Below the pieces are notes generated by a model. That model had not been told where the DNA came from, did no database searches, and saw only the letters and a list, made by a program, of their open reading frames with translations. A stretch of DNA of 64,000 bases from Acidobacteriota bacterium (GTDB taxonomy: Bacteria; Acidobacteriota; Thermoanaerobaculia; Multivoradales; UBA5704), in the NCBI GenBank assembly GCA_040349255.1, contig JBEQUE010000144.1, forward strand, positions 15,524 through 79,523. Reading direction: 5' to 3'. Every line of letters starts with the position of its first letter. Positions within the stretch are counted from its first letter, which is position 1. A program made the translations under genes and the position numbers. Positions 1 through 64,000 of the stretch are shown piece after piece.

Positions 1-1
1 C

Positions 2-193
2 CAGCGCTACGCCGAGCTGGCCGCCATGCTGAGCTCGGAGCTGGAGGACGTGCGCGCGTTCCCCGGCAAGAACCCGCTCCTGCTCACCGAGCTCTGGACG
101 GCCCACAACGACGCCCGGGGATACGCCCTGCTCGGCGATCCGGCGGTGCGCCTGCCCGAAGCTTCCACGACCGGAAAGCCGGAGCGCCCCTAG
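2..193 (+). CDS. 3' end of an upstream gene entering the window (C-terminal 63 aa, ...ELWTAHNDARGYALLGDPAV...). Product unknown. The 'LLGDP' tail is reminiscent of C-termini of caspase-fold (C25/clostripain-like) peptidases.
   Basis: Open frame from the window edge to TAG at 191-193, 3 nt before the ATG of the next gene. Codon usage matches neighbours. Confidence 0.4.
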   Translation, partial: QRYAELAAMLSSELEDVRAFPGKNPLLLTELWTAHNDARGYALLGDPAVRLPEASTTGKPERP

Positions 194-196
194 ACC

Positions 197-2280
<2,084 letters not shown>

Positions 2281-2299
<19 letters not shown>

Positions 2300-4674
2300 G
2301 CGAGCCCTCCAGCCAGTCGTCCGGCGAGCAGTCGGGCGGCAATCCCTACGTCGGCCCGCGCGCCTTCCGGACCGGGGAGCTCCTCTTCGGCCGCGACCGC
2401 GAGGTGCGCGAGCTGCTCTCCATGTTGATCGCCGACCGCATCGTGCTCCTCTACTCCCCCTCGGGAGCGGGGAAGACCTCGCTGATCCAGGCCCGGCTCG
2501 TCAAGGCGCTCGAAGAGGAAGACCTCCGCGTCCTGCCGCTCCTGCGCGTCTCCTCCGCGCCGCGCCCCGAGGACGCGGAGCTTTGCCAGGGAGCCAACCG
2601 CTACCTGCTCGGCACCCTCCTCTCCCTCGATCCCGACCGGCGGATCCCCGTCGCCGAGCTGGTGCGCCTCGGTCTCGACGGCCTTCTCGAGCGGTTCGCC
2701 GAGGAGAGCCAGGACGACCGGCCGCAGGTGCTGGTCTTCGACCAGTTCGAGGAGATCCTGACCCTCGATCCGGCGGACCAGGAGAGCAAGCGGAAGTTCT
2801 TCGAGGAGGCCGGCGCCGCGTTGCGCAACCCGCAGCGCTGGGCGCTGTTCTCCATGCGGGAGGACTACATCGGCGCGCTGGAGCCCTACGTGGGCCACCT
2901 GCCCTCCCGGCTGCGCACCATGTTCCGCCTCGACCTGCTGAGCCCGGCGGCGGCGAGCCTCGCGATCCGCGAGCCGGCCCGCTCCCGAAAGGTGGACTTC
3001 AAGAAAGCCGCGGCCGACCTCCTGATCGACGACCTCCGGACCATGCTGGTCCAGGGACCGGACGGGACGGCCGAAAAGAAGAGCGGTCCCTTCATCGAAC
3101 CGGTCCAGCTCCAGGTGGTGTGCCACCGTCTCTGGAGCCGGCTGCCGGAGGGCGCGACGGCGATCGAGGCCGACCAGATCGATCCCAAGGGCGGCGACGT
3201 GGACGCGGCGCTGGCCGAGTACTACGCGGAGTGGGCCGGGAGGATCGCGCAAGGGGACGAGACCCGGGAGCGGCTCGTCCGGGACTGGTTCGAGAACGCG
3301 CTGATCACGGAGCACGGGACGCGCGGGCAGGTCCTTCTGACCCCCGGAGAAAGCCAGGGCCTGGACAACGAGACCATCCAGTCGCTGGTCAAGGAGGCCC
3401 ATCTGGTGCGGGCCGAGGCGCGGCGGGGCGCCACCTGGTTCGAGCTCGCCCACGACCGCCTGATCGGGCCGGTGAAGGCCGGCAATGCCGAGTGGCGGGA
3501 GACGCACCTCGACGAATTCCAGCGGCGCGCCCTGGCCTGGGGCGAGCGCGGCCTGTATCCCGAGGCGCTCCTGCTGCGCGGCAAGTCCCTGGAGGAGGCG
3601 GAGGCTGGGACCGGAACCCGCACGCTCACGGACCTCGAGAAGGATTTCCTGGAGGCCAGCCGCAAGGCCCGCGAGGAAGCCGAGAAGGAGCAGGAGCTCC
3701 GGCGCGCGGGAGAGGAGCTGGTCTGGCAGCGGCGCCAGGCCCGGCGCCTTGCAGCGTTCATGGTCGTCGCGCTGGCGCTCGCGGCCTTCGCGACCTACAG
3801 CTACATCCAAGCCCGGGCCGAGACGAAGAGAGCGAACCAGGAGACGGAGCGTGCCAACCAGGAAGCGAAGCGGGCGGGCAAGGCCGAACAGCTCGCCCGG
3901 CAGAAGATCGAGCAGCTCCAGGCGACGAACGACAAGCTGACCCTGGCCAGCGCGAAGCTGCTCGAACAGAGCGAGCAGCTCGGCACGAGCGCCCCCGTGG
4001 AGCAGGTCGCCGCGGCGAAGGAGTTGCTCGCGCAGACCGGGGGTGAGGACGTGGGCATACCTGCCTTGTCCACGCCGGTCCGCGTGCAGTTCTTCGCGCG
4101 GAGCTCGGGGAGAAACGACCGCGCCATGGCGGCGCTCCGGAAGCAGGGATTCGAGGTCGAGCCCGAGAAGGGCAGATCGACGGTGGTCAACGCGGTCTGG
4201 TACGGCCCGGGCGTGGAGGCCGAGAGCGTCCAGCAGGTGATCCTGACCCTCATCGGCTCCGGCGTGGAGATCCAGCGGGTCGCGCCCACCAGCAAGCCCG
4301 GCCTGATCCAGGTCGGGACCGACGAGAGGTGGCTCTATCGCGACGCCCTGACGGTAGATCAGGTCGCGGCGCTGCAGCCCTGCTCGTCGGAGGAGGATCT
4401 GGCCTGTTCCGGCGCCCTCTCGGTGCCACCCGGTGGCAATTCCCGTCCCAGGTGCCGGAACATCGTGGCCTACGCGCAGCCGGCGAGCGCGAATCCAGGC
4501 AGGGTCTACTGGCTCCGCATCACCGCCGGCGGCCGGCCCTTCGAATGCAAGGACCTGATGTCCGGGCAGGGCTGCACCTTCTCCTTCCGCGGCAGGAAAT
4601 GGACCGCGACGCTCGGCGCCGTGGACTCCGCCGGCGCCGCGGCGGACGTGCGATTCGCTCCGGTGTGCGAGTAG
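2281..4674 (+). CDS. STAND-type P-loop NTPase (nSTAND-like) with coiled-coil segments, one predicted TM helix and a Cys-containing C-terminal domain
   Basis: ATG at 2281 overlaps the upstream gene by 19 nt. N-terminal GNPYVGPRAF..LLFGRD motif, Walker A SPSGAGKTSL, Walker B QVLVFDQFEE. Hydrophobic helix LAAFMVVALALAAFATYSYI flanked by Lys/Glu/Gln-rich coiled coil. Six Cys in the last ~110 aa. Confidence 0.8.
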
Positions 4675-4691
4675 GGCGGCGGTCTCGCCTC

Positions 4692-6524
4692 ATGATCAGC
4701 GAGAAGCGTCTCAACGCACTGCGACATCTGCCCGGCTATCTGCACGAGATCGAAGACGGGGATCGACTGCGCGCCCTCCTGAGCTCCTTTTCCTTCCTGG
4801 AAAGGAAGGTCAGAAACCTGAATGCCTCCGAGCTGGTTTCTGACTATGAGTATCTTCCCGAGGACTCCCCACTGCGGCTCGTCCAGGCGGCGGTACGACT
4901 GTCAGCCTATATCTTGGACCGTGATCCTGGCCAGCTTGCAGGCCATCTTCTTGGACGACTCCTAGATCACGACGCGACCGAAATCACGGACCTGTTGGAC
5001 ACAATACGGGAGCAGCACCCCTTAGGATTGTTTCCGACTGTAGCCTCAATGACGCGGCCCGGGGGGGCACTGCTTCAAACCTTTTCGGCACTGCCCTCTA
5101 TTGGCACCATCTACGCCATCGTTCCAACCCTTGATGGGGAGCGTGTCGTGTCCGCATCCTCGGACCGGACGATCCGGATCTGGAGCCTCGCGTCGGGCCA
5201 AGCGCTCCGGATTCTGAGGGGACATGAAAGAGAGGTCACTGCGCTCAAGCTCATATCCGACGGTCGCCTTGCCGTTTCAGGCTCACGAGATCGGACGGTA
5301 CGAATCTGGGACCTGGAAACGGGTATCCAGAAGATAAAAATGCCGACAGCTCGGGGAGTGGAGGCTATAGCAGTGACGCCGAATGGCCAACAGGCCATAG
5401 CCGGCCTGGATGATGGCTCGATCGAGGTTCTGTCCATCTCGACGGAAGATGTACAGCATCTGTTCGGACATGAGAAACAAATCCTTTGCCTTGCGATCAC
5501 GCCGGACGAACAACGCCTGATTTCTGGATCGGAAGACGGAACTCTGCGCGTCTGGAATCTGTCGAGCGGTGCCCTGGAGCGAGTCGAAAGCTTTGGAATG
5601 AAGGTCTGGTCCGTAATCGCAACGCCTGAGAGCAGCAGACTCATCTTCTCTCTCCAGGATGGTACCATCGCCATCCACAACCTGATCGACGGACGCTCGA
5701 TCGACAGATTCAAGGGGCACCGCTTTCCAGCAACTTTCCTGACCCTTGCACGAGACGGCAGGACTCTGATCTCTGCGTCCAGCGGAAAGATCGTGATTTG
5801 CGATCTTGAAAACGTACACACGCAAACGACCATGGCTACGCCAGGTAATCTCTCGGCCATGGCTCTCACCTTGGATGAAAATCGCGCGTTGATCAGTAGC
5901 TATAGCGGTCGGATAACCTTGTGGGATCTCTCTGCGCTTCGACCGACGGAAGAACAGGCCGAGGAGCACAGCATTGGCTCGCTTGCCTTGATTCCAGGCA
6001 GTGCTCTTCTTCTCTCCGCGTCGGGCCGCACAGTCAAGATCTGGGATGCCGAGAAAGGACAAGAGATCCGGACGCTAACCGGGCATACGGATAGAGTCGC
6101 GAGCCTCGCGGTGTTACCAAACGGCGCTTACGCGGTCTCAGGCTCGCTTGACAAGACCATCAAGGTTTGGGATCTGAGAACCGGGGAGAACCTCCGAACG
6201 CTCCAAGGGCATGAAAGCGCGATCATCGCCCTCGCCGTCACAGAGGACGGGAAACGCGTCATCTCCGGCGGCCTTCATGCCGAAGTGAAGGTTTGGTCGC
6301 TGGAGGATGGGCGTGAGCTCTACTCCCGACGCAGACCTCGCGGCTACTTGACGACGCTTGCAGCGACCTCGGACGGGCGCCTCGCCGTTGTCGGCTTGAG
6401 GATGAGGGGAATGCATGGCCGACGATTCTCGACCTTACGACAGGTCGTGTCGTCGGAGAGTTGCGCGGGCATGAGGATCCAGTGGAGACAGCGCTTTTCC
6501 TCCCGGGTGACAACCGCATTCTGA
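4692..6524 (+). CDS. WD40 beta-propeller repeat protein with N-terminal helical arm (sensor module of NACHT-WD40 type); frame is lost near 6395
   Basis: ATG at 4692, 17 nt after the upstream stop. 'FSFLERKV' arm motif followed by ~10 WD repeats (DRTIRIWSL, DRTVRIWDL, DGTLRVWNL, DKTIKVWDL, VKVWSLEDG...). The last ~40 codons of the ORF are out-of-frame garbage. GC is lower than in the two upstream genes. Confidence 0.7.
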   Translation: MISEKRLNALRHLPGYLHEIEDGDRLRALLSSFSFLERKVRNLNASELVSDYEYLPEDSPLRLVQAAVRLSAYILDRDPGQLAGHLLGRLLDHDATEITDLLDTIREQHPLGLFPTVASMTRPGGALLQTFSALPSIGTIYAIVPTLDGERVVSASSDRTIRIWSLASGQALRILRGHEREVTALKLISDGRLAVSGSRDRTVRIWDLETGIQKIKMPTARGVEAIAVTPNGQQAIAGLDDGSIEVLSISTEDVQHLFGHEKQILCLAITPDEQRLISGSEDGTLRVWNLSSGALERVESFGMKVWSVIATPESSRLIFSLQDGTIAIHNLIDGRSIDRFKGHRFPATFLTLARDGRTLISASSGKIVICDLENVHTQTTMATPGNLSAMALTLDENRALISSYSGRITLWDLSALRPTEEQAEEHSIGSLALIPGSALLLSASGRTVKIWDAEKGQEIRTLTGHTDRVASLAVLPNGAYAVSGSLDKTIKVWDLRTGENLRTLQGHESAIIALAVTEDGKRVISGGLHAEVKVWSLEDGRELYSRRRPRGYLTTLAATSDGRLAVVGLRMRGMHGRRFSTLRQVVSSESCAGMRIQWRQRFSSRVTTAF

Positions 6525-6904
6525 CGGGCTCCTTTGATGCCACCATCCGCCTGTGGGATTTTGCGACCCGCCGGGAGTTGCTTCGACTGGAGGGGCACGC
6601 TGACAGAATCCTGAGCCTGGCGGTGACTCCGGACGGTCGCCACATCGCATCGAGCTCGGACGACAATACAGTGCGTGTTTGGCGTCTCGATACAGGGGAG
6701 TGCCTGGCTGTTTTCTTCGCAGAGGGAATAAGCGCTGCTTGCGCCATCTCGTTGGACGCCCAGTGCGTCTATGCTGGCGAACTGTCGGGGAAACTGCACT
6801 TCCTGAAACGGAAACCCTCCGTCATTCCTCTGAAAGCAAGTCCCCCCACAACACATCCGCAACCCGGCGGTTCGCTTCCATCAGATCGACGCCCTTCTCC
6901 TTGA
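6461..6904 (+). CDS. Continuation of the WD40 repeat protein in another frame (2-3 more WD repeats). Together with 4692-6524 it is either a frameshifted pseudogene or a sequencing indel.
   Basis: In this frame the WD pattern continues upstream to ~6392 (LEDEGNAWPTILDLTTGRVVGELRGHEDPV...IRLWDF...VRVWRLDTGE). It overlaps the convergent gene 6822-9968 by ~80 nt. Confidence 0.5.
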   Translation: MRGHEDPVETALFLPGDNRILTGSFDATIRLWDFATRRELLRLEGHADRILSLAVTPDGRHIASSSDDNTVRVWRLDTGECLAVFFAEGISAACAISLDAQCVYAGELSGKLHFLKRKPSVIPLKASPPTTHPQPGGSLPSDRRPSP

Positions 6905-9900
6905 CCTGATCCTTGCCCTTGATGAAGTCGTGGAAGGAGTCGTGATAGAGGCGATAGCGCAACTCCGGACCGTCGTCTCCGTCCTCCACGGAAATGGGTT
7001 GGAGGAACTGGCTCCATTCGTCGAGAGCCATCTGGACCCGGGCGCGGTCCTGAATTCCGGAGAAGTCGGAGATCAGGCCGGTGGAGATCGGCTCCCTCGC
7101 CACGGTGAGGCCAACGAGGACGGGCAGCTTGTATTCGAACCAGCCCTGGGTATCCAGCTCCTTCATGCGCTCCCACTGATCCTCGTAATAACTCTGGAGC
7201 CCTGTCGGCAGCGTTGTGAGGTCGCGCGTCTTGTAGGCTCCCTTCTCGATCTCCGGGAGGACATAGTGGAGATACATGAAGTTTCCTTCGCTGCGCTTCA
7301 CGAGCTCGTCGACAAAGGTCGCCTCGTCCAGACCCTGAGCGGTGATGTAGGCTCCGATGCCCGGCCGCAGGGCGTAATTCTGAGTGAAAAGCCGGACATC
7401 CGCGAAATTGTTCTCCCTTTCCCTCTGTAGATCGATGGTGTGGCCTTCGCAGGTGAACTGGAGCTTGAACTGGCCGCGCCGCGAGGTGACCACGGCAAAC
7501 ACGCCCGGCGGCAGGTCGGAAGGCAAGTACAGAGTGTTCGCGCCCTTCGACACCGCGCCCGAATCGGCTTCGTCCAGCGCATCGACCAGGAAAAGGAGCT
7601 TCGTCCCCGAGGCGAGAAGCTTGGTCGAAATCCCGCCCAGAAGCTCCTTGAGAAACCGGGGATCACGGGAGGCCTCCGGCGGCAGGGCGGAGTAGCCGAG
7701 ATCGAAGTCCCGGATGAGCTGCGCGCAGAGGTTGGGAAGGAACTGGGAGGGCTTCGTGATTCCTTCGGCGCGCACGTTGAAGTGGAGCGGGTACCGCCGG
7801 AGCTGCGCAAGCCTGGCGACGATCGCGGTCTTGCCGATCCCCGGATCGCCGAGGACCTGAATGTAACCACTGTTGCTCTTCTGAACGAAGTCGTCGAGAG
7901 CGTCGAAAAGCCATTGCCTTCCGACGTAGCCTTCGGTCTTGCGGCGGATGAGAGGCGTGAAATCGAGGATGTGCTTCTGGATCTCGGGCGGAGCCCGCTT
8001 TTCTGCGGGTTCGCGGACGCCCGGGGCGTCTCCCAGCGCGATCCGTCCGTTAGCGTGCGCATAGATCACATAGGTGAGCCAGGCGGGATCGTCCGCGTCC
8101 GCTTCGCGGAGAGCGAGACGCGCGATGCGCGCGGCACGGCCGAACGTCTCTCCCTGCGCGAGCGCGCCGTAAAAGCTTCTGGCGAATTCGAAGGCCCGGG
8201 AATCCCGGACCGGCCAGGCCGGCCCCAGGAAGGCGCCGCAGCCACAGACCCGCACCCAGCGATCGGCCCACCCGCCCAGGCCGGTCAGGGACCATGCCTG
8301 CTGTCCGATCCAGCAGGCATTGAGGAAGACCAGGGGGCGATTCCTGCCGATCTCCGTCGCGAGCGCTCCTGTCAGGTCTCCTGCCCGAAAGAAGCTCTCA
8401 TCCTCCAGAGGCAGGGCGGATTCATTCGGCTGATCCGGATTGAAGCCGCCGTGGCCAACGAAGTGAAGGAGATCGAGGCCTCCCTTTCCCAGAATGGTTT
8501 CGATCTCCTCCGCCGAGGCGACCGGGACGGTGGCATCCTCGATCCCGGAATGATCGCGCGCGAGATCCGTCACGAGCCCCTGCTCCTCTTCGGCCCGGGT
8601 CAGCTCGGAGCTCGTCGTGAAGCACGCGAGCCGCCGCACCTGAATCTCGGCCGCAGGGCTCCTGTTTCCCGCCAGCCACCGGGTGAGCTCAAACTGGATG
8701 CAGAGAAAATCGTCGTCGATGACGTCGTCAGGATCCTCCGCGTCATACGGCTTGACCAGCTCCCAGGGAATCCAGGGCTCGTCGGAGATGATCGTCAGCG
8801 TGGTTACAGAACGCCGGATCTTCCGGTAGAGCAGCTGCATTTCGCCGCTGAAGAGCTCGCGGTAGAGGTCCTGGCCGAGAGCCTCCAGCTTGCGCCGGAT
8901 CTCGCCACGCAGCAGCAGAGAGTCGTCCGTGTCGATCCGTTCGCCCAATTTCCGGACCTTGTCCAGAATGGACGAGCGGTATTCCTCGACACGGCCCTGG
9001 AACGACGGCCCATCGACCCCCCGATACGAGAAGCCGTCGATGCCGACTGGCGAATGGAGGATGTAATGGAGCTGTGTTCTTCCGTCGCGGAATCCAATCG
9101 TGACGCGGAGCTCGAGATCGACCGGCGCTGCGCTGGAGCTTGGCAAGGAGCGCGTTCCTCCCCGGGTGTCCAGGCCGGCGCCCTGAACAGATGCCGGCAG
9201 GGCCTTCTCCCCTTCGGAGACATCTGACTGCCGAATCTTCAGAATGACGTGTCGGAAGCCGTATTTATTTAAATCAATACCGCTCTTTGCAAATGCCCCC
9301 TGAAGAGCGTGCGCGCTGTCGCGCGGGAGATCTATAATTACCTTTGTGCTACCTTCTAATACTTTTCTGATATTGACATCTGAAAGCTCTATGTCGAGAA
9401 ACTTGGCAAGTGCATATTGAAGCCTGCTTCTCTCTACTTCGGAAAACTGTGCAAACTGCAGATCCAGGGTTACCTCTACTTTAGTAGTGGGTTGTCCATA
9501 GAGAGTGAAGGAGGGGAAATAACGACGCGCTACCTCGTGGCGTTTATATATCCTACCTTCAATTTCACGCCTAGTCCATACCGAAAGGAGATAAGGAGGA
9601 TGACTCACGCTAGTTGCTCCACGCAATTCCTCGTAAGCTTTATGAGTCACCCTCCCGTTTGTGATTAGAAAGAATCCTTCTACTTTGAACCTAGCGAGTA
9701 TGTTAACTATATTCCCAAGTTCACCTGGCTTGACGGTAGCATCTGCACTCTGCTTGTACTTGAACTGAGCAGCCCAACGCAACCGGCTGGGTGTAGCATC
9801 TGGAAGCATTATTGTCTGAAGGAGAATTGCGTCGACACCTCCGTCTGGACCAACACCCTGATCCTGCACTCCAAATCCCTCGACTGCGAGCAGGTCCATG

Positions 9901-9968
9901 CAGAGCTCTTGGAAGCGGTATCCATCGATAGTCTGCCAATCGACAGAAATCGGCCTAGTTAGTGTCAT
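6822..9968 (-). CDS. Multidomain defence protein: N-terminal Mrr-like PD-(D/E)xK restriction-endonuclease domain, CHAT protease domain, NACHT-type STAND NTPase, helical C-terminus
   Basis: 1048-aa ORF. REase motif GPDGGVDAIL...AAQFKYK at N-terminus. CHAT: EPWIPWELV, LLHFVGHGG ... LVFLNACWIG. NTPase: Walker A GDPGIGKTAI, Walker B LLFLVDALDEAD. The first ~250 codons (9215-9968) are markedly AT-richer. Confidence 0.85.
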   Translation of the reverse strand: MTLTRPISVDWQTIDGYRFQELCMDLLAVEGFGVQDQGVGPDGGVDAILLQTIMLPDATPSRLRWAAQFKYKQSADATVKPGELGNIVNILARFKVEGFFLITNGRVTHKAYEELRGATSVSHPPYLLSVWTRREIEGRIYKRHEVARRYFPSFTLYGQPTTKVEVTLDLQFAQFSEVERSRLQYALAKFLDIELSDVNIRKVLEGSTKVIIDLPRDSAHALQGAFAKSGIDLNKYGFRHVILKIRQSDVSEGEKALPASVQGAGLDTRGGTRSLPSSSAAPVDLELRVTIGFRDGRTQLHYILHSPVGIDGFSYRGVDGPSFQGRVEEYRSSILDKVRKLGERIDTDDSLLLRGEIRRKLEALGQDLYRELFSGEMQLLYRKIRRSVTTLTIISDEPWIPWELVKPYDAEDPDDVIDDDFLCIQFELTRWLAGNRSPAAEIQVRRLACFTTSSELTRAEEEQGLVTDLARDHSGIEDATVPVASAEEIETILGKGGLDLLHFVGHGGFNPDQPNESALPLEDESFFRAGDLTGALATEIGRNRPLVFLNACWIGQQAWSLTGLGGWADRWVRVCGCGAFLGPAWPVRDSRAFEFARSFYGALAQGETFGRAARIARLALREADADDPAWLTYVIYAHANGRIALGDAPGVREPAEKRAPPEIQKHILDFTPLIRRKTEGYVGRQWLFDALDDFVQKSNSGYIQVLGDPGIGKTAIVARLAQLRRYPLHFNVRAEGITKPSQFLPNLCAQLIRDFDLGYSALPPEASRDPRFLKELLGGISTKLLASGTKLLFLVDALDEADSGAVSKGANTLYLPSDLPPGVFAVVTSRRGQFKLQFTCEGHTIDLQRERENNFADVRLFTQNYALRPGIGAYITAQGLDEATFVDELVKRSEGNFMYLHYVLPEIEKGAYKTRDLTTLPTGLQSYYEDQWERMKELDTQGWFEYKLPVLVGLTVAREPISTGLISDFSGIQDRARVQMALDEWSQFLQPISVEDGDDGPELRYRLYHDSFHDFIKGKDQVKEKGVDLMEANRRVADVLWGDLLSEE
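9131..9162. repeat. ~28-bp direct repeat (GGAGCTTGGCAAGGAG...CTCC), copy 1, inside the REase-CHAT-NACHT gene just downstream (in gene sense) of the low-GC module
   Basis: Near-identical to 10039-10070 by direct reading. Confidence 0.6.
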
Positions 9969-10038
9969 TTCTTATCTCTCTCGACAAAAATTGCGCCCGC
10001 AGTCGGGTCTGCGATAACCTGGAACCGCTTCGGCGACG

Positions 10039-10070
10039 CGCCGGAGCTTGGCAAGGACTCGCTCCTCCTC
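10039..10070. repeat. ~28-bp direct repeat copy 2 (GGAGCTTGGCAAGGAC...CTCCTC), just upstream of the gene start at 9968
   Basis: Matches 9131-9162. Together the two copies bracket the low-GC segment ~9215-10000. Confidence 0.6.
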
Positions 10071-10072
10071 AA

Positions 10073-10118
10073 GGCTTTCCGTCCGTCCTCGTCGATTATC
10101 TTATCGAGACTCCCGCCT
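10073..10118. repeat. ~46-bp boundary motif (GGCTTTCCGTCCGTCCTCGTCGATTATCTTATCGAGACTCCCGCCT), copy 1
   Basis: ~80% identical to 10504-10550. In frame it encodes GFPSVLVDYLIETPA versus GFPSVRVDYLIDTPA in the second copy. Confidence 0.5.
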
Positions 10119-10489
10119 TCAAGATACGTCCGTTCAGGCCCGAGCCGTCATGACCGGACGGTAGGCGTTATCCTTCCGCCATGCGCCAGCCCATTCCGAC
10201 GCTCTTCCTCCTCGCCCTGCCGCTCCTCGCCGCCTGCGCCACCTCTTCGACACCCCCGGCTCCATCGGCGATCACCGCACCCGCCGCACAGGCTCAGGCG
10301 GAATCTCCGGCTCGCGAAGAAGACGAGTACTCCCGCTACGAGCTGCTCGAACCCGGGCTCGGCGCGGTTCCACATTCTCTTCGAGGTCACCGCGACCGAG
10401 CCGGCGCGACGGTCTACTTCAACCCGATCCGCAAGGGCAGCGCCGCGAGCGACGAGTCGGTGCGCGACCGGGCGACCGGACAGCCGCTG
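10118..10489. repeat. ~372-bp direct repeat copy 1 (5' UTR plus first ~100 codons of the lipoprotein gene). It is the degenerate copy, with compensated indels.
   Basis: Aligns base-for-base with 11917-12287 (offset 1799 bp) with scattered substitutions and two indels ~50 nt apart. Confidence 0.75.
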
Positions 10490-10588
10490 AGCGCGTACCT
10501 CCCGGGTTTTCCATCTGTCCGCGTCGATTATCTCATTGATACGCCCGCCTGTCAGTCGAACACGGAGAACGAGACGCGGCCCGATTGA
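10181..10588 (+). pseudogene. Truncated, frameshifted duplicate of the lipoprotein gene 5' end (paralog of 11980-13251)
   Basis: Identical signal/lipobox (MRQPIPTL.LLALPLLAACATSS). A 14-residue stretch differs through a +1/-1 indel pair. The copy diverges after ...GQPL into the boundary motif and terminates. Confidence 0.6.
10504..10550. repeat. ~46-bp boundary motif copy 2 (GGGTTTTCCATCTGTCCGCGTCGATTATCTCATTGATACGCCCGCCT)
   Basis: See 10073-10118. It lies at the junction between the truncated lipoprotein copy and the 3' end of the DUF4157 gene. Confidence 0.5.
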
Positions 10589-11883
10589 CGGATCTGCGCC
10601 GCACGCCGCAACACCTTGGGATCGTGGCGCAGCCGTTCATAGACCCAGGGCTCCTGGTCCCGGAGCCTCCCCTCGCGCGCCCGGCGCTCGAGCTGGATCA
10701 GGAACTCGCCCATGGACTGATAGTAATTTTCATCGTACATCTCGCCCTTCTCGTCCCAGGTGAGCTCCTCTCCGAGAAGCGATCTCTTGAGGAGCGCGGC
10801 GGCGCGGCGGTTGTACGGGTAGGTATCGAACCCCTGCAGCTCGGCGCGCTCCTCCTTCGTGATCGTTCCCAGGATCCGTTTCGCGGAAAGAGCGGCGGCG
10901 CGCGGATTGTCCGGATAACCGTTGTAGCCCTGCAGCTCGGCCTCTTCCTGCCGGGACAGCGGCCCGGCGGCCTGCTTCGCGCGCAGCGCGGCGGCGCGCG
11001 GGTTCTCGCGCGTCCCATCCGGAGACCAGAGGCCGGCGTCGAAGCTGCGGTCCCGCGCCACGAGCCGCGAGAAATGGCCGCGAAGCTCCTCCTGCTCCGC
11101 CGGCGTGATCGTCCCCGCGTCCTGTTTCGCGTAGAGCATGGCGGCGCGCGGGTTGTCGGGGAAGCTCGCGATGCCGCGGAGCTCCGACAGCTCCGGCTTC
11201 GTGATCGTGCCGAGGATCCTCTTCTTCTGAAGCGCGGCGGCGCGCGGGTTGTTCGGATACGCGTTGCGCGCCTGCCGCTCCGCGACCTCTGGCGATGGTG
11301 GCGACGGCCTCTCCTCCACGGCGGGCGCCGGAGCGCCCGGCACCGGATCGCGGGCGATGACCGCAGGATGGAGCGACCCGGCGCCGGACCGCAGGCCCTG
11401 CGCCTCGGCCGGAGACGCGGCGCGAGCCATCCGATGCGCCTGCCGCTCCTGGGCGGAGTCCGGGGAGCCGAGCTGGAGCGGCCCCTCCGGCATGGGCGAC
11501 CCGGACCGCTGCATGACGTGGGACAGCTCGTGGTACAGGCGGTGGCGGCCGGTCTCGGTGTCCGGGGCGTAGCCGCCGCTTCCGAAAACGATGTGAGGAC
11601 CGAGAGTGTAGGCGTTGGCGTGCAGCGCGCGGGCCGACTCCGCCGCGCTCTCGCCGGTGTGGATCCGCACGTTGCTGAAGTCGAATCCGAGCCGCTGCTC
11701 GGCCGTGTCGCGGATCGAAGCGTCCAGCGGTTGACCCGGATGACGCAAAGCCCCCTCCGCGGTGGACGAAAGATCCTCGCCGGAAGCCGTGTCATTCCCC
11801 CGCTGGGAAACGCGCCGGCCGGACGAGGACGGAGAACGCATTCCGGTCGAAAACCCGCGCCGTTCGTGGTCGAACCTGTTCAT
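10552..11883 (-). CDS. DUF4157-type zincin-like metallopeptidase-domain protein with C-terminal tandem ~33-aa repeats
   Basis: N-terminal GQPLDASIRDTAEQRLGFDFSNVRIHTGESAAESARALHANAYTLGPHIVFG...HELSHVMQ (HExxH). Six to seven repeats of the consensus PDNPRAAAL.AKRILGTITKEE.AEL.G. Probable ATG at 11883 with a GGGAGG SD; the track ORF extends to a GTG at 11907. Confidence 0.8.
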   Translation of the reverse strand: MNRFDHERRGFSTGMRSPSSSGRRVSQRGNDTASGEDLSSTAEGALRHPGQPLDASIRDTAEQRLGFDFSNVRIHTGESAAESARALHANAYTLGPHIVFGSGGYAPDTETGRHRLYHELSHVMQRSGSPMPEGPLQLGSPDSAQERQAHRMARAASPAEAQGLRSGAGSLHPAVIARDPVPGAPAPAVEERPSPPSPEVAERQARNAYPNNPRAAALQKKRILGTITKPELSELRGIASFPDNPRAAMLYAKQDAGTITPAEQEELRGHFSRLVARDRSFDAGLWSPDGTRENPRAAALRAKQAAGPLSRQEEAELQGYNGYPDNPRAAALSAKRILGTITKEERAELQGFDTYPYNRRAAALLKRSLLGEELTWDEKGEMYDENYYQSMGEFLIQLERRAREGRLRDQEPWVYERLRHDPKVLRRAAQIRQSGRVSFSVFD

Positions 11884-11916
11884 GCTTGCTCTCCAGCCTC
11901 CCAACACCCCACATCT

Positions 11917-12287
11917 TCAAGATACGTGAGTTCCGGTCCCGAGCCGTCATGATCGGACGGCAGGCGCTATCCTTCCGCCATGCGCCAGCCCATTCCGACG
12001 CTCTCCCTCCTCGCCCTGCCGCTCCTCGCCGCCTGCGCCACCTCTTCGACACCTCCGGCTCCCTCGACGATCACGGCTCCCGCCGCACAGGCCCGGGCGG
12101 AGTCTCCGGATCGGGAGGAAGACGAGTACTCCCGCTACGAGCTGCTCGAACCCGGGTCGGCGCAGTTCCACATCCTCTTCGAGGTCACCGCGACCGAGCC
12201 CGGCGCGACGGTCTACTTCAACCCGATCCGCAAGGGAAGCGCCGCGAGCGACGAGTCGGTGCGCGACCGGGCGACCGGACAGCCTCT
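11917..12287. repeat. ~372-bp direct repeat copy 2 (intact copy, start of the full-length lipoprotein gene)
   Basis: See 10118-10489. Confidence 0.75.
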
Positions 12288-13251
12288 GCCCTTCGAGGAG
12301 GTCACCGGAGAGGAAGCGAGAGCCAGCGGCCTGCCCGACGCCGACCTGTCGATGAGCTACATCCGCATCCACCTGCCGCACCCGGTGCCGGAGGAAGGCG
12401 GGATCCGCCTGCTGATCGAGAAGACCTACAAGGACCCGCAAAGTTATGAGACCAAAGGCGGTGACCAGGACGGGCGCCTCGTCTTCCAGCGCACCCTGGG
12501 CATCCGCCGGAACTCGATCGTCCTGCCGCGGGGTTACGAGCTGACCGCCTGCAACGCGCCGGCCCAGATCCTGTCCGAGCCGGACGGCCGGGTCTCCGTG
12601 AGCTTCATGCACCCTGGACCCGACGCCTTTCCGCTGGTGATCGAAGCCCGCCGGACCGCTCCGACCGGGGCTTCCTCACCGGAAGCAAGCGAAAGACTGT
12701 CCGAACGGGCGCACCAGGACCGCGAGATCGTCTATTTCCTGCAGCAGCCCGAGACCCACGCTTTCGACCTCTACCACGACTACACCGAATCGAGGCCCGG
12801 CGTGGACCGCTATCTGAACGTCGTGCGCGCGGGCAGCACCGCCTCCAATCCCTCGGCGCGGAACCTCGACACCGGAGAGGTCCTCAAGGTCGAGACCCTG
12901 CGCGGCGACGCGCTCCCGAAGAGCGCTGTCGAAGAAGACGAGATTCCGCCGGACGCCGACGTCGTCGTGGCCCACTTCGCCCCGGTCCCGCCGGGAGGCT
13001 CGGTCCGCCTCCGCATCTCGGAGACCTACACCGATCCGAAGAGCTATCGGCTGGAAGGAGACGAGCTCGTCTTCGACCGCACTCTGGGCCGTCCGAGGAA
13101 CGCCGTCGTCCTCCCCGCCGGCTGGCTCCTGACCGCCAGCTCAATCCCCGCCCAGGTCTCCGAGACCGCCGACGGCCGGATCCGGCTGGATTTCACCAAT
13201 CCGCGGCCGGACGAGATTGCGGTGTTGATCAAGGCGCAGCGGCGCGAGTAG
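11980..13251 (+). CDS. Lipoprotein of unknown function with an internally duplicated ~75-aa domain
   Basis: Signal peptide plus lipobox LLAAC. Two similar segments: YKDPQSYETKGG...RLVFQRTLGIRRNSIVLPRGYELTA... and YTDPKSYRLEGDELVFDRTLGRPRNAVVLPAGWLLTA... Confidence 0.8.
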   Translation: MRQPIPTLSLLALPLLAACATSSTPPAPSTITAPAAQARAESPDREEDEYSRYELLEPGSAQFHILFEVTATEPGATVYFNPIRKGSAASDESVRDRATGQPLPFEEVTGEEARASGLPDADLSMSYIRIHLPHPVPEEGGIRLLIEKTYKDPQSYETKGGDQDGRLVFQRTLGIRRNSIVLPRGYELTACNAPAQILSEPDGRVSVSFMHPGPDAFPLVIEARRTAPTGASSPEASERLSERAHQDREIVYFLQQPETHAFDLYHDYTESRPGVDRYLNVVRAGSTASNPSARNLDTGEVLKVETLRGDALPKSAVEEDEIPPDADVVVAHFAPVPPGGSVRLRISETYTDPKSYRLEGDELVFDRTLGRPRNAVVLPAGWLLTASSIPAQVSETADGRIRLDFTNPRPDEIAVLIKAQRRE

Positions 13252-13347
13252 AGCGGCGTATACTCAGCGTTGCCGCAAGTTCTGCCGAACAATTCGGCAG
13301 GGTGCTCGCGACATCCATGGTCTCGTCCTTCCTGACAGGAGGTTCGC

Positions 13348-14190
13348 GTGAGAAAAAGAGGCGTTCCGGCAATGCTCGTGCTCTCTGCCCTGCTCGGTCT
13401 CTCCCCTCTGGCCGCCGATCCCACGATCCGGCGCGGCATCGACGTCTTCACCACCCGCGCCGACGGAAGGACCTACTACGACTTCGCCAAGCAACCCATT
13501 CCCGCGGGTTTCTTCTGCAACGCCTCCAAGGCCTTCACCGGCCGGGTGCCGCTCAAGGGGCTGCCTCTCGCAACCCAGACGCCGGGAGAGCTCCGGAATG
13601 CCGACACGATCGTCGAGCGTCTCGACGATGCCGTCTTCAACGGTAAGGACGTTGCCGAGACGCGCATCCGATTCCGGGCCTTGTCGCTGGTGAGCATCGC
13701 CCCCATCAAGACGGCCTGCGGCGACTTCCATGTCTACGTCACCCTCAACGGCCCGCAGCGGGCGACGACGATGAGCATCAGCCGCACCCAGCAAGGAGGC
13801 GGGACCTTTTCCGCGCCTCTCGCGGTCGACGCGCGCATGACCTTCATCCCCGTGAAGAAGTCCGTGAAATCCGCGACCGGCAACAGCGCGCAGAAGTGGG
13901 AGCTCACCGGAAGCTTCACCTTCCCTGCCAGCCCCGTCGCGTGGAGCCTGGGAAATGAGGCGATGAAGAGAATCAGCTCCCCGGTCGTCGACACCAATGG
14001 AGACCTGACTCCGGACACGCGGCTTCCCGGCACCTCGAACTTCCTGGCGGGCACGCCGCCCGGCAATGTCATGACTGGCGCGTACGGCAATATCGGGGCC
14101 TGCCCGTGTGAGCCGGTATGCCATGCCACCTCCGGCGAGATGCACTGCTCCTACCCGACAGAAGACTGCTACCCCGTCGTCTGTCCATAA
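13348..14190 (+). CDS. Secreted hypothetical protein with Cys-rich C-terminus
   Basis: N-terminal signal peptide MRKRGVPAMLVLSALLGLSPLAADP. Eight Cys near the C-terminus (ACPCEPVCHATSGEMHCSYPTEDCYPVVCP). Confidence 0.7.
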   Translation: MRKRGVPAMLVLSALLGLSPLAADPTIRRGIDVFTTRADGRTYYDFAKQPIPAGFFCNASKAFTGRVPLKGLPLATQTPGELRNADTIVERLDDAVFNGKDVAETRIRFRALSLVSIAPIKTACGDFHVYVTLNGPQRATTMSISRTQQGGGTFSAPLAVDARMTFIPVKKSVKSATGNSAQKWELTGSFTFPASPVAWSLGNEAMKRISSPVVDTNGDLTPDTRLPGTSNFLAGTPPGNVMTGAYGNIGACPCEPVCHATSGEMHCSYPTEDCYPVVCP

Positions 14191-14287
14191 CTCCGCATTC
14201 CTGCGAAGAGCCTCGAGGCGGCCGGACAGGGCCGCCCGAGGCCTGGCCGGCTTCCCGTCCTGATGAACGCCGCCTTGCTTCGTCGCT

Positions 14288-14851
14288 TTAGAGGAAGATC
14301 TCGCCGAGAGGGATCTCCAGGCCGGGCAGGAGCGGGCTGGTCAGAATGTCGCCATCCGCCGCGGTCAGCTCCGCGCCCCCCTGGAGGCATTCCCCCATCC
14401 TGCGGAAGATCCGGGCCGCGTTCCGCGTCGGATCGACCATCCAGTACTCCTGGACGCCCAGGATCTCATAGCGCTCCAATTTGAGACCCTCGTCCCGTTT
14501 CCGAGTCGACGGCGAGAGCACCTCGATGACGAGGTCCGGCGCTCCCTGGACGTTCATCTCGGTAAGAATCCTCGCTCTCGCCTGGGAGACGAACAGGAGA
14601 TCCGGCTGGACGACGTCATGCTTGCCGAGCAGAACGTCGGCGGGAGCCACAAAGAGACGGCCCAGTCGATGACGGCGGACGAACGGCGCGATCCAGGAAG
14701 TCAGCTCGACGACGATGCTCTGATGCCACAGGTTCGGAGCCGCCGTCACGAAGTGCTCCCCGTCGAGGATCTCGTGACGGTACCCATCCTCCGGGAACAG
14801 GAGGTAGTCCTCGTAGGTGAGCTTGCGACGGACTGGATCTCGAAGGGCCAT
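14288..14851 (-). CDS. Uma2-family (DUF820) PD-(D/E)xK endonuclease-like protein
   Basis: MALRDPVRRKLTYEDYLLFPEDGYRHEILDGE...PDLVIEVLSPST.R.DEGLKLERY. The start is taken at an internal ATG; the track ORF extends upstream. Confidence 0.7.
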   Translation of the reverse strand: MALRDPVRRKLTYEDYLLFPEDGYRHEILDGEHFVTAAPNLWHQSIVVELTSWIAPFVRRHRLGRLFVAPADVLLGKHDVVQPDLLFVSQARARILTEMNVQGAPDLVIEVLSPSTRKRDEGLKLERYEILGVQEYWMVDPTRNAARIFRRMGECLQGGAELTAADGDILTSPLLPGLEIPLGEIFL

Positions 14852-15021
14852 GGCGACTCCCGTTTGCAGAGCCAGGAAGAGTTTAGCACGGGACACAATC
14901 CTCGGGTCGGAAGAAGTTCCGCCGGAGGATATCTCAGGACTCGCCGTCGTGGAACTCGCGACGAGGCTCGACTGCAATCGAGTCCGCGCTCCTCGAATCC
15001 TCGGACACCTTCTCCCGGAAT

Positions 15022-17424
15022 TCACGCTTTCCGGCGGCAGATAATCTTGTCTCCACTCGTTCCCACGTGATCAAAATACTTGGTTATGATCTCATGGCAA
15101 TGTCGACAACTGGGCCTTATGTCCTCGTGAAGTTCTAGGATGAGGGTATCCACTCTAGGAAGCCAGGAGGCGGAGGTCTCGAGGACCTCGACCTCAGAGC
15201 CTTCGATGTCGAGCTTCAGTATGTCGATGAAAGAGATGCCATACTCCTCCATAAGCCCATCGACAGTGACGGCTGGAACGGTTTGCATAACACTCCTACC
15301 ATCTAGATCACCTTCTACGGTCTGGAATCCCCATGCTCCACTTCCACCATCGATAACCTGGACGCAGGCTTTCTTGCACCAGAGCGCCCCTCTCACTGGG
15401 AATATATTTGGGAAAGGCATCGAATTTCGAACCAGGAGTTGAAAGTTGTGTTCCTCGGGTTCGATCGCGATGATTCGGGCATCGGGATATCGCAGGGCAA
15501 AGTCAACCGATGAAGCACCTATGTTGGCTCCCCCGTCAACAATCACTTTTGGAGGATGTCCGACCTCAAGGATATGAGGCTTCTCGCGGAAGATCTCGCG
15601 ATACACATCGAGATCCGTGGTCTCTGGTCGTATGTGCAGAATGTGACTACCTTCCAGGGCAACCCTTATTGTTGCCTCGTCGAGTTCGGTCCCATTGACA
15701 CTCTCTCCAGTCTCGCCAAACGAAAAATAAGAAGTAGCGGCCAGCCCAAGAAGGCGCTGCCCGACAGGCAGCAAAGAATGGATGTCTTCCCACTTATTTT
15801 CCCATAACGAACCTTGAAAGCCGAGTTCTTTCCAGAGGCGCTCGGCAAAATTGGGCATTATTGGCGCAGAGAGGATGGCCAAGAGCTTCGCCGCGAGCAG
15901 TTCTAGCGCGACGGCTGTCCGCCGCCTTTCATTTTGCGCGATAACTCGAAGCCAGCTTTCCTCGGATTTCGCGAAGCGCCTCGCATCGCGAACGAGCCAA
16001 CCGAGGACGCTTGCAGCGCACTGAGGCGAGAACGTCCTCGCCTCGTAGGCTTTGCTCGCCTGGGCAGTTAGCATGGTTAGTCGTTCTGCGAATCGCAAGT
16101 GCTCTTCCGCCCAACTACCAGCCCCAGGCACCCGTTCCTCGAACTCTCTAGCAGCCCGAACCGCCAATTCCCTGAGCCAAGCCTGCCATTCACGGATCAG
16201 TTCCCGGTCCACGTCCGCGGCGAGCTCAGCCAAACTGAAGTTGGTCCTCTCCACCTCGGGATATGTTGTCGCCATGTGAAAGCGTAGGGAGTCTGCGGGC
16301 ACCCTGCTCAGCAGATGCTGTCCCCAGATTGCATGCTGCCGGCTGGTTGAGAACTTGGAATGATCAAGAAGACGGAACTCGTTCATGAGCAGCGCCGAAG
16401 GAAGACGGATTTGCGAGTCAAAAGCCATCAGCAACGCGGGCACCAGAACTGCGTAGTAAAAAGCATTGTCGAATCCGAAACATTGAATAGCAAGGGAATC
16501 CCCATTCTTCCAGAATTGCTCCCAGCGGCCATCGAGATGCTGGGCATAGGTGAGATAGCGCGCGGCTTCGTCGCACCACGTATAGACTGTCTGGCCCTCG
16601 AATCCTGGAATTGCAATCGGCACCCCCCAGTTATCGTAATGAGAAACAGCAAAATTCCAGAAACCAACCTGTAGAGCCTGCTCGCAGAAAGATCTCAGAT
16701 TAGAGCTCATCGCCACCTTGCTCCAATATTCCTGCAGCCTGCCGCTATACTGGTCAAGCGGGAAGTAGAGGCGCTTCATAGCCCTGAAGGACGGAGGAGC
16801 GCCGCACTGGGCGCAGACCGGATCCAGAAGATCTACACAGCGGTTGGGCATACCGCAACTCTCACATCCGCTTCCCGTGGTACGGCTTCCACAATAGGGG
16901 CAGTGTCCAGAGATATAGTTCTCATAAAGCTGGCGACGACACGGTTCACAATAGGTAGTCGGGTCCACGCGGGAAATGAGCAATCCACGGGCATACAGGT
17001 TACCTAGAAAATCTTGTACGGTCGGTACGTAGAAGAGCGATGAATTCGGCCGAATAAACTGGTCGACGTCAATCCGCGCCCCCCTGAGCGTACTCGCTAT
17101 ACTTTCCGCCATTTGGTCTGCAACCTGCTGAGGGGAGACGCCAGCCTCCATTGCATGGATCTTGACGTCACTCTGATTGTCATCTGTACCAGTGAAAAAG
17201 TGAACCTCTGCGCCACGAAGCCGGAGGTAGCGCGACTGAATGTCTCCTGCAAGGTAGGGCCCGGAGAGATGGCCCACATGCAGATCGCCATTCGGGGTTG
17301 GGGGCGCTGCCATGACAAGTACGCGAAGAGAAGCATAGCGCAACGTATCCCGGCAGTCGCTCGCCAGGCCCTCGACCGCTCCATAACTAGAAATTATCTG
17401 CTTCTTCTCCCTGGGTTCTTCCAT
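15022..17424 (-). CDS. Methionyl-tRNA-synthetase-like class I aaRS catalytic domain (HIGH/KMSKS-like, Zn knuckles) fused to a C-terminal FkbM-family methyltransferase domain
   Basis: PPTPNGDLHVGHLSGPYLAGDIQSRYLRLRGAEVHFFTGTDDNQ (MetRS-like HIGH region). CEPC...CPYC...CESCG...CAQCG knuckles. LLDHSKFSTSRQ (KMSKS-like). C-terminus VVDGGANIGASSVDFALRYPDARIIAIEPEEHNFQLL (FkbM MT motif). ATG at 17424 with GGAGAG SD. Low-GC gene. Confidence 0.8.
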   Translation of the reverse strand: MEEPREKKQIISSYGAVEGLASDCRDTLRYASLRVLVMAAPPTPNGDLHVGHLSGPYLAGDIQSRYLRLRGAEVHFFTGTDDNQSDVKIHAMEAGVSPQQVADQMAESIASTLRGARIDVDQFIRPNSSLFYVPTVQDFLGNLYARGLLISRVDPTTYCEPCRRQLYENYISGHCPYCGSRTTGSGCESCGMPNRCVDLLDPVCAQCGAPPSFRAMKRLYFPLDQYSGRLQEYWSKVAMSSNLRSFCEQALQVGFWNFAVSHYDNWGVPIAIPGFEGQTVYTWCDEAARYLTYAQHLDGRWEQFWKNGDSLAIQCFGFDNAFYYAVLVPALLMAFDSQIRLPSALLMNEFRLLDHSKFSTSRQHAIWGQHLLSRVPADSLRFHMATTYPEVERTNFSLAELAADVDRELIREWQAWLRELAVRAAREFEERVPGAGSWAEEHLRFAERLTMLTAQASKAYEARTFSPQCAASVLGWLVRDARRFAKSEESWLRVIAQNERRRTAVALELLAAKLLAILSAPIMPNFAERLWKELGFQGSLWENKWEDIHSLLPVGQRLLGLAATSYFSFGETGESVNGTELDEATIRVALEGSHILHIRPETTDLDVYREIFREKPHILEVGHPPKVIVDGGANIGASSVDFALRYPDARIIAIEPEEHNFQLLVRNSMPFPNIFPVRGALWCKKACVQVIDGGSGAWGFQTVEGDLDGRSVMQTVPAVTVDGLMEEYGISFIDILKLDIEGSEVEVLETSASWLPRVDTLILELHEDIRPSCRHCHEIITKYFDHVGTSGDKIICRRKA

Positions 17425-17454
17425 ACACACTCTCCATGGCTGACTTAAATTAGC
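17425..17454. promoter_or_regulatory. 30-bp divergent intergenic spacer between the aaRS-like/FkbM gene and the CHAT-SIR2-NACHT gene. Promoters must overlap the coding regions.
   Basis: ATG 17424 (minus) and ATG 17455 (plus). Confidence 0.3.
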
Positions 17455-20400
17455 ATGCCTGACTATAACATACCGAAGACCTCGCCGAGAAGAGTCCTCG
17501 TTCTGTCGACAAACCCTGAGGATACCGAAAGGCTAGCACTTGAACGGGAAACCCGTCAAATTGAGCGTGCATTAGCGCATCGCGAAGGAAGTTTCACGGT
17601 GCGACACGCTATGGCTGCTCACCTTGAAGATCTCGAGGACAGCCTATTCGATTTTAAGCCGCAGTACGTTCATTTCTGCGGCCATGGCTTAAAAGGAGGC
17701 CGAGGTCTTGCCTTCCAGGATGACTCGGGAAGGACGAGTCCCGTTACCACGCGGCAGCTTAAGGAGTTGTTCTCTATCTTCAAAACGAACATCAGCTGCG
17801 TATTTCTCAATTGCTGCTTTTCGCGCCCCCAGGCAGAAGTGATTTCCGCTCATGTCCCCTACGTGATTGGAACAAGTGAGGCGTTTGACGATGAGTTGGC
17901 CGTTGTCTTCGCTTCAAAGTTCTACAAGGCGATTGGTCGTGGAAAAACGGTCCCATTTGCGTTCAAGTTCGCCCGCGCTGTTACCGCCGACAATTTGGAT
18001 TCCCTGATTCCGGTCCTAGTCCGAGGGCGGCGCAAAAATAAAACAAACCCTGGAGATAGCGTCGGCTCTTCTGGCACCAGCCAGTGGAAGGCAGGAAATT
18101 TAGGGCAACCCAAGGAGTTCCGCTCGTTCGATTTAGAAGCAAAGGAAGAACAGGCTTCGTTACACCTCAATACCTCGCAAAAAGAACAGGATCAGGATGC
18201 TCGGCGCGCTTCCCTGAGCCGCCTCTGGAATCGATTAGAACAAAAGCGCGAAGCCGTCATTTTTCTGGGTTCTGCTGCCTGCGCGGAGGGCTTCAAGGAG
18301 GGCAAGCCCTACCCCAGCTTGGATGCCATCGCCAAGCGAATTCTCGATGATGAAGGTCGAAGCACTGGCAATATGACCGACGTTCGCAAGGAGCTGAGAA
18401 ATACATTGCGGATGTGGACTGAAGGGGAGGGAGATCTTTCCGATTTTCTCCGAAAATATATTTCAGGGCAGCCCGGCGCTGCCCATCACTATCTTGCAGC
18501 CTTGGCTCTAGGCCTTTTCCCGGAGTTCAATCTCCTTCTGTTTGTAACGGCCGGATTCGATGACTTGATGGAGGAAGCATTCGTCAGTCTGCTAAGAGGT
18601 GAAACCCGACCCAAGATAAGGCATTACAGCATTGGGCATCAAGAAGAAACAGTTCCTAGAATTTTCGAGGAAGTCTCCGGTCAAGTGCGCAAGGGAGTGC
18701 CTGTTATACTCAAACTATTTGGCGATCTGGACGCAGAGAGTCCCCTGCTCTACCCAAAGACCAAAATTCGTCAGAAGCTTGGGAGCAGTATTCAAGGCTG
18801 GTTCAGCCGTCCCGTGCTCTTCATCGATTGCGGGCCCGAGGATAAAGCCTTTGAAGATTTGTTCTTTAAGACAGAAAAGCGTGGCCCCTTGTTTGTTATT
18901 GGTAAGAACCTTGCACAATATCGAAACGATCCTACTATTCATCATGTCGCCATATCGCTCATGGAATTCGGCCTAGAGTTCCTCGATATGGTGAGATCTA
19001 AAAATCAGGACCTTCTTAAGCGGGTAGAAGATCTCCTGCATAATGTAGATCCTCTCGCGCTCTATCCTGATTGTGAATCTATCATGGCACGCGCCGCTAT
19101 CGCCTCTCGCGCTTCGTTACTACGGGTGGAAGAGCGACTGCCGCGTAGCCGTTCCAATGAGGAAGGCCACGCCTTTGTGCCCATCGCTCGAATTGACACG
19201 CAACCTGATTTCGCGGCCTTCTTGCGGGACGGTAGGCCTCTCCTTGCATTAATCGGTGATTCCGGTTCCGGTAAGTCTACTCTCTTCTACCAAGTCCACC
19301 AAGCCGCGGGTGCTTTCATTTCGATCTTTTATGACATCCATCAACTTCAGGCCACGCGCACGCTTGCTGGTAGGCTTGCCCACGACTTCCTCTGTGACGA
19401 ACGCAATTTCGTCGACCTTGTTAGAGTACTCGACAAGGCATTGAAATTTGAGCAGCGAAAGCTTGTCATTTTTATTGATGGACTCAACGAAAGCCTTGAT
19501 CTGAAGCCTTCCACCTTGCGCTTTGAAATCGAGGATCTTGGCGCGAAACTGCCAGGAACAATCAAGATTGCCTATTCGTGCCGCAGAGTCTATTGGGACA
19601 ATTTCATCCGCAATACATCGCCGCTTTCCAAAGAACTATACTTTAATTCAAAAGAAATAGTTCTAGAGCACTTTTCTCCAAGAGAGGCGGAAAGCGCCTT
19701 CAAGTCATACCAGGAACTTTACGGATTCCTCGGTAACTATGCTTCATTGAGCTCCGAATTCAAGTTGAGAATTAAGGACCCGCTGATGTTGCGTATGCTC
19801 GCAGAGGGTTACGCGGGGAAGAAGCTTCCTGATTTCGCGCCTGCAGTGCTGATCTTCGATACTTACCATAAACGTTTCCGGCAGCGCTTCAAAGGCACTG
19901 TTGTACCGGCTTTCCTCGATGCGCTAGTGGCCGCGAAGGTAAATGAGACCGAGGCGGAACTCGCCTCCGATCAGTTCATCACTGAAGATGTGCGAACGCA
20001 CCCGAAACTCAGTCTTCTGATTCAACAGCAGATGTTGAATGCGCATCGGGGTGGGGACCCACTCCTGCTCCTCGAAGATGAAGGGATACTGACAGCTATC
20101 GATGACGATAGCACATCCTATCGATTCGCCTACGACCGGTTTTTTGAATATCTACTCGGAAAATCACTTTCAAAACTTCTGACTACCGGTTCTAGAGAGA
20201 GGTTCCGAGAGCGTCTTGAGAAGCAGATACGTAGATTAAGCCCCTTTCATTTTTCCTTCCTGCAAGCGCTGAAGTCGGAGGTCATTCGTCTCAACATTCT
20301 CGAGCCAAGCGGGCCCTGCTCCTTTTACGACCCTGAACTTGTGAGAGGACTTCTTGAGAACGAGGATGCGGGGATCGTTGCGTTCACGAAGGACCTGTTA

Positions 20401-21909
20401 AGAGAGTTGATGTTCGAGGGGGGGCGGGACCTCACGTCAGTGATAGCGCAGGTCTTTCAGGATGAGACGGCTAATCAGCTCTTGATGCTGGACATAGCCC
20501 CTGATTCGCCGCGCACGCTCCCCTTGGTTGTGAGAGGGTTGATGCAGGGTGCGAGAGAGATCGCTCGTCGCTGCTGCCATATCCTTGTCAACTTCTTATC
20601 CGAGCCGGAATCCCGGCGCCTCATCGAGGATGAACTCTTTCTCGAGCTTCGCAGGCCGCTTCAGGTCGCGACAATAGGTGGAATGATTTACTATTCAGCA
20701 GCCTTGGCCGGAGAAGCCGATCGTAGGGGTGCTGACCCTCTACCGATAATCCTAGATTTCTGGCGCCGAGCATGGGGAGTCGCAGAAAGGGACGAAAGGG
20801 ATGTCGAGGCGCTGGTCGGCGGCCTAGTGAGAATAGTACACACTGAGGCTGGCCGATTCTTCGGTGATGACAGCAGGAACGCTATGGACTACATATGGAC
20901 AGGCATGCCTCGTGAGATCAAGGATGTTTCCCTTCAGATGGTTCCATTTATTGTCGATTCTGACCGAAGGCTCCCCCCTGACATTCAGGAGATTCTCCTC
21001 TTCTTCGGATCGACCATACGCGATTGGTCAACTCGTCGCGATCCTGCTGCCTATGTAGAGAAGGACTATAAAATAGAGTTCACGATGGCACAGTGGATCC
21101 TGGTGCAGAGGGCGAGGCACCAATACAGCGACGTGAAGGAGACTCTTGAAAGCTTCGTCGCCACAGGTTATTCACGAAGCATTGAGGTGGCGCTTAGCAA
21201 TATGGAGTCCTGTTGCCTCCATATGCTCCTGAATGACAAAGCGCTTCTTAATGACGCTTATCAGACCATGCTTAAGTGGATGCCGATTTACCAGAGTGAT
21301 GAGCAAGGATTTTACGGGCACTTGGCCAAGGAGGACCCCTTCTCGCGCAACGAGTGCCCGATAGATATGGTTGGTCGAATTTCTCTCCTGGATGAGTTTT
21401 CTCCCAAGGAGGGGCGAATCCCGTTTCTTGAGCCTTGGTTCACTAGCCTGGACAGGAGAGACCGCCTGTACGCCCTAATCTGCGCCAGGAAATTGTGGCG
21501 TCATCAACCCGTAAAGATGCTCCAAACCCTCGAAGTCGTTTGTAGCTCGGATGACGAAACCGTCGCCTCTTGGCTGGACGTCATACTCAAGGAAATCTAC
21601 ATGGTTCTCCCGCGTCTCGTGGAGGAGTTCTTTCGGCGTACCGGCATGGAGCCGGCCCGAGCCCAAAGAATCAAGACTCGGTCGGACGTGGTGGACCCTA
21701 GCGCTGTTGTCCACCCTGGAGAGCCCCTCTACAAAGCGCTCTTCCTCGGCCCCCGAGAGCGCCGCAAGAAATTAGCTGAATGGTACCTTCATCTTCTTCA
21801 GTCCGACAGCTTAGAGGATTACTGCGACGCCCTTGCACGATGGTTCATTTCGAAGATCCACAACATGGATACGGGGAACCATGGGTTGAGCGCCGACCTT
21901 GATCCTTGA
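17455..21909 (+). CDS. Giant CHAT-like caspase domain, SIR2-like domain, NACHT-type STAND NTPase and long helical-repeat C-terminus protein (1484 aa)
   Basis: N-terminus RVLVLSTNPEDTERL...YVHFCGHG...CVFLNCCFS (His/Cys dyad). SIR2_2-like motifs AVIFLGSAACAEG, LLFVTAGFDDLMEEAF, ILKLFGDLD. Walker A LLALIGDSGSGKSTLF, Walker B KLVIFIDGLNESLD. Low-GC gene. Confidence 0.85.
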   Translation: MPDYNIPKTSPRRVLVLSTNPEDTERLALERETRQIERALAHREGSFTVRHAMAAHLEDLEDSLFDFKPQYVHFCGHGLKGGRGLAFQDDSGRTSPVTTRQLKELFSIFKTNISCVFLNCCFSRPQAEVISAHVPYVIGTSEAFDDELAVVFASKFYKAIGRGKTVPFAFKFARAVTADNLDSLIPVLVRGRRKNKTNPGDSVGSSGTSQWKAGNLGQPKEFRSFDLEAKEEQASLHLNTSQKEQDQDARRASLSRLWNRLEQKREAVIFLGSAACAEGFKEGKPYPSLDAIAKRILDDEGRSTGNMTDVRKELRNTLRMWTEGEGDLSDFLRKYISGQPGAAHHYLAALALGLFPEFNLLLFVTAGFDDLMEEAFVSLLRGETRPKIRHYSIGHQEETVPRIFEEVSGQVRKGVPVILKLFGDLDAESPLLYPKTKIRQKLGSSIQGWFSRPVLFIDCGPEDKAFEDLFFKTEKRGPLFVIGKNLAQYRNDPTIHHVAISLMEFGLEFLDMVRSKNQDLLKRVEDLLHNVDPLALYPDCESIMARAAIASRASLLRVEERLPRSRSNEEGHAFVPIARIDTQPDFAAFLRDGRPLLALIGDSGSGKSTLFYQVHQAAGAFISIFYDIHQLQATRTLAGRLAHDFLCDERNFVDLVRVLDKALKFEQRKLVIFIDGLNESLDLKPSTLRFEIEDLGAKLPGTIKIAYSCRRVYWDNFIRNTSPLSKELYFNSKEIVLEHFSPREAESAFKSYQELYGFLGNYASLSSEFKLRIKDPLMLRMLAEGYAGKKLPDFAPAVLIFDTYHKRFRQRFKGTVVPAFLDALVAAKVNETEAELASDQFITEDVRTHPKLSLLIQQQMLNAHRGGDPLLLLEDEGILTAIDDDSTSYRFAYDRFFEYLLGKSLSKLLTTGSRERFRERLEKQIRRLSPFHFSFLQALKSEVIRLNILEPSGPCSFYDPELVRGLLENEDAGIVAFTKDLLRELMFEGGRDLTSVIAQVFQDETANQLLMLDIAPDSPRTLPLVVRGLMQGAREIARRCCHILVNFLSEPESRRLIEDELFLELRRPLQVATIGGMIYYSAALAGEADRRGADPLPIILDFWRRAWGVAERDERDVEALVGGLVRIVHTEAGRFFGDDSRNAMDYIWTGMPREIKDVSLQMVPFIVDSDRRLPPDIQEILLFFGSTIRDWSTRRDPAAYVEKDYKIEFTMAQWILVQRARHQYSDVKETLESFVATGYSRSIEVALSNMESCCLHMLLNDKALLNDAYQTMLKWMPIYQSDEQGFYGHLAKEDPFSRNECPIDMVGRISLLDEFSPKEGRIPFLEPWFTSLDRRDRLYALICARKLWRHQPVKMLQTLEVVCSSDDETVASWLDVILKEIYMVLPRLVEEFFRRTGMEPARAQRIKTRSDVVDPSAVVHPGEPLYKALFLGPRERRKKLAEWYLHLLQSDSLEDYCDALARWFISKIHNMDTGNHGLSADLDP

Positions 21910-22144
21910 GTATCCGCCATCTTTCAATAGCCGAGGCATTGCTACTCCCGCCGAGGTGATAAACCAAGCTGACCGCTTCACTGCATGTTGCCCTGACTCC
22001 AGCTGCCCGAATGGCCAGATTCCACAGATCATCATAGCTAGCATTAGCCATAAGGTCGTAGAATCCATACAGTTCAATCGGTCGGTCGTGCGTGACAACC
22101 ACGAAGGAAATCAGGAACTTCGATCTCATCGGGTTGGCCTCTCG

Positions 22145-22867
22145 TCAACTGTGTAATGCGCGAGGGGCTTTGACTAGATGTTTGTGGTCGTTTTCGCCAG
22201 GGCCAAAGTATTCCCGGTTGTTGCAGCGGCGGCATATCTCTGAAGCCTCCTGCCTTTTGCCTTCTTGGAGCAGGTTACGGAGGTGGACGAATCGCGGGGA
22301 AAACCAAATCTCCTCAAGAGTCTGAACCGATATATTTCCCATGACATGGCTTCGCTCGGCGTCGTCACAGCAGAGCAGGACATCCCCGCCAACTGTAATT
22401 ATCAACATGTCAGTCGGAGCATAACATGGCAAGAACAGTGGCTCCTCCGTTGTACCCAGGAGCCCACCTCGATTCACAAGAACAAGATCCGAGGGGAACT
22501 GGATCGTCTGATAGGGCCTTTCCGGCATCGGCTCATAATCATGGCGTGTCACAATGAAGTGATCTATGCCGGCCTCCCTTAGGGAGGTGTAACGCTCATC
22601 AAGGAGAAGGTCTCCGTTGGTGAATAAAACCTGAAATGCATTTGGAAGACGGGCGGCCGCCTTCCTTACCAAAGTTTCCAGATCGCGACGCAAGAGCGGC
22701 TCATTGAACAAGTGATACGATAGGTTCCCTTGGAAATTGACCCGCTCCAACTCGGAAACAATACGATCGAACAACGATTCGCTCATAAAGAGATCGGTCT
22801 TGGGCGCGGGTAATACCGACACGGGGCAATAGCTGCACCGGCGATTGCACCGAGCATTGACCTCCAT
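22145..22867 (-). CDS. Small radical SAM enzyme with SPASM/twitch-like C-terminal Cys cluster (BtrN-like size)
   Basis: CNRRCSYCP (CxxxCxxC) near the N-terminus. C-terminal LLCCDD...CRRCNN. The start is taken at an internal Met (MEVNARCNRRC), which leaves a 5-nt gap after the DegT stop; the track ORF extends to 22966. Confidence 0.7.
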   Translation of the reverse strand: MEVNARCNRRCSYCPVSVLPAPKTDLFMSESLFDRIVSELERVNFQGNLSYHLFNEPLLRRDLETLVRKAAARLPNAFQVLFTNGDLLLDERYTSLREAGIDHFIVTRHDYEPMPERPYQTIQFPSDLVLVNRGGLLGTTEEPLFLPCYAPTDMLIITVGGDVLLCCDDAERSHVMGNISVQTLEEIWFSPRFVHLRNLLQEGKRQEASEICRRCNNREYFGPGENDHKHLVKAPRALHS

Positions 22868-22872
22868 TTCGA

Positions 22873-24225
22873 CTACGCTGAACCAACTTCCCTGGGGCTC
22901 GACAGGTTGTCCTCTAAACACGAGTTTGCCTCCGACGGCACGCTGGCGTTTTCCAATTGGTGCCAATAGTGCATGACCTTTTCTACAGCCCTGACGATAT
23001 CTTCAATCTCCGCGAGGCCCCCAAGAAGTGCATTGTGGGGGATGGCGATATAGCGACGGCGGGCCGCAACTGCCGTTGGTAGGTGGAAACGGGAAGGTTC
23101 GAAAGGGCTCGGCCCAGTCGCCTGATGGCGCCGCGGAGATCTCATGGGATTGAACAGTTGATTCTGGTTCAATGGATCATAGAGAGGCTGAATCGTCAAG
23201 CCTAACTCCGCCGTCAATGCGGCGGCAACGGTCTCTATGGGCACGCAGCCGAACCGCTCAAGTTGAAACTCCAGGCAGTAGCGGTAGAAGGTAGGCCGTC
23301 CCGCCGCCTCGGGTTTGTGGAGGGGGCGGACTCCCGATATCTCGCGGAGCCGCGAAGTCAGATGTGACGCGTTCTCTGTCCGAATGGCGTTCTCCTCGTC
23401 TAGAAATCGTAGACGATCGTGGAGAATGGCCGCATGGAACTCTGAAAGGCAATGGTTGTGTCCCTGGACATCTCCTGCGGGTTCAAGCTCCAGGCCTCTC
23501 GGTATTCGGCGCGCTACGTAGCGTCGGCCATCGGCCCGGAACTGCTGCAAGAGGCTGTACAGATTGGCATCCTTGGTAATCACGGCTCCGCCTTCGCCGC
23601 TGGCCAGGACTTTGCTCTGTTGCATGCTGAACACACCTGCAGCGCCGAAGGTTCCTACCTTTCTACCCTGCCAAGAAGCACCATGAGCATGCGAACAATC
23701 CTCGATCAATGGGATTCCGGTCGTGCTCGACAACTCTTGGAATGACGCGAGGTCGGCAACTGTGCAGTAGAGATGGACCAGCATAATAGCCGCCGTCGCT
23801 CTGGTAATTGCGTTCCGTGCCGCGTTAACGGACATACAGAGCGTATCAGGATCAACGTCGACCAGTATGGGGATACCTCCCAAGCGCGCTACAGAGGAGC
23901 CGCAGGCAACCCAAGTGAGGCCAGGAACGAGAACCTCCCGTCCCGGACCGATACCGAGGGCTTCGAGCGCGATTGTAAGGGCTGACGAACCGTTGGCTGT
24001 CGGAACACAGTAGGGCACTTCGTGGAAGGCGGCGAACGACTCTGCGAATTGTCGTTCGAAGGGAAGATCCTCCAAGCATGGCCCGCTGATCGTCCAGCGC
24101 TGCGAGCGAAGAACTTTCAAGAGAGCTTCTTCCGTGGATTGCTCCGCGCGCGGCCAGTTAGGCCAGGAAAGGCTTCTGACAGGAATTCCGCCGAGGATCG
24201 CCAAGAGAGACGAGGAAGCAGTCAT
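22873..24225 (-). CDS. DegT/DnrJ/EryC1/StrS-family PLP-dependent aminotransferase
   Basis: FSMQQSKVLASGEGGAVIT (PLP-Lys motif). The family also contains scyllo-inosose aminotransferases. ATGA overlap with the upstream gene. Confidence 0.85.
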   Translation of the reverse strand: MTASSSLLAILGGIPVRSLSWPNWPRAEQSTEEALLKVLRSQRWTISGPCLEDLPFERQFAESFAAFHEVPYCVPTANGSSALTIALEALGIGPGREVLVPGLTWVACGSSVARLGGIPILVDVDPDTLCMSVNAARNAITRATAAIMLVHLYCTVADLASFQELSSTTGIPLIEDCSHAHGASWQGRKVGTFGAAGVFSMQQSKVLASGEGGAVITKDANLYSLLQQFRADGRRYVARRIPRGLELEPAGDVQGHNHCLSEFHAAILHDRLRFLDEENAIRTENASHLTSRLREISGVRPLHKPEAAGRPTFYRYCLEFQLERFGCVPIETVAAALTAELGLTIQPLYDPLNQNQLFNPMRSPRRHQATGPSPFEPSRFHLPTAVAARRRYIAIPHNALLGGLAEIEDIVRAVEKVMHYWHQLENASVPSEANSCLEDNLSSPREVGSA

Positions 24226-25379
24226 CGTTGCAGTGTCAAGAATTCAATAAGTTTTCGGAACTGCTCTGGCACGGAGTGCTCACAGGAGGCTCCTTCGCCG
24301 ACAATAGGATCCTTGAAAAAATATGAAGCGGCATCCAATGAGCCGTGACAACCCGCTTCCGCAGCGTAGGCGACCACTCGTACAAGATCAATTATTGCAG
24401 GCGCTGCCAGAATTGAGTCCTGTCCTAGCCAATTGATCTTCAATTGCATTGGGACACCCAGGAAGCCGCGAAAATCAATGTTGTCCCACGCTTCCTTGGA
24501 GTCACCGCGCGGGGGATAATAATGGATATGGACTTGATGACCCGTCCCGTGCGCGCCTCCGGGCACATAGCCGAGGATGGAGCTCAGGCATTTGCTCTTC
24601 GAGATGATCTTCGTCTCACCGGCTCCAGGCTTGGACAAGGAGAGACCATCGTCATTACCGAGCAGGTTTGTACTGAACCACCCATCGATCCGAAGGTTCT
24701 TGTCCCTGAATGCCGGCGCGAGAGTAGTCTTGATGAAGGTCTGACCGGTTTTGCCATCGCGGCCAGCATAGATTAAACCCTTCTCTTCGGCGAGTTCCCG
24801 CAGGGGAGTAATTTCGGCCGGGTTCGGAGTGAAGTTAATAAAATGGGCTCGCGCCTCAATAGCGAGACGGAAGTAGATTTGGCTAACCGAATACGAGGCA
24901 CCCAACTCCAATTCATCGAGATTCCTCCAATCGATCCGCTCGTCAGCGTCCTGCTTGGGCACGGGCTCCGTCGGGCAAAGATTGACCAGTATCACGTGTC
25001 GCCAATCTTCTCTCCGCCGCTTCCTGTTCAGGTGGGCCGCTTCCCGTCGGATCCAATCGCCTATTGATTCTCTTTGGAGCTCAATTCCCTTTCTTGGCTT
25101 GATCCTTTGCAGGCGTTGCTTCGCCTTCGAGAGTACCTCCGGGGGGCATATGCGGTGTCGCTTACAGGAAGCGTACAAAGTGTCCTGATTCATGTCCCAG
25201 CCATGGATGGACATGGAGGAGAATGGCAAAAGCCGGCAACCGGATGCACGCACCAGAGGCGACTCCGTCGCCACGCCGAAACCGGCAATTTCTTCAGGTG
25301 GCATCGAAAGCCCAGCTGCCAACGTGCTACCGACCGCCCCTGCCAGTCCAGCAACCATGATAAGAGCTGGTTCTGCCAT
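24222..25379 (-). CDS. myo-Inositol-1-phosphate synthase (Ino1/MIPS) family protein
   Basis: IMVAGLAGAVGSTL (Rossmann), FINFTPNP, GRDGKTGQT, STNLLGNDDG (matches the MIPS SYNHLGNNDG motif). First gene of the MIPS-DegT-rSAM operon. Confidence 0.75.
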   Translation of the reverse strand: MAEPALIMVAGLAGAVGSTLAAGLSMPPEEIAGFGVATESPLVRASGCRLLPFSSMSIHGWDMNQDTLYASCKRHRICPPEVLSKAKQRLQRIKPRKGIELQRESIGDWIRREAAHLNRKRRREDWRHVILVNLCPTEPVPKQDADERIDWRNLDELELGASYSVSQIYFRLAIEARAHFINFTPNPAEITPLRELAEEKGLIYAGRDGKTGQTFIKTTLAPAFRDKNLRIDGWFSTNLLGNDDGLSLSKPGAGETKIISKSKCLSSILGYVPGGAHGTGHQVHIHYYPPRGDSKEAWDNIDFRGFLGVPMQLKINWLGQDSILAAPAIIDLVRVVAYAAEAGCHGSLDAASYFFKDPIVGEGASCEHSVPEQFRKLIEFLTLQR

Positions 25380-25650
25380 TCAGTTCTCCATACAGATTTC
25401 GGAAGAAGCAGATAATTTCTAGTTATCCGCTATCTCGAAGGTCCACTAGTAGAATATTCCTGCTGGGCGTTCAGTGATTATAGTGCCATTGTAAGTGTAT
25501 TCTGGCGATAGTCAACACATAATCCTTGTTCCGAACAAATATAAATCTTCGCGCTATAGCAACCGGCTGATCCCGTCGCATCGCATTATTTGTACCTTCC
25601 CTAGTAACCGCGTGTTCCTCAAGCGTGCCTGCGAACTTAGTTGTGACTGT
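25380..25650 (-). promoter_or_regulatory. AT-rich upstream/promoter region of the MIPS-DegT-rSAM operon and boundary of the low-GC island
   Basis: AT-rich non-coding stretch immediately 5' of the ATG at 25379. GC rises sharply after ~25650. Confidence 0.3.
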
Positions 25651-26018
25651 TGCTGATATGCGCACCTTGGACTATCTGCCGTGACGATCCGCTGGATGTG
25701 TCCGCGTTCCAGTTGAACGGTTCCGGGACTCCTGTTTCGTCGTATACGCACCGCCAACACCGGAACGTCTTCGATCATCTCGGCCTGGAAGACCGACCGC
25801 CGGCAACAGAACCGGGGAGGTCACCTGCACAAAGAGGTCCCCGGCGCACGCCCAGCGCCGGACCGCCCCCTCCCCGGCAGGCGGGCCTCTTCGGAACGGC
25901 GGCGGCCTTGGACCCGGCAGCCGCCGCTCCTCCTGGTTGTCAATGAACCTCGCTTCGCTCGGGGGCCGGCGAGGACGCCGGCGGTCCCAGCGAGCCCCCG
26001 CCCTCCCTCTTTCCTTCG

Positions 26019-26468
26019 CTAACCGGCCGCCGCAGCGACCTGCCGCCTCCGCCTGGCCTGGATGCCGAAGTCCTCCAGCTTGTCTGCGGCCGGTCCGTAG
26101 TGATGTTTCAGCGAGAACCGCAGGACCGTCGCCAGCCTCTGGCAGTCGGCCAACAGCGTCGCCAACTGCTTCGTCGCTTCCTGCTTGAGCGACGACAGGG
26201 CGGCCTGGGCCTGGATCAGCTCCTCCATATGGTTCAGCAGTTCCTCGAACTGGACCCGCTGGGCCTCCAGGTACGACAGCTCCGGGCGGTTCTCCTGCAT
26301 TCCGGTCAACAGGCGATGCCACTCCCTCAACTGCGCCGACCGGGTCCGGTCCGACGAGGGCTCCGTCCGGGCGGGAACGGCCGGGAGCTCCTCGGCCGGG
26401 CGCTCTCCGACGCCGTCCAACAGCTCCTGCACGTCTCGCAGGAGGTCCGTATACGTGCTTTCGGGCAT
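26019..26468 (-). CDS. Hypothetical protein, tandem paralog A
   Basis: 149 aa. Shares QRLATVLRFSLKHHYGP..KLEDFGIQ with the next gene. Confidence 0.6.
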   Translation of the reverse strand: MPESTYTDLLRDVQELLDGVGERPAEELPAVPARTEPSSDRTRSAQLREWHRLLTGMQENRPELSYLEAQRVQFEELLNHMEELIQAQAALSSLKQEATKQLATLLADCQRLATVLRFSLKHHYGPAADKLEDFGIQARRRRQVAAAAG

Positions 26469-26534
26469 GATCTCTCTCCTTGAAAAAAGGTGAGGGGGCT
26501 CGAACGGCCCGCCCCCTCGCCAAGTCAGAGGACG

Positions 26535-26927
26535 CTAATCAACCGACGGAACGGCAGTTTCGACCAGGGCGACCGACTCCGCCGGCGGCGGCGGCAGCTC
26601 GGGCTTCCTCGCACGGCTGCGGAAGGGCTGGATGCCGAACTCCACCAGCTTCTCCGACCTCGGGCCGTAGAGCTGCTTCAGCGAGACGCGCAGTACCGTC
26701 GCCAGGCGCTGGCACTCCATCGTCACGTCTTCCACCTGCTGCGTCGCCTTCTGCCTGCTCGCCGTCAGCGCGGCCTGGTTCTGGAACAGGTCCTCCGCCT
26801 GGGCCACCAGCGCCACGAGCTGCGTGCGCTGCGTTTCCAGGTGCGGAAAGTCCGCCAGGTTCACCTGCAGCGCCGCCAACAGCCGCTGCCACGCCCCCAA
26901 CTTCCCCGATCTCGTCGTCTCTCCCAT
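26535..26927 (-). CDS. Hypothetical protein, tandem paralog B
   Basis: 130 aa. QRLATVLRVSLKQLYGPRSEKLVEFGIQP. Confidence 0.6.
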   Translation of the reverse strand: MGETTRSGKLGAWQRLLAALQVNLADFPHLETQRTQLVALVAQAEDLFQNQAALTASRQKATQQVEDVTMECQRLATVLRVSLKQLYGPRSEKLVEFGIQPFRSRARKPELPPPPAESVALVETAVPSVD

Positions 26928-27365
26928 GGTCCTTCTCCTTTCCGAGCCTCGTGGCTCCTGAAAATCCGGCTCCTCCCCAGAGCCGGAATCCTTCTCCTTT
27001 CGCCTTCGAGGAGAGTCTACGAGGGATATTTACGAACTGTCTATGAATTTTTTGATGCCAACTGTGACCAAAAAGTCGGTGTCACCGACTTTTTGGTGCG
27101 AAGCACCGGATGGGGACGAAAAACTCCAACAAAGCCCCAAGACTCTTGGGGGATCAGGGGGCGAGGCGCTCGACCGCGGCGTCGGCGTGCACCTCGGCTG
27201 TCCTTGAGGGTAGGCACGGGGCGGTCCGTATCGATAGAATCCGGAGCGGTCCACAGGCTCGCGAAGAGGTTCCAAATCTGGCTCAGGGACGACGTCGGGC
27301 TTTGACGGGCGAGCACCGGGTTTACGGCCTACATAGTGCGGCAGGACGACTCAAGGAGGCATGGC

Positions 27366-28187
27366 ATGGCGCGGGGTCTAACGCGGGCGCAGCTCAAGGT
27401 GCGGATGCTTCGGGCGCTCTCCGGCCAGTCCCAGAAGGAATTCGAGCAGGCCACGAAGGTGGCCAACGTCACCGGGATGGAGAACGGCCAGCGCCACCCC
27501 ACCGCGGCCCAGATCGCCCTGATGTGTGAGAGCCTGGGCATCAGCACGGACGACTGCGAGACGCTGCTCCAGGACTACGAGGCGCGCGTCGCCCGGCATC
27601 AGGCGGCGAAGGCCGGCTCGGGCTCGGCCGGGCCGGAGCCGCCGCTGGTAATGCCGGCGAACGCTCAGGGTACCCAGGGCATTGCGTCCATCCTGGAGGA
27701 GGCCGAGGCGCGGCTCGGACGGGCCGGCGAGGAGCGCGCCGCCACCCGCGCCGCCGAGCGCGAGCAGGCGAAAGGACCGTGGGAGCGCCTGCGCAGGCTC
27801 GAGAGCTTCGACGAGATGGTGCTGGTGGCGCGGTCGTCCAAGGAGCTTCAGACCTGGGCCGTGGTCGAGCTGATCTGCGACGAGAGCGCGCGGATGGCGT
27901 CAGCCGGCGACCGCGAGTCCGCCGGGCGCGCCCGTAATCTCGCGGAGCTCGCGGTGGAGGTCGCCGGACGCATCCGGGCCACGGACGCCTGGCGCACCCG
28001 CGTCCGCGGCTTTGCCATGGCGCATCTCGCGAATGCCCTCCATGCCTCTGGCGAGGGCGACCTGGCCCGCGAGACCATGGAAGAGGCCGAGCGCCTCTGG
28101 GAAGCCGGCCAGGACCCCGAGCAGATCCTCGATCCCGGCCGCTTCCACGACCTCGTCGGCTCGATCAGCTTCTCGGACGCGACCTGA
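27366..28187 (+). CDS. XRE-family helix-turn-helix transcriptional regulator with ~200-aa C-terminal domain
   Basis: LSGQSQKEFEQATKVANVTGMENGQRHPTAAQIALMCESLGIS (HTH_3-like). Confidence 0.7.
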   Translation: MARGLTRAQLKVRMLRALSGQSQKEFEQATKVANVTGMENGQRHPTAAQIALMCESLGISTDDCETLLQDYEARVARHQAAKAGSGSAGPEPPLVMPANAQGTQGIASILEEAEARLGRAGEERAATRAAEREQAKGPWERLRRLESFDEMVLVARSSKELQTWAVVELICDESARMASAGDRESAGRARNLAELAVEVAGRIRATDAWRTRVRGFAMAHLANALHASGEGDLARETMEEAERLWEAGQDPEQILDPGRFHDLVGSISFSDAT

Positions 28188-28450
28188 CCTCATCCTTCGC
28201 GGCTTGACCTCATCCTTCGCGACTCTGGCTTATCCGCCGCGAAAAAGCCTTATCCGTCGCGAAGTCGGCTCATCCGTCTCAAAACAGCCTTATCCACGGC
28301 AGGACAAGGGTTTTCCGCCGTGGATGAGACCGTTTCGCGGCGGATACGGTTTTTCCGCGGTCGATAAGCCTGTCGCGGCCCGGATAGGCCGTTTCGCCGC
28401 GGATAAGGCGAAGCCGCGGCGGATAAGGCGGAATCGCCTTGGATAAGGCG
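28185..28450. repeat. Phased array of 13 x 20-bp units: 6 direct copies (consensus CTTATCCGYCGCGAA) followed by 7 inverted copies (TTCGCGGCGGATAAG), forming a ~265-bp imperfect palindrome centred ~28308
   Basis: ATCC cores at 28192, 28212, 28232, 28252, 28272, 28292. GGAT cores at 28322, 28342, (28362 variant CGAT), 28382, 28401, 28421, 28441. Spacing is exactly 20 bp. Confidence 0.85.
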
Positions 28451-28503
28451 TGCCCCCGCAGGTGCCAGATCACCACGTCCGAGTCCAGGAGGAAATCAGC
28501 CAT
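28279..28503 (-). pseudogene. Remnant of a PIN-domain (VapC-like) toxin gene: only the N-terminal MADFLLDSDVVIWHLRG motif remains, then it reads into the repeat array
   Basis: ATG 2 nt after the RHH gene stop, as in vapBC pairs. The PIN body is replaced by repeats. Confidence 0.45.
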
Positions 28504-28750
28504 GATCCGGATCGCCGGGAAGGCGCCGGCTGTCCCAGGCCCGCCGCGCTTCCCGGATCGCACGCGAGGGCTCCTCCCGGCCTTCGTTGCTCCACGCACC
28601 CGCAGCGTCCCTGGCCGCCTTGAGCTGCCTCAGCTGCGCCAGCCGTTCCCGAACCGCCTCTTCGATGAACTCACTCCTCTGCCGGACCGGCACGAGCTCG
28701 CGCATCTCCTTGAGCAGAGAATCCTTGAAAACGACGTTCATGCGTGCCAT
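28496..28750 (-). CDS. Ribbon-helix-helix (CopG/VapB-like) DNA-binding protein. It could alternatively be a ParR/ParG-like centromere binder.
   Basis: MARMNVVFKDSLLKEMRELVPVRQRSEFIEEAVRERLAQL (RHH pattern). Confidence 0.65.
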   Translation of the reverse strand: MARMNVVFKDSLLKEMRELVPVRQRSEFIEEAVRERLAQLRQLKAARDAAGAWSNEGREEPSRAIREARRAWDSRRLPGDPDHG

Positions 28751-28805
28751 AGGTATGCCTCTCTCCAGCACACAGGAATGTACCTTCCAGGCCACGGGTG
28801 TCAAT

Positions 28806-29865
<1,060 letters not shown>

Positions 29866-29876
<11 letters not shown>

Positions 29877-30672
29877 GGAGGACTCTTGCGGCGTCGAGCT
29901 TCTGGATGCGATGGAGCGCGAAGACCATCGAGGAGCCGACCACGAGCGCCGCGACGGCCGCCGAAGCCATCGATGGTACGAGATAGCTGCTCCAGGTCAT
30001 CCAGTGGCCCGATCCGGCGCCGAGCAGGCGGTCGGCGAGCTCTCCGGCGGCAAGGTCGCCGAGAAGCTGGCCCGCGAGGCTCGCGATCACCGCGGCGGCG
30101 AGCAGCTCGGCCGCGAGAAAGCCGCCGACGCGCCGGCCGGTGTAGCCGAGCGCGAGCAGGAGGCCGACCTCGGTCCGGCGCTCGCCGAGGAGCGCGGTCG
30201 TGGCGGCGCCGACCGAGATCAGGGCCAGGACGAAGGAGACGGCGCTGACCGCGAGGAGCACCAGCGTCAGCCGGCGGGTGAGCCGGGCGTCCGAGGCGCT
30301 CACCTTGAGGATCGGCCGCGCCTCGACGCCTTCGACGCGGCTCTCGATCTCCCGCGCCACCTCGTCGAGGCGGGCGGGGTCGGCGCGCAGGTCGATGCGG
30401 CCCGAGTCGGAGGCGACGACGGCCTGCGCCCCGGCGATCTCCTGGATGCGCGCCGCCATGCCGCGGGTGATCGTCTCCGGACCGCCGACCTGCGGCCGGA
30501 CGGTGAGGTTCGGGCCGAAGGCGGAGAGGCTCGACCCGAGACGTTCCTGGGTGCGGGCCGAGAAACCCGCCAGCGTGGCCACGGTCGCGGCGGCCACGAG
30601 GACGGCGGTCGCGATGAGCGCGAGCTGGCGCGAGCGGCGCCGCAGGCTGGCGAGGACGACCCGGAGGATCAT
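29866..30672 (-). CDS. ABC transporter permease, FtsX-like (short form)
   Basis: MILRVVLASLRRRSRQLAL...; four TM segments at the C-terminus. TAATG overlap with the upstream permease. Confidence 0.75.
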
Positions 30673-31919
30673 TACGCGGTGGCCCTCTTGAGGATGGCGG
30701 CCGGGTAGCGCTCCAGGGCGCGCAGCACGGGCAGCAGGCTCGCGGTCACGGCGAGGAGCAGGCCGGCCAGCGCGGCGAACGGCAGGAGGAGCGGCACCCA
30801 GGCCACCTCGACTCCGAGCACCGCACTGCCGAGCCACCGGCCGGCCACGAGACCGGCGGCGCCGCCGGCGGCGCCGCCGAGGAGGCCGAGCAGCGCGGCC
30901 TCGCTCAGGAAGAAGAGGACCACCCGCGGGCGCGCGGCGCCGATGGCGATCATCAGGCCGGCCTCCAGGCGGCGCTCCAGGACGGTGGCGGTCATGGCCG
31001 CGGTCACGCCGACCGCCGCCCCCGCCAGCGCCACCGCGGCGAGCGCCGCGAGCACGCCGCGCAGCCGGCCAAGGACGTCGGAGGTGGCCCCGGTCACGCC
31101 GTAGACCACGCTCGCCCGCGCCTGCGGCAGGATCTCGTTGATCTGCCAGGCGACGGAGGACGGGTAGGCCGTGCAGTACCAGGCCTCGTACTCCTGCGGG
31201 CTCATGCGGCGTGGGTCTCTGCCGTTCTTTGCCTCGGGGTTGGTCAGCGCGAAGATCTCGGCCCGGGTATAGCCGTCAGGCCGGCCCGTGAGGCTCTGGA
31301 CCGTCGCAAGCGGCGCGTAGGCCTCTTCCTCCTCGTCGCCGCCGCTGGTCAGGATCCCGGTCACGGTCAGCCGCGCGGTCCGGTCGCCGAGCACGGCCGT
31401 CATCTCACTCCCGGACCGGACGCCGAGGCGCTCGGCCAGGCGGCGGCCGATCGCGACCTCGGGGTTGCCATCGACCGGCCAGCGGCCTTCGACCTGGAGG
31501 GTCGGCCGGGTGCGCGGCAGGCCGGTGCGCCAGCCGGGCTCCAGCTCGTGGTCGAACCAGGTGCCGACGAGCGGCGCCACGATCCCGGCCGGCTGGTTGA
31601 TCCGGGGAGCCGCCCTGTCGGTCGGCTCCATCCTGACCCGCAACGGCCAGAGCGGGCTGAGCGCGACGATGTTGTTGCGCCAGAAGATCTTCCGGACCTT
31701 GGCGAGGCTCTCGACGGGCAGCGTGTCGCGGCCCGGTTCGGGCGCGAGCTGGAGGTTGGCGCCGTAGGAGCCCATCTCGGCCGCGAGGCGGTCGCCGGAG
31801 GCCAGGACGACCTCGGCGAGCGCGGTCGCACCCAGGGTGCCCAGGGCCACGGCCGTCACGGCCAGCAGCTTCCGGCGCGTGCCCCGGCGCAGCGACTCGG
31901 CGAGGAGGCGGACGTACAT
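30672..31919 (-). CDS. ABC transporter permease, FtsX/MacB-like with periplasmic domain
   Basis: MYVRLLAESLRRGTRRKLLAVTAVALG... N-terminal TM, ~250-aa periplasmic domain, C-terminal FtsX TM bundle. The start is taken at an internal ATG (31919); the track ORF 5' extension is a GC-rich artefact. Confidence 0.75.
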   Translation of the reverse strand: MYVRLLAESLRRGTRRKLLAVTAVALGTLGATALAEVVLASGDRLAAEMGSYGANLQLAPEPGRDTLPVESLAKVRKIFWRNNIVALSPLWPLRVRMEPTDRAAPRINQPAGIVAPLVGTWFDHELEPGWRTGLPRTRPTLQVEGRWPVDGNPEVAIGRRLAERLGVRSGSEMTAVLGDRTARLTVTGILTSGGDEEEEAYAPLATVQSLTGRPDGYTRAEIFALTNPEAKNGRDPRRMSPQEYEAWYCTAYPSSVAWQINEILPQARASVVYGVTGATSDVLGRLRGVLAALAAVALAGAAVGVTAAMTATVLERRLEAGLMIAIGAARPRVVLFFLSEAALLGLLGGAAGGAAGLVAGRWLGSAVLGVEVAWVPLLLPFAALAGLLLAVTASLLPVLRALERYPAAILKRATA

Positions 31920-31921
31920 CT

Positions 31922-33250
31922 CTAGTTCCCGGTCCCCATCGAATGGCCGGCATGCGCTCCGGTCGCCTGGAAAAGGCTCGATCCCGAGGCGAGATCGGAG
32001 GCCGCGAGCACGAGCTGGCCGGCCTCGACCCGCGACTTGAGCGGCACCGGGTTGCAGCCGCCCGACTGGCCGATCGACGGCGGATAGATGGCCGACCCGC
32101 AGTGGAGGCAGGTCACGTTGGGGCCGTCCTGGTAGTAGCCGCGCGGGCCGCAGATCAGGCAGGAATCGAACGCCGTCGCGATATCTCCCTTGTCGTCGAC
32201 CGGCACCGCGATGAACCGCACCGGGTGGCCATGGACCGTGACCTGGAAACGCTGGAGCCGCATGTCCTGGAAGGCGGCGAGCGGGATGCGCACGGTGCCG
32301 TCCGCGCCGACCTGGACCGGCGTGGCCGGCGAGAGCGCGGCCGGCGGCTGGGCGTAGACGAACTCGAGGCCGAGCACGACCAGGATGACCAAGCCGAGCA
32401 CCGCGCCGACCGCCCTCGCCCGCTGCTGGCGCTGGCTCTGCGCGCGGGCGAGGCGCGCCGCCGCGCCGGCATCCTCCGGCGCGGCCGGGGCGGCGGCGTC
32501 CTTCGCCCGGCCCGGGATCAGGAGCATCAGGAGCGGCAGCGCGAGGACCGCGGCGATGAAGAAGAACTCGTTCTTGACCAGCGGCCCGATCGTGGCCATG
32601 GTGGTCGGGTTGGCCGGCAGCCAACCGCCCTCGGAGAGCTCGTGGTACCCGTTGATCAGGAGCTGGAGCACGAAGACGCCGAGCGCGATGCCGGTGATCT
32701 TGAAGAACCGCCCGAGGTCCACCCGCAGGCTGCCGCGCACGAAGAGGACGCCGAAGAGGATGGCCGCCGCGAGGCCGATCAGCACGCCGAGGATGGCGAG
32801 CAGGCCGTTCGTGGTGAGCGACAGCGCGGAGAGGAAGAGCACGGTCTCGATGCCTTCGCGGAAGACCATCAGGAAGGTGAAGAGGAACAGGCCGAGGCCG
32901 ACCGAGCGCGCGTCGTCGCGGGCGAGGATCTTCGACAGCGAGCCCTTCATCTCGCCCGAGATCGTGTGCGAGTGCCGCCACATCCAGACCATCATGCTGC
33001 CGACGATCAGCGCGGAGCCGAGGTAGAGCAGGCCCTCGAAGACCTCCTCGTTGACCGCCCAGCGGTAGAGCAGCCAGGCGCCGGCCAGGCTGGCCGCGGC
33101 GGCCGTGCCGATCCCGGCCCAGACCGCGCCAAGATGGCGCTCGAATCCTTCGCGGCGCAGGAAGGCGACGATGATGCCGACGACCAGCGCGGCCTCGACC
33201 CCTTCTCGCAGCGTGACCACCAGGGCCTCAAACATGGACCACCCCTCCAC
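31922..33250 (-). CDS. FTR1/EfeU-family high-affinity iron permease fused to a C-terminal Cys-rich (DUF2318-like) domain
   Basis: REGVEAAL and REGIETVL (REGxE motifs) in TM helices. C-terminal FDSCLICGPRGYY...CLHCGSAIY...GGCNPVPL. Confidence 0.8.
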   Translation of the reverse strand: MEGWSMFEALVVTLREGVEAALVVGIIVAFLRREGFERHLGAVWAGIGTAAAASLAGAWLLYRWAVNEEVFEGLLYLGSALIVGSMMVWMWRHSHTISGEMKGSLSKILARDDARSVGLGLFLFTFLMVFREGIETVLFLSALSLTTNGLLAILGVLIGLAAAILFGVLFVRGSLRVDLGRFFKITGIALGVFVLQLLINGYHELSEGGWLPANPTTMATIGPLVKNEFFFIAAVLALPLLMLLIPGRAKDAAAPAAPEDAGAAARLARAQSQRQQRARAVGAVLGLVILVVLGLEFVYAQPPAALSPATPVQVGADGTVRIPLAAFQDMRLQRFQVTVHGHPVRFIAVPVDDKGDIATAFDSCLICGPRGYYQDGPNVTCLHCGSAIYPPSIGQSGGCNPVPLKSRVEAGQLVLAASDLASGSSLFQATGAHAGHSMGTGN

Positions 33251-33710
33251 CGACCGCCGCCGCCGGCGCGGTCTGGGCTCCAGCGCAGTCGTTGCAGAGA
33301 CCGCTGATCTGGAGCGTGTGGCGCGTCGGCACGAAGCCGTGCGCGCGGCAGATTTCGGACTGGAGCGCGGCGATACCCGGGCTCACGAACTCGACGACGC
33401 GCCCGCAGCCGGTGCAGACCAGGTGGTCGTGGTGCTGGCCGCCGTGCACGTGCTCGTAGAGGAACCGGTCCCGGCCGAGCCGCTGCTTGCGCACCATGCC
33501 GCACTCGACGAGGAGGTCCAGGTTGCGGTAGACCGTGGCCCGGGAGATCTTCAGGCCGCGCGCCTTCATCGTCGCGAGCAGCTCCTCGGCGTCGATGTGC
33601 TTGTGCTGTGCGAAGATCTCCTCGAACAGCGCGAGCCGCTCCTGAGTGACGCGCTGGCCCCGGCTGCGCAGGAATTGGAGGAAGCGCTCCCGTTCGCGAG
33701 CGTTGGACAT
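33228..33710 (-). CDS. fur: Fur-family transcriptional regulator
   Basis: MSNARERERFLQFLRSRGQRVTQERLALFEEIF...HHDHLVCTGCG...CNDC. The start is taken at an internal ATG (33710). Confidence 0.85.
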   Translation of the reverse strand: MSNARERERFLQFLRSRGQRVTQERLALFEEIFAQHKHIDAEELLATMKARGLKISRATVYRNLDLLVECGMVRKQRLGRDRFLYEHVHGGQHHDHLVCTGCGRVVEFVSPGIAALQSEICRAHGFVPTRHTLQISGLCNDCAGAQTAPAAAVGGGVVHV

Positions 33711-33883
33711 GACCGTTCTTTCCTGATCCTCTTGTCTCTTGAGATGAAGTCTCAATAATCGAGCACCATTCTGGACGTATCTGGTCCGGTTTGTCAACCG
33801 CCTGTCGAGCGCCTGTCAAGCCGCGCCGCGGGTCCCGGGTGCTATCCTGAGACAGGTATGGAAGATGCAGACTTTTTTCCACG

Positions 33884-34213
33884 ATGATCATGCCCGAGAC
33901 GCCGCCCGAGTCGCTCGATGACACCTACCACCGGCGCCGCCGCCTGCGGCGCCCTTTACCGCTCTGGCTGCGCATCGTGGTCTTCCTGGCGGGCTGGATC
34001 GTGGTCCTGGTGGGCATCGCCGGGCTGGTGCTGCCGGGCCCGGGGATCCCGACGATCATCGCGGGCGCCGCGATCCTCTCGATCGTGAGCGAGGCGACCT
34101 ACGAGCTGACCCGGAAGTCGCTGCAGCGCTGGCCGTTCATCTGGGACCGGGTGGAGGCGTTCCGCGAGCGCATCCACGACCGGCTGCACCGCTGGGCGCA
34201 CGGGAAGAAATAG
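33884..34213 (+). CDS. Small membrane protein with PGPGW-type motif
   Basis: Two TM helices containing LPGPGIPTIIAG. Confidence 0.65.
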   Translation: MIMPETPPESLDDTYHRRRRLRRPLPLWLRIVVFLAGWIVVLVGIAGLVLPGPGIPTIIAGAAILSIVSEATYELTRKSLQRWPFIWDRVEAFRERIHDRLHRWAHGKK

Positions 34214-34222
34214 GGGACGTCC

Positions 34223-34244
34223 GGGGCGCGATGAATCGCGCCCC
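34223..34244. terminator. GC hairpin (GGGGCGCG-ATGAAT-CGCGCCCC) in the 45-bp gap between convergent genes; probable bidirectional terminator
   Basis: Perfect 8-bp stem with modest T-rich flanks on both strands. Confidence 0.4.
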
Positions 34245-34258
34245 CATCCCCTATTGTT

Positions 34259-35599
<1,341 letters not shown>

Positions 35600-35671
35600 T
35601 TCAGGTCTCCTAAGAGGTCGCTCCAGGCCGCTCGGGGCCTGGAGCGCCGCGGCGATTCTATCCCAAAAGCG

Positions 35672-36862
35672 TCAAAGCTCCCGCAGCGCCGATGCCACCG
35701 GCATGCGCGCCGCCCGGATGGCCGGGAAGAGACCGCCGAAGAGACCGATCACCAGGGCCATGACGATGCCCATCACCAGAAGCGCCGGCGTCACCGCGAA
35801 CGAGAACGCCACCTGGCTGAAGGTCGACCAGTTCATGGTCGCCGCCTGGTAGCCGTTGAACGCGGCGTAGGCGGCCAGGCCGCCCAGGACGCCGCCGAGC
35901 AGCGCCAGGGTGAGCGACTCCAGCAGCACCGAGATGACCACCGGGCCCGAGCCGTAGCCCAGCGCCCGCAGCGTCGCCACCTCGCGGGTGCGCGAGGAGA
36001 CCGCCGAGTACATGGTGTTGAGCGCGCCGAAGATCGCGCCGATCGCCATCACCACGGAGATGGACACGCCGAGGCCGGTGATGATGCCGTGCAGGGTCCG
36101 CGACTGCGCCTCGTAATACTCGGTCTCGCGGATCACCTTCACGTCGAGCCTCGGATCGGTCGTCAGCGTGTCCTTGAAGCGGTCGAACGTCTCCGGCGAC
36201 TCGAGCTTCGCATAGACCGCCTGGAAGGTGCTGCCGCGGCGGTAGGCCGGCTGGAGCACGCCGGCGTCGCACCAGATCTCGGACTCGGCGAGGGCGCCGC
36301 CGGCCGAGAAGATTCCGACCACGGTCCACTCGTTGCCGCTCCAGCGCTTCTTGTCGCCGACCTGGAGGCCGGCGAACTCGGCGGCCGCGGCCTTGCCGGC
36401 GATGACCTCGTTGCGGCCCGGCTGGAAGTTGCGGCCCTCGACGATCTTGACCTCGTCGCGGACCTGGAAGGCGGCCGGCTGGACGCCGCGCAGAGGCACG
36501 TTGGCGTCCGTCCCCGTCGAGCGCTTGGGCACGTCGACGACCACGTAGAGCTCGGAGGACGCCATCGGCCCCTGGGCCGAGCGCATCACGCCGGGCGCCT
36601 CGGCGATGATCCGCGTCACGTCGCGGGTGAGGCCGCTCGTCATCTCGCTGTCGCTGCCGCTGCGCAGGACGATCGCCGTGTCGGGCGAGCCCGCGGAGAC
36701 CAGCGTGCGCTTGAAGCCTTCGCCGATCGACAGCACGGCCACGAGGACGCCCACCACGCCCATGACGCCCACGACCGTGGCCGCGGATGCGCCGAGGCGC
36801 TGGTTGATCGTGCGCACGTTGAGCCAGGTCACCACACCTACCTGAGAGAGCCAGCGGAACAT
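35672..36862 (-). CDS. ABC transporter permease (FtsX/MacB family)
   Basis: N-terminal TM + periplasmic domain + C-terminal FtsX helices. Confidence 0.85.
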   Translation of the reverse strand: MFRWLSQVGVVTWLNVRTINQRLGASAATVVGVMGVVGVLVAVLSIGEGFKRTLVSAGSPDTAIVLRSGSDSEMTSGLTRDVTRIIAEAPGVMRSAQGPMASSELYVVVDVPKRSTGTDANVPLRGVQPAAFQVRDEVKIVEGRNFQPGRNEVIAGKAAAAEFAGLQVGDKKRWSGNEWTVVGIFSAGGALAESEIWCDAGVLQPAYRRGSTFQAVYAKLESPETFDRFKDTLTTDPRLDVKVIRETEYYEAQSRTLHGIITGLGVSISVVMAIGAIFGALNTMYSAVSSRTREVATLRALGYGSGPVVISVLLESLTLALLGGVLGGLAAYAAFNGYQAATMNWSTFSQVAFSFAVTPALLVMGIVMALVIGLFGGLFPAIRAARMPVASALREL

Positions 36863-36874
36863 TCGAATCCCTCC

Positions 36875-38029
36875 TCAGCGCCGCAGCGCTTCGGCGATGC
36901 GCAGCCGCATCGCCTGCAGCGCCGGCAGGAAGCCCGTCACGAGACCGAGCAGGACCGCGAAGACGACGCCCAGGGCCGCATCCCGCCCGGGCAGATAGAA
37001 CACCGGAAGCTGACCATTCGTCGGGTCGCCGGCCGAGATGGCGAGCCATGCGATCCCGAGGCCGGCCAGGCCGCCGAGCACGGCGAGCAGGCACGACTCG
37101 GCGAGCACCAGCCCGAGCGCCTGGCCGTGGCTGAAGCCCAGGGTCTTGAGCACCGCGATCTCGTTCGTGCGCTCGCGCACCGCCTGCGCCATGGTGTTGC
37201 CGACCACCAGGAGCAGCGTGAAGAACACCGCCAGCAGGATGCCGGTCAGGATGCGGCCGACGTCGCCCACCTGGTTGGCGAACGACTGGGCCAGCGCCTT
37301 CTCGGACTGGGTCTTGGTCTCGGCCGGCGAGTTGGCGAACAGCGAATCGATCTTCTTCGAGATCTCGGCCGTGTGCTTCGGGTCGTCGATCCGGAGCACG
37401 TACCAGCCGACGACCCCGAGGTTGCCGTTGCGCACCGCCTGGTTCAGGTAGTCGTAGTGGAAGAAGAAGGACGAGGTGTCCACCCCCTTCTCCTTGCCGT
37501 CGTAGATGCCGTCGATCGTGAACTCGAAGGTCGAGGAGCCGTCCGTCTTGCGGAAGAAGGTGCCCTGGATGGGCACACGGTCGCCGACCTTCCAGTGGAA
37601 GCGGTCGGCGGTCGCGCGGCCGACGATGGCGCCCGTGCGGTCCTCCTTCCAGGCCGCCACCTGCGCCTTCGGGATCACGAGCTCGGGGTACATGTCCAGA
37701 TAGGTATCGGTGTCGACCGCCATCTGCGGGAAGAAGTTCTTGGGGTCCTGATAGACGCCGCCGAACCAGTTGAGGTGCGTCACGGCCTCCACGCCGGGCA
37801 CGGAGGCGATGCGGTCCTTGTAGGAGATGGGCAGCGGCATGATGATCGCGGTCTTGTGGATGGTCGACAGCCGATCGGTGCCGACCACGTCCACGCCCAT
37901 GCTGAAGGCCATGCGGATGGCCGCCAGGTAGCCGAACAGCAGGAAGGCGACCAGGATCGACAGCAGCGTGAAGAAGGTGCGCACCTTGCGCCGCTTCAGG
38001 TTGCTCCAGATCAGCGGGAAGAACTTCAT
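36875..38029 (-). CDS. ABC transporter permease (FtsX/MacB family)
   Basis: MKFFPLIWSNLKRRKVRTFFTLLSILVAFLLFGYL... The start is taken at an internal ATG (38029), overlapping the ATPase stop (ATGA). The track ORF 5' extension was rejected. Confidence 0.85.
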   Translation of the reverse strand: MKFFPLIWSNLKRRKVRTFFTLLSILVAFLLFGYLAAIRMAFSMGVDVVGTDRLSTIHKTAIIMPLPISYKDRIASVPGVEAVTHLNWFGGVYQDPKNFFPQMAVDTDTYLDMYPELVIPKAQVAAWKEDRTGAIVGRATADRFHWKVGDRVPIQGTFFRKTDGSSTFEFTIDGIYDGKEKGVDTSSFFFHYDYLNQAVRNGNLGVVGWYVLRIDDPKHTAEISKKIDSLFANSPAETKTQSEKALAQSFANQVGDVGRILTGILLAVFFTLLLVVGNTMAQAVRERTNEIAVLKTLGFSHGQALGLVLAESCLLAVLGGLAGLGIAWLAISAGDPTNGQLPVFYLPGRDAALGVVFAVLLGLVTGFLPALQAMRLRIAEALRR

Positions 38030-38715
38030 GCCGCCGCCTCCGTGGTGAGGGCGCCCTTGTCCAGGTGGAGGGTGCGCTTGGCGCGCGCCGCGGCGTGCGG
38101 GTCGTGGGTGACCATGATGATGGTCTTGCCGTGCTCGCGGTTGAGCGCCTGGAGCAGGTCCAGGATCTCGTCGCCGGACCTGCGGTCGAGGTCGCCCGTC
38201 GGCTCGTCGCAGAGCAGCAGGGTCGGATCGGTGACGATGGCGCGCGCGATGCCCACGCGCTGCTCCTGGCCGCCGGAGAGCTGCCGCGGGTAGTGCCCGG
38301 CGCGGTCCGCGAGCCCCACGACCGACAGCGCGGTGGACACGTGCTGCCGGCGCTGCGTCTTGGACAGATGGGTCAGGAGCAGCGGCAGCTCCACGTTTTT
38401 CTCCGCGGTGAGCACCGGCAGGAGGTTGTAGAACTGGAACACGAAGCCGATGTGGCGGGCGCGCCACTGGGCGAGCTTGCGGTCGGGCAGGCCGCTGATG
38501 GGCTCGCCGGCCACGACAACCGAGCCCGAGCTCGGACGGTCGAGCCCGCCGATCAGGTTGAGCAGCGTGCTCTTGCCCGAGCCCGACGGCCCCATGAGCG
38601 CCAGGAAGTCGCCCTGCGGCACCTCCAGGCTCAGGTTCCTCAGGATGTCGAGCCGCTCGCCTCCGCGGTGAAACACCTTCTGTACGTCCCGGACCTCGAC
38701 CAGCGCCTGCGCCAT
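38026..38715 (-). CDS. ABC transporter ATP-binding protein (MacB/LolD-like)
   Basis: MAQALVEVRDVQKVFH...GPSGSGKST...LSGGQEQR...LLLCDEPTGDLD. 229 aa from ATG 38715; the upstream extension was rejected. Confidence 0.9.
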   Translation of the reverse strand: MAQALVEVRDVQKVFHRGGERLDILRNLSLEVPQGDFLALMGPSGSGKSTLLNLIGGLDRPSSGSVVVAGEPISGLPDRKLAQWRARHIGFVFQFYNLLPVLTAEKNVELPLLLTHLSKTQRRQHVSTALSVVGLADRAGHYPRQLSGGQEQRVGIARAIVTDPTLLLCDEPTGDLDRRSGDEILDLLQALNREHGKTIIMVTHDPHAAARAKRTLHLDKGALTTEAAA

Positions 38716-38729
38716 GACTCGTATCTCCT

Positions 38730-39974
38730 TCAGGTTTCGTTTCGAACCTTGACTTTGTAGCCGTCCGCGAGCTGCTCTGGTCCTTCGATCACGACCGCCT
38801 CGCCGCCGGAGAGGCCGGAGACGACGGCCACGTCGTCGCCCGAGGCGGGAGCCGTCTTGATTGCGCGACGTTCGACCTTGTCGCCCTGGACGACGAGGAC
38901 GTACGGCTGGTCCTCGCCGCGCACGGCGGCCTTGGGGACCAGCACCTTCGGCTTGGCCTCGGCGGCATTCGCGGCGGCCGCTGTCGTCTCCTTCTCGTCG
39001 CTCAGGAACGACACCTTGACGCCCATGTCCGGCAGGATGCGCGGATCGAGCTGGTCGAACCCGAGGCGCACCTTGACCGTGGCCTTCTGGCGGTCGGCGG
39101 CGGGCACGGTGGTGATGACCCGGGCCGGGATCTGCCAGTCCGGATAGGCGTCGAGGACCGCCACGGCGCGCTGGTCGTCGCGCACCCGGTTGATGTAGGC
39201 CTCGTTGACGTCCACCTCGATCTCGAGCGACGCCATGTCGACCAGCGTGCAGATGCCGGTGCGCGTGAAGCCTCCGCCCGCGGACACCGGCGAGATCATC
39301 TCGCCGGGCTGAGCGTCCTTGGAGATCGCCACGCCGGAGAACGGCGCGCGGATGACCAGGTCGTCCAGGTTCTGGCGGTAGACCTCGACCTGGCGGCGCG
39401 AGACCTCGGCGTCCTGGCGCTGGACTTCCAGCCGCGCGGCGAACGAATCGACCTGCGCGTCGGCGGTGTCGAGCTGGGACTGCGTGGAGACGCCTTCCTT
39501 GAGGAGGTCGCGCATGCGCTTCTGGTTGAGCCGGGCTTCCTTCAGACGGACCTCGGTCTCCTGGAGCGCGTGGCGGGCGGAGACGCTCTGGGCCTCGGCG
39601 AGCGCGAGCTGGCGGCGGGCCGTGGAGTCGTCGAGCCGGGCCAGCACCTGGCCGGCCTGGACCTTCATGCCCTCCTCGACGTGGATCTCGACGACCTTGC
39701 CGGTGACCTTGGAGGAGACGGTGGCCTGGCGGCGCGCGGTGACATAGCCGGAGGCGTCGAGCACGGCGCCGGCCGCGGAGCCGCCGGCCACGGCGCGGGC
39801 GGTGGCGGTGCGGACCTCGACGGCGCGCGGGATCTTGAGCCACGCCCAGGCTCCGCCGCCGATGGCGAGCAGGACGATGGCGAGCGCGAGCCACAGCTTC
39901 CAGCCGGGGCCGCTGCGCTCCTCCGCCCCGCTGCGGTCGATGCGCAGCCCGTCGAGAGAGGGTTTTTCGGTCAT
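38730..39974 (-). CDS. Efflux periplasmic adaptor subunit (HlyD/MacA family)
   Basis: N-terminal TM, coiled-coil hairpin, beta-barrel/lipoyl-like motifs. Confidence 0.85.
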   Translation of the reverse strand: MTEKPSLDGLRIDRSGAEERSGPGWKLWLALAIVLLAIGGGAWAWLKIPRAVEVRTATARAVAGGSAAGAVLDASGYVTARRQATVSSKVTGKVVEIHVEEGMKVQAGQVLARLDDSTARRQLALAEAQSVSARHALQETEVRLKEARLNQKRMRDLLKEGVSTQSQLDTADAQVDSFAARLEVQRQDAEVSRRQVEVYRQNLDDLVIRAPFSGVAISKDAQPGEMISPVSAGGGFTRTGICTLVDMASLEIEVDVNEAYINRVRDDQRAVAVLDAYPDWQIPARVITTVPAADRQKATVKVRLGFDQLDPRILPDMGVKVSFLSDEKETTAAAANAAEAKPKVLVPKAAVRGEDQPYVLVVQGDKVERRAIKTAPASGDDVAVVSGLSGGEAVVIEGPEQLADGYKVKVRNET

Positions 39975-40099
39975 GACTCCATCCTTGAAAGGACCCGGGG
40001 CTTTCCAGGTACAGGCTCGGGTCCAGGCAGTGTTACGTCCCGGTGCGGCAAAAGTTTGCCGGGACGGTTTCGCTCGTATCGGGGGATTCTATCGCGGAT

Positions 40100-40483
40100 T
40101 CAGGGCTCGAACACGGCGCAAGCGGTATCGTTCTCCCAGACCTCGACGCGGACGACGCGGACGCGGTCGCGATCCTCGCCGCGCTCCGCCAGCCGGCGGG
40201 CGACTTCCTGGAACACATATTCGCTGAAGAGCTCGGCGGTCGTGTTCTTCTCGTCAAAAGGAGGAATGTCGTTGATCACCCGGTGGTCGAACGGACCGAG
40301 GATTTCCTGCATCATCTCCTTGAGGTCGGCGAAGTCGAGGACCATGCCCAGCCCGTCCAGCTTCCCGGCCCTCAGGTGAACCCTAACCCGATAGTTGTGG
40401 CCGTGCAGGTTCTCGCAGCCGCGGGTGTGGCCGCGGATGGCGTGGGCCGCGGAAAAGGTGAAGTCCTTGAAGATGGTGTGCAT
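40100..40483 (-). CDS. queD: 6-carboxy-tetrahydropterin synthase / 6-pyruvoyl-tetrahydropterin synthase family (QueD-like)
   Basis: FSAAHAIRGHTRGCENLHGHNYRV. 127 aa. Confidence 0.8.
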   Translation of the reverse strand: MHTIFKDFTFSAAHAIRGHTRGCENLHGHNYRVRVHLRAGKLDGLGMVLDFADLKEMMQEILGPFDHRVINDIPPFDEKNTTAELFSEYVFQEVARRLAERGEDRDRVRVVRVEVWENDTACAVFEP

Positions 40484-40485
40484 GG

Positions 40486-41445
40486 CTACGGCATCCGGCC
40501 TTCCAGGATAGCGCAGAGCTTCGCGGCGTCCAGGTTGCCGCCGGAGACCACGCAGACCACCTTCCCGCCCTGCGGAAGGGTGGTGAGCGCGGCGGCCACC
40601 GAGGCGGCGCCGGCGCCCTCGGCGATGACCCGGTGGCGCTCGGCGAGCAGGCGGATGGCGTCCGCCACCGCCTCCAGGGAGACGATGCAGGCCCCGGCGA
40701 GCAGACGGTCCACGAGCGGCCACATCTCGGGCAGGAGGCTCCTGCCGCCGATGCCGTCCACGAAGCTCGGCTGGTAGTCCACGGTCTGCGGCGAGCCTTC
40801 GCCCAGCGATTCGGACAGCGGCGTGGCCGTCGAGACCTCGCAGCCGAGCACCTGGACCTCCGGCCGGAGAGCGGCGAGCGCCGCGGCGATGCCGCAGGAG
40901 AGCCCGCCGCCGCCGAACGGGACGAGGACGGTGTCCACGTCGGGCAGGTCCTCGAGGATCTCCAGCGCGATGGTGCCGTTGCCGGCCATCACCGCCCGGT
41001 CCGCCACCGGGTGGATGAAGAGGCCGTCGAGCCCGGGATAGGAGTGCTCGACGAGCACGTCCCACCAGCGGTCGAACGGCACCTTGATCACCTGGCCGCC
41101 CAGGCGCTCGATCGCCGCCAGCTTGGTGGCCGGCGCGTGGTCCGGCACGACGACGGACGCCGGCACGCCCATCTCCCGGGCGCTCCAGGCCACGCCCTGC
41201 GCCATGTTGCCGGCGCTCGCCGTGTAGACGCCGTCCCGGAGCGTCTCCGGGTCGGCCAGGCGCATGGCGTTGGTGGCGCCGCGCAGCTTGAACGAGCCGA
41301 TCGGCTGGAGGTTCTCCAGCTTGAGCCAGATCTCGATCGGAGAGTCCGCATTCAGGCGGACGAGCGGCGTGCGCACCGTGACCCCGGCCAGGCGCTCGCG
41401 CGCGGCGCGGATCTCGTCGAGGGTGGGAGCTTCCAGGGCGGTCAT
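40486..41445 (-). CDS. PLP-dependent threonine/serine dehydratase-family enzyme
   Basis: IGSFKLRGA PLP-lysine motif. GGGGLSCG glycine-rich loop. Confidence 0.85.
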   Translation of the reverse strand: MTALEAPTLDEIRAARERLAGVTVRTPLVRLNADSPIEIWLKLENLQPIGSFKLRGATNAMRLADPETLRDGVYTASAGNMAQGVAWSAREMGVPASVVVPDHAPATKLAAIERLGGQVIKVPFDRWWDVLVEHSYPGLDGLFIHPVADRAVMAGNGTIALEILEDLPDVDTVLVPFGGGGLSCGIAAALAALRPEVQVLGCEVSTATPLSESLGEGSPQTVDYQPSFVDGIGGRSLLPEMWPLVDRLLAGACIVSLEAVADAIRLLAERHRVIAEGAGAASVAAALTTLPQGGKVVCVVSGGNLDAAKLCAILEGRMP

Positions 41446-41489
41446 CCGCCGGAGCTTACCTGAAACCCGTTTCGTTATACTCCCCGGCC

Positions 41490-43919
41490 ATGCCGCAGCC
41501 CCGACCGTCCAGCAGCGGACCGCTGATCGCCGCCGTCGCCTACGCCAACCTGGTGTCGCTCGCGGCCCAGGTGATCTGGGTGCGCAAGGTCACCCTCCTC
41601 TTCGGCGCCACGGCCGGGGTGTTCGCCAGCGTGCTGGCGGTGGTGCTCGCCGGCCTCGCCTGCGGCGCGGCCTGGGGCGGCCGGCGAGCGGCCTCCACCC
41701 TCCAAGACACTCGGCCGGAGCGGCTGCTCGCCATCCTCCTGGTAGCGCTCGGCGCGCTCTGCGCCGCGAGCCTGCCGCTGCTCGACGCGGCGCGCTCGCT
41801 CTTCCTGGCGCTGGGCCCCGAGGGCCTGGAGCCCGCGGCCCGCGCCGCGGTGCGGATCCCGTTCGTGGCGCTCGTGCTCCTGCCGCCGACCTTCGCGATC
41901 GGCGCCATCCTGCCGCTCGCCACCCAGCTCTACAGCCGGGTCTCGGCGGGCGCGGTGGCGGCGCTCTACGCGGCGGACACGCTCGGCGCCGCGGTCGGCG
42001 CCCTGGTCGGCGGCTTCCTCCTGGTGCCGCAGCTCGGCCTGAGCGTCTCCACCTGGCTCCTGGGAGCCGGAGCGCTGGCGCTCGCGGCGCTCCTCTGGCA
42101 GAGCGCTCCTCTCCCGTTGCCCGCCAAGACCGCGGCCCCCGAGACGCCGTTGGCCGGCCGCAAGAAGAAAGCCGCGAAGGTGGTCGCCGCCCCGACTGCG
42201 CCGGCCGAGCTCGGGACCGGGGCCCGGCGGGCCGTGCTGGTCTCCTTCTTCCTGACCGGCGGCGCCGCGCTCCTCCTGGAGACCGGCTGGAACCGGTTCT
42301 TCTATCTCCTGAACGGCACCAGCATCTTCTCTCTCAGCACGGTCCTCGCCGGCTTCCTGACCGGCATCGGCCTCGGCAGCGCGCTCGTGCGGCGGCGTCT
42401 GGAGCGCGGCGGCGACGTCCCGGCCCTGGTCGCCTTCCTCCAGGCCCTGGTCGCGCTCGGCGGCATCCTGGTCTTCCGCGCCCGCGAGCTGTTCGAGCGC
42501 ACCTACCTGGCGATCTACGAGGCGTCCGCGAGCCACGCCGCGTTCCAGCTCAAGATCTACGTCGCGGTCTTCGCCCTGGTCGCGCTGGCCACGCTGGCGA
42601 TGGGCGCGAACTTCCCGGCCGTCGTGCGCCTGCTCGCGCCGCGGCGGGACGAGGAGGCGCGCGCGCTCGGCCGGGTCTACTTCATCAACACCGCCGGCGC
42701 GGTCGCCGGGGCCCTGGCCGGCGAGTTCCTGATCCTGCCGCGCCTCGGGTTCGACGGCCTGCTCGCCACCGTGACGCTGATCTACCTGGGCAGCGCCGCG
42801 CTGTTCTTCAGCCTCGCGGCGCCGGCGGCCCGGCGCTCCGCGGCGCTGCCGGTCGGCGCCGCGGCCCTGGCGGCGCTCCTGATCACGCCGCCCTTGCGCG
42901 CCTACGAGCCGCCCTGGAACGCCGTCTACTACAGCGGCGTGCGCCAGGGCACGTACTCGAAATACCAGATCCTCAACAACGCCCACACCGTGGTCTTCCG
43001 GCGCCAGGGCTTCTACGGCCAGGTGACGGTCAGCCAGACCCTGACCGAGCTCTACCTCAAGCACAACGGCAAGACCGACGCCTCGACGAACGTGGTCGAC
43101 AGCTTCGCCCAGTACCTGCTCGGGCACGTGCCGCTGCTCCTCCATCCGAAGCCGGACAGGGTGGTCAACATCGGCCTCGGCGGCGGGATCACGCTGGGCG
43201 CGATCACCGCGCACCCGGAGCCGAAGGAGATCGTGCAGGTCGAGCTCGACCCGCTGGTCGTCGAGGCCACCCGCACCTGGTTCGGAGAGGCCAACCATCA
43301 CGCGCTCGACGACCCGCGCGTCCATCTGGCCGTGGACGACGGCCGGAGCTTCATCGAACGGAGTATCGGCCGGGGGGACCGGTTCGACGTGATCATCAGC
43401 GAGCCGCCGAACCTCTGGGTCTCGGGCGTCTCGGGGCTGTTCACGACCGAGTTCTACCGCGCCGCCCGGGCGCGCCTGAATCCCGGCGGCCTCCTCTGCC
43501 AGTGGCTGCCGCTCTACGAGCTCGGCGAGGAGGACTTCGCGACCGCGCTCGCCACCATGGGCACGCAGTTCAAGCACCTCGCCGGCTGGACGAACGGCTC
43601 GGTGGCGGTGATCGTGGCCTCGAACGAGCCGCTGCCGCTCCAGGGTCCGCACCCGTCCGCCGCCGAGCTCCCGCCGCCGCCGTCGGTCATCGCGACCGAT
43701 CTCCAGAACGCCGGCGTGCTGCCATGGCAGGTGGAGTCGTTCCTCTCGCAGCCCGACCTCGACGCCGCGGCCATCGCGAAGCTCCAGGCCGAGGCCCCCG
43801 ACCTGAACCGCGACGACCGCCCGGTCCTGGAGTTCCGCACGGCGCGCAATCTCTTCCGCCTCACCAAGCCGGGCGCGGACGCGGGCTGGAGGGCCCGGCT
43901 GCCGCGCGCGCGGGAGTGA
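41490..43919 (+). CDS. Fused polytopic membrane (MFS-like) / spermidine-synthase-like aminopropyltransferase protein
   Basis: ~12 TM helices followed by VVNIGLGGG...DVIISEPP...GGLLCQW (SpeE fold). Confidence 0.8.
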   Translation: MPQPRPSSSGPLIAAVAYANLVSLAAQVIWVRKVTLLFGATAGVFASVLAVVLAGLACGAAWGGRRAASTLQDTRPERLLAILLVALGALCAASLPLLDAARSLFLALGPEGLEPAARAAVRIPFVALVLLPPTFAIGAILPLATQLYSRVSAGAVAALYAADTLGAAVGALVGGFLLVPQLGLSVSTWLLGAGALALAALLWQSAPLPLPAKTAAPETPLAGRKKKAAKVVAAPTAPAELGTGARRAVLVSFFLTGGAALLLETGWNRFFYLLNGTSIFSLSTVLAGFLTGIGLGSALVRRRLERGGDVPALVAFLQALVALGGILVFRARELFERTYLAIYEASASHAAFQLKIYVAVFALVALATLAMGANFPAVVRLLAPRRDEEARALGRVYFINTAGAVAGALAGEFLILPRLGFDGLLATVTLIYLGSAALFFSLAAPAARRSAALPVGAAALAALLITPPLRAYEPPWNAVYYSGVRQGTYSKYQILNNAHTVVFRRQGFYGQVTVSQTLTELYLKHNGKTDASTNVVDSFAQYLLGHVPLLLHPKPDRVVNIGLGGGITLGAITAHPEPKEIVQVELDPLVVEATRTWFGEANHHALDDPRVHLAVDDGRSFIERSIGRGDRFDVIISEPPNLWVSGVSGLFTTEFYRAARARLNPGGLLCQWLPLYELGEEDFATALATMGTQFKHLAGWTNGSVAVIVASNEPLPLQGPHPSAAELPPPPSVIATDLQNAGVLPWQVESFLSQPDLDAAAIAKLQAEAPDLNRDDRPVLEFRTARNLFRLTKPGADAGWRARLPRARE

Positions 43920-43947
43920 GAGGAACACCCGGCAAGCGGGCAGCGCC

Positions 43948-44253
43948 ATGAAGAAGCTACGTATCTACATCGACACGTCCGTGATCGGAGGCTGCTTTGA
44001 CGCCGAGTTTTCACAATGGCCGAACAGCCTGATGCAGGATTTCGCGGCGGGCACATTCATTCCCATTGTCTCGGACGTGCTGGCCGCCGAGATCCAGGAC
44101 GCACCGGAGGCTGTTCGCCAGGAGTACGACCATCTCATCAGCAGCGAACACGAGCTCATGCTTGTCACGGAAGCTGGAGCTGGGCTACAAGCCGCTGCAG
44201 ATCTACTCACCGCGGGAAGTTACGAAGGCGGAAGGAGATTAGCTCGTGAGTGA
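43948..44253 (+). CDS. Hypothetical protein (weak PIN-like N-terminus IYIDTSVI)
   Basis: 101-aa ORF, 28 nt after the upstream stop. Confidence 0.4.
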   Translation: MKKLRIYIDTSVIGGCFDAEFSQWPNSLMQDFAAGTFIPIVSDVLAAEIQDAPEAVRQEYDHLISSEHELMLVTEAGAGLQAAADLLTAGSYEGGRRLARE

Positions 44254-44443
44254 TGCTGCTATTCGAGCCGTTGAAATGGTGCGCACCATCCGTGAGGCGC
44301 ACTACGAACAGCTCAAGGAGCTGTCTCCGCAGGAGAAAATCGCGTTCTTCCGGGAAAAGGCAAGACGGCTGCACGCCGAGTTGGGAAAGCCCGAAGAGCT
44401 TCTGGCCCGCGCCAGCCAGGGAGCTGAGGCTCACTTCGGATAG
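44246..44443 (+). CDS. Hypothetical small protein
   Basis: 65-aa ORF overlapping the previous gene by 8 nt. Confidence 0.35.
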   Translation: MSDAAIRAVEMVRTIREAHYEQLKELSPQEKIAFFREKARRLHAELGKPEELLARASQGAEAHFG

Positions 44444-46032
44444 GTCGCGACGAAGTACGCGTAGGTCTTCGGGCGGATGGCCTTGAGCAGGTCCGGGTCC
44501 ACGTAGTAGAGCGCGAAGCTCTCGGCGAACAGCTCGTCCCAGCTCTTCTCGCCGTACCTGGTGACGCCGCCGGAGACGATCTCCTTGCTGTCGTCCTTGA
44601 CGGACAGCCCGTCTTGGATCGCGGCCTCGCGGAACGAGCCCTTGGGGGCTCCGCCCGTCCGGGTGCTCGTGTACTGGTTGGCCTTGCCCGCCACCTTGAT
44701 CCAGGCCTCGCCGGTGCGCGACCGAGCCCGCAGCACCTTCGCCTCGTCCAGGTCCTTCACGAACTTCGCCCAGGCGGCGTTCAGCGGCGCGTCGTCGGCG
44801 ATGTGTCCCAGCTCGTGCGCCACCACGACCTCCAGCCAGGTGGACTGCCCGAAACGGGTGGTCGACGAGGCGAAGGCGGTATCGAAGAGCCGGATGGTCT
44901 TGTCCCTCGGATTGGTCTCCCCCGACCGTTCCGGGCTGCAGGTCTTCGCCTCCAACTCGGCCTCCGTGCACACTTTCTTCGCCTCGCGGAGGAACTTCAC
45001 GCCGCTCGCGTGCTTGAGGGCGGAGTCCGGCAGCGCCGCCAGGGCGGACTCGACCGCGCTCCACTCGGTCGCCTTCCAGCCGGGCCCGCGCTTGAATTTG
45101 ACCTTGCGGATCTCCGCCTTGCCCTCGTCGAGGATGCGCGGCGAGGGCTCGGGAGCTCCGATGCCCAGCACCAGTTTCCGGCACGCGTCCAGGCCCGCGC
45201 CGAGCCCCCGGCAGTCGCGCATCCCGCGGGCCTCCCGGACCGGCAACGGCCCCTGCGCCTGGGAGAAGGGGCCGGGGAAGGCTTCCCAGAGCGGCTTCGG
45301 CGGGCGCGGCGCGACGCCGCTCTCCTCGACGAGCCAGAGCTCGAGGGGCAGGCCGTTCTTCCCCTTCAGCGGCCGGTCGACGCGCGTGAACCGGTAGGCC
45401 CGCTCCACGGTCGTGATCGCCAGCTCGATGGCGGCGTTCCGCGGCAGGAAGGCCTCTCCGGTGTCGCTGATCTCCGTGAGGTAGATCGCGACGTTCCGGA
45501 GCCCGTCCTGCAGCCCCGCGTCGATCGACGCCCCGAAGCGGACGGTCGTGCCTGCGGGAAGCTCGAGCTTCTCCTTGTCCAGGAAGAGCTTCTCGATGTT
45601 CTTCTGCACGCCCGCGGTGAATTGAGCCGTCTCGAGCCGCAGGGTCTTCGCCTCGGGGACGGATTCGAGCTCGCTGTCGAGTTGGAGGGCGGCGCGGCCC
45701 GACCGCGCCTGCTGGACCACGTGGGCCAGCTCGTGGGCGACGAGGTTCCTGCCGGCCGCCGAGGCCGCGTCGTACCGGCCGGGGCCGAACACGATGTCCT
45801 GGCCCAGGGTATAGGCGCGGGCCTGGACGGCGGCGGCCGAGGCGGCGGCCCGGCCATCGGTGTGCACCCGGACCTTGCCGAAGTCGTGACCGAAACGGGG
45901 CTCGAAATCGGCGCGCAGGCCGGCGTCGAGAGGCTGTCCGGGCGAGCGCAGGGCCTCCTCGGCCCAGGCCGGGACCGGCTCGGACGGCTCCGGCACGGAC
46001 CGGAGCCCGGCTGCGGGCTGCCCGCGGGTCAC
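44431..46032 (-). CDS. DUF4157 zincin-like metallopeptidase-domain protein with a second HExxH motif
   Basis: GQPLDAGLRADFEPRFGHDFGKVRVHTDGRAAASAAAVQARAYTLGQDIVFG...HELAHVVQQ. Later VVAHELGHIADD. Confidence 0.8.
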   Translation of the reverse strand: MTRGQPAAGLRSVPEPSEPVPAWAEEALRSPGQPLDAGLRADFEPRFGHDFGKVRVHTDGRAAASAAAVQARAYTLGQDIVFGPGRYDAASAAGRNLVAHELAHVVQQARSGRAALQLDSELESVPEAKTLRLETAQFTAGVQKNIEKLFLDKEKLELPAGTTVRFGASIDAGLQDGLRNVAIYLTEISDTGEAFLPRNAAIELAITTVERAYRFTRVDRPLKGKNGLPLELWLVEESGVAPRPPKPLWEAFPGPFSQAQGPLPVREARGMRDCRGLGAGLDACRKLVLGIGAPEPSPRILDEGKAEIRKVKFKRGPGWKATEWSAVESALAALPDSALKHASGVKFLREAKKVCTEAELEAKTCSPERSGETNPRDKTIRLFDTAFASSTTRFGQSTWLEVVVAHELGHIADDAPLNAAWAKFVKDLDEAKVLRARSRTGEAWIKVAGKANQYTSTRTGGAPKGSFREAAIQDGLSVKDDSKEIVSGGVTRYGEKSWDELFAESFALYYVDPDLLKAIRPKTYAYFVATYPK

Positions 46033-46157
46033 CCGGCCGGCGGCCTGGCGGGCTTCGCGCTCTCCGGCAGCGCGCGCGGCGGACCGTTGGACCCGAAGCG
46101 CGCTCAGGGAGCTCCCCTCATCGTCATGCCTTCATGAGGCTCCAGACGGCGTGGACC

Positions 46158-46523
46158 TCAGAGGGTCTGCGCCGCTCCGAGCTCCCGAAGGATGGTCCGG
46201 GAGACCGGGATGCCGAAGGCGTCGAGCCTGTCGCGCACGCGCTTGTCCAGCTCCGCGAGCATCGACTCCTCGCTCGCCGCCGCGACCAGCATCTCCGACA
46301 GGAAGCGGATCTGCCAGCGGTAGCGGTCGGCCCGATCGCCGGCCTGCTGCTTCAGGAGACGATGCTCCAGCCGAAAGGCGCCCACGGGCCGCCAGGTCAG
46401 CTCGAAGTGAGGCAGGACGTCCTTGAGGAGATGCGCTTCGAACGCCTCTTCCTTCACCCCGGGAAGGAGCGCGATCGAGTACTCGCAGACATGTTCCGCC
46501 AGATCGCCGTCTTTCGTCGCCAT
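46158..46523 (-). CDS. Hypothetical protein
   Basis: ORF with an internal ATG (MATKDGDLAEHV...). Confidence 0.45.
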   Translation of the reverse strand: MATKDGDLAEHVCEYSIALLPGVKEEAFEAHLLKDVLPHFELTWRPVGAFRLEHRLLKQQAGDRADRYRWQIRFLSEMLVAAASEESMLAELDKRVRDRLDAFGIPVSRTILRELGAAQTL

Positions 46524-46597
46524 GGCAAACCTCCTGTCCACGAGGCGACGGCGGGCTCGCCTTTGTTACGGTTCCGCTGAAATCTGGAGCGGGTTGC

Positions 46598-46852
46598 GTG
46601 GTCACGGGCTTATGGTATCCTTCGGGCATGACGGTCAAAGCTCGCGTTCACAAAGGTCGGCTCCTGTTGGATGAGCCGACGCAACTTCCTGAAGGGGCGA
46701 TCGTTGATCTCCTGCCCCTGGATCCGGGAGACTGGCTCGACCCTGCTGATCGCGCCGCTCTGCACCAGGCCCTTGTCGCTTCTCAGGAAGACGTTGCGGC
46801 TGGCCGGCTGATCGATGCCGAAGAGGTTCTGAAAGAACTGCGCGCATCGTGA
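46598..46852 (+). CDS. Hypothetical small protein (possible antitoxin-like)
   Basis: 84-aa ORF. No confident motif. Confidence 0.35.
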   Translation: MVTGLWYPSGMTVKARVHKGRLLLDEPTQLPEGAIVDLLPLDPGDWLDPADRAALHQALVASQEDVAAGRLIDAEEVLKELRAS

Positions 46853-47216
46853 CGCGCCGCAAGGTCCGTTTCACGGCAACGGCCCGGCCTGTGGCATGCC
46901 CGGCGCGGCTCCGGACCCGATTTCCGGACGATCGGCTGATCGTTGCGGACCTGCGGCCGGAGTTGGCGGATCACCGGCCAGGGTTTGCGGGTTCCCGCCA
47001 GGGCCGGCCGACGATCGGCCAGAGTGAGCGGATCCTCGGCTGGAACCAGCCGGTCGTCGGCCAGGATTGGCGAGTGATCAGCTGACCTCAGCGGGTCCTC
47101 GGCCGAGACTGGCGGTTGCTGGCTGGCACTGGCCGAAGGTCGGCCGGAGCCGGCCGGCGGTCGGCGCCCTCCGGCGGATCCTCGGCGAGGCGGTGCCGAA
47201 GGAGCGCCAGCGCGCC

Positions 47217-47840
47217 TCAGGGCGTCCCGTCCGGCAGCAGCTCCTTCACCGGCTTGCCGTCGGCGTCCAGGACCGTGATCCGGGTCCTGCCGTCGGCCGC
47301 GACCTGCATGAGCAGGCGCTTGCGGCCGGCGGCGTCGTGGAGCGCCAGGGTGGCGGCGCCGTCCTTGCCGTGCCCGAGCCAGATGCGCCGGTTGACCTCG
47401 GTGCCCGACGGGCTGTCGGAGACCGCCAGGCCCACGATCTTGTCCTCCTGGTCGTCCACGCCGAGAAGCTGGACGATCTGGTTGGCGCCGTACCGGTCGA
47501 ACGAGAGGCTTCCTCCGGAGTCCCGGATCTCCCCCTTCTCGTTCTTCCGCCCGCCGAAGATCAGGCCGCCGATCTCGGAGCCCTCGTCGTTCAGGAAGAG
47601 CAGACCGGCCTGAGGCCGTTCGAGCCGCTTCTCCTGGCCCTGCACGAGGACGCCCGGCAACCGAGCATGGTTCGAGATGACGAGACGGGGCGTCCCGTCG
47701 GGCTCGACGATGTTGATGCGCTGAACGTTGATCTCGTCGAATGTCTTCGCCCGCGGCGCCGCGGCGTAGAGCACCGTGGCGACGAAGACGGCGGTCAAGG
47801 CTCCTGAGTAGAACACGAGGAAGCGTTGGGCTTTCGGCAT
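47217..47840 (-). CDS. Membrane-anchored hypothetical protein
   Basis: N-terminal TM FLVFYSGALTAVFVATVLYAA. 207 aa. Confidence 0.6.
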   Translation of the reverse strand: MPKAQRFLVFYSGALTAVFVATVLYAAAPRAKTFDEINVQRINIVEPDGTPRLVISNHARLPGVLVQGQEKRLERPQAGLLFLNDEGSEIGGLIFGGRKNEKGEIRDSGGSLSFDRYGANQIVQLLGVDDQEDKIVGLAVSDSPSGTEVNRRIWLGHGKDGAATLALHDAAGRKRLLMQVAADGRTRITVLDADGKPVKELLPDGTP

Positions 47841-47870
47841 GGTCGTGGTACGCCCGGTGCGGGAGAAAGT

Positions 47871-49097
47871 TCAAGGACAGGCCAGGTCCCCCAGCAACTC
47901 GCCCAGGACCGCCTCCTCTTCCACGGCGACGCCGGCCTCGGCCATCGCCGGGGCCAGCTCGGGGTCCCAGGCCGCCTCGACCGGCCGGGTCCGCAGCTCG
48001 TAGCCCTCCTTCGGCGCCGCCCGATATTCGGCGGCGGTGAAGCGCCAGGGCTGAAAGGGGATCGCTTCCAGGATGCGATTCGCGATCCTCAGGCCGTCCC
48101 AGTCGAAGTCGCCGTGGTAGAGGATCCCGGATCGGCGGGCGAGCTTGCCGAGCAGAGTCAACACGGCATGGTTCGGATATCCGCCGGTGCAGACCAGCGG
48201 CGGACAGGCCGCCCCGAGACGATCCGCGGCGGCAGCCACGACGACCGGGTTCTCGCAGACGTAGACCCGGGGCGCCGACGGCAGGATGAAATCCCAGCCG
48301 ACGAGCTGCCGCAGGGTCAGCCTCACCGGCTCTCCCGCTTCCGCGAAACGGCGGACGCCCTCCCCGATCAGGCCGCCTTCGAGCGGCGCGAGGCCCAGGG
48401 TCAGCACATCGCAGCTCAGGTCGTTCTCGACGACTCCGGCCCGGTTCCAGAGATCCCGGCGCTCGGCGGAGCTTCGCGGCGGCGGCCGGTCGGCCACCGC
48501 GGCCAGTCCGCGCAGCACGAGCGTGGCGACCGGCCGGCCCGGGTCCAGGCCGTGACTCGTGCCGAGCACCTCGTTGGCCAGCACCGGCAGGCGGATGCCG
48601 TCCGGACGCCGGGACAGGAACAGGAGGACGGCGAGCGCCTGCTCCAGGAGCAGATCCTCCCGGCCCGGCCCGAGCCGTCTCAGCAGCCCGGTGGTGCGGA
48701 GATCCGCGAGCCAGGCGCGGAGGGCGGGCCAGACCGCCAGGACGGGATGGGCTTCGGCCTTCTCCCAGAGCGCCGCCCATCGGACCCGCTCCTGCTCGCG
48801 CTCGCCCGGCAGGTCCCGCAGCGGGCCGTCGAGGATCTCCATCGCGGTCCGCAGGTCGATGCCGAAGCGGGATTCCCGGAGCGCGCGGTCCAGACGGTCG
48901 AGGGGGACGCGCAGCTCTCCCTCCGGCAGCGTAGGAAGGCCGAGAAGATCGGCCAGGGCGCGGCGCTCGTCCTCCTCCAGGCCCTCCAGCCGCACGGTCC
49001 CTCGCGCTCCGCCGAGGCGTTCCAGCCGGTCCCGGACCTCCGGCCAGAGCCGGCGGAGGCCGGGGCGGGAGAGGAAGAGGAGAGCCTCGTCGTTCAT
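47871..49097 (-). CDS. jetD: Wadjet JetD-like (TIGR02679/DUF2220) Toprim-domain nuclease
   Basis: C-terminal VYVCENPVVV...HGDFDWDGLRIAN (Toprim E and DxD). ATGA overlap with the jetC stop. The start is taken at an internal ATG (49097). Confidence 0.8.
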   Translation of the reverse strand: MNDEALLFLSRPGLRRLWPEVRDRLERLGGARGTVRLEGLEEDERRALADLLGLPTLPEGELRVPLDRLDRALRESRFGIDLRTAMEILDGPLRDLPGEREQERVRWAALWEKAEAHPVLAVWPALRAWLADLRTTGLLRRLGPGREDLLLEQALAVLLFLSRRPDGIRLPVLANEVLGTSHGLDPGRPVATLVLRGLAAVADRPPPRSSAERRDLWNRAGVVENDLSCDVLTLGLAPLEGGLIGEGVRRFAEAGEPVRLTLRQLVGWDFILPSAPRVYVCENPVVVAAAADRLGAACPPLVCTGGYPNHAVLTLLGKLARRSGILYHGDFDWDGLRIANRILEAIPFQPWRFTAAEYRAAPKEGYELRTRPVEAAWDPELAPAMAEAGVAVEEEAVLGELLGDLACP

Positions 49098-52000
49098 TCT
49101 GTGGAATCCCTGCCGTGCCAGACCATGCGCACGGCGGCGACGCCTTCGAGCGCGGGGTCGCGGTAGAGCTGGTAGGTCGCGACCGCGGGCAGCTCCTCGT
49201 AGCAGCCCCACTCGTCGTGGCTGGTCATCAGGAAGTCGAGATCGAGCGCGACGAGCAGGCCCATGCAGCGGCCCCGCATACCCTGGTCGATGCCGGCGAA
49301 CGCCTCGTCGAGAAGGATGAGGCGCGGCGCGGTCGGTCGCGCCGAGCGGTAGTGGGCGGCCGCGGCGGCGAAGAGCGGCAGGTGGAGCGCGACCGCCTTC
49401 TCGCCGCCCGAGCTGGCGCCGTGGCCGCGGCGGGTCAGCTCGATCCAGTCTGTGCTCTCTCCAGTCCGGCGGAGGATGCGGAAGCGGTACCAGGAGCGGT
49501 AGTCGAGCGCCGCCATCAGGTGTTCGCGCCACGGCACGGCCTCCCACTGGTCGCGGGCCGCGGAGATACGCGCCTGGAAGAAGGCTTCGAGGCGCAGGCG
49601 CTCGGCGTCCTGGAGCAGGGCGAAGTCGCGGTTGAGCAGGCCGACGGCGTCCCTCACCTCCGGCGCCGACTCGGCGACCGGATCCCAGGCGAGCTTGAGC
49701 GCCATGCCGGAGGCGGTGCGGCAGCGCTCCAGCAGATCGTTCATCTCACCGACGAGCGAGCGCGCCTGCCGCAGCCGGTTGCGCAAGTGGTCGCCGACCT
49801 CGCCGAGCAGAAAGCGGCGGAGCAGCTCGCGCTCGTGGTCGGCCAGCAGGGCGCGGCGCACCTCGATGCTCTCGCGCAGGGCGTCGAGCAGGCCTTTCAC
49901 GTCGTGGTCCCGGCCGTTGAAGGCGACGCGCACGAGGATCAGCTCCTCGTCCTGGTCGAGCCGCGGCTGGTAGTCGGCGCCGAGGTCCGCGGCGAGGATC
50001 TGGAAGCGCTCCCAGAGCCGCTTGGCCCGGCGGTCCGCCGCCTCCTGCGCGAGGTCCACCTCGCGGGTCTCGCGATCGATCTCCCGCGCCAGGTCCAGGG
50101 CGCGCGTGAGCGACCACGCCGGCTCCTCTGGCAGGACGGAGAGCACCAGCGGCAGCCAGCCGGCGTCGACGATCGTGCGCAGGCGGGCGACGGCGCGCGC
50201 CCGCTCCTCGTCCCGCCCGGCCAGCTCGGCGCGGCGCAATTCGAGGCGCTCCTGGAAGCGGGCGCGCTGCTCGGCCGCGGCCCGGGCCTCCTGCTCCAGG
50301 ACGCGGCGCCGCGTCCTGAGGTCGTCCAGGCGGCGGGCCTCCTCCTGATGGAGACGCAGGATCTCGCGCACGTCGGCGCCGACGGTCGCCTCCAGCTCTT
50401 CGTGCTCGGCCCGCGCCGCTTCGGCGTCGGCGGCGATCTCCTGCGCCCGCAGCCGCAGCTCCTCCAGTCTTCCAACCGCCTCGTCGGCACGGCGGCCGGC
50501 CAGCTCGCAATGCTCCCGTGCCTGGACGGCTGCCGAAGCGGCCTGGACCAGCCTCTCGAAGGCGGTCTCGAACTGGCGGAGCCGCTCGCGGTGACCGTCC
50601 AGGTCGTTCAGATGGTTGGCGAGGCCCAGCTCGCGGGCCCGCGCCTGGAGCCGCCGCTCCAGATCCTCGCGGACGGCGCGGAGCGCGGCCAGCGCCGACT
50701 CGGCCACGGCCAGCTCGGACCTCCGTCGGGCCTCGTCTCCGGCCGCCGCTTCAGCCTGGTGCCAGGCGGCGAGGAGCGGCGCCGTGGACGGCAGCGAGCC
50801 GGTCTCCTGGCGGAGACGTTCGAGCCTCGCCTCCAGTTCTCCGACCTGAGCCGCGAGCGAGGCGAGACGTTCGGCGAGCGCGGCCAGGCGGGCGTCCAGC
50901 TCGGCGAGACGGCGCTGCCGGGCCGCCTCCCGCGCACCGGCTCCCACGTGCTCGGCCACGGGCTTGGACCCGGCTCCCTGGAGGATGCCGAGACGGAAGT
51001 GGCCATCGGCAGAGATGCTCTGGAGACCTTCGCCGAGATCGACGGAACGCAGCACGGCATCCAGAGCCTCGGATGCGACCCCATGGCCGGGGGCCGGAAC
51101 CAGCACGTCGCGCAGGGTCGGACCGGCCTGGAGGGGGGCCGGCACGAGCCAGGTGTCGAGCGTGCCCGGCGAGAGCATGGCGCCGTCTGGCGCGATCCAG
51201 GCGTCGAGCAGCCCGGCCGCCTCCAGGGCCGCTTCCAGTCCGGCCTGTTCGACCTCCGCGAGACCCGGCGCGAAATCACAGAGCAGATAGAGCGGGGCTC
51301 CAGGCCGTCCGGCGCGCTCGGCAACGCGGGTTCGGGGCGGCTCGGGGCCCAGCTCGCGCGCCTCGGCCACCTGCAGGCGCTCCTCTTCGGTGGCCTGCCG
51401 CTCGGCATCGACGGTGGCGGCCTCCGACTCCAGCTCGGCCTGGCGGCGGACCAGCGCGTCGCGGAACGGTGCCGCGGCAACCTCGACTCCGGAGGCCAGA
51501 CGGTCGGGACCTCCCGCGGCGATCTCCTCGATCCTTTCCTGGAGATTCGCAAACGCCTCATCGTCCAGCCGCAGCTCGGCAAGGCCCTGGCTCCAGGAGA
51601 GGAGCGCCTCGTGCAGGTCTGCGCGCTGGCGGTCCAGACTGACGCGGGCCGCCCGGCTCCGTTCGGCGGCGGCGCGCACCTGGGCGTCCAGGTCGCGCAG
51701 GCCCTCCCGGGCCAGCTCCTCGCGCAGCCGGACCCGGTCGAGTTCGGCCGCGTCCTGGCGCAGCTCCGCGATTCCCTCCTCCCGGCGGCGCACGGCGGAC
51801 CGGACGGTGGCCAGGGCGGCCGGCGGGCGGTCGAGCGCCTGCAGACCGGCGGCGTGGATGACTTCGAGGTCCGCCTCCCGGCCCGCGGCCTGGGCGGCGG
51901 CGGACCGGTCGTCGCGCTCGTCGTCGGCCTGGCGCGCGCCGGCCTCGGCCCGCTCCAGCTCCCGGCGGAGGCCTTCGGCGCGGCGGCTCTCCATCTCCGA

Positions 52001-53122
52001 ATCGTCGCGGCTCCGGGCCGCCTGGCGCGCGAGGACGGCGGCGGTCTCGCGCTTGGCCCGCAGGGCCTCGGCCGAGCGCATGGCATCGCTCTGCTCCAAG
52101 GCACGGAGCCGGCCGCGCGCCGCCTCGGTCTCGACCTCCGTCTCCTGCTCGCGCCGGGCCAGCTCGGCGCAGAGGGCGTCCTGGCTCCGGTAGCCCTCCT
52201 CGGCCTCGCGCATCTCGGCCGCGGTCCTGTGGTAGCGGCTGTCCGCCTGCCGCACCTCGGCCGCGCGGCTCCGGGCCATGCCCCGGCCATAGTCGCGGTA
52301 CAGGTCCAGGAACGAGGCCACGCCTGCCGCGGCGGACTCGACCCGCGCCAGCTCCTTCTGGTCGTTGTCCAGGCGCTCGAAAGACTCGGAGAGCTGGCCG
52401 ATCAGGAACGGGTCGAGCGGCGGCAGGCTCTCCTTCAGGGTCTCGGAGAGCGTCGGCGGATCGAGCCGCTCGGACAGGTGCGGCCGGCGGAGCTGAAGCA
52501 GGAGATGCCGGAGCGTGGCGAAGCGGTCCTCCCCCAAGCCGAAGAGGTGGTGGTCGAGCTTCTCCCGGTACTCGCGGCCGGTGTCGAACACCCATCCCTG
52601 CTCCCCGATCTGCTGGCGGAGTTGGTCGCGGAGGAGCGGCGTGCGGTGCGAGAGCAGCGCGAGGCCCTCGCCGATCCGGAGCCGGGTCAGGAAGTACCAG
52701 GAGTCCACACGCCGGGTGCGCTGGCTGGCGCGCAGGCCGCAGCCGAGAGTCCAGTGCTCGTCGTCACCCTCCTCGGTCCGCCTCCCCAGCTCCAGCCAGA
52801 CATAGCCGACCCGGCTGTCGTAGCGGCCGTCCTGAAGCAGGTTCCACTCCATGGTCCGTGACGTGCCGCCGAACGGGTCGAGGCGCTGCGGCGAGAGGTC
52901 GGCGTCGAGCAGGAACGGCAGGAGCAGCTCCAGCGCCTTCGACTTGCCAGCGCCGTTCTCGCCGCGCAGGATCAGGCGGCCGTCCTCGAACCGCAGCTCC
53001 TGCTCATCGTACTGCCAGAGATTGAAGATGCCGGCGCGCTGGAGCTGGAAACGCTCGCGGCCCGGGCGCGGCAGGTCCCCGGCGGACCCGATCTCCGGGA
53101 ACAGCTCGACGACCTCACTCAA
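49094..53122 (-). CDS. jetC: Wadjet JetC-like SMC-family ATPase (TIGR02680)
   Basis: N-terminal RGENGAGKSKALELL Walker A. ~900 aa of coiled coil. C-terminal ABC signature/Walker B region. 1342 aa. Confidence 0.85.
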   Translation of the reverse strand: MSEVVELFPEIGSAGDLPRPGRERFQLQRAGIFNLWQYDEQELRFEDGRLILRGENGAGKSKALELLLPFLLDADLSPQRLDPFGGTSRTMEWNLLQDGRYDSRVGYVWLELGRRTEEGDDEHWTLGCGLRASQRTRRVDSWYFLTRLRIGEGLALLSHRTPLLRDQLRQQIGEQGWVFDTGREYREKLDHHLFGLGEDRFATLRHLLLQLRRPHLSERLDPPTLSETLKESLPPLDPFLIGQLSESFERLDNDQKELARVESAAAGVASFLDLYRDYGRGMARSRAAEVRQADSRYHRTAAEMREAEEGYRSQDALCAELARREQETEVETEAARGRLRALEQSDAMRSAEALRAKRETAAVLARQAARSRDDSEMESRRAEGLRRELERAEAGARQADDERDDRSAAAQAAGREADLEVIHAAGLQALDRPPAALATVRSAVRRREEGIAELRQDAAELDRVRLREELAREGLRDLDAQVRAAAERSRAARVSLDRQRADLHEALLSWSQGLAELRLDDEAFANLQERIEEIAAGGPDRLASGVEVAAAPFRDALVRRQAELESEAATVDAERQATEEERLQVAEARELGPEPPRTRVAERAGRPGAPLYLLCDFAPGLAEVEQAGLEAALEAAGLLDAWIAPDGAMLSPGTLDTWLVPAPLQAGPTLRDVLVPAPGHGVASEALDAVLRSVDLGEGLQSISADGHFRLGILQGAGSKPVAEHVGAGAREAARQRRLAELDARLAALAERLASLAAQVGELEARLERLRQETGSLPSTAPLLAAWHQAEAAAGDEARRRSELAVAESALAALRAVREDLERRLQARARELGLANHLNDLDGHRERLRQFETAFERLVQAASAAVQAREHCELAGRRADEAVGRLEELRLRAQEIAADAEAARAEHEELEATVGADVREILRLHQEEARRLDDLRTRRRVLEQEARAAAEQRARFQERLELRRAELAGRDEERARAVARLRTIVDAGWLPLVLSVLPEEPAWSLTRALDLAREIDRETREVDLAQEAADRRAKRLWERFQILAADLGADYQPRLDQDEELILVRVAFNGRDHDVKGLLDALRESIEVRRALLADHERELLRRFLLGEVGDHLRNRLRQARSLVGEMNDLLERCRTASGMALKLAWDPVAESAPEVRDAVGLLNRDFALLQDAERLRLEAFFQARISAARDQWEAVPWREHLMAALDYRSWYRFRILRRTGESTDWIELTRRGHGASSGGEKAVALHLPLFAAAAAHYRSARPTAPRLILLDEAFAGIDQGMRGRCMGLLVALDLDFLMTSHDEWGCYEELPAVATYQLYRDPALEGVAAVRMVWHGRDSTE

Positions 53123-54239
53123 GCGGAGGCTCCTCCACCTTGTAGCGGGCGATCGCCGGCCGGAGGTGCATCGCGCCGTCCCGCCGGGCGATCAGCCCCA
53201 TCAGCTCCAGGCGTTCCAGGGCCTCGGAGAGCAGCCGGCCGCGGTCCTCCCGGTACTCCTGGCTCCAGAGGTGGCCGTAGCGCTCCACGAGCGTGTCGAG
53301 GACGGCTGCCAGATCGGTCTCTCCGCATACCAGCCTCTCGGCGAGGAGAAGCGCAGCATGGGAAACAGTGCCGGTCCCGGGAAAGGTCAGGTCGGTGAGA
53401 CGGCCGAGTGGATCGACTGCGGCGAGCCCCTCGCGCCGGATCTCGACGGCGAGGCCGGTCTTCGCCGTCACCTGGCCGATGAGGTAGTGGCGCTGCGAGG
53501 CCAGATAGGCCCGCTCGGTCTCCTCCAGCTCGTCCAGGTACAGGGCCGGCTCCTCGACCAGCCGCCGCATCAGGCGGTGCCGGGCCCGACGGTTGGCGCC
53601 GTCCTCGGTGTCCGGATACACCTCGGCTCCCAGCTCAGCAGACGAGACCGGTATCGCTGGTATTGCCGGGACGGGCACGGAAAGAAGCTGCGTCAGGCGC
53701 CGGCTGTGGATGTCGTAGAGGGCGTCGCCTCGGCCTTCGAGGAAAGCCGTGTCCTCGCCGTCGGCCAGGGTCAGGACGCCGAGCGACCCGAGCCAGCGGA
53801 CGACGTCCACGAACGCCTGTCGCTCGGCGTAAACCTGGAGGTCGAGCCGCCGCACCCCGTCCTCGGACGCGGCGAGGAGGGCCACCTGCTCGGCCAGCTC
53901 GGAGAGGACGGTCTGGACCTCCAGCCGTTCCAGAGCGGCCAGCACCAGGCAGAGGATCGCGTACCGGCGCGGATCGAACGGAGAGTGGGCTTGGGTGCGC
54001 ACCGGCCGCAGCCGGGCGCCGGGCGCGGGCCGCTTGTGGAGCCGGGCCAGCTCGGAGTCCACGACCAGTCGGTAGCCGAGCTGCTCGGAGAACCAGCGCT
54101 GGAGCTCCCGGGCATGCCTCCGGACCAGGGAGAACGTCTCGGGGTCCGGCCGCGAATCGGCGACGAAGGGATGGGCGAGCAGGAGGCGAACTGCCCGCCG
54201 CTGCTCCTCGGCCAGGATCGAGACGTCCTCGTCGCTCAT
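53115..54239 (-). CDS. jetB: Wadjet JetB-like (TIGR02678) protein
   Basis: Position and size in a conserved four-gene cassette. Overlaps both neighbours. Confidence 0.7.
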   Translation of the reverse strand: MSDEDVSILAEEQRRAVRLLLAHPFVADSRPDPETFSLVRRHARELQRWFSEQLGYRLVVDSELARLHKRPAPGARLRPVRTQAHSPFDPRRYAILCLVLAALERLEVQTVLSELAEQVALLAASEDGVRRLDLQVYAERQAFVDVVRWLGSLGVLTLADGEDTAFLEGRGDALYDIHSRRLTQLLSVPVPAIPAIPVSSAELGAEVYPDTEDGANRRARHRLMRRLVEEPALYLDELEETERAYLASQRHYLIGQVTAKTGLAVEIRREGLAAVDPLGRLTDLTFPGTGTVSHAALLLAERLVCGETDLAAVLDTLVERYGHLWSQEYREDRGRLLSEALERLELMGLIARRDGAMHLRPAIARYKVEEPPLE

Positions 54240-55732
54240 GCCGACCGCCGGACCGGGAGCCCGTCCTCGACCGTCAACACCCAGGCCGGCAGCGTGAGGC
54301 GGCCGGCCGGAGACTCCACGGTCGCCGATCCCGGCCCGGCTTCGAGACGGAGCCCCAGGCGGCCGTCGCGGCTGCGGGCCTCACGCCGGCCGTCGGGTCC
54401 CGGAGCGGCGGCGAGGAGGCGGTCGAGGAGCGCAAGGAGGAGGGAGAATTCGTCGCCCGAGAGCGGCGGCAGGCCGGCGAGCGCGACAGGTCCGCGGCCG
54501 GCGAAGCGGGCGAGCGCCGCGGCCTGCGCCTCCTGCTCGCGGCGGTAGCGCGCGGCGAGGAAGCCCTTCACCTCCGAGTGATCGGCCACCGGGCCCGTGC
54601 GGCCCAGGGCGGTGCCGCGGCCAGTCCGGCGCAGGGCAGGTGCGACGGGCACGGGCGGCGCCTCCCACCAGCTCGCACCCGGTTGGACGAGGTCCGGGTC
54701 CTCATGGAGCCCTCCGAGATGCCGGGCGCCGAAGAGGCCGAACGCCTGCTGGAACAGGCGGTGCGCCTCCTCCCCGGCGAGCCGGTCGAACCAGCCGGCA
54801 AGGCGCAGCAGGTCGGCGGTGCGGCTGAAGCGGCGGAAGCGCTTCTCGTGCAGCCGTTCGAGCACCAGGAGGATGCGGTTGATCGCGCCGCGCGCCGCAG
54901 CCCGCAGGTGCTCGACCGTGGCCGGCTCCCGGCCGTCGCCGACGAACCAGGCCGCGATGCCGCGCCACTTGCGGCGCAGTCCCTCGGACGGATCTTCGAT
55001 ACCGAGCGGCGAGGGCGCCGCGTCGGCCTGCGCCGCGAGGAGGACCAGGCGCTCCGCGTCGAGATCGATCCGCTGGACCTCGGCCGTGATCCGCGGCGCG
55101 GTCTCCGACAGCTCGCCGAGAAACTGCTCCAGGTACTCCAGCACCGCCTGCTTGTAGGCCAGGAAGGCCTCGGCGTGGACCTCGCCCTGGTCGATGGCCT
55201 CGTGGAGCCGGGCCAGGAATGTGCTCGCGTTCTCGGTCAGCGCCCGGAACTGCTCGGTGACGTTGAACAGGTGCTCGAAGATCCGCTCCGGCCGGGGAGC
55301 CGGCTGCTCCAGTTCCCGGCGGATCTCGCCCAGGTTGCGCAGGATCGTGCCGAGCATTACGCGCTGGAGCGAGCCGCTCCGTTCAAGCGCCGCCACCACC
55401 TCGCCGACCGCGCGCTCGGCGGCCTCGCCGGCCGGCGTGAGCTGATAGATCAGGTGCCGGCGGCGGAAGTCCGCCAGCGTGGCCACGCGGCCGGTGTCGT
55501 GGCTGCGCCGCAGGTTCCCCCACTGGACGAGCTGGTCGAGCGCCCGCTCGACGTCCTGCGCCCCGAAACGCAGCTCGGCCGCGACCTCGTCCGGCCGGAA
55601 CTGGATGCGGTAGAGCGCCTTGGCCTCCAGGAACAGCCGGAGGATCGACCGGTAGAGCGGCGCGAGCGACTCGACGGTGTACGCGAAGATCGCCAGGCGG
55701 CCGAATTCAGAAGATGTGGCTTCCGGGTTCAT
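54236..55732 (-). CDS. jetA: Wadjet JetA-like (TIGR02677) kleisin-like protein
   Basis: First gene of the cassette. 498 aa. Confidence 0.7.
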   Translation of the reverse strand: MNPEATSSEFGRLAIFAYTVESLAPLYRSILRLFLEAKALYRIQFRPDEVAAELRFGAQDVERALDQLVQWGNLRRSHDTGRVATLADFRRRHLIYQLTPAGEAAERAVGEVVAALERSGSLQRVMLGTILRNLGEIRRELEQPAPRPERIFEHLFNVTEQFRALTENASTFLARLHEAIDQGEVHAEAFLAYKQAVLEYLEQFLGELSETAPRITAEVQRIDLDAERLVLLAAQADAAPSPLGIEDPSEGLRRKWRGIAAWFVGDGREPATVEHLRAAARGAINRILLVLERLHEKRFRRFSRTADLLRLAGWFDRLAGEEAHRLFQQAFGLFGARHLGGLHEDPDLVQPGASWWEAPPVPVAPALRRTGRGTALGRTGPVADHSEVKGFLAARYRREQEAQAAALARFAGRGPVALAGLPPLSGDEFSLLLALLDRLLAAAPGPDGRREARSRDGRLGLRLEAGPGSATVESPAGRLTLPAWVLTVEDGLPVRRSA

Positions 55733-55783
55733 CCGTAGCGCTCCGGCGGCAGGATATCACCGGACCGCGCTACGCGAAGCCCC

Positions 55784-56926
55784 CTATCGGAGCGACACCG
55801 TCACCGTGTAGTTGACCCGGATCGGCTTGCCACCGGACGTGGCCGGCTTGAACTTCCAGGTGCGGACGGTCTCCAGCGCCTTCTCGTCGAGGCCCATCGG
55901 CAGGCCCTCGACGACCTTCGCATCGACCACGTTGCCCTGCTCGTCGATCACCGCCTCGATCGTGATCGTGCCCGAGATCCCGGCCTTGCGGGCCATCCCG
56001 GTCAGCTCGGTCTGGTCGCCCGAGACCTTCTCCGGGAACGTCATGCCGCCGAGGAAGCCGGGCTTTTTCGTCCGCTGCCCGGCCTGGCCCTCCAGGCGGT
56101 CCGCCTCGTCACGGACCGCCTGCGCGTCCGGGTCGTCGTCGGACATGCCCGACGCCTTGCGCCGCAGGAGGGTGCTCTTGATCGAGAGCGCGCCCGGATC
56201 GTCCGGCCGCAGCGCCAGCGCCTTGTCGATGGACTGGAGCCCCAGCTCCACGAGGTCGTAGCGCTCCGTCGAGTCGAGCGTGTCCCAGGCCTGGTTCTGG
56301 GCGTTGACCGCGAAGAAGTAGGCGAGCTCGACGGTATCCGGGCCGTCGTAGGCCCGGATCTCGTCCCAGGCCTCGTCCATGTGGTGGTCCGCCATCAGGA
56401 CGTAGGTCCGGGCGAGGCGCAGCTCCTGGTCCTGCGGCCGCTCGGCGGACCAGCGGTCCAGGAGCGCCAGGGCGTCCCCGTAGCGCTTCGCCTCCACCGT
56501 CTCGGCGAAGTCCGGGTGCTGCTGGAGAAACTCGCCGAACCGGGAGCCGAAGCTGAGCTCCATGCCGAGCTGGAAGTTGATCGTCAGGGTGTAGTAGACC
56601 GGAACCGCCTTGCCGCGGAACGTCGCAGGCTTGAACTTCCAGGTCTTGAGGGCGTCCACCGCCATGCGGTCGAGCCCCATGGGCAGGCCCTTGAGGACTC
56701 TCGTGTCCGTGACGTTGCCCTGCTCGTCGATCACCGCCTCGACGATCACGACGCCCGTGACCCGGGCCCGCCGGGCGAGCTCCGAGTACTGCGGCCCGTC
56801 GCCGGAGACCTTCTCCGGCCGGGTCACCTCGCCGCCGACCCGGTAGGGCGTGCCGGCCGGCATCTCCTGCGCCAAGACGACGGTGAGGGGGAGGAGGAGA
56901 ACAAGGGTCGCCAGGATTCCGCGCAT
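55784..56926 (-). CDS. Secreted protein with two TonB C-terminal domains flanking a helical (TPR-like) region
   Basis: Signal peptide MRGILATLVLLLPLTVVLAQ. PEKVSGD..Y.ELARRARVTGVVIVEAVIDEQGNV...WKFKPA occurs twice. Confidence 0.8.
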   Translation of the reverse strand: MRGILATLVLLLPLTVVLAQEMPAGTPYRVGGEVTRPEKVSGDGPQYSELARRARVTGVVIVEAVIDEQGNVTDTRVLKGLPMGLDRMAVDALKTWKFKPATFRGKAVPVYYTLTINFQLGMELSFGSRFGEFLQQHPDFAETVEAKRYGDALALLDRWSAERPQDQELRLARTYVLMADHHMDEAWDEIRAYDGPDTVELAYFFAVNAQNQAWDTLDSTERYDLVELGLQSIDKALALRPDDPGALSIKSTLLRRKASGMSDDDPDAQAVRDEADRLEGQAGQRTKKPGFLGGMTFPEKVSGDQTELTGMARKAGISGTITIEAVIDEQGNVVDAKVVEGLPMGLDEKALETVRTWKFKPATSGGKPIRVNYTVTVSLR

Positions 56927-56975
56927 GATCGGGTTCCTCTTGGACGCTGTCGTGCCCTTCATCGTATCCTCAAGC

Positions 56976-59780
56976 ATGCTCTCTCCATTACGACGCATCC
57001 TCGCGCCCTGTTTCGTCCTGTGCGCCCTGGCCGTTCCGGCCGCCGCCGAGACCTCCGACGGCCCGGCCCGCCTCGTCGCCGACCTGGCGCCGGAGAGCGC
57101 GAGCGTCCCGCTGAACGGCTGGAGCCTGGCGCCGGTCGGCAACCGCGCCGTCTTCCTGCGCATGGACAACGAGTACGCGCCCGCCCTGTGGGTCACGGAC
57201 GGCACCCCGGAAGGCACGAGCGAGCTGGCCGTCCTCTGCCCGCCCTGCGGAGGTGCCATCCTGCTCGGCTCGACGGGCGGCGTGGCCTTCTATCGGATCA
57301 GCGAGAGCGGTCCGAGCCCCCGGATGCAGATCTGGCGCACCGACGGCACGAAGGCCGGGACCTTCCCGGTGATCTCCGGCGTCACCAACCTGATCTCCCC
57401 CTCCCTCGACGGCGGACGGCTCTTCTTCACTGCCTGCACGCCCGGGCAGGGCTGCGAGCTGTGGTCGAGCGACGGCACGGTGGCCGGGACACGGCTCACC
57501 GGAGAGATCGCTCCCGGACCGGCGAACGCGAACGTCCGCCAGGTCTCGGCGGCCGGCGACAGGGCGTTCGTGATCGTCGGCACCTCCGCCCTCTGGGTCG
57601 CGGACGCTTCCGGTGTCCGGCCTCTCCGCGAGTTGGAAAAGATCCGCTACCTCCTCGCCGGCAGTGACGGACGCGCCTACTTCGTCGCCGAGGAGGGTGG
57701 TGCCCAGGAGGGTGGCCTCGAGGTCTGGACGAGCGACGGCACCGCCGCCGGGACGCGGCCGGTGACGAGCTTTAAGCTGCAGAGCCCGTTCAGCCGCAAC
57801 CCGTTCGCGGCGCTCGCCGAGGACCGCTTCTACTTCTCGGCCCGGAGCGGCAAGGGCAACGAGCTCTGGAGCGTCGGGCCGACCCCGCAGAGCCTGCGCC
57901 GCCTGACCGATTTCAACGATCCCTTCGCCTACTTCTCCTCCGTCCGGAAGACCGGCAGCCGGACCCTCTTCGTGGCCCAGATCCAGGATCGGCAGCAGTT
58001 CACCCCGCCGAGGCTCTGGGCCTCGCGCGGCGACTTCCGCACGACGGCGCGGCTCTCCTCCGCGGATGTCGAAGGCTCCCTGGCTCCCCTGGGCCAGGGC
58101 CGTTTCGCGTTCCACAGCAACAACCCGAAGGACTCCCTCTGGGTCACGGACGGCACCGTCCCCGGCACCCGCCTGCTCCAGCCCTCGGGGCGCTGGCACG
58201 ACCTCTCCCAGTCCATGCCTCTCGGCGACCGCGTCCTGTTCGAGCTGACCAACGAGTACGAGACCGGAGACCTGTGGCTGACCGACGGCACCGCCGCCGG
58301 CACCTTCTTCGTCGCCCAGGGCGGGCCGAAATGGTCGCACTACTGGGGATGGGGCGGCTCGCTCATCGCCGCCCGGGCGAGCGGCCGGCTCCTGTTCGAC
58401 GCCCTGCCCGATCCCGAGAACGACCCCGTCAGCACCCTGCTGAGCAGCGACGGCTCGCCGGGCGGGATGCGCGAGCTCGCCCGCTTCCAGGTCGGGAGGA
58501 GCTCGTACCCCCAGCAGCTCCTGCCCCTGCGCGACCGGCTGCTCGTCCAGATCTGCGCCGGGACGACGCTGGAGATGCACGCGGTGCGCGGCACGGAGAC
58601 GGAGCTCCTGGCCTCGCAGCCCTACGAGTCCTCGTGCGGCGGCCCCACCCTGTCCTACCGGTACGCCGCGCTCGACGACCGGGCGGCGTTCCTGACCTTC
58701 TCGCCGACGGAGGGGAGCGAGCTCCTGGCGACCGACGGCACGCGCGCCGGCACGCGCGTCCTCATCCCGGCCTCCCGGCCCGACGAGCCGATGGACGTGG
58801 TCCGCTTCGGCGACCGGTTCGCCATCTGGGTCTTCGTGCCGACCGGCACCGCGGAGTACGGATCGCAGCTCTGGGTCAGCGACGGTACTCCGGAGGGGAC
58901 CGCCAGGCTGCTCGATCTGCCGGCCGGCATGGAGATGTACCGGCTCACCGGGATCGGGAACAAGCTGTACTTCTACGACGTGACGCAGGAAGGAGCCAAC
59001 CTCTGGATGCAGGCCTGGGTGACCGACGGCACCGCCGCCGGCACCCGGCAGCTCACCAGCGTCAAGGCCAGCACGCCCGACCTGGTCTTCACCGAGGCGG
59101 CCGGCCGGGTCTGGTTCCGCCTCACCCCGCAGGGAGGAAAGACCGAGATCTGGAGCACGGACGGCACGCCGGCCGGCACCCGTCCGGCGGTATCGGCGGG
59201 TGGCGCCTCCGGCATGCTGGACCCGCAGCTTCTGTCGGGAGCCGGAGGACGCCTCTACTTCGCGGCGCGCCGCGCGGACGATCCCAAGGGACCGCTCCGG
59301 CCCTGGGTCTCGGACGGCACCGACGCCGGGACCGCGATGCTCGCCGACGTCGCGCTGGAAGAAGGCGAGAACACCTACTATTTCCTGCCCGGGGAACAGC
59401 CGGGCTTCACGGAGGCGGGAGGCCGCGTGTACTTCGGCGCCTCCGACCCTGCGCACGGAGACGAGCTGTGGTCCACTGACGGCACGCCCGAGGGCACGGC
59501 GCTGGTGAAGGACATCGCGCCCGGCCTGCTCGGCTCCTTCCCGCGCAGCCTGACGGTCTGGAACGGCCGGCTCTGGTTCCGCGCCCGCGATCTCGGCGGC
59601 ATGGCGCACGGCATGGAGCTGTGGTCCACCGACGGCACGGCGGACGGCACGCAGCTCGTCCAGGACCTGTCGCCCGGCCCCTCCTGGTCCTTGCCACAGG
59701 AGCTGACCGTCGCCGGCGGGAGCCTCTACTTCTCGGCCCACGACGGCGAGCACGGCCGCGAGCTCTGGGAAGTGCCGTAG
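56976..59780 (+). CDS. Secreted ELWxxDGT-type repeat protein (~16 repeats)
   Basis: Signal peptide. Repeated (E/D)LW.(T/S)DGT.AGT motifs along the whole length. The start is taken at an internal ATG (56976). Confidence 0.8.
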   Translation: MLSPLRRILAPCFVLCALAVPAAAETSDGPARLVADLAPESASVPLNGWSLAPVGNRAVFLRMDNEYAPALWVTDGTPEGTSELAVLCPPCGGAILLGSTGGVAFYRISESGPSPRMQIWRTDGTKAGTFPVISGVTNLISPSLDGGRLFFTACTPGQGCELWSSDGTVAGTRLTGEIAPGPANANVRQVSAAGDRAFVIVGTSALWVADASGVRPLRELEKIRYLLAGSDGRAYFVAEEGGAQEGGLEVWTSDGTAAGTRPVTSFKLQSPFSRNPFAALAEDRFYFSARSGKGNELWSVGPTPQSLRRLTDFNDPFAYFSSVRKTGSRTLFVAQIQDRQQFTPPRLWASRGDFRTTARLSSADVEGSLAPLGQGRFAFHSNNPKDSLWVTDGTVPGTRLLQPSGRWHDLSQSMPLGDRVLFELTNEYETGDLWLTDGTAAGTFFVAQGGPKWSHYWGWGGSLIAARASGRLLFDALPDPENDPVSTLLSSDGSPGGMRELARFQVGRSSYPQQLLPLRDRLLVQICAGTTLEMHAVRGTETELLASQPYESSCGGPTLSYRYAALDDRAAFLTFSPTEGSELLATDGTRAGTRVLIPASRPDEPMDVVRFGDRFAIWVFVPTGTAEYGSQLWVSDGTPEGTARLLDLPAGMEMYRLTGIGNKLYFYDVTQEGANLWMQAWVTDGTAAGTRQLTSVKASTPDLVFTEAAGRVWFRLTPQGGKTEIWSTDGTPAGTRPAVSAGGASGMLDPQLLSGAGGRLYFAARRADDPKGPLRPWVSDGTDAGTAMLADVALEEGENTYYFLPGEQPGFTEAGGRVYFGASDPAHGDELWSTDGTPEGTALVKDIAPGLLGSFPRSLTVWNGRLWFRARDLGGMAHGMELWSTDGTADGTQLVQDLSPGPSWSLPQELTVAGGSLYFSAHDGEHGRELWEVP

Positions 59781-59783
59781 CGG

Positions 59784-60767
59784 TCAGGTCGCCTGCAGGT
59801 GCCGCACCGTCGGCGGCAGCCCCTCGTCCAGGGTGCGCGGCGTCCAGTCCAGCTCGGTCCGGGCGCGGCGATCGTCGAACGCCCAGTGGCGCGCCAGGTT
59901 GTCGAGTTGGTCCGGGGAGACCGGCGGCCGGCGGCCCTTCATCCTGTAGAACGGCCCGGCGAGCGCCATGGCCACGCGGGCGGCGGGGATCGGCAGGCTG
60001 AGCTTCGGCGGCTTCACCCCGCCCAGCGCGCAGACCCGGTCCACCAGACTCCGCAGGGCCGTGACGTCCCCGGTCAGGAGATACCCACGACCCGGATCGA
60101 TCGTCCCGGCCTTGTGGACGATCCTGACCATGGCGTCCACCACGTCGTCGAGGAAGATCCAGGAGGTCTTCCGGTCGGCGCCGACCAGGACCGGGAAGCG
60201 GCCCTTCAGGAGCTGCCGGAGCAGCGCGTTCGCGCCCTCCTTCTTGCCCGGCGGGCCGTAGACCAGGCTCGGGAAGACGGTGTTGACCCGGAGCCCCTTC
60301 TTCGCCCACTCCTGGATCGCCAGCTCTCCCGAGTGCTTGGTGGCGCTGTAGAGCGTCGGGAACGGCTCCCGGGCGCGCGCGGTCTCGTCGGCCGGGGTGC
60401 CGTCATCCGGGCTGCCGCCGAAGTAGGCCATCGAGGAGACCGAGAGGAACCGGCCCACCCCGAGCTTGTAGGCCAGGGATGCCACGTTGTCGCTCCCGTC
60501 CACGTTCGTCTGGCGCATGCGCGCGGCCGGGCCGGTCAGATCCAGATCGGCCGCGGCGTGGATCACCCAGTCCGCGCCCGACATGCCCTCCCTCATCGAG
60601 TAGCGGTCCTGGAGGTCGCCCACGAACGTGGCGACGCCGAGGTCCTGGAGAGGCTGGGCGTTGCTGGTGGCCCGGACGAGCGCCCGGACCTCGTGGCCGG
60701 CCTCGACCAGCCGCCGCGCCAGCGCCCTGCCGATGTAGCCGGTGCCGCCCGTCAGATAGATCCGCAT
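59784..60767 (-). CDS. NAD-dependent epimerase/dehydratase (SDR family)
   Basis: GGTGYIG and YSATK motifs. Confidence 0.85.
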   Translation of the reverse strand: MRIYLTGGTGYIGRALARRLVEAGHEVRALVRATSNAQPLQDLGVATFVGDLQDRYSMREGMSGADWVIHAAADLDLTGPAARMRQTNVDGSDNVASLAYKLGVGRFLSVSSMAYFGGSPDDGTPADETARAREPFPTLYSATKHSGELAIQEWAKKGLRVNTVFPSLVYGPPGKKEGANALLRQLLKGRFPVLVGADRKTSWIFLDDVVDAMVRIVHKAGTIDPGRGYLLTGDVTALRSLVDRVCALGGVKPPKLSLPIPAARVAMALAGPFYRMKGRRPPVSPDQLDNLARHWAFDDRRARTELDWTPRTLDEGLPPTVRHLQAT

Positions 60768-60911
60768 GGAGGAAGTCTATCCGACACGAGGGGGCGGGAA
60801 TGGCGCGGAGGTCGGACGGGTTTTCAACAGGTGAGAGGGGCGGGTATTGCCGGGAGTTGGACCCGCCCCGGAGGCCATACTCCGAAACTCTCCTTCAGCT
60901 CCCTCTCCTCC

Positions 60912-60950
60912 CCCCGCGCCGACCTCCCTCCACGGCGCGGGGATTTTTAT
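60912..60950 (+). terminator. Hairpin CCCCGCGCCG-(11 nt)-CGGCGCGGGG followed by ATTTTTATT. Plus-strand intrinsic-terminator-like element with no annotated plus-strand gene upstream.
   Basis: 10-bp GC stem plus T-run, read directly from the sequence. Confidence 0.3.
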
Positions 60951-61016
60951 TGATCCCGTTCCCCCCTCTCCCCGGCCCTCTCCCCCGTTCCGGGGGAGAG
61001 GGAGAAAGCAAGGCGC

Positions 61017-63779
<2,763 letters not shown>

Positions 63780-63870
63780 GGGTGTCTCCTCGATCCCGGG
63801 CGGGAGCCCGGGGCCTCCAACGATAACAGCTTGAGACCGCTGGCTGCCAGCGGTGCTCCGGCGGGTTAAG

Positions 63871-64000
63871 ATGGGGCGCATGCCGGCGATCGCCTCCGAC
63901 CTCACCACCCCGGTCCTGCTCCTCGCCATGCCTCAGGTGGTGGACCCGTTCTTCCACAAGAGCGTCGTGCTTCTCCTCCACCATGAAGAGGAAGGGAGCT
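63871..64000 (+). CDS. YqgE/AlgH-family protein, 5' partial
   Basis: [42 protein letters not shown] matches the AlgH N-terminal pattern. It runs off the window end. Confidence 0.6.

Follow-up and report, generated by a model that had tools for sequence, protein, structure and literature searches.

In the 64-kb window analysed here, taken from a genome of 70% GC, three minus-strand open reading frames run in one direction and fill positions 22145-25379 within a low-GC island (Table 1). The three-gene cassette proposed in the preliminary description was confirmed, with all three families, a myo-inositol-1-phosphate synthase (MIPS) homologue, a DegT-family aminotransferase and a small radical SAM enzyme, identified by Pfam matches. 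The overlapping stop and start codons that it reported hold at the first junction, where ATGA at 24222-24225 joins the MIPS stop to the aminotransferase start, and depend at the second on where the radical SAM gene begins: with the aminotransferase stop (TAG) at 22873-22875, a GTG start at 22921 gives an overlap of 49 nt, and an ATG start at 22867 places the gene 5 nt after. The radical SAM open frame spans 22145-22966, and the GTG is the likely start because homologue alignments reach back to 22894 and a 258-aa gene is called on an identical Logan contig. The gene order is not a product of chance, since 11 independent loci show the same three families arranged alike; in a twelfth, L002, the radical SAM gene has gone by deletion and only its last 35 codons are kept.

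Table 1. Genes and sites at the locus, in window coordinates.
Feature	Position	Strand	Remarks
Uma2-family nuclease-like gene	14288-15025	-	Pfam Uma2 1.9e-34; PADLOC candidate PDC-S03 2.5e-33
MetRS-like/FkbM methyltransferase fusion	15022-17424	-	open frame 15022-17430; HVGH, KFSTS; accessory tailoring gene; outside the repeat, first 14 codons cross the repeat
Left inverted-repeat copy with 17-bp site	17382-17407	+	47 nt upstream of STAND ATG; inside MetRS-like codons 6-14, other strand
CHAT protease / SIR2-like / P-loop STAND NTPase / helical C-terminal region	17455-21909	+	1484 aa; domain matches
GT2 glycosyltransferase relic	21845-22129	-	94-aa ORF; in-frame internal deletion of ~190 codons
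BtrN-like twitch radical SAM dehydrogenase	22145-22921	-	258 aa from GTG 22921; BtrN 4m7t 2.7e-45, full length
PLP aminotransferase, DegT family, cyclitol (2-deoxy-scyllo-inosose / BtrS / RbmB) branch	22873-24225	-	450 aa; Pfam DegT 2.2e-77
MIPS-like (myo-inositol-1-phosphate synthase homologue)	24222-25379	-	385 aa; Pfam Inos-1-P_synth 2.9e-32, NAD_binding_5 3.6e-28
Right inverted-repeat copy with 17-bp palindromic site GATAACTAGAAATTATC	25402-25427	-	22 nt upstream of MIPS ATG
Promoter-like site TTGACT-16-TACAAT	25488-25515	-	outside the segment, reads inward to MIPS; consensus match only

Enzymes of the predicted aminocyclitol core

The MIPS-like protein carries the sequence STNLLGNDDG and matches the solved structures 7nwr (1.4e-46) and 1u1i (3.8e-46). 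Equivalents of A. fulgidus N255, L257, D261, K274, K278, K306, D332 and K367 are invariant across the clade of MIPS proteins found in such modules, so that the identity first proposed stands with every catalytic residue kept. This clade scores at least 297 bits as against at most 274 bits for ordinary MIPS proteins, and by this measure the window protein is a member of a distinct, module-specific clade. The aminotransferase, in which the motif FSMQQSKVLASGEGG with its Lys is seen, is nearest to L-glutamine:2-deoxy-scyllo-inosose aminotransferases (5w70, 1e-109; 5w71, 1.9e-92; BtrS/BtrR 2c7t, 3.1e-92), and the values of 1e-35 or weaker for sugar-nucleotide aminotransferases speak against an assignment to that group. 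The radical SAM protein combines Pfam radical SAM and SPASM/twitch matches and aligns over its full length with BtrN (158 bits), all seven Cys included, namely the CX3CX2C motif and four C-terminal Cys. BtrN, a dehydrogenase of 2-deoxy-scyllo-inosamine, has a single auxiliary cluster, of the Cys4 type (PMC10337720). Among solved structures MoaA comes next (E 0.002), the anSME model scores 18.9 bits, and the protein falls outside the sulfatase and peptide maturases. The cyclitol-type aminotransferase and BtrN-type dehydrogenase of the preliminary description were thus both borne out.

The proposed route from inositol through inosose to inosamine is likewise supported by the BtrN, 2-deoxy-scyllo-inosose aminotransferase and MIPS matches, and the enzymology is well supported, on homology, as that of an aminocyclitol-making core. 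The MIPS-like enzyme would convert glucose-6-phosphate to inositol phosphate, from which a phosphatase, host-encoded in the case of the window and with its own gene in related loci, would free myo-inositol. The BtrN-like dehydrogenase would then oxidise a ring hydroxyl to a ketone and the BtrS/RbmB-like aminotransferase would convert the ketone to an amine, giving a scyllo-inosamine-type product or, after a second round, a streptamine-like diamine. Variable tailoring enzymes would turn this product into an aminoglycoside-like molecule.

Candidate tailoring genes vary from locus to locus. Across related loci they include APH(2'')-like kinases, NodU-type carbamoyltransferases, GT2 glycosyltransferases, a second BtrN paralogue, Fem-like enzymes, ATP-grasp proteins and methyltransferases, a set typical of aminoglycoside pathways; no exporter or rRNA-methylase resistance gene was seen in any module. 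An Inositol_P phosphatase lies within the operon of L096, and a histidine phosphatase lies on the opposite strand between the operon and the convergent STAND gene (described below) of L020. In related loci a GT2 gene comes after the radical SAM gene, and the GT2-like trace suspected at this place in the window proved to be real, an internally deleted glycosyltransferase that joins residues 7-21 (93% identity) to residues 213-265 (64%) of an intact 286-aa GT2 from L009 (tblastn). Because of this deletion, tailoring in the window would fall to the MetRS-like/FkbM fusion only. The fusion bears out the aaRS-like ligase/methyltransferase noted next to the cassette in the preliminary description. 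The suggestion that this gene belongs to the pathway gained support from a 74%-identical fusion adjoining MIPS in the sister locus L095 and from stand-alone FkbM methyltransferases in L004, L009 and L096, that of L009 being 53% identical to the FkbM part of the fusion. The Uma2 gene, 65% identical to one adjoining the L002 module, may belong to this island as well. Decay is seen in some copies: the GT2 core is gone from the window, and L002 and L003 have lost the radical SAM gene and kept the convergent gene.

The operon and the convergent STAND gene form one genetic unit

A gene for a large, immune-type STAND ATPase runs towards the operon from the other side and shares 65 nt with the GT2 relic. 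The CHAT domain of its product comes nearest to the SAVED-CHAT CRISPR protease 8tl0, and the NTPase resembles Avs2; the PADLOC Avs2 and chat models match in part, and PADLOC gave no match for the enzyme trio. In the SIR2-like domain, each of the nine members examined carries Phe where the catalytic His would be, and this points to binding more than to catalysis. Other, unrelated STAND genes also lie in the window.

The aminotransferase and the STAND gene adjoin the clade MIPS in all 12 loci with enough flanking sequence, which come from two or more phyla; the BtrN-like gene does so in 11, whereas neither the radical SAM gene nor the STAND gene occurs in any of 74 ordinary-MIPS loci. The STAND orthologues that follow the cassette in related loci are full-length (38-57% identity), and a Campylobacterota locus, L013, keeps the same layout at a STAND identity of 23%, with a TIR effector of the Cap12/Pycsar type inside its operon. 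Pairwise STAND identity correlates with that of the aminotransferase (r 0.93), MIPS (0.86) and the radical SAM enzyme (0.82). When 5.8 billion proteins were searched with a STAND profile, eight full-length members emerged, six of them on contigs equal in length to MIPS-clade contigs. These data show that the operon and the convergent STAND gene are one genetic unit. Rather than a free-standing antibiotic or mycothiol-like cluster, the cassette is half of a conserved invertible module. The STAND gene makes up the remainder, a pairing for which we found no description in the literature.

Inverted repeats, promoters and the proposed switch

A perfect 25-nt inverted repeat (17383-17407 and 25402-25426; 0 expected by chance) encloses the unit. 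A 17-bp Xer/dif-like palindrome with the core ATAAC-N5-(G/A)TTAT precedes both units in each of the 12 loci; complete loci hold exactly two inverted copies each, and the controls gave one chance match. Within a locus the identity of the two copies reaches 25-38 nt, past the palindrome. Metagenome contigs of L003, L008 and L015 span from site to site, those of L020 and L011 end at a site, and that of L010 continues past the STAND end for 21 nt of promoter flank. On either side, the homology that the window shares with L095 ends at the site; the MetRS gene adjoins the STAND gene in the window and MIPS in L095. A recombinase gene of the XerC/D-like family (4.9e-74) neighbours the module in related loci; no member of this family was detected across the 64 kb of the window, whose module may therefore be frozen. 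Inversion of the segment at the paired 17-bp sites is well supported by these comparative sequence data.

The promoter-like site outside the right repeat is the best sigma-70 match in 14000-26600 (10/12) and the only one of at least 10/12 in either 300-nt outer flank of the window; L007 has TTGACT at the equivalent place, followed by similar bases. With promoters called as consensus matches at a cut-off of 10/12, six loci have one in exactly one flank and no locus has one in both: the window and L007 carry it next to MIPS, and L004, L005, L017 and L019 next to the STAND gene; neither flank of L002, L009, L013 or L020 has such a match. The site lies 19-60 nt from the MIPS start, ribosome-binding site included, in most loci, and most loci have just as short a spacer on the STAND side. 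At their 3' ends the two units overlap, and no terminator-like site separates them. Given a promoter in one flank and no room for another between site and start codon, inversion would decide which unit is transcribed; as the segment now lies in the window, it is the aminocyclitol operon, not the STAND gene, that appears to face the promoter. On balance, and with modest confidence, we think it probable that the locus is a mobile, invertible module that expresses either the aminoglycoside-like pathway or the Avs-like STAND protein. For this either-or module we infer a role as a mobile, phase-variable conflict or anti-phage module, its chemical arm alternating with its Avs-like protein arm. Such a role would fit the SAVED-CHAT-like CHAT domain, the likeness of the NTPase to Avs2, the TIR effector of L013 and the low GC content of the island. 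Alternate expression of always-linked partners is nevertheless an unusual logic, and it speaks against joint action in one cell.

Several other readings have to be weighed against this one. An ordinary aminoglycoside-like antibiotic cluster, with the STAND gene as an unrelated neighbour in a defence-rich region, would suit the aminoglycoside-pathway counterparts of all core and tailoring enzymes and the presence of unrelated STAND genes in the window, but it is already contradicted, and very improbable, given a full-length, co-diverging STAND orthologue that is present in every clade locus and absent from every control, lies within the same inverted-repeat-bounded segment and is conserved in a different phylum. 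The palindromes might instead be operators through which a shared transcription factor co-regulates both units, with no part in recombination, as their conserved position just upstream of both start codons in every locus would allow; yet the module holds no conserved regulator gene, synteny with L095 breaks at the site, contigs terminate at sites in at least five data sets, the two copies agree beyond the palindrome and the neighbouring gene encodes an Xer-like recombinase, all of which make this quite improbable. Operator and recombination roles of the site are compatible with each other.

We consider it unlikely that the locus is a mobile cassette bounded by Xer sites, resembling a 'dif module', whose two independent cargoes are each self-expressed and whose inversion is a by-product. 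Internal promoters would not fit into the short spacers of most loci, the same pair of cargo families persists from phylum to phylum with everything between them exchanged, and the promoter-bearing flank alternates between close relatives (L010 against L004 and L019), despite the inversely oriented Xer-type sites with an Xer-like recombinase, the several loci without a recognisable promoter on either side, and contig breaks that would also be expected of a unit sitting in several contexts. Doubtful, too, is cooperation of the small molecule with the STAND arm, in which STAND, SIR2-like-CHAT or TIR proteins would take the operon product as a ligand, cofactor or signal, within one cell or across sister cells whose switches are set oppositely; the His-less SIR2-like domain could be its binding site, much as SAVED-CHAT is activated by cyclic oligoadenylate. 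Strict linkage and co-divergence, the likeness of CHAT to ligand-activated SAVED-CHAT, the Phe substitution, the TIR effector of L013 and the lack of an exporter in any module speak for such cooperation. The one-sided promoter and the convergent, overlapping layout, however, predict no co-expression in one cell, a multi-step pathway with a radical SAM enzyme would be a slow route to an infection signal, tailoring genes differ widely among closely related STANDs, and the STAND gene is intact in L002 and L003 after loss of the radical SAM gene.

Comparison with known systems

The core resembles that of butirosin and ribostamycin 2-deoxystreptamine biosynthesis (BtrC, BtrS/RbmB, BtrN) in its homologous aminotransferase and radical SAM dehydrogenase, the latter sharing with BtrN the small twitch architecture and seven Cys, and in an inferred logic of ring hydroxyl oxidation followed by transamination. 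It differs in that the carbocycle enzyme is a MIPS homologue rather than the dehydroquinate-synthase-like DOI synthase BtrC, so the ring should keep its 2-hydroxyl and be inositol-derived, in having no resistance or export genes, and in its hosts, uncultured Acidobacteriota, Campylobacterota and others as against Bacillus and actinomycetes. The routes to streptidine and bluensidine, actinamine and hygromycin A do start from inositol phosphate, convert inosose to inosamine with StsC-type enzymes and use APH-family kinases and carbamoylation in tailoring. The module would share the inositol phosphate start, the transamination, the APH-type kinases and the carbamoylation; those routes oxidise with NAD-dependent inositol dehydrogenases, whereas the sole candidate oxidase here is the BtrN-type enzyme, and the operon contains its own MIPS, a paralogue from a dedicated clade.

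The STAND protein is built like Avs and other NLR-like anti-phage STANDs, with a P-loop NTPase, an N-terminal effector (CHAT), a long helical C-terminal region and a setting in a mobile low-GC island; unlike defined Avs families, it has no full-length match to any of them and its SIR2-like domain lacks the catalytic His. We know of no Avs protein obligatorily paired with a biosynthetic operon. In layout the module recalls the G segment of phage Mu and the C segment of P1, which are invertible and read from a fixed outside promoter: convergent units lie between short inverted repeats with start codons near the repeats, a promoter lies outside the segment, and a dedicated recombinase gene adjoins it. 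The module, however, would alternate between entirely different functions, that of a pathway and that of a STAND protein, rather than between two variants of one protein, and its recombinase is an Xer-like one of the tyrosine type, unlike the serine invertases Gin and Cin; tyrosine recombinases also invert the hsdS shufflons, which are phase-variable defence loci. The pdif or 'dif modules' of Acinetobacter plasmids, which carry resistance genes, are likewise discrete gene modules that lie between inversely oriented XerC/XerD-type sites and occur in varied contexts and orientations; the present module differs from them in the dedicated Xer-like paralogue encoded beside it, its two-unit conflict cargo and its site core. 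An obligatory STAND partner and an inversion switch have not been described for lanthipeptide clusters, and their chemistry is peptide rather than aminocyclitol, yet the lanthipeptide clusters with anti-phage function found in defence islands (bioRxiv 10.1101/2024.06.26.600839; review PMC12360287) provide a precedent for natural-product genes that reside in such islands and serve anti-phage defence.

The aminocyclitol cassette

The operon sits within a low-GC island (50-56%) that spans ~14 to 26 kb of a window with ~70% GC, and its three co-directional minus-strand genes between 22145 and 25379, encoding a MIPS, a DegT-family aminotransferase and a radical SAM (rSAM) protein with a SPASM/twitch domain, are all present as the preliminary description had reported. 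The MIPS stop codon and the DegT start overlap in an ATGA. Because alignments of rSAM homologues extend back to 22894 and the gene call on an identical Logan contig is 258 aa long, the rSAM gene most likely starts at GTG 22921, which gives a 49-nt overlap with the 3' end of DegT; the alternative start is ATG 22867, 5 nt past the DegT stop.

Coordinates of module features and neighbouring genes in the window and in related loci (L-numbers)
Feature	Locus	Position	Strand	Remarks
MIPS	window	24222-25379	-	385 aa; both MIPS Pfam domains
DegT-family aminotransferase	window	22873-24225	-	450 aa; Pfam 2.2e-77
Radical SAM + SPASM/twitch protein	window	ORF opens 22966, ends 22145	-	Pfam domains
STAND gene	window	17455-21909	+	1484 aa
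25-nt repeat, two copies	window	17383-17407; 25402-25426		perfect inverted repeat
Promoter match TTGACT-16-TACAAT	window	25515-25488		MIPS side; sigma-70 consensus match only
MetRS-like/FkbM fusion	window	15022-17430	-	start and first five codons 17408-17424; codons 6-14 17383-17407
GT2 relic	window	21845-22129		94-aa ORF
Uma2-family gene	window	14288-15025	-	PADLOC candidate PDC-S03
Uma2-family gene	L002	20244-20792	-	65% identity between the two
nSTAND1 NTPase, then WD40 beta-propeller ORF	window	547-6524	+
Mrr_cat-CHAT-NACHT protein	window	6822-9968	-	1048 aa; in second low-GC stretch (4-10 kb)
eCIS-core-domain protein	window	10552-11907	-
rSAM remnant	L002	12480-12584		last 35 codons
MIPS C-terminal fragment	L004	12009-12401		130-aa ORF
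Cap12/Pycsar-type TIR protein	L013	16498-17241	-	C-terminal half of ~120 aa unassigned
MIPS fused to SHMT-like PLP domain	L013	17243-19666	-	807 aa
MIPS-DegT aminotransferase fusion (protein P0052)	L097	4770-7416		at least 557 aa

Our structural comparisons place the rSAM protein with BtrN (4m7t), which aligns over its full length with an E-value of 2.7e-45, the next solved structure being MoaA at 0.002. Near the N-terminus the CX3CX2C motif CNRRCSYC aligns with CNRTCWYC of BtrN, and all four C-terminal cysteines of BtrN, whose auxiliary cluster is of the Cys4 type (PMC10337720), are matched by cysteines in the 258-aa window protein. By motif, cysteine set and size, the protein is a predicted BtrN-type twitch dehydrogenase. 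The aminotransferase matches L-glutamine:2-deoxy-scyllo-inosose aminotransferases at 1e-109 (5w70), 1.9e-92 (5w71) and 3.1e-92 (BtrS/BtrR, 2c7t), with nucleotide-sugar aminotransferases at 1e-35 or weaker; it reaches none of the NCBIfam sugar-nucleotide equivalog cut-offs, and an SK motif with the PLP-binding lysine is visible in its sequence. It is predicted to be a cyclitol aminotransferase of the BtrS/RbmB/StsC type. The preliminary description had named two groupings that would undo an aminocyclitol assignment, namely of the rSAM enzyme with sulfatase or peptide maturases and of the DegT protein with sugar-nucleotide enzymes. Neither is borne out. As far as family membership can tell, the cassette is a real aminocyclitol core: it joins one half of the 2-deoxystreptamine route, BtrS and BtrN, to a MIPS that replaces DOI synthase. 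In PADLOC, MIPS and the DegT protein had no match and the rSAM protein had only a weak viperin-core match.

The closest structures to the window MIPS are the Bacteroides and Archaeoglobus enzymes (1e-46). Its residues N238, L240, D244, K257, K261, K295, D321 and K356 align with N255, L257, D261, K274, K278, K306, D332 and K367 of the A. fulgidus enzyme, which we take to be the catalytic set from the 3qvs-3qw2 mutant studies and which are invariant in the module-specific clade and common to ordinary MIPS. In a search of 5.8 billion proteins this clade comprised ~55 metagenomic proteins with at least 45% identity and at least 297 bits, ordinary MIPS scoring next at ~40% identity and no more than 274 bits; the source is a MAG of the Acidobacteriota (P0001). 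Thirteen fixed positions, none of them catalytic, separate the clade from ordinary MIPS, and the window protein scores 41.6 against a cut-off of 638 for the only NCBIfam MIPS equivalog. It is a dedicated paralogue predicted to work like MIPS, not an orthologue of the housekeeping enzyme. Several related loci carry rearranged forms: MIPS and the aminotransferase are fused in L097; MIPS is joined to an SHMT-like PLP domain in the Halarcobacter (Campylobacterota) locus L013, where a TIR protein separates it from the aminotransferase gene; and the operon of L004 contains a duplicated MIPS C-terminal fragment with 39% identity to residues 294-381.

The enzymes would act in the order glucose-6-phosphate to inositol phosphate, inositol, inosose and inosamine or diamine, with variable decoration to follow. 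The step from inositol phosphate to inositol is supported by an inositol monophosphatase-family gene within the operon of L096. A direct passage of inosose phosphate from MIPS to the aminotransferase was considered and set aside, as the bound NADH would not be recycled.

The tailoring set is an aminoglycoside-pathway repertoire that changes quickly between close relatives. Related loci encode GT2 glycosyltransferases, APH(2'')-like kinases (limited to six related loci), NodU-type carbamoyltransferases, Fem-like Acetyltransf_6 proteins, an ATP-grasp ligase and SAM methyltransferases including FkbM types. A second BtrN paralogue is present in L005, L017 and L019, and in L020 the operon and the STAND gene are separated by a histidine phosphatase gene on the opposite strand. 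In the Aminicenantes-like loci L004 and L096 (flanks 1-6600) the element occupies the same chromosomal place, after genes for LpxK, KdtA and an SSF transporter; the different tailoring sets there (methyltransferase, Fem-like and carbamoyltransferase in L004; IMPase, GT2 and FkbM in L096) indicate fast cassette turnover at a fixed site. The possible GT2 trace noted earlier in the window is real, its ORF being a GT2 gene with an in-frame deletion of ~190 codons. This deletion, together with an rSAM gene cut down to its last 35 codons in L002/L003, indicates that some module copies are decaying. In L002, L003 and the window, pathway genes erode while the STAND gene stays intact.

The linked STAND gene

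Our comparison covered all clade loci with usable flanks (the window, L002/3, L004, L005/6, L007/8/12, L009, L010, L013, L015, L017, L019 and L020) and the partial loci L095-L097. The order of genes was constant, running from MIPS through the aminotransferase, the BtrN-like rSAM and the variable tailoring genes to a convergent gene for a SIR2-like/P-loop STAND protein of 1230-1666 aa, with the rSAM deletion in L002 as the sole exception. In a tblastn census of 12 clade loci, every one had the aminotransferase and the STAND gene, and 11 had the rSAM gene; among 74 control loci with ordinary MIPS, neither rSAM nor STAND was found in any. The related STAND proteins are full-length orthologues of the window protein with 38-57% identity; in Halarcobacter, where the layout is the same, STAND identity is 23%. 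From one pair of loci to the next, STAND identity follows that of DegT (r 0.93), MIPS (0.86) and rSAM (0.82), at least as tightly as the enzymes follow one another. Together, these comparisons show that, by gene content, order and co-divergence, the three enzymes and the STAND protein form one conserved unit bounded by inverted repeats.

Only eight full-length family members emerged from a STAND profile search, six of them on contigs that match MIPS-clade contigs in length. A scan of a genome collection yielded three loci only, one of which, L014 (Binatia), was rejected as a module relative: it matches the NTPase domain only, without the cassette, and belongs to a different STAND family. The STAND profile had no matches among viral contigs.

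The STAND protein begins with a CHAT domain whose profile matches the SAVED-CHAT type III CRISPR protease 8tl0 (6.6e-18) and which keeps the two motifs, VHFxGHG and FLNCC, that contain the His and Cys of the dyad, as is to be expected of a CHAT (caspase-like) protease effector, which it is predicted to be. The Walker motifs GDSGSGKST and IDGLNES of the P-loop NTPase are invariant in the alignment; this region matches AAA_16/NACHT and, up to 2.7e-14, PADLOC Avs2 models, which match in the NTPase region only, and the Halarcobacter member matches nothing in PADLOC. The C-terminus consists of ~580 helical residues. In L004, L005, L017 and L096, STAND forms of ~1240 aa without the CHAT domain have a separate SIR2-like-CHAT protein nearby; such a protein was not detected in L010 or L019. 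In the SIR2-like domain, ilklFGdL aligns with iikfHGdf of the NADase KomC, and His146, the catalytic His of the (K/H)xHG motif and the residue changed in the deposited inactive H146N and H146A entries, is replaced by Phe in all nine sequences examined; the Asn of TTNYD is Gly in window-type proteins. Given the Phe at the catalytic position, the SIR2-like domain is unlikely to be a canonical NADase; it lacks the residues of a SIR2 NADase effector and may only bind a ligand. A reading of the STAND protein as a transcription regulator of the LAL/MalT type was discarded, as no DNA-binding domain was found.

Uma2-family genes lie beside the module in the window and L002, and in L004, L005 and L096 its companions are PDDEXK_3 genes. 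Elsewhere in the window lie further conflict-type genes, for an nSTAND1 NTPase followed by a WD40 ORF, a Mrr_cat-CHAT-NACHT protein and an eCIS-core-domain protein. The window contains no Rfam match and no tRNA gene.

Inversion at the 17-bp sites

The MIPS ATG is preceded, at a distance of 22 nt, by a 25-nt sequence, ATAACTAGAAATTATCTGCTTCTTC, which recurs in inverted orientation 47 nt upstream of the STAND ATG, the two copies bracketing STAND and operon over 8044 bp; no such repeat is expected by chance. Across the 12 loci, the longest word common to both upstream regions is in every case a 17-bp palindrome, (G/C)ATAAC-N5-(G/A)TTAT(C/G), which we take to resemble the inner arms of Xer/dif sites. 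Its degenerate 16-mer occurs in exactly two inverted copies per complete module locus and in one copy in partial loci; the 74 control loci gave a single chance match. A XerC/XerD-like tyrosine recombinase gene (4.9e-74) adjoins the module in ten loci (L002, L004, L005, the Holophagales L007/L012, L009, L013, L017, L020, L096 and L097), and in L097 a 17-bp site overlaps its stop codon and lies 4 nt ahead of the start of the MIPS-aminotransferase fusion. As it scores below the equivalog cut-off, the recombinase is best read as a XerC/D paralogue. The 64-kb window itself yielded no recombinase of this family.

Direct comparison of loci revealed the breakpoints. The window and L095, its sister locus, are homologous on the MetRS side only outward of the site and on the MIPS side only as far as the site, and the MetRS-like gene that adjoins STAND in the window adjoins MIPS in L095. 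The two loci are thus best described as differing by an inversion with breakpoints at the sites. In L010, the contig continues past the site at its STAND end and there enters the same flank that adjoins MIPS, covering its first 21 nt. The contigs of L003 (in three samples), L008 and L015 run from repeat to repeat, and those of L020 and L011 end at a site; such ends are the signature of an assembly graph that holds both orientations, since repeats of 17-25 nt are by themselves too short to break assemblies. Collectively, the alignments show that the unit has, on this comparative evidence, been inverted at its 17-bp sites.

Immediately next to MIPS in L095 lies a counterpart of the window's MetRS-like/FkbM fusion with 74% identity. 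The MetRS-like domain of the fusion is one of a large family of paralogues (proteins P0124-P0240), mostly fused to a C-terminal Cupin_2 domain, in which the KMSKS loop is KFSTS in 112 of 120 members. The L095 counterpart and the KFSTS paralogue family identify the fusion, by sequence relationship, as a module accessory and not a housekeeping synthetase. Members are named 'class I tRNA ligase family protein' and are common in Acidobacteriota/Thermoanaerobaculia, with others in Pendulispora. The gene itself crosses the recombination site, its start and first five codons lying inside the invertible segment and codons 6-14 in the repeat, so that inversion changes its N-terminus: the window version reads MEEPREKKQIISSY and that of L095 MRIISNY. 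The start codons of the STAND and MetRS-like genes are divergent and 30 bp apart.

The spacing from site to start is 19-60 nt including the ribosome-binding site for both units in most loci (on the STAND side, 74-121 nt in L002, L009 and L015), and with 19-60-nt spacers transcription must enter from outside. Beyond one of the two sites, at 15-60 nt, there is a near-consensus sigma-70 promoter match; the window and L007 (and, by eye, L010) have it on the MIPS side, and L004, L005, L017 and L019 on the STAND side. At a threshold of at least 10/12, no locus had a match in both flanks and four had none. That the promoter flank lies on alternate sides in close relatives is further comparative evidence for both orientations. 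The convergent units overlap at their 3' ends, by 65 nt in the window, where no terminator-like site lies between them. Judged from layout and consensus promoter matches only, the window's present orientation would have the aminocyclitol operon switched ON and the STAND gene OFF, and inversion would select which unit is transcribed. Sites, recombinase and both locked orientations are all defined at base resolution, which makes this switch model directly testable.

Proposed function and relation to known systems

The layout suggests that the module would serve in conflict with phages or competitors. Our tentative proposal, which we hold to be possible though short of probable, is a previously undescribed immune module in which a Xer-driven toggle alternates between aminocyclitol chemical defence and Avs-like STAND defence, the two arms having co-evolved across phyla. 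In a stronger version, the STAND protein of cells in one state would sense, or need, the molecule that cells in the other state produce. The inhibition of phages by aminoglycosides fits the chemical arm, as does the anti-phage protection that lanthipeptide clusters provide in defence islands (bioRxiv 10.1101/2024.06.26.600839; PMC12360287).

Several rival readings bear on the same observations. That the cassette is a plain antibiotic cluster is contradicted by the STAND linkage, which extends through every complete locus. Joint action of the operon and the STAND protein, with the molecule as ligand or signal for STAND and its effector proteins, draws on that linkage, and the one-sided promoter and the inversion data demote it to a rival of the toggle. 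The unit could also be a dif-module-like cassette whose inversion carries no regulatory meaning; such a reading shares the sites and the recombinase with the proposed toggle and parts from it on the placement of the promoter matches. Alternatively, the palindromic 17-bp sites upstream of both units might be operators, a reading that the breakpoints at these same sites speak against.

Each component of the module belongs to a known kind, and there is a substantial chance that the whole is an immune module of a new type. In full-text literature searches we found no description of MIPS combined with BtrN and BtrS, nor of an obligatory pairing of an aminocyclitol operon with a STAND gene in an invertible segment flanked by Xer sites. 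If confirmed, the module would link the biosynthesis of a small molecule at the genetic level to an NLR-like STAND protein and bear on how common chemical anti-phage defence is and how it is integrated with protein-based immunity. The fast-changing tailoring sets of these uncultured, anaerobe-rich lineages would likewise be a source of new aminoglycoside-like chemistry.

Among known systems, the mycothiol-like cluster raised by the preliminary description does not fit: MshA, MshB, MshC and MshD are all absent, and the aaRS-like gene is MetRS-like with KFSTS, not CysRS-like. No exporter or rRNA methylase was found in any module. The module differs from 2-deoxystreptamine clusters in that DOI synthase is absent from the window and all related loci, MIPS taking its place, and in that the window retains only a deleted GT2 relic in place of a full glycosyltransferase. 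If confirmed, MIPS ring formation followed by the BtrN/BtrS pair would be a third way to build an aminocyclitol core. In its layout the module resembles the Mu G segment, where a fixed outside promoter faces an invertible segment with two convergent units; an outside promoter reading into a Xer-site-flanked segment with two different convergent units would, if confirmed, be an unusual switch of this kind.

Follow-up and report, generated by a model that had tools for sequence, protein, structure and literature searches.

In the 64-kb stretch of DNA analysed here (the window), an array of 20-bp units follows directly on the stop codon of a gene for an XRE-HTH/TPR protein. The array is a conserved non-coding element and the constant companion of this gene's stop codon in a group of Acidobacteria. 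We propose, at a probability of about 60%, that it is a cis-acting series of sites, in helical phase, to which the XRE-HTH/TPR protein of the gene just upstream binds. Because the array always stands behind the stop codon of this gene, we consider it a putative landing pad of the XRE-TPR protein and not a centromere served by an RHH protein.

The array extends from 28188 to 28448 (260 bp) and contains six direct and seven inverted 20-bp units, arranged tail to tail. ATCC cores can be read directly in the sequence at 28192, 28212, 28232, 28252, 28272 and 28292, and GGAT cores at 28322, 28342, 28382, 28401, 28421 and 28441, with a CGAT in register at 28362. Self-identity at a lag of 20 bp, calculated over 100 bp, peaks at 0.70 at the array, and no lag between 9 and 44 gives a higher value anywhere in the 64 kb; the maximum in 40 block shuffles was 0.56, and outside the array the lag-20 identity within the window has a mean of 0.27 and a maximum of 0.46. 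TRF and a repeat search recovered both 20-bp families and the inverted arms. Finally, a weight matrix of the unit, built from nine loci and used to place units on both strands, assigned six units to the + strand and seven to the - strand, all spaced by 20 bp except for one spacing of 19. By all these measures, the 13-unit, 20-bp palindromic array reported in a preliminary description of this DNA is real. Its 20-bp phasing also stands, but the separate centre of ~27 bp proposed there does not, as the lattice runs through the dyad.

The left arm (28188-28307, + strand) is made of units starting at 28188, 28208, 28228, 28248, 28268 and 28288, with matrix scores of 9.5-21.9 bits and every spacing equal to 20. 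In each of them the head, CCTTATCC, faces the gene and the tail, GCGAAA, faces the dyad; the first two (CCTCATCCTTCGCG) are poorer matches than the remaining units. The right arm (28309-28448, - strand) has its matrix windows at 28312, 28332, 28352, 28372, 28391, 28411 and 28431, the spacings being 20, 20, 20, 19, 20 and 20. The innermost units, TTATCCACGGC and GCCGTGGAT, are the best-conserved pair and lie tail to tail about a dyad axis at ~28308. A degenerate unit 0 (GCTTCTCGGACGCGACCTGA, 28168-28187, + strand) shares 12 of its 20 positions with the neighbouring unit. Since it lies inside the last codons of the HTH gene and includes the stop codon, the latter keeps the phase of the lattice; in three related loci (L001, L005 and L022) a unit is likewise scored at the homologous position. 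A period that 3 does not divide, with one slip of 1 bp, shows that the array is non-coding. Matrix matches of at least 13 bits number ten in the array and two elsewhere in the 64 kb, against a chance expectation of about one, and the unit is thus not an interspersed repeat. The units abut without spacers and occur in both orientations, where a CRISPR would show identical repeats and unique spacers; the preliminary description was right to set CRISPR aside.

Twelve related loci, all metagenomic (L001-L008, L022, L023, L025 and L036), include DNA past the stop codon of a homologue. In 12 of 12 (protein 49-87% identical), 20-bp-phased units begin at the homologue's stop codon, the array of L036 being seen for its first 125 bp only, where the contig ends. 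The 118 units from nine distinct loci give the consensus CCTTATCCACCGCAAAAC. Neighbours of the same orientation are spaced by exactly 20 bp in 84 of 98 cases, and ten more spacings measure 39-41 bp, a degenerate unit being skipped. T6 is invariant (118/118 units), C13 and C7 are kept at 0.93 and 0.90, respectively, and the other positions vary; each unit is one asymmetric site in which two blocks, TTATCC and GCAA, are constrained. The anchor distance between the innermost units is fixed at 36 or 37 bp in 7/9 loci: 37 bp in the window, L004, L005, L022 and L025, and 36 bp in L001 and L003. Arm sizes are unequal across loci (3-6 versus 6-12 scoring units), the right arm of the relatives having 6-12 scoring units and a higher count by eye. 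A matrix scan detected no motif in the flanks of any of the loci, so that linkage to the gene is exclusive.

The units turn over. L001 and L003 encode an identical protein, yet they hold 9 and 10 units, and near-identical adjacent units are present in L004, which shows that turnover proceeds under selection for the unit core. This core is altered in two lineages, to TTNTCAG in L006/L007 and to TTCGCCAC in L036, and the same two lineages have an altered HTH helix-3 region (MEKG-THHPT in P0018 and GVEGVAAFENG-TRSPR in P0037). Judging from these two variant lineages, one of which is a 125-bp fragment, the unit core appears to drift together with the recognition helix. The two most divergent homologues, P0038 and P0037, lie close to contig ends, with 63 and 125 bp left beyond the gene; one further array is visible there, as a fragment only. 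More distant HTH-TPR relatives are associated with other phased arrays: 21-bp units follow a 514-aa member in L024 and lie near a 486-aa member in L032, and about 40 units of 21 bp stand beside a 419-aa member in L034. No array was found downstream of the ~30%-identical relatives in L026-L028. These genomes contain further 20-21-bp tandem arrays, at 46900-47200 in the window and in L034, and one of the other arrays is split by an IS3 element. The 20-bp period may partly reflect a tendency of the lineage toward such repeats.

The proposed binder ('F0-short', MES1243480.1) is a protein of 273 aa encoded at 27366-28187 on the + strand, and P0001 is 100% identical to it over the full length; exact look-ups of the window's own proteins matched no record. 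Pfam HTH_3 matches residues 23-73 of a longer ORF (283 aa, from 27336), under the curated cut-off. Beyond HTH_3, no family match was obtained for the HTH protein in Pfam, NCBIfam, PHROGs, PADLOC or PDB sequences. Its AF2 model (pLDDT 88.6) contains the HTH, a 38-residue helix and three TPR-like pairs, and the PDB folds that resemble it best are those of PlcR, Rap proteins and generic TPR domains. This confidently modelled succession of HTH, long helix and TPR is the DNA-binding plus protein-binding layout of the RNPP regulators. In the HTH-TPR family, which has short and long forms, 1231 cluster representatives are found at E <= 0.001. Searching the HTH protein by tblastn against PLSDB plasmids, GenBank phages and IMG/VR gave no match, and IMG/VR scanned with the HTH alignment, F1, F0-long (see below) and the central palindrome gave none either. 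By consensus scan alone, a promoter-like site (TAGGCA-18-TAGAAT) lies upstream of the gene at 27211-27240 on the + strand, and the matrix places no array-type unit near it. The gene runs directly into the array with no terminator between. In the preliminary description this XRE-type gene was mentioned merely as a neighbour, but it is the gene constantly found with the array.

To the left of the HTH gene, a conserved cluster includes two paralogous small helical proteins ('F1', 149 and 130 aa, 26019-26927, - strand). The F1 family occupies the same relative position in L001, L004, L006 and L008; it has 110 homologues, several source-named Thermoanaerobaculia, and no Pfam family. Elsewhere the cluster encodes two or three further HTH proteins (F0-long and F7), and its proteins gave generic HTH matches only against PHROGs, NCBIfam, PADLOC and PDB sequences. 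In the window this cluster is partly deleted and F0-long and F7 are absent, and the array is still kept. The genes on the right vary between loci. Loci were compared by gene-family clustering, tblastx of the window against them being swamped by high-GC noise. The contig, which is not a closed replicon, carries citrate synthase, aconitase, Fur and FTR1, genes that make a chromosome more probable than a megaplasmid. The array is flanked on both sides by accessory DNA, namely toxin-antitoxin genes, a 12-kb low-GC defence island and Wadjet.

How the protein might use the array can be suggested from its architecture. Each 20-bp unit would be read by one HTH domain, and the long helix and the TPR domain would provide side-by-side contacts between neighbours two helical turns apart. 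Such contacts would make occupancy cooperative and produce two polar protein arrays of opposite polarity over a few hundred bp; phased A-tracts would favour bending or wrapping of the DNA, and a large nucleoprotein complex could be built on the array. Gene and array form a unit of inheritance, probably chromosomal, in a Thermoanaerobaculia-like lineage. The constrained footprint of 15 bp is long for one HTH, and recognition of the second block may require a further contact or a further protein; other HTH proteins (F0-long, F7) could bind the array instead or additionally. An ordinary operator function is unlikely because the array is 3' of the gene and its relation to promoters is not constant. 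The role is the weakest step of this explanation: our leading guess is a high-capacity platform on which the regulator would be assembled and sequestered, and which would also insulate the surrounding accessory DNA or affect it structurally.

Plasmid centromeres, iteron origins and some phage switches work through phased protein-binding arrays, which to our knowledge are accompanied in every well-studied case by an NTPase, an initiator or a promoter. The locus described here differs in that this DNA architecture, with two opposed polar blocks, is tied to an uncharacterised HTH-TPR family in the absence of the usual partners. The same gene order is found in sopB-sopC of the F plasmid and parB-parS of P1, where the gene of an HTH binder is followed by its own array of repeated sites, a dedicated platform. 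As in these loci, the gene of the putative binder precedes the array and the array is no promoter operator. However, the present locus lacks a ParA/SopA ATPase and has an XRE-HTH plus TPR protein instead of the ParB fold; its 20-bp units form two opposed blocks, whereas sopC-type (Ia) sites are 43-bp direct repeats; and its context is probably chromosomal, with no plasmid relatives found, whereas sopB-sopC and parB-parS are plasmid loci.

At P1 repA-incA, an array located 3' of the binder gene and containing both orientations titrates or pairs the protein. The array of the window is likewise downstream and holds both orientations, and it could titrate or pair its binder. With P1 repA-incA, R6K, RK2 and the Vibrio chromosome 2 iterons it also shares sites in the range of 17-22 bp at approximately two-turn spacing, as is evident from the 20-bp lattice and its 84/98 exact spacings. 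The iteron and handcuffing concepts are found in two publications (PMC3401445, PMC5397158). The likeness ends there: instead of an adjacent Rep initiator (winged-helix RepA, pi or RctB) the neighbour is an HTH_3 plus TPR protein, and neither an AT-rich unwinding element nor evidence of a replicon was found. Similarly, the type II and type Ib centromeres of pSK41/R1 ParR-parC and TP228 ParG-parH have in common with the present locus their short repeats and a cooperative higher-order complex, which here would be a predicted one. Their binder is an RHH protein and the putative one here an HTH-TPR protein, no ParM or ParA is present here, and ParR/ParG centromeres lie upstream, in the promoter, whereas the present array lies downstream of the gene.

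On the protein side, the RNPP regulators (PlcR, Rap, NprR, Rgg) have an N-terminal XRE-type HTH followed by TPR, as does the AF2 model. Against these and phage AimR, however, the matches are weak (E 0.07), membership of the sequence family is absent, no peptide gene has been recognised so far and the phylum differs; moreover, RNPP regulators use one palindromic box at promoters and not an asymmetric array of 13 to 17 units. The CI proteins of coliphage 186, which forms a wheel, and of lambda are XRE-type HTH repressors with C-terminal oligomerisation, which act on operators about two turns apart and wrap or loop the DNA. The unit core TATCCACCGC is also similar to the half-site of lambda, TATCACCGC, which we treat as a lead and not as a test. 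The 186 and lambda CI operators are a few palindromes for dimers that overlap promoters, whereas here many asymmetric units have no promoter relation.

If the protein polymerises on the array, the locus would be a compact and easily reconstituted system for cooperative, directional filament assembly and, for a barely studied phylum, a candidate element of chromosome organisation. A bolder version of the proposal, which we hold to be unlikely but worth stating, is that the XRE-TPR protein and its convergent array constitute an undescribed chromosomal organising site in Thermoanaerobaculia, formed by two opposed NTPase-free filaments. Such a site could be a centromere or an anchor; alternatively, depending on orientation, it could block replication forks, transcription or SMC-type loop extruders. 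If true, this could explain why accessory and defence DNA gathers around the array. A fork trap, by analogy to rtp and TerI/II, is retained only within this reading; the genes right of the array face it.

It is improbable that the array is the end or the recombination site of an integrative mobile element, its repeats being sites for a recombinase or an accessory protein. The accessory DNA on both sides would fit such an element, as would the tyrosine integrase located ~6 kb to the left in L006, another that adjoins a related module in L034, and a deletion endpoint at the array edge (see below). However, no integrase or transposase occurs within 6-8 kb in L001, L004, L005 and L008, a search of the window and the loci revealed no matching second end, and 13-17 sites in two orientations at one end are unlike known att sites or transposon ends. 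The right-hand neighbours F3-F6 and ApbE recur in L001, L002, L004 and L006 (proteins 60-80% identical to those of the window), which suggests vertical inheritance.

A role in the transcript, as a 3'-UTR hairpin (terminator, stabiliser or RNase III target) or as a protein-sequestering repeat RNA, is quite improbable. The gene does read into the array without an intervening terminator, the transcript is predicted to fold at -140.6 kcal/mol (z -7.7; z -13.7 in L022) and the right arm offers GGA-containing motifs every 20 nt. But a strong fold follows automatically from inverted arrays, and the arms are unequal. In addition, in loci of clean register mirror units show no more complementarity than off-register ones (14.6 versus 14.2 in L022, 11.6 versus 11.1 in L005): the constraint sits on fixed unit positions at the DNA-helical period, not on pairing. 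No Rfam match was obtained. A CsrB-like sequestering RNA was set aside, as L006 has lost the GGA and the two arms would pair with each other.

Could the array be a neutral minisatellite, that is, functionless and slippage-prone DNA tolerated at the end of a gene? Copy number differs between near-identical loci, some adjacent units are identical and, as noted above, these genomes contain other arrays of 20-21 bp. A scan of GTDB genomes for three GGATAAGG motifs phased at 20 bp also returned 13 unrelated perfect tandem repeats only. Nevertheless, position, lattice, inversion point and T6 are kept down to ~50% protein identity while the spacer positions diverge, and a two-arm geometry with a fixed dyad is not a product of slippage; this makes a neutral origin very improbable.

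We give still less credit to a cluster of DnaA boxes, whether it served as the origin of the chromosome, for titration as datA does, or in the manner of DARS. The DnaA box has the consensus TTATCCACA, which the family consensus TTATCCACC matches at 8/9 positions; L004 contains one perfect box, and L004 and L022 several with one mismatch. In the window, however, 1/13 units is within one mismatch of the box, and the core drifts to TTNTCAG in L006 and to TTCGCCAC in L036, none of the units seen there being box-like, whereas DnaA boxes are conserved across bacteria. One MAG moreover holds two paralogous binder genes. The cumulative GC skew does have a local minimum at 27-28 kb, but this is explained by gene orientation, through the third-position C excess on coding strands, and no persistent switch occurs within the 64 kb. 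An origin would be expected to have genes directed away from it, whereas those right of the array are directed toward it. Neither dnaA nor dnaN is present within the 64 kb, the GC fraction around the array is ~0.67, and neither the array nor its borders, in the window or L001-L008, show an AT-rich unwinding element. We rejected an origin of replication on the grounds of the orientation-driven skew, the single box-like unit, the drift of the core and the lack of an AT-rich element and dnaA.

On the right, 48 bp from the array, lies a gene for an 84-aa RHH antitoxin, vapB (28496-28750, - strand), whose product is 86% identical to the RHH protein preceding a PIN gene in L002. It is followed by the first 19 codons of vapC, the PIN toxin gene (28447-28503, - strand), which end at the array edge; this remnant, MADFLLDSDVVIWHLRGHA, agrees at 18/19 residues with the N-terminus of the PIN protein that L002 encodes in full length (128 aa). 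The stop codon of vapB overlaps the ATG of vapC, a start/stop overlap that is usual in toxin-antitoxin operons. The pair is thus a VapBC system, an RHH antitoxin gene overlapping the start of a PIN gene, though the latter is truncated after codon 19. In L001-L003, ccdA and a gene of 148 aa stand between the RHH gene and the array, and the fetched flanks of L004, L005, L006 and L008 contain no RHH gene. As 19 vapC codons survive and abut the array, we infer a deletion of roughly 1.5 kb, which made vapB and the array neighbours; the same deletion, which took most of vapC, probably also shortened the right arm. Hence vapB is a neighbour through deletion, outside the array system.

These observations bear on the partner assigned by the preliminary description, which took the RHH protein for one of ParR/ParG type and the array for an occupant of the place of vapC: the RHH protein is VapB, and the start of vapC persists at 28503-28447, joined to the array by the deletion. 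Its view of the array as helically phased and of the cooperative-binding sort, as in centromeres, iterons and operators, survives without the RHH protein. RHH proteins do bind centromeres in plasmid partition, and pSK41 ParR forms a superhelical complex on centromere repeats (PMC3074162). Short repeats phased at two helical turns and the proximity of an RHH gene lend themselves to reading the array as an iteron origin or a plasmid centromere of the parC/parH kind, with the neighbouring RHH protein as its binder. This reading is largely refuted, since that gene is a vapB brought there by deletion and unlinked to the array in other loci, the array belongs to no RHH par operon, ParA, ParM, TubZ and Rep families are absent from the scanned ORFs of the 64-kb window and the precomputed Pfam matches of L001-L008, housekeeping genes share the contig, plasmid, phage and IMG/VR relatives were not found, and the AT-rich unwinding region is lacking. 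The case calls for caution in annotation: an RHH gene and a 'missing vapC' mimicked a par locus where there is in fact a deletion scar. Upstream of vapB, a promoter-like TTGACA-16-TACATT is present at 28804-28777.

The inverted array of 13 units phased at 20 bp, as claimed in the preliminary description, stands. Read from the sequence, its lattice spans 28188 to 28448, with ATCC cores in the left arm at 28192, 28212, 28232, 28252, 28272 and 28292, GGAT cores in the right arm at 28322, 28342, 28382, 28401, 28421 and 28441, and a CGAT in register at 28362. Self-identity at lag 20 reached 0.70 at the array, the top value for lags 9 to 44 in the entire window, versus a maximum of 0.56 in block-shuffled sequence. 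Both the families of 20-bp repeats and the inverted arms (56-69 nt, 71-75% complementary) were also detected by TRF and a repeat search. The supposed 27-bp centre is simply where the innermost unit of each arm meets the other, tail to tail, at a dyad near 28308. An extra degenerate unit occupies the final 20 bp of the upstream gene, which brings its stop codon into phase with the lattice.

This upstream gene (27366-28187, + strand) encodes F0-short, a 273-aa protein 100% identical to NCBI MES1243480.1 (Acidobacteriota MAG), whose sole family match is a sub-threshold HTH_3. In an AlphaFold2 model built with 30 homologues (pLDDT 88.6), an XRE-type HTH (residues 7-56) is followed by a helix that ends at residue 84; beyond a disordered linker come a helix of 38 residues (106-143) and, at 148-271, three helix pairs resembling TPRs. 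Besides the protein itself, a 5.8-billion-protein collection contained 37 close homologues (43-83% identity), all environmental; no relatives were found among PLSDB plasmids, GenBank phages or IMG/VR. When 1.84 billion cluster representatives were searched with a profile, 1231 relatives were returned, 756 of them at E ≤ 1e-10, with lengths clustering near 250-280 and 480-500 aa. The short and long HTH-TPR proteins are members of a sizeable uncharacterised family.

Loci were retrieved for several homologues. In every locus extending beyond the stop codon (L001-L008, L022, L023, L025 and a 125-bp stub of L036; proteins 49-87% identical), 20-bp-phased units start at the stop codon and, where the DNA suffices, the array runs through 3-6 direct units and then 6-12 or more in inverted orientation. 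Nine distinct loci served to refine a weight matrix, which collected 118 units, giving the consensus CCTTATCCACCGCAAAAC, in which T6 is invariant and C7, G12, C13 and A15 occur at frequencies of 0.90, 0.79, 0.93 and 0.83. Neighbours in the same orientation are exactly 20 bp apart in 84 of 98 cases; ten other spacings, of 39-41 bp, reflect the skipping of a degenerate unit. The innermost anchors lie 37 bp apart in five loci, against 36 bp in two others. The matrix found no motif in the flanks of any locus, and only two occurrences outside the array in the window, where about one is expected by chance; the unit is therefore not an interspersed repeat, an outcome by which the preliminary description would have been refuted. 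Its general claim of a phased protein-binding array holds, and the array is a real, conserved feature, linked to an uncharacterised protein family in a little-studied phylum. Homologue-bearing contigs often stop within ~60-125 bp after the gene (L035, L036, L037 and many short contigs), pointing to breaks at the array during metagenome assembly and hence to under-representation of the element in short-read assemblies.

Clustering of called genes gave a conserved order in the related loci: F1 (a small helical protein, one or two copies, -), F7 (a short HTH protein, -), F2 (~116 aa, -), F0-long (a 487-aa HTH-TPR paralogue, +), F8 (~70 aa, -), F0-short (257-274 aa, +) and the array. F0-short, the array and two copies of F1 are all that the window retains. 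The MAG that encodes MES1243480.1 (locus prefix ABUT39) also carries a second F0-short paralogue (P0030, MES1242032.1, 51% identical), located on a contig of 99.9 kb, and a third F1 copy, located on one of 71 kb, so one genome can hold at least two such modules. To the right, the array is followed by ccdA together with a 148-aa gene, by vapBC, by a methyltransferase, by a higBA-like pair, or directly by an iron-uptake operon; in several loci the same chromosomal operon (F3-F6 with ApbE, an ABC ATPase with a fused DtxR C-terminal domain, FtsX and FTR1) resumes further right. F0-short is the sole element invariably adjoining the array. That the array is the end of a mobile element is unlikely: the module is surrounded by accessory DNA and integrases lie near two loci, but no second end was found, most loci are without a recombinase, and the chromosomal neighbours on the right are conserved.

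Citrate synthase, aconitase and Fur are encoded in the window. At 28806-29876 (-), the ATPase of an ABC transporter is joined to the domain by which DtxR-type iron repressors bind metal and dimerise; this fusion is conserved in L004 and L006 and belongs to an operon with FtsX permeases, beside FTR1/FtrD and Fur.

The 84-aa RHH protein encoded at 28496-28750 (-) has an 86% identical counterpart in L002, which precedes an intact 128-aa PIN gene there. In the window, a frame starting at 28503 (-), MADFLLDSDVVIWHLRGHA, runs on into the array and matches the N-terminal 19 residues of the L002 PIN protein at 18/19 positions. Judged by these matches, the RHH protein is identified as VapB, and vapC as truncated by a deletion whose endpoint is the array. 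In L002, a REP-like element, ccdA and the 148-aa gene (~1.5 kb in total) separate the array from the equivalent point of vapC, and the same deletion may have shortened the right arm. The earlier proposal of a centromere-like site with the RHH protein as partner, lying in the place of vapC, fails on these grounds and on the constancy of F0-short. ParA, ParM, TubZ, Rep and DnaA families were not found among the scanned ORFs of the window or the precomputed hits of the loci. The REP-like element, GC-rich and palindromic (CTCACCCCC..CCCCTCTCCC ... GGGAGAGGGG), lies 3' of the array in several loci (L001 7090-7210; L004 7116-7190; L008 9160-9230; L022 1515-1560) and is almost identical between L004 and L008 despite far more diverged HTH proteins; the deletion accounts for its absence from the window.

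Action of the array as an RNA hairpin is very unlikely, since the highly stable predicted fold (z -7.7 and -13.7) is a consequence of inverted arrays; moreover, the two arms differ in size, pairing between mirror-image units is no better than between off-register units in clean-register loci, and no Rfam match was obtained. A neutral minisatellite could account for 9 versus 10 units between loci encoding an identical protein and for adjacent identical units in L004, but bases, dyad and start at the stop codon are all fixed across deep divergence, which indicates selection and makes neutrality highly improbable. A cluster of DnaA boxes is scarcely credible: the family consensus resembles TTATCCACA and a local skew minimum is observed, but just one window unit lies within one mismatch of TTATCCACA, the core is not kept in L006 or L036, no AT-rich element or dnaA was found, and third-position C excess on coding strands, tracking gene orientation, explains the skew.

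We favour the adjacent HTH-TPR protein as the predicted reader of the array, on three lines. First, gene-array linkage is strict down to ~50% protein identity while all other surroundings change. Second, changes in the unit core coincide with changes in the HTH helix-3 region: TTATCC is retained in lineages with QV(E/D)NIAG(M/I)E(N/S)G-xRHPT, whereas L006/L007 have TTNTCAG or TTCTAC units (P0018, ...MEKG-THHPT) and L036 has TTCGCCAC units (P0037, GVEGVAAFENG-TRSPR); with two variant lineages this is only suggestive. Third, other phased arrays with unrelated motifs lie beside more distant family members: 21-bp units after a 514-aa member in L024, 17 or more 21-bp units near a 486-aa member in L032, and ~40 units of 21 bp in L034 (10454-11000 and 12335-12590; 3.62-3.64 Mb of an 8.38-Mb contig). 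The L034 array (unit GCCCGGACGAyyyGGGCrGyT, self-identity up to 98%) is split by an IS3-family transposase gene; on one side it has an F1-family gene and on the other a 419-aa F0-long relative, beyond which lies a tyrosine integrase. No downstream array was found in L026-L028 (relatives ~30% identical), thus the association holds for particular branches of the family.

We infer that one HTH would bind each unit through TTATCC, while contacts to the GCAA block would come from an arm, a second subunit or a paralogue. With a period of 20 bp, successive protomers would lie nearly on the same helix face, offset by ~-34 degrees per unit at 10.5 bp/turn, so that ten or eleven units would make one left-handed turn; the A-tract of each unit would contribute phased bending, and the long helix and TPR domain would link neighbouring protomers. 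Two polar cooperative arrays of opposite polarity would result, joining at the conserved palindromic pair. In sopB-sopC and P1 repA-incA, a binder gene is likewise followed by its repeats; F0-short and its array share this layout, but the motor or initiator is absent here. The role we tentatively favour is that of a high-capacity platform for assembly and sequestration that also has a structural or insulating effect; with lower probability, it may act as a barrier, an anchor or a centromere-like site.

A second, looser array (46900-47200) has a 21-bp unit, roughly GCGGATCCTCGGCCAGGATTG, repeated ~13 times; GCCGAyGATCGGC forms a palindromic core in several of the copies, and the composition is similar to that of the L034 array. 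This second array is intergenic, directly 3' of a gene for a 207-aa membrane-anchored protein (47217-47840, -), and lies next to jetD of a complete Wadjet/JetABCD-type operon (47871-55732, -) encoding DUF2397 (54236-55732, -), DUF2398 (53115-54239, -), a 1342-aa SbcC/SMC-like protein (49094-53122, -) and DUF3323+DUF2399 (47871-49547, -). Low-GC islands (~14000-26000 and 4300-10000; 50-60% GC versus ~70%) are rich in defence-type genes (CHAT-SIR2, Mrr-CHAT-NACHT, a 1484-aa CHAT/SIR2/AAA protein, a WD40 protein, Uma2) and also encode a MetRS-like/FkbM methyltransferase fusion, then radical SAM/SPASM, DegT aminotransferase and myo-inositol-1-phosphate synthase. Two proteins have an N-terminal eCIS core domain (PF13699; 10552-11907, -, and 44431-46032, -), the latter also with a weakly anthrax lethal-factor-like C-terminus. 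Finally, a Streptosporangiaceae MAG (L020, 1620-1790) has an unrelated small array of similar layout, in which two direct TTATCCCTGG units are separated by 40 bp from four inverted GGATAAGG units spaced at 20 bp; it is flanked by the ends of an MFS transporter gene and of a regulator-like gene of 299 aa.
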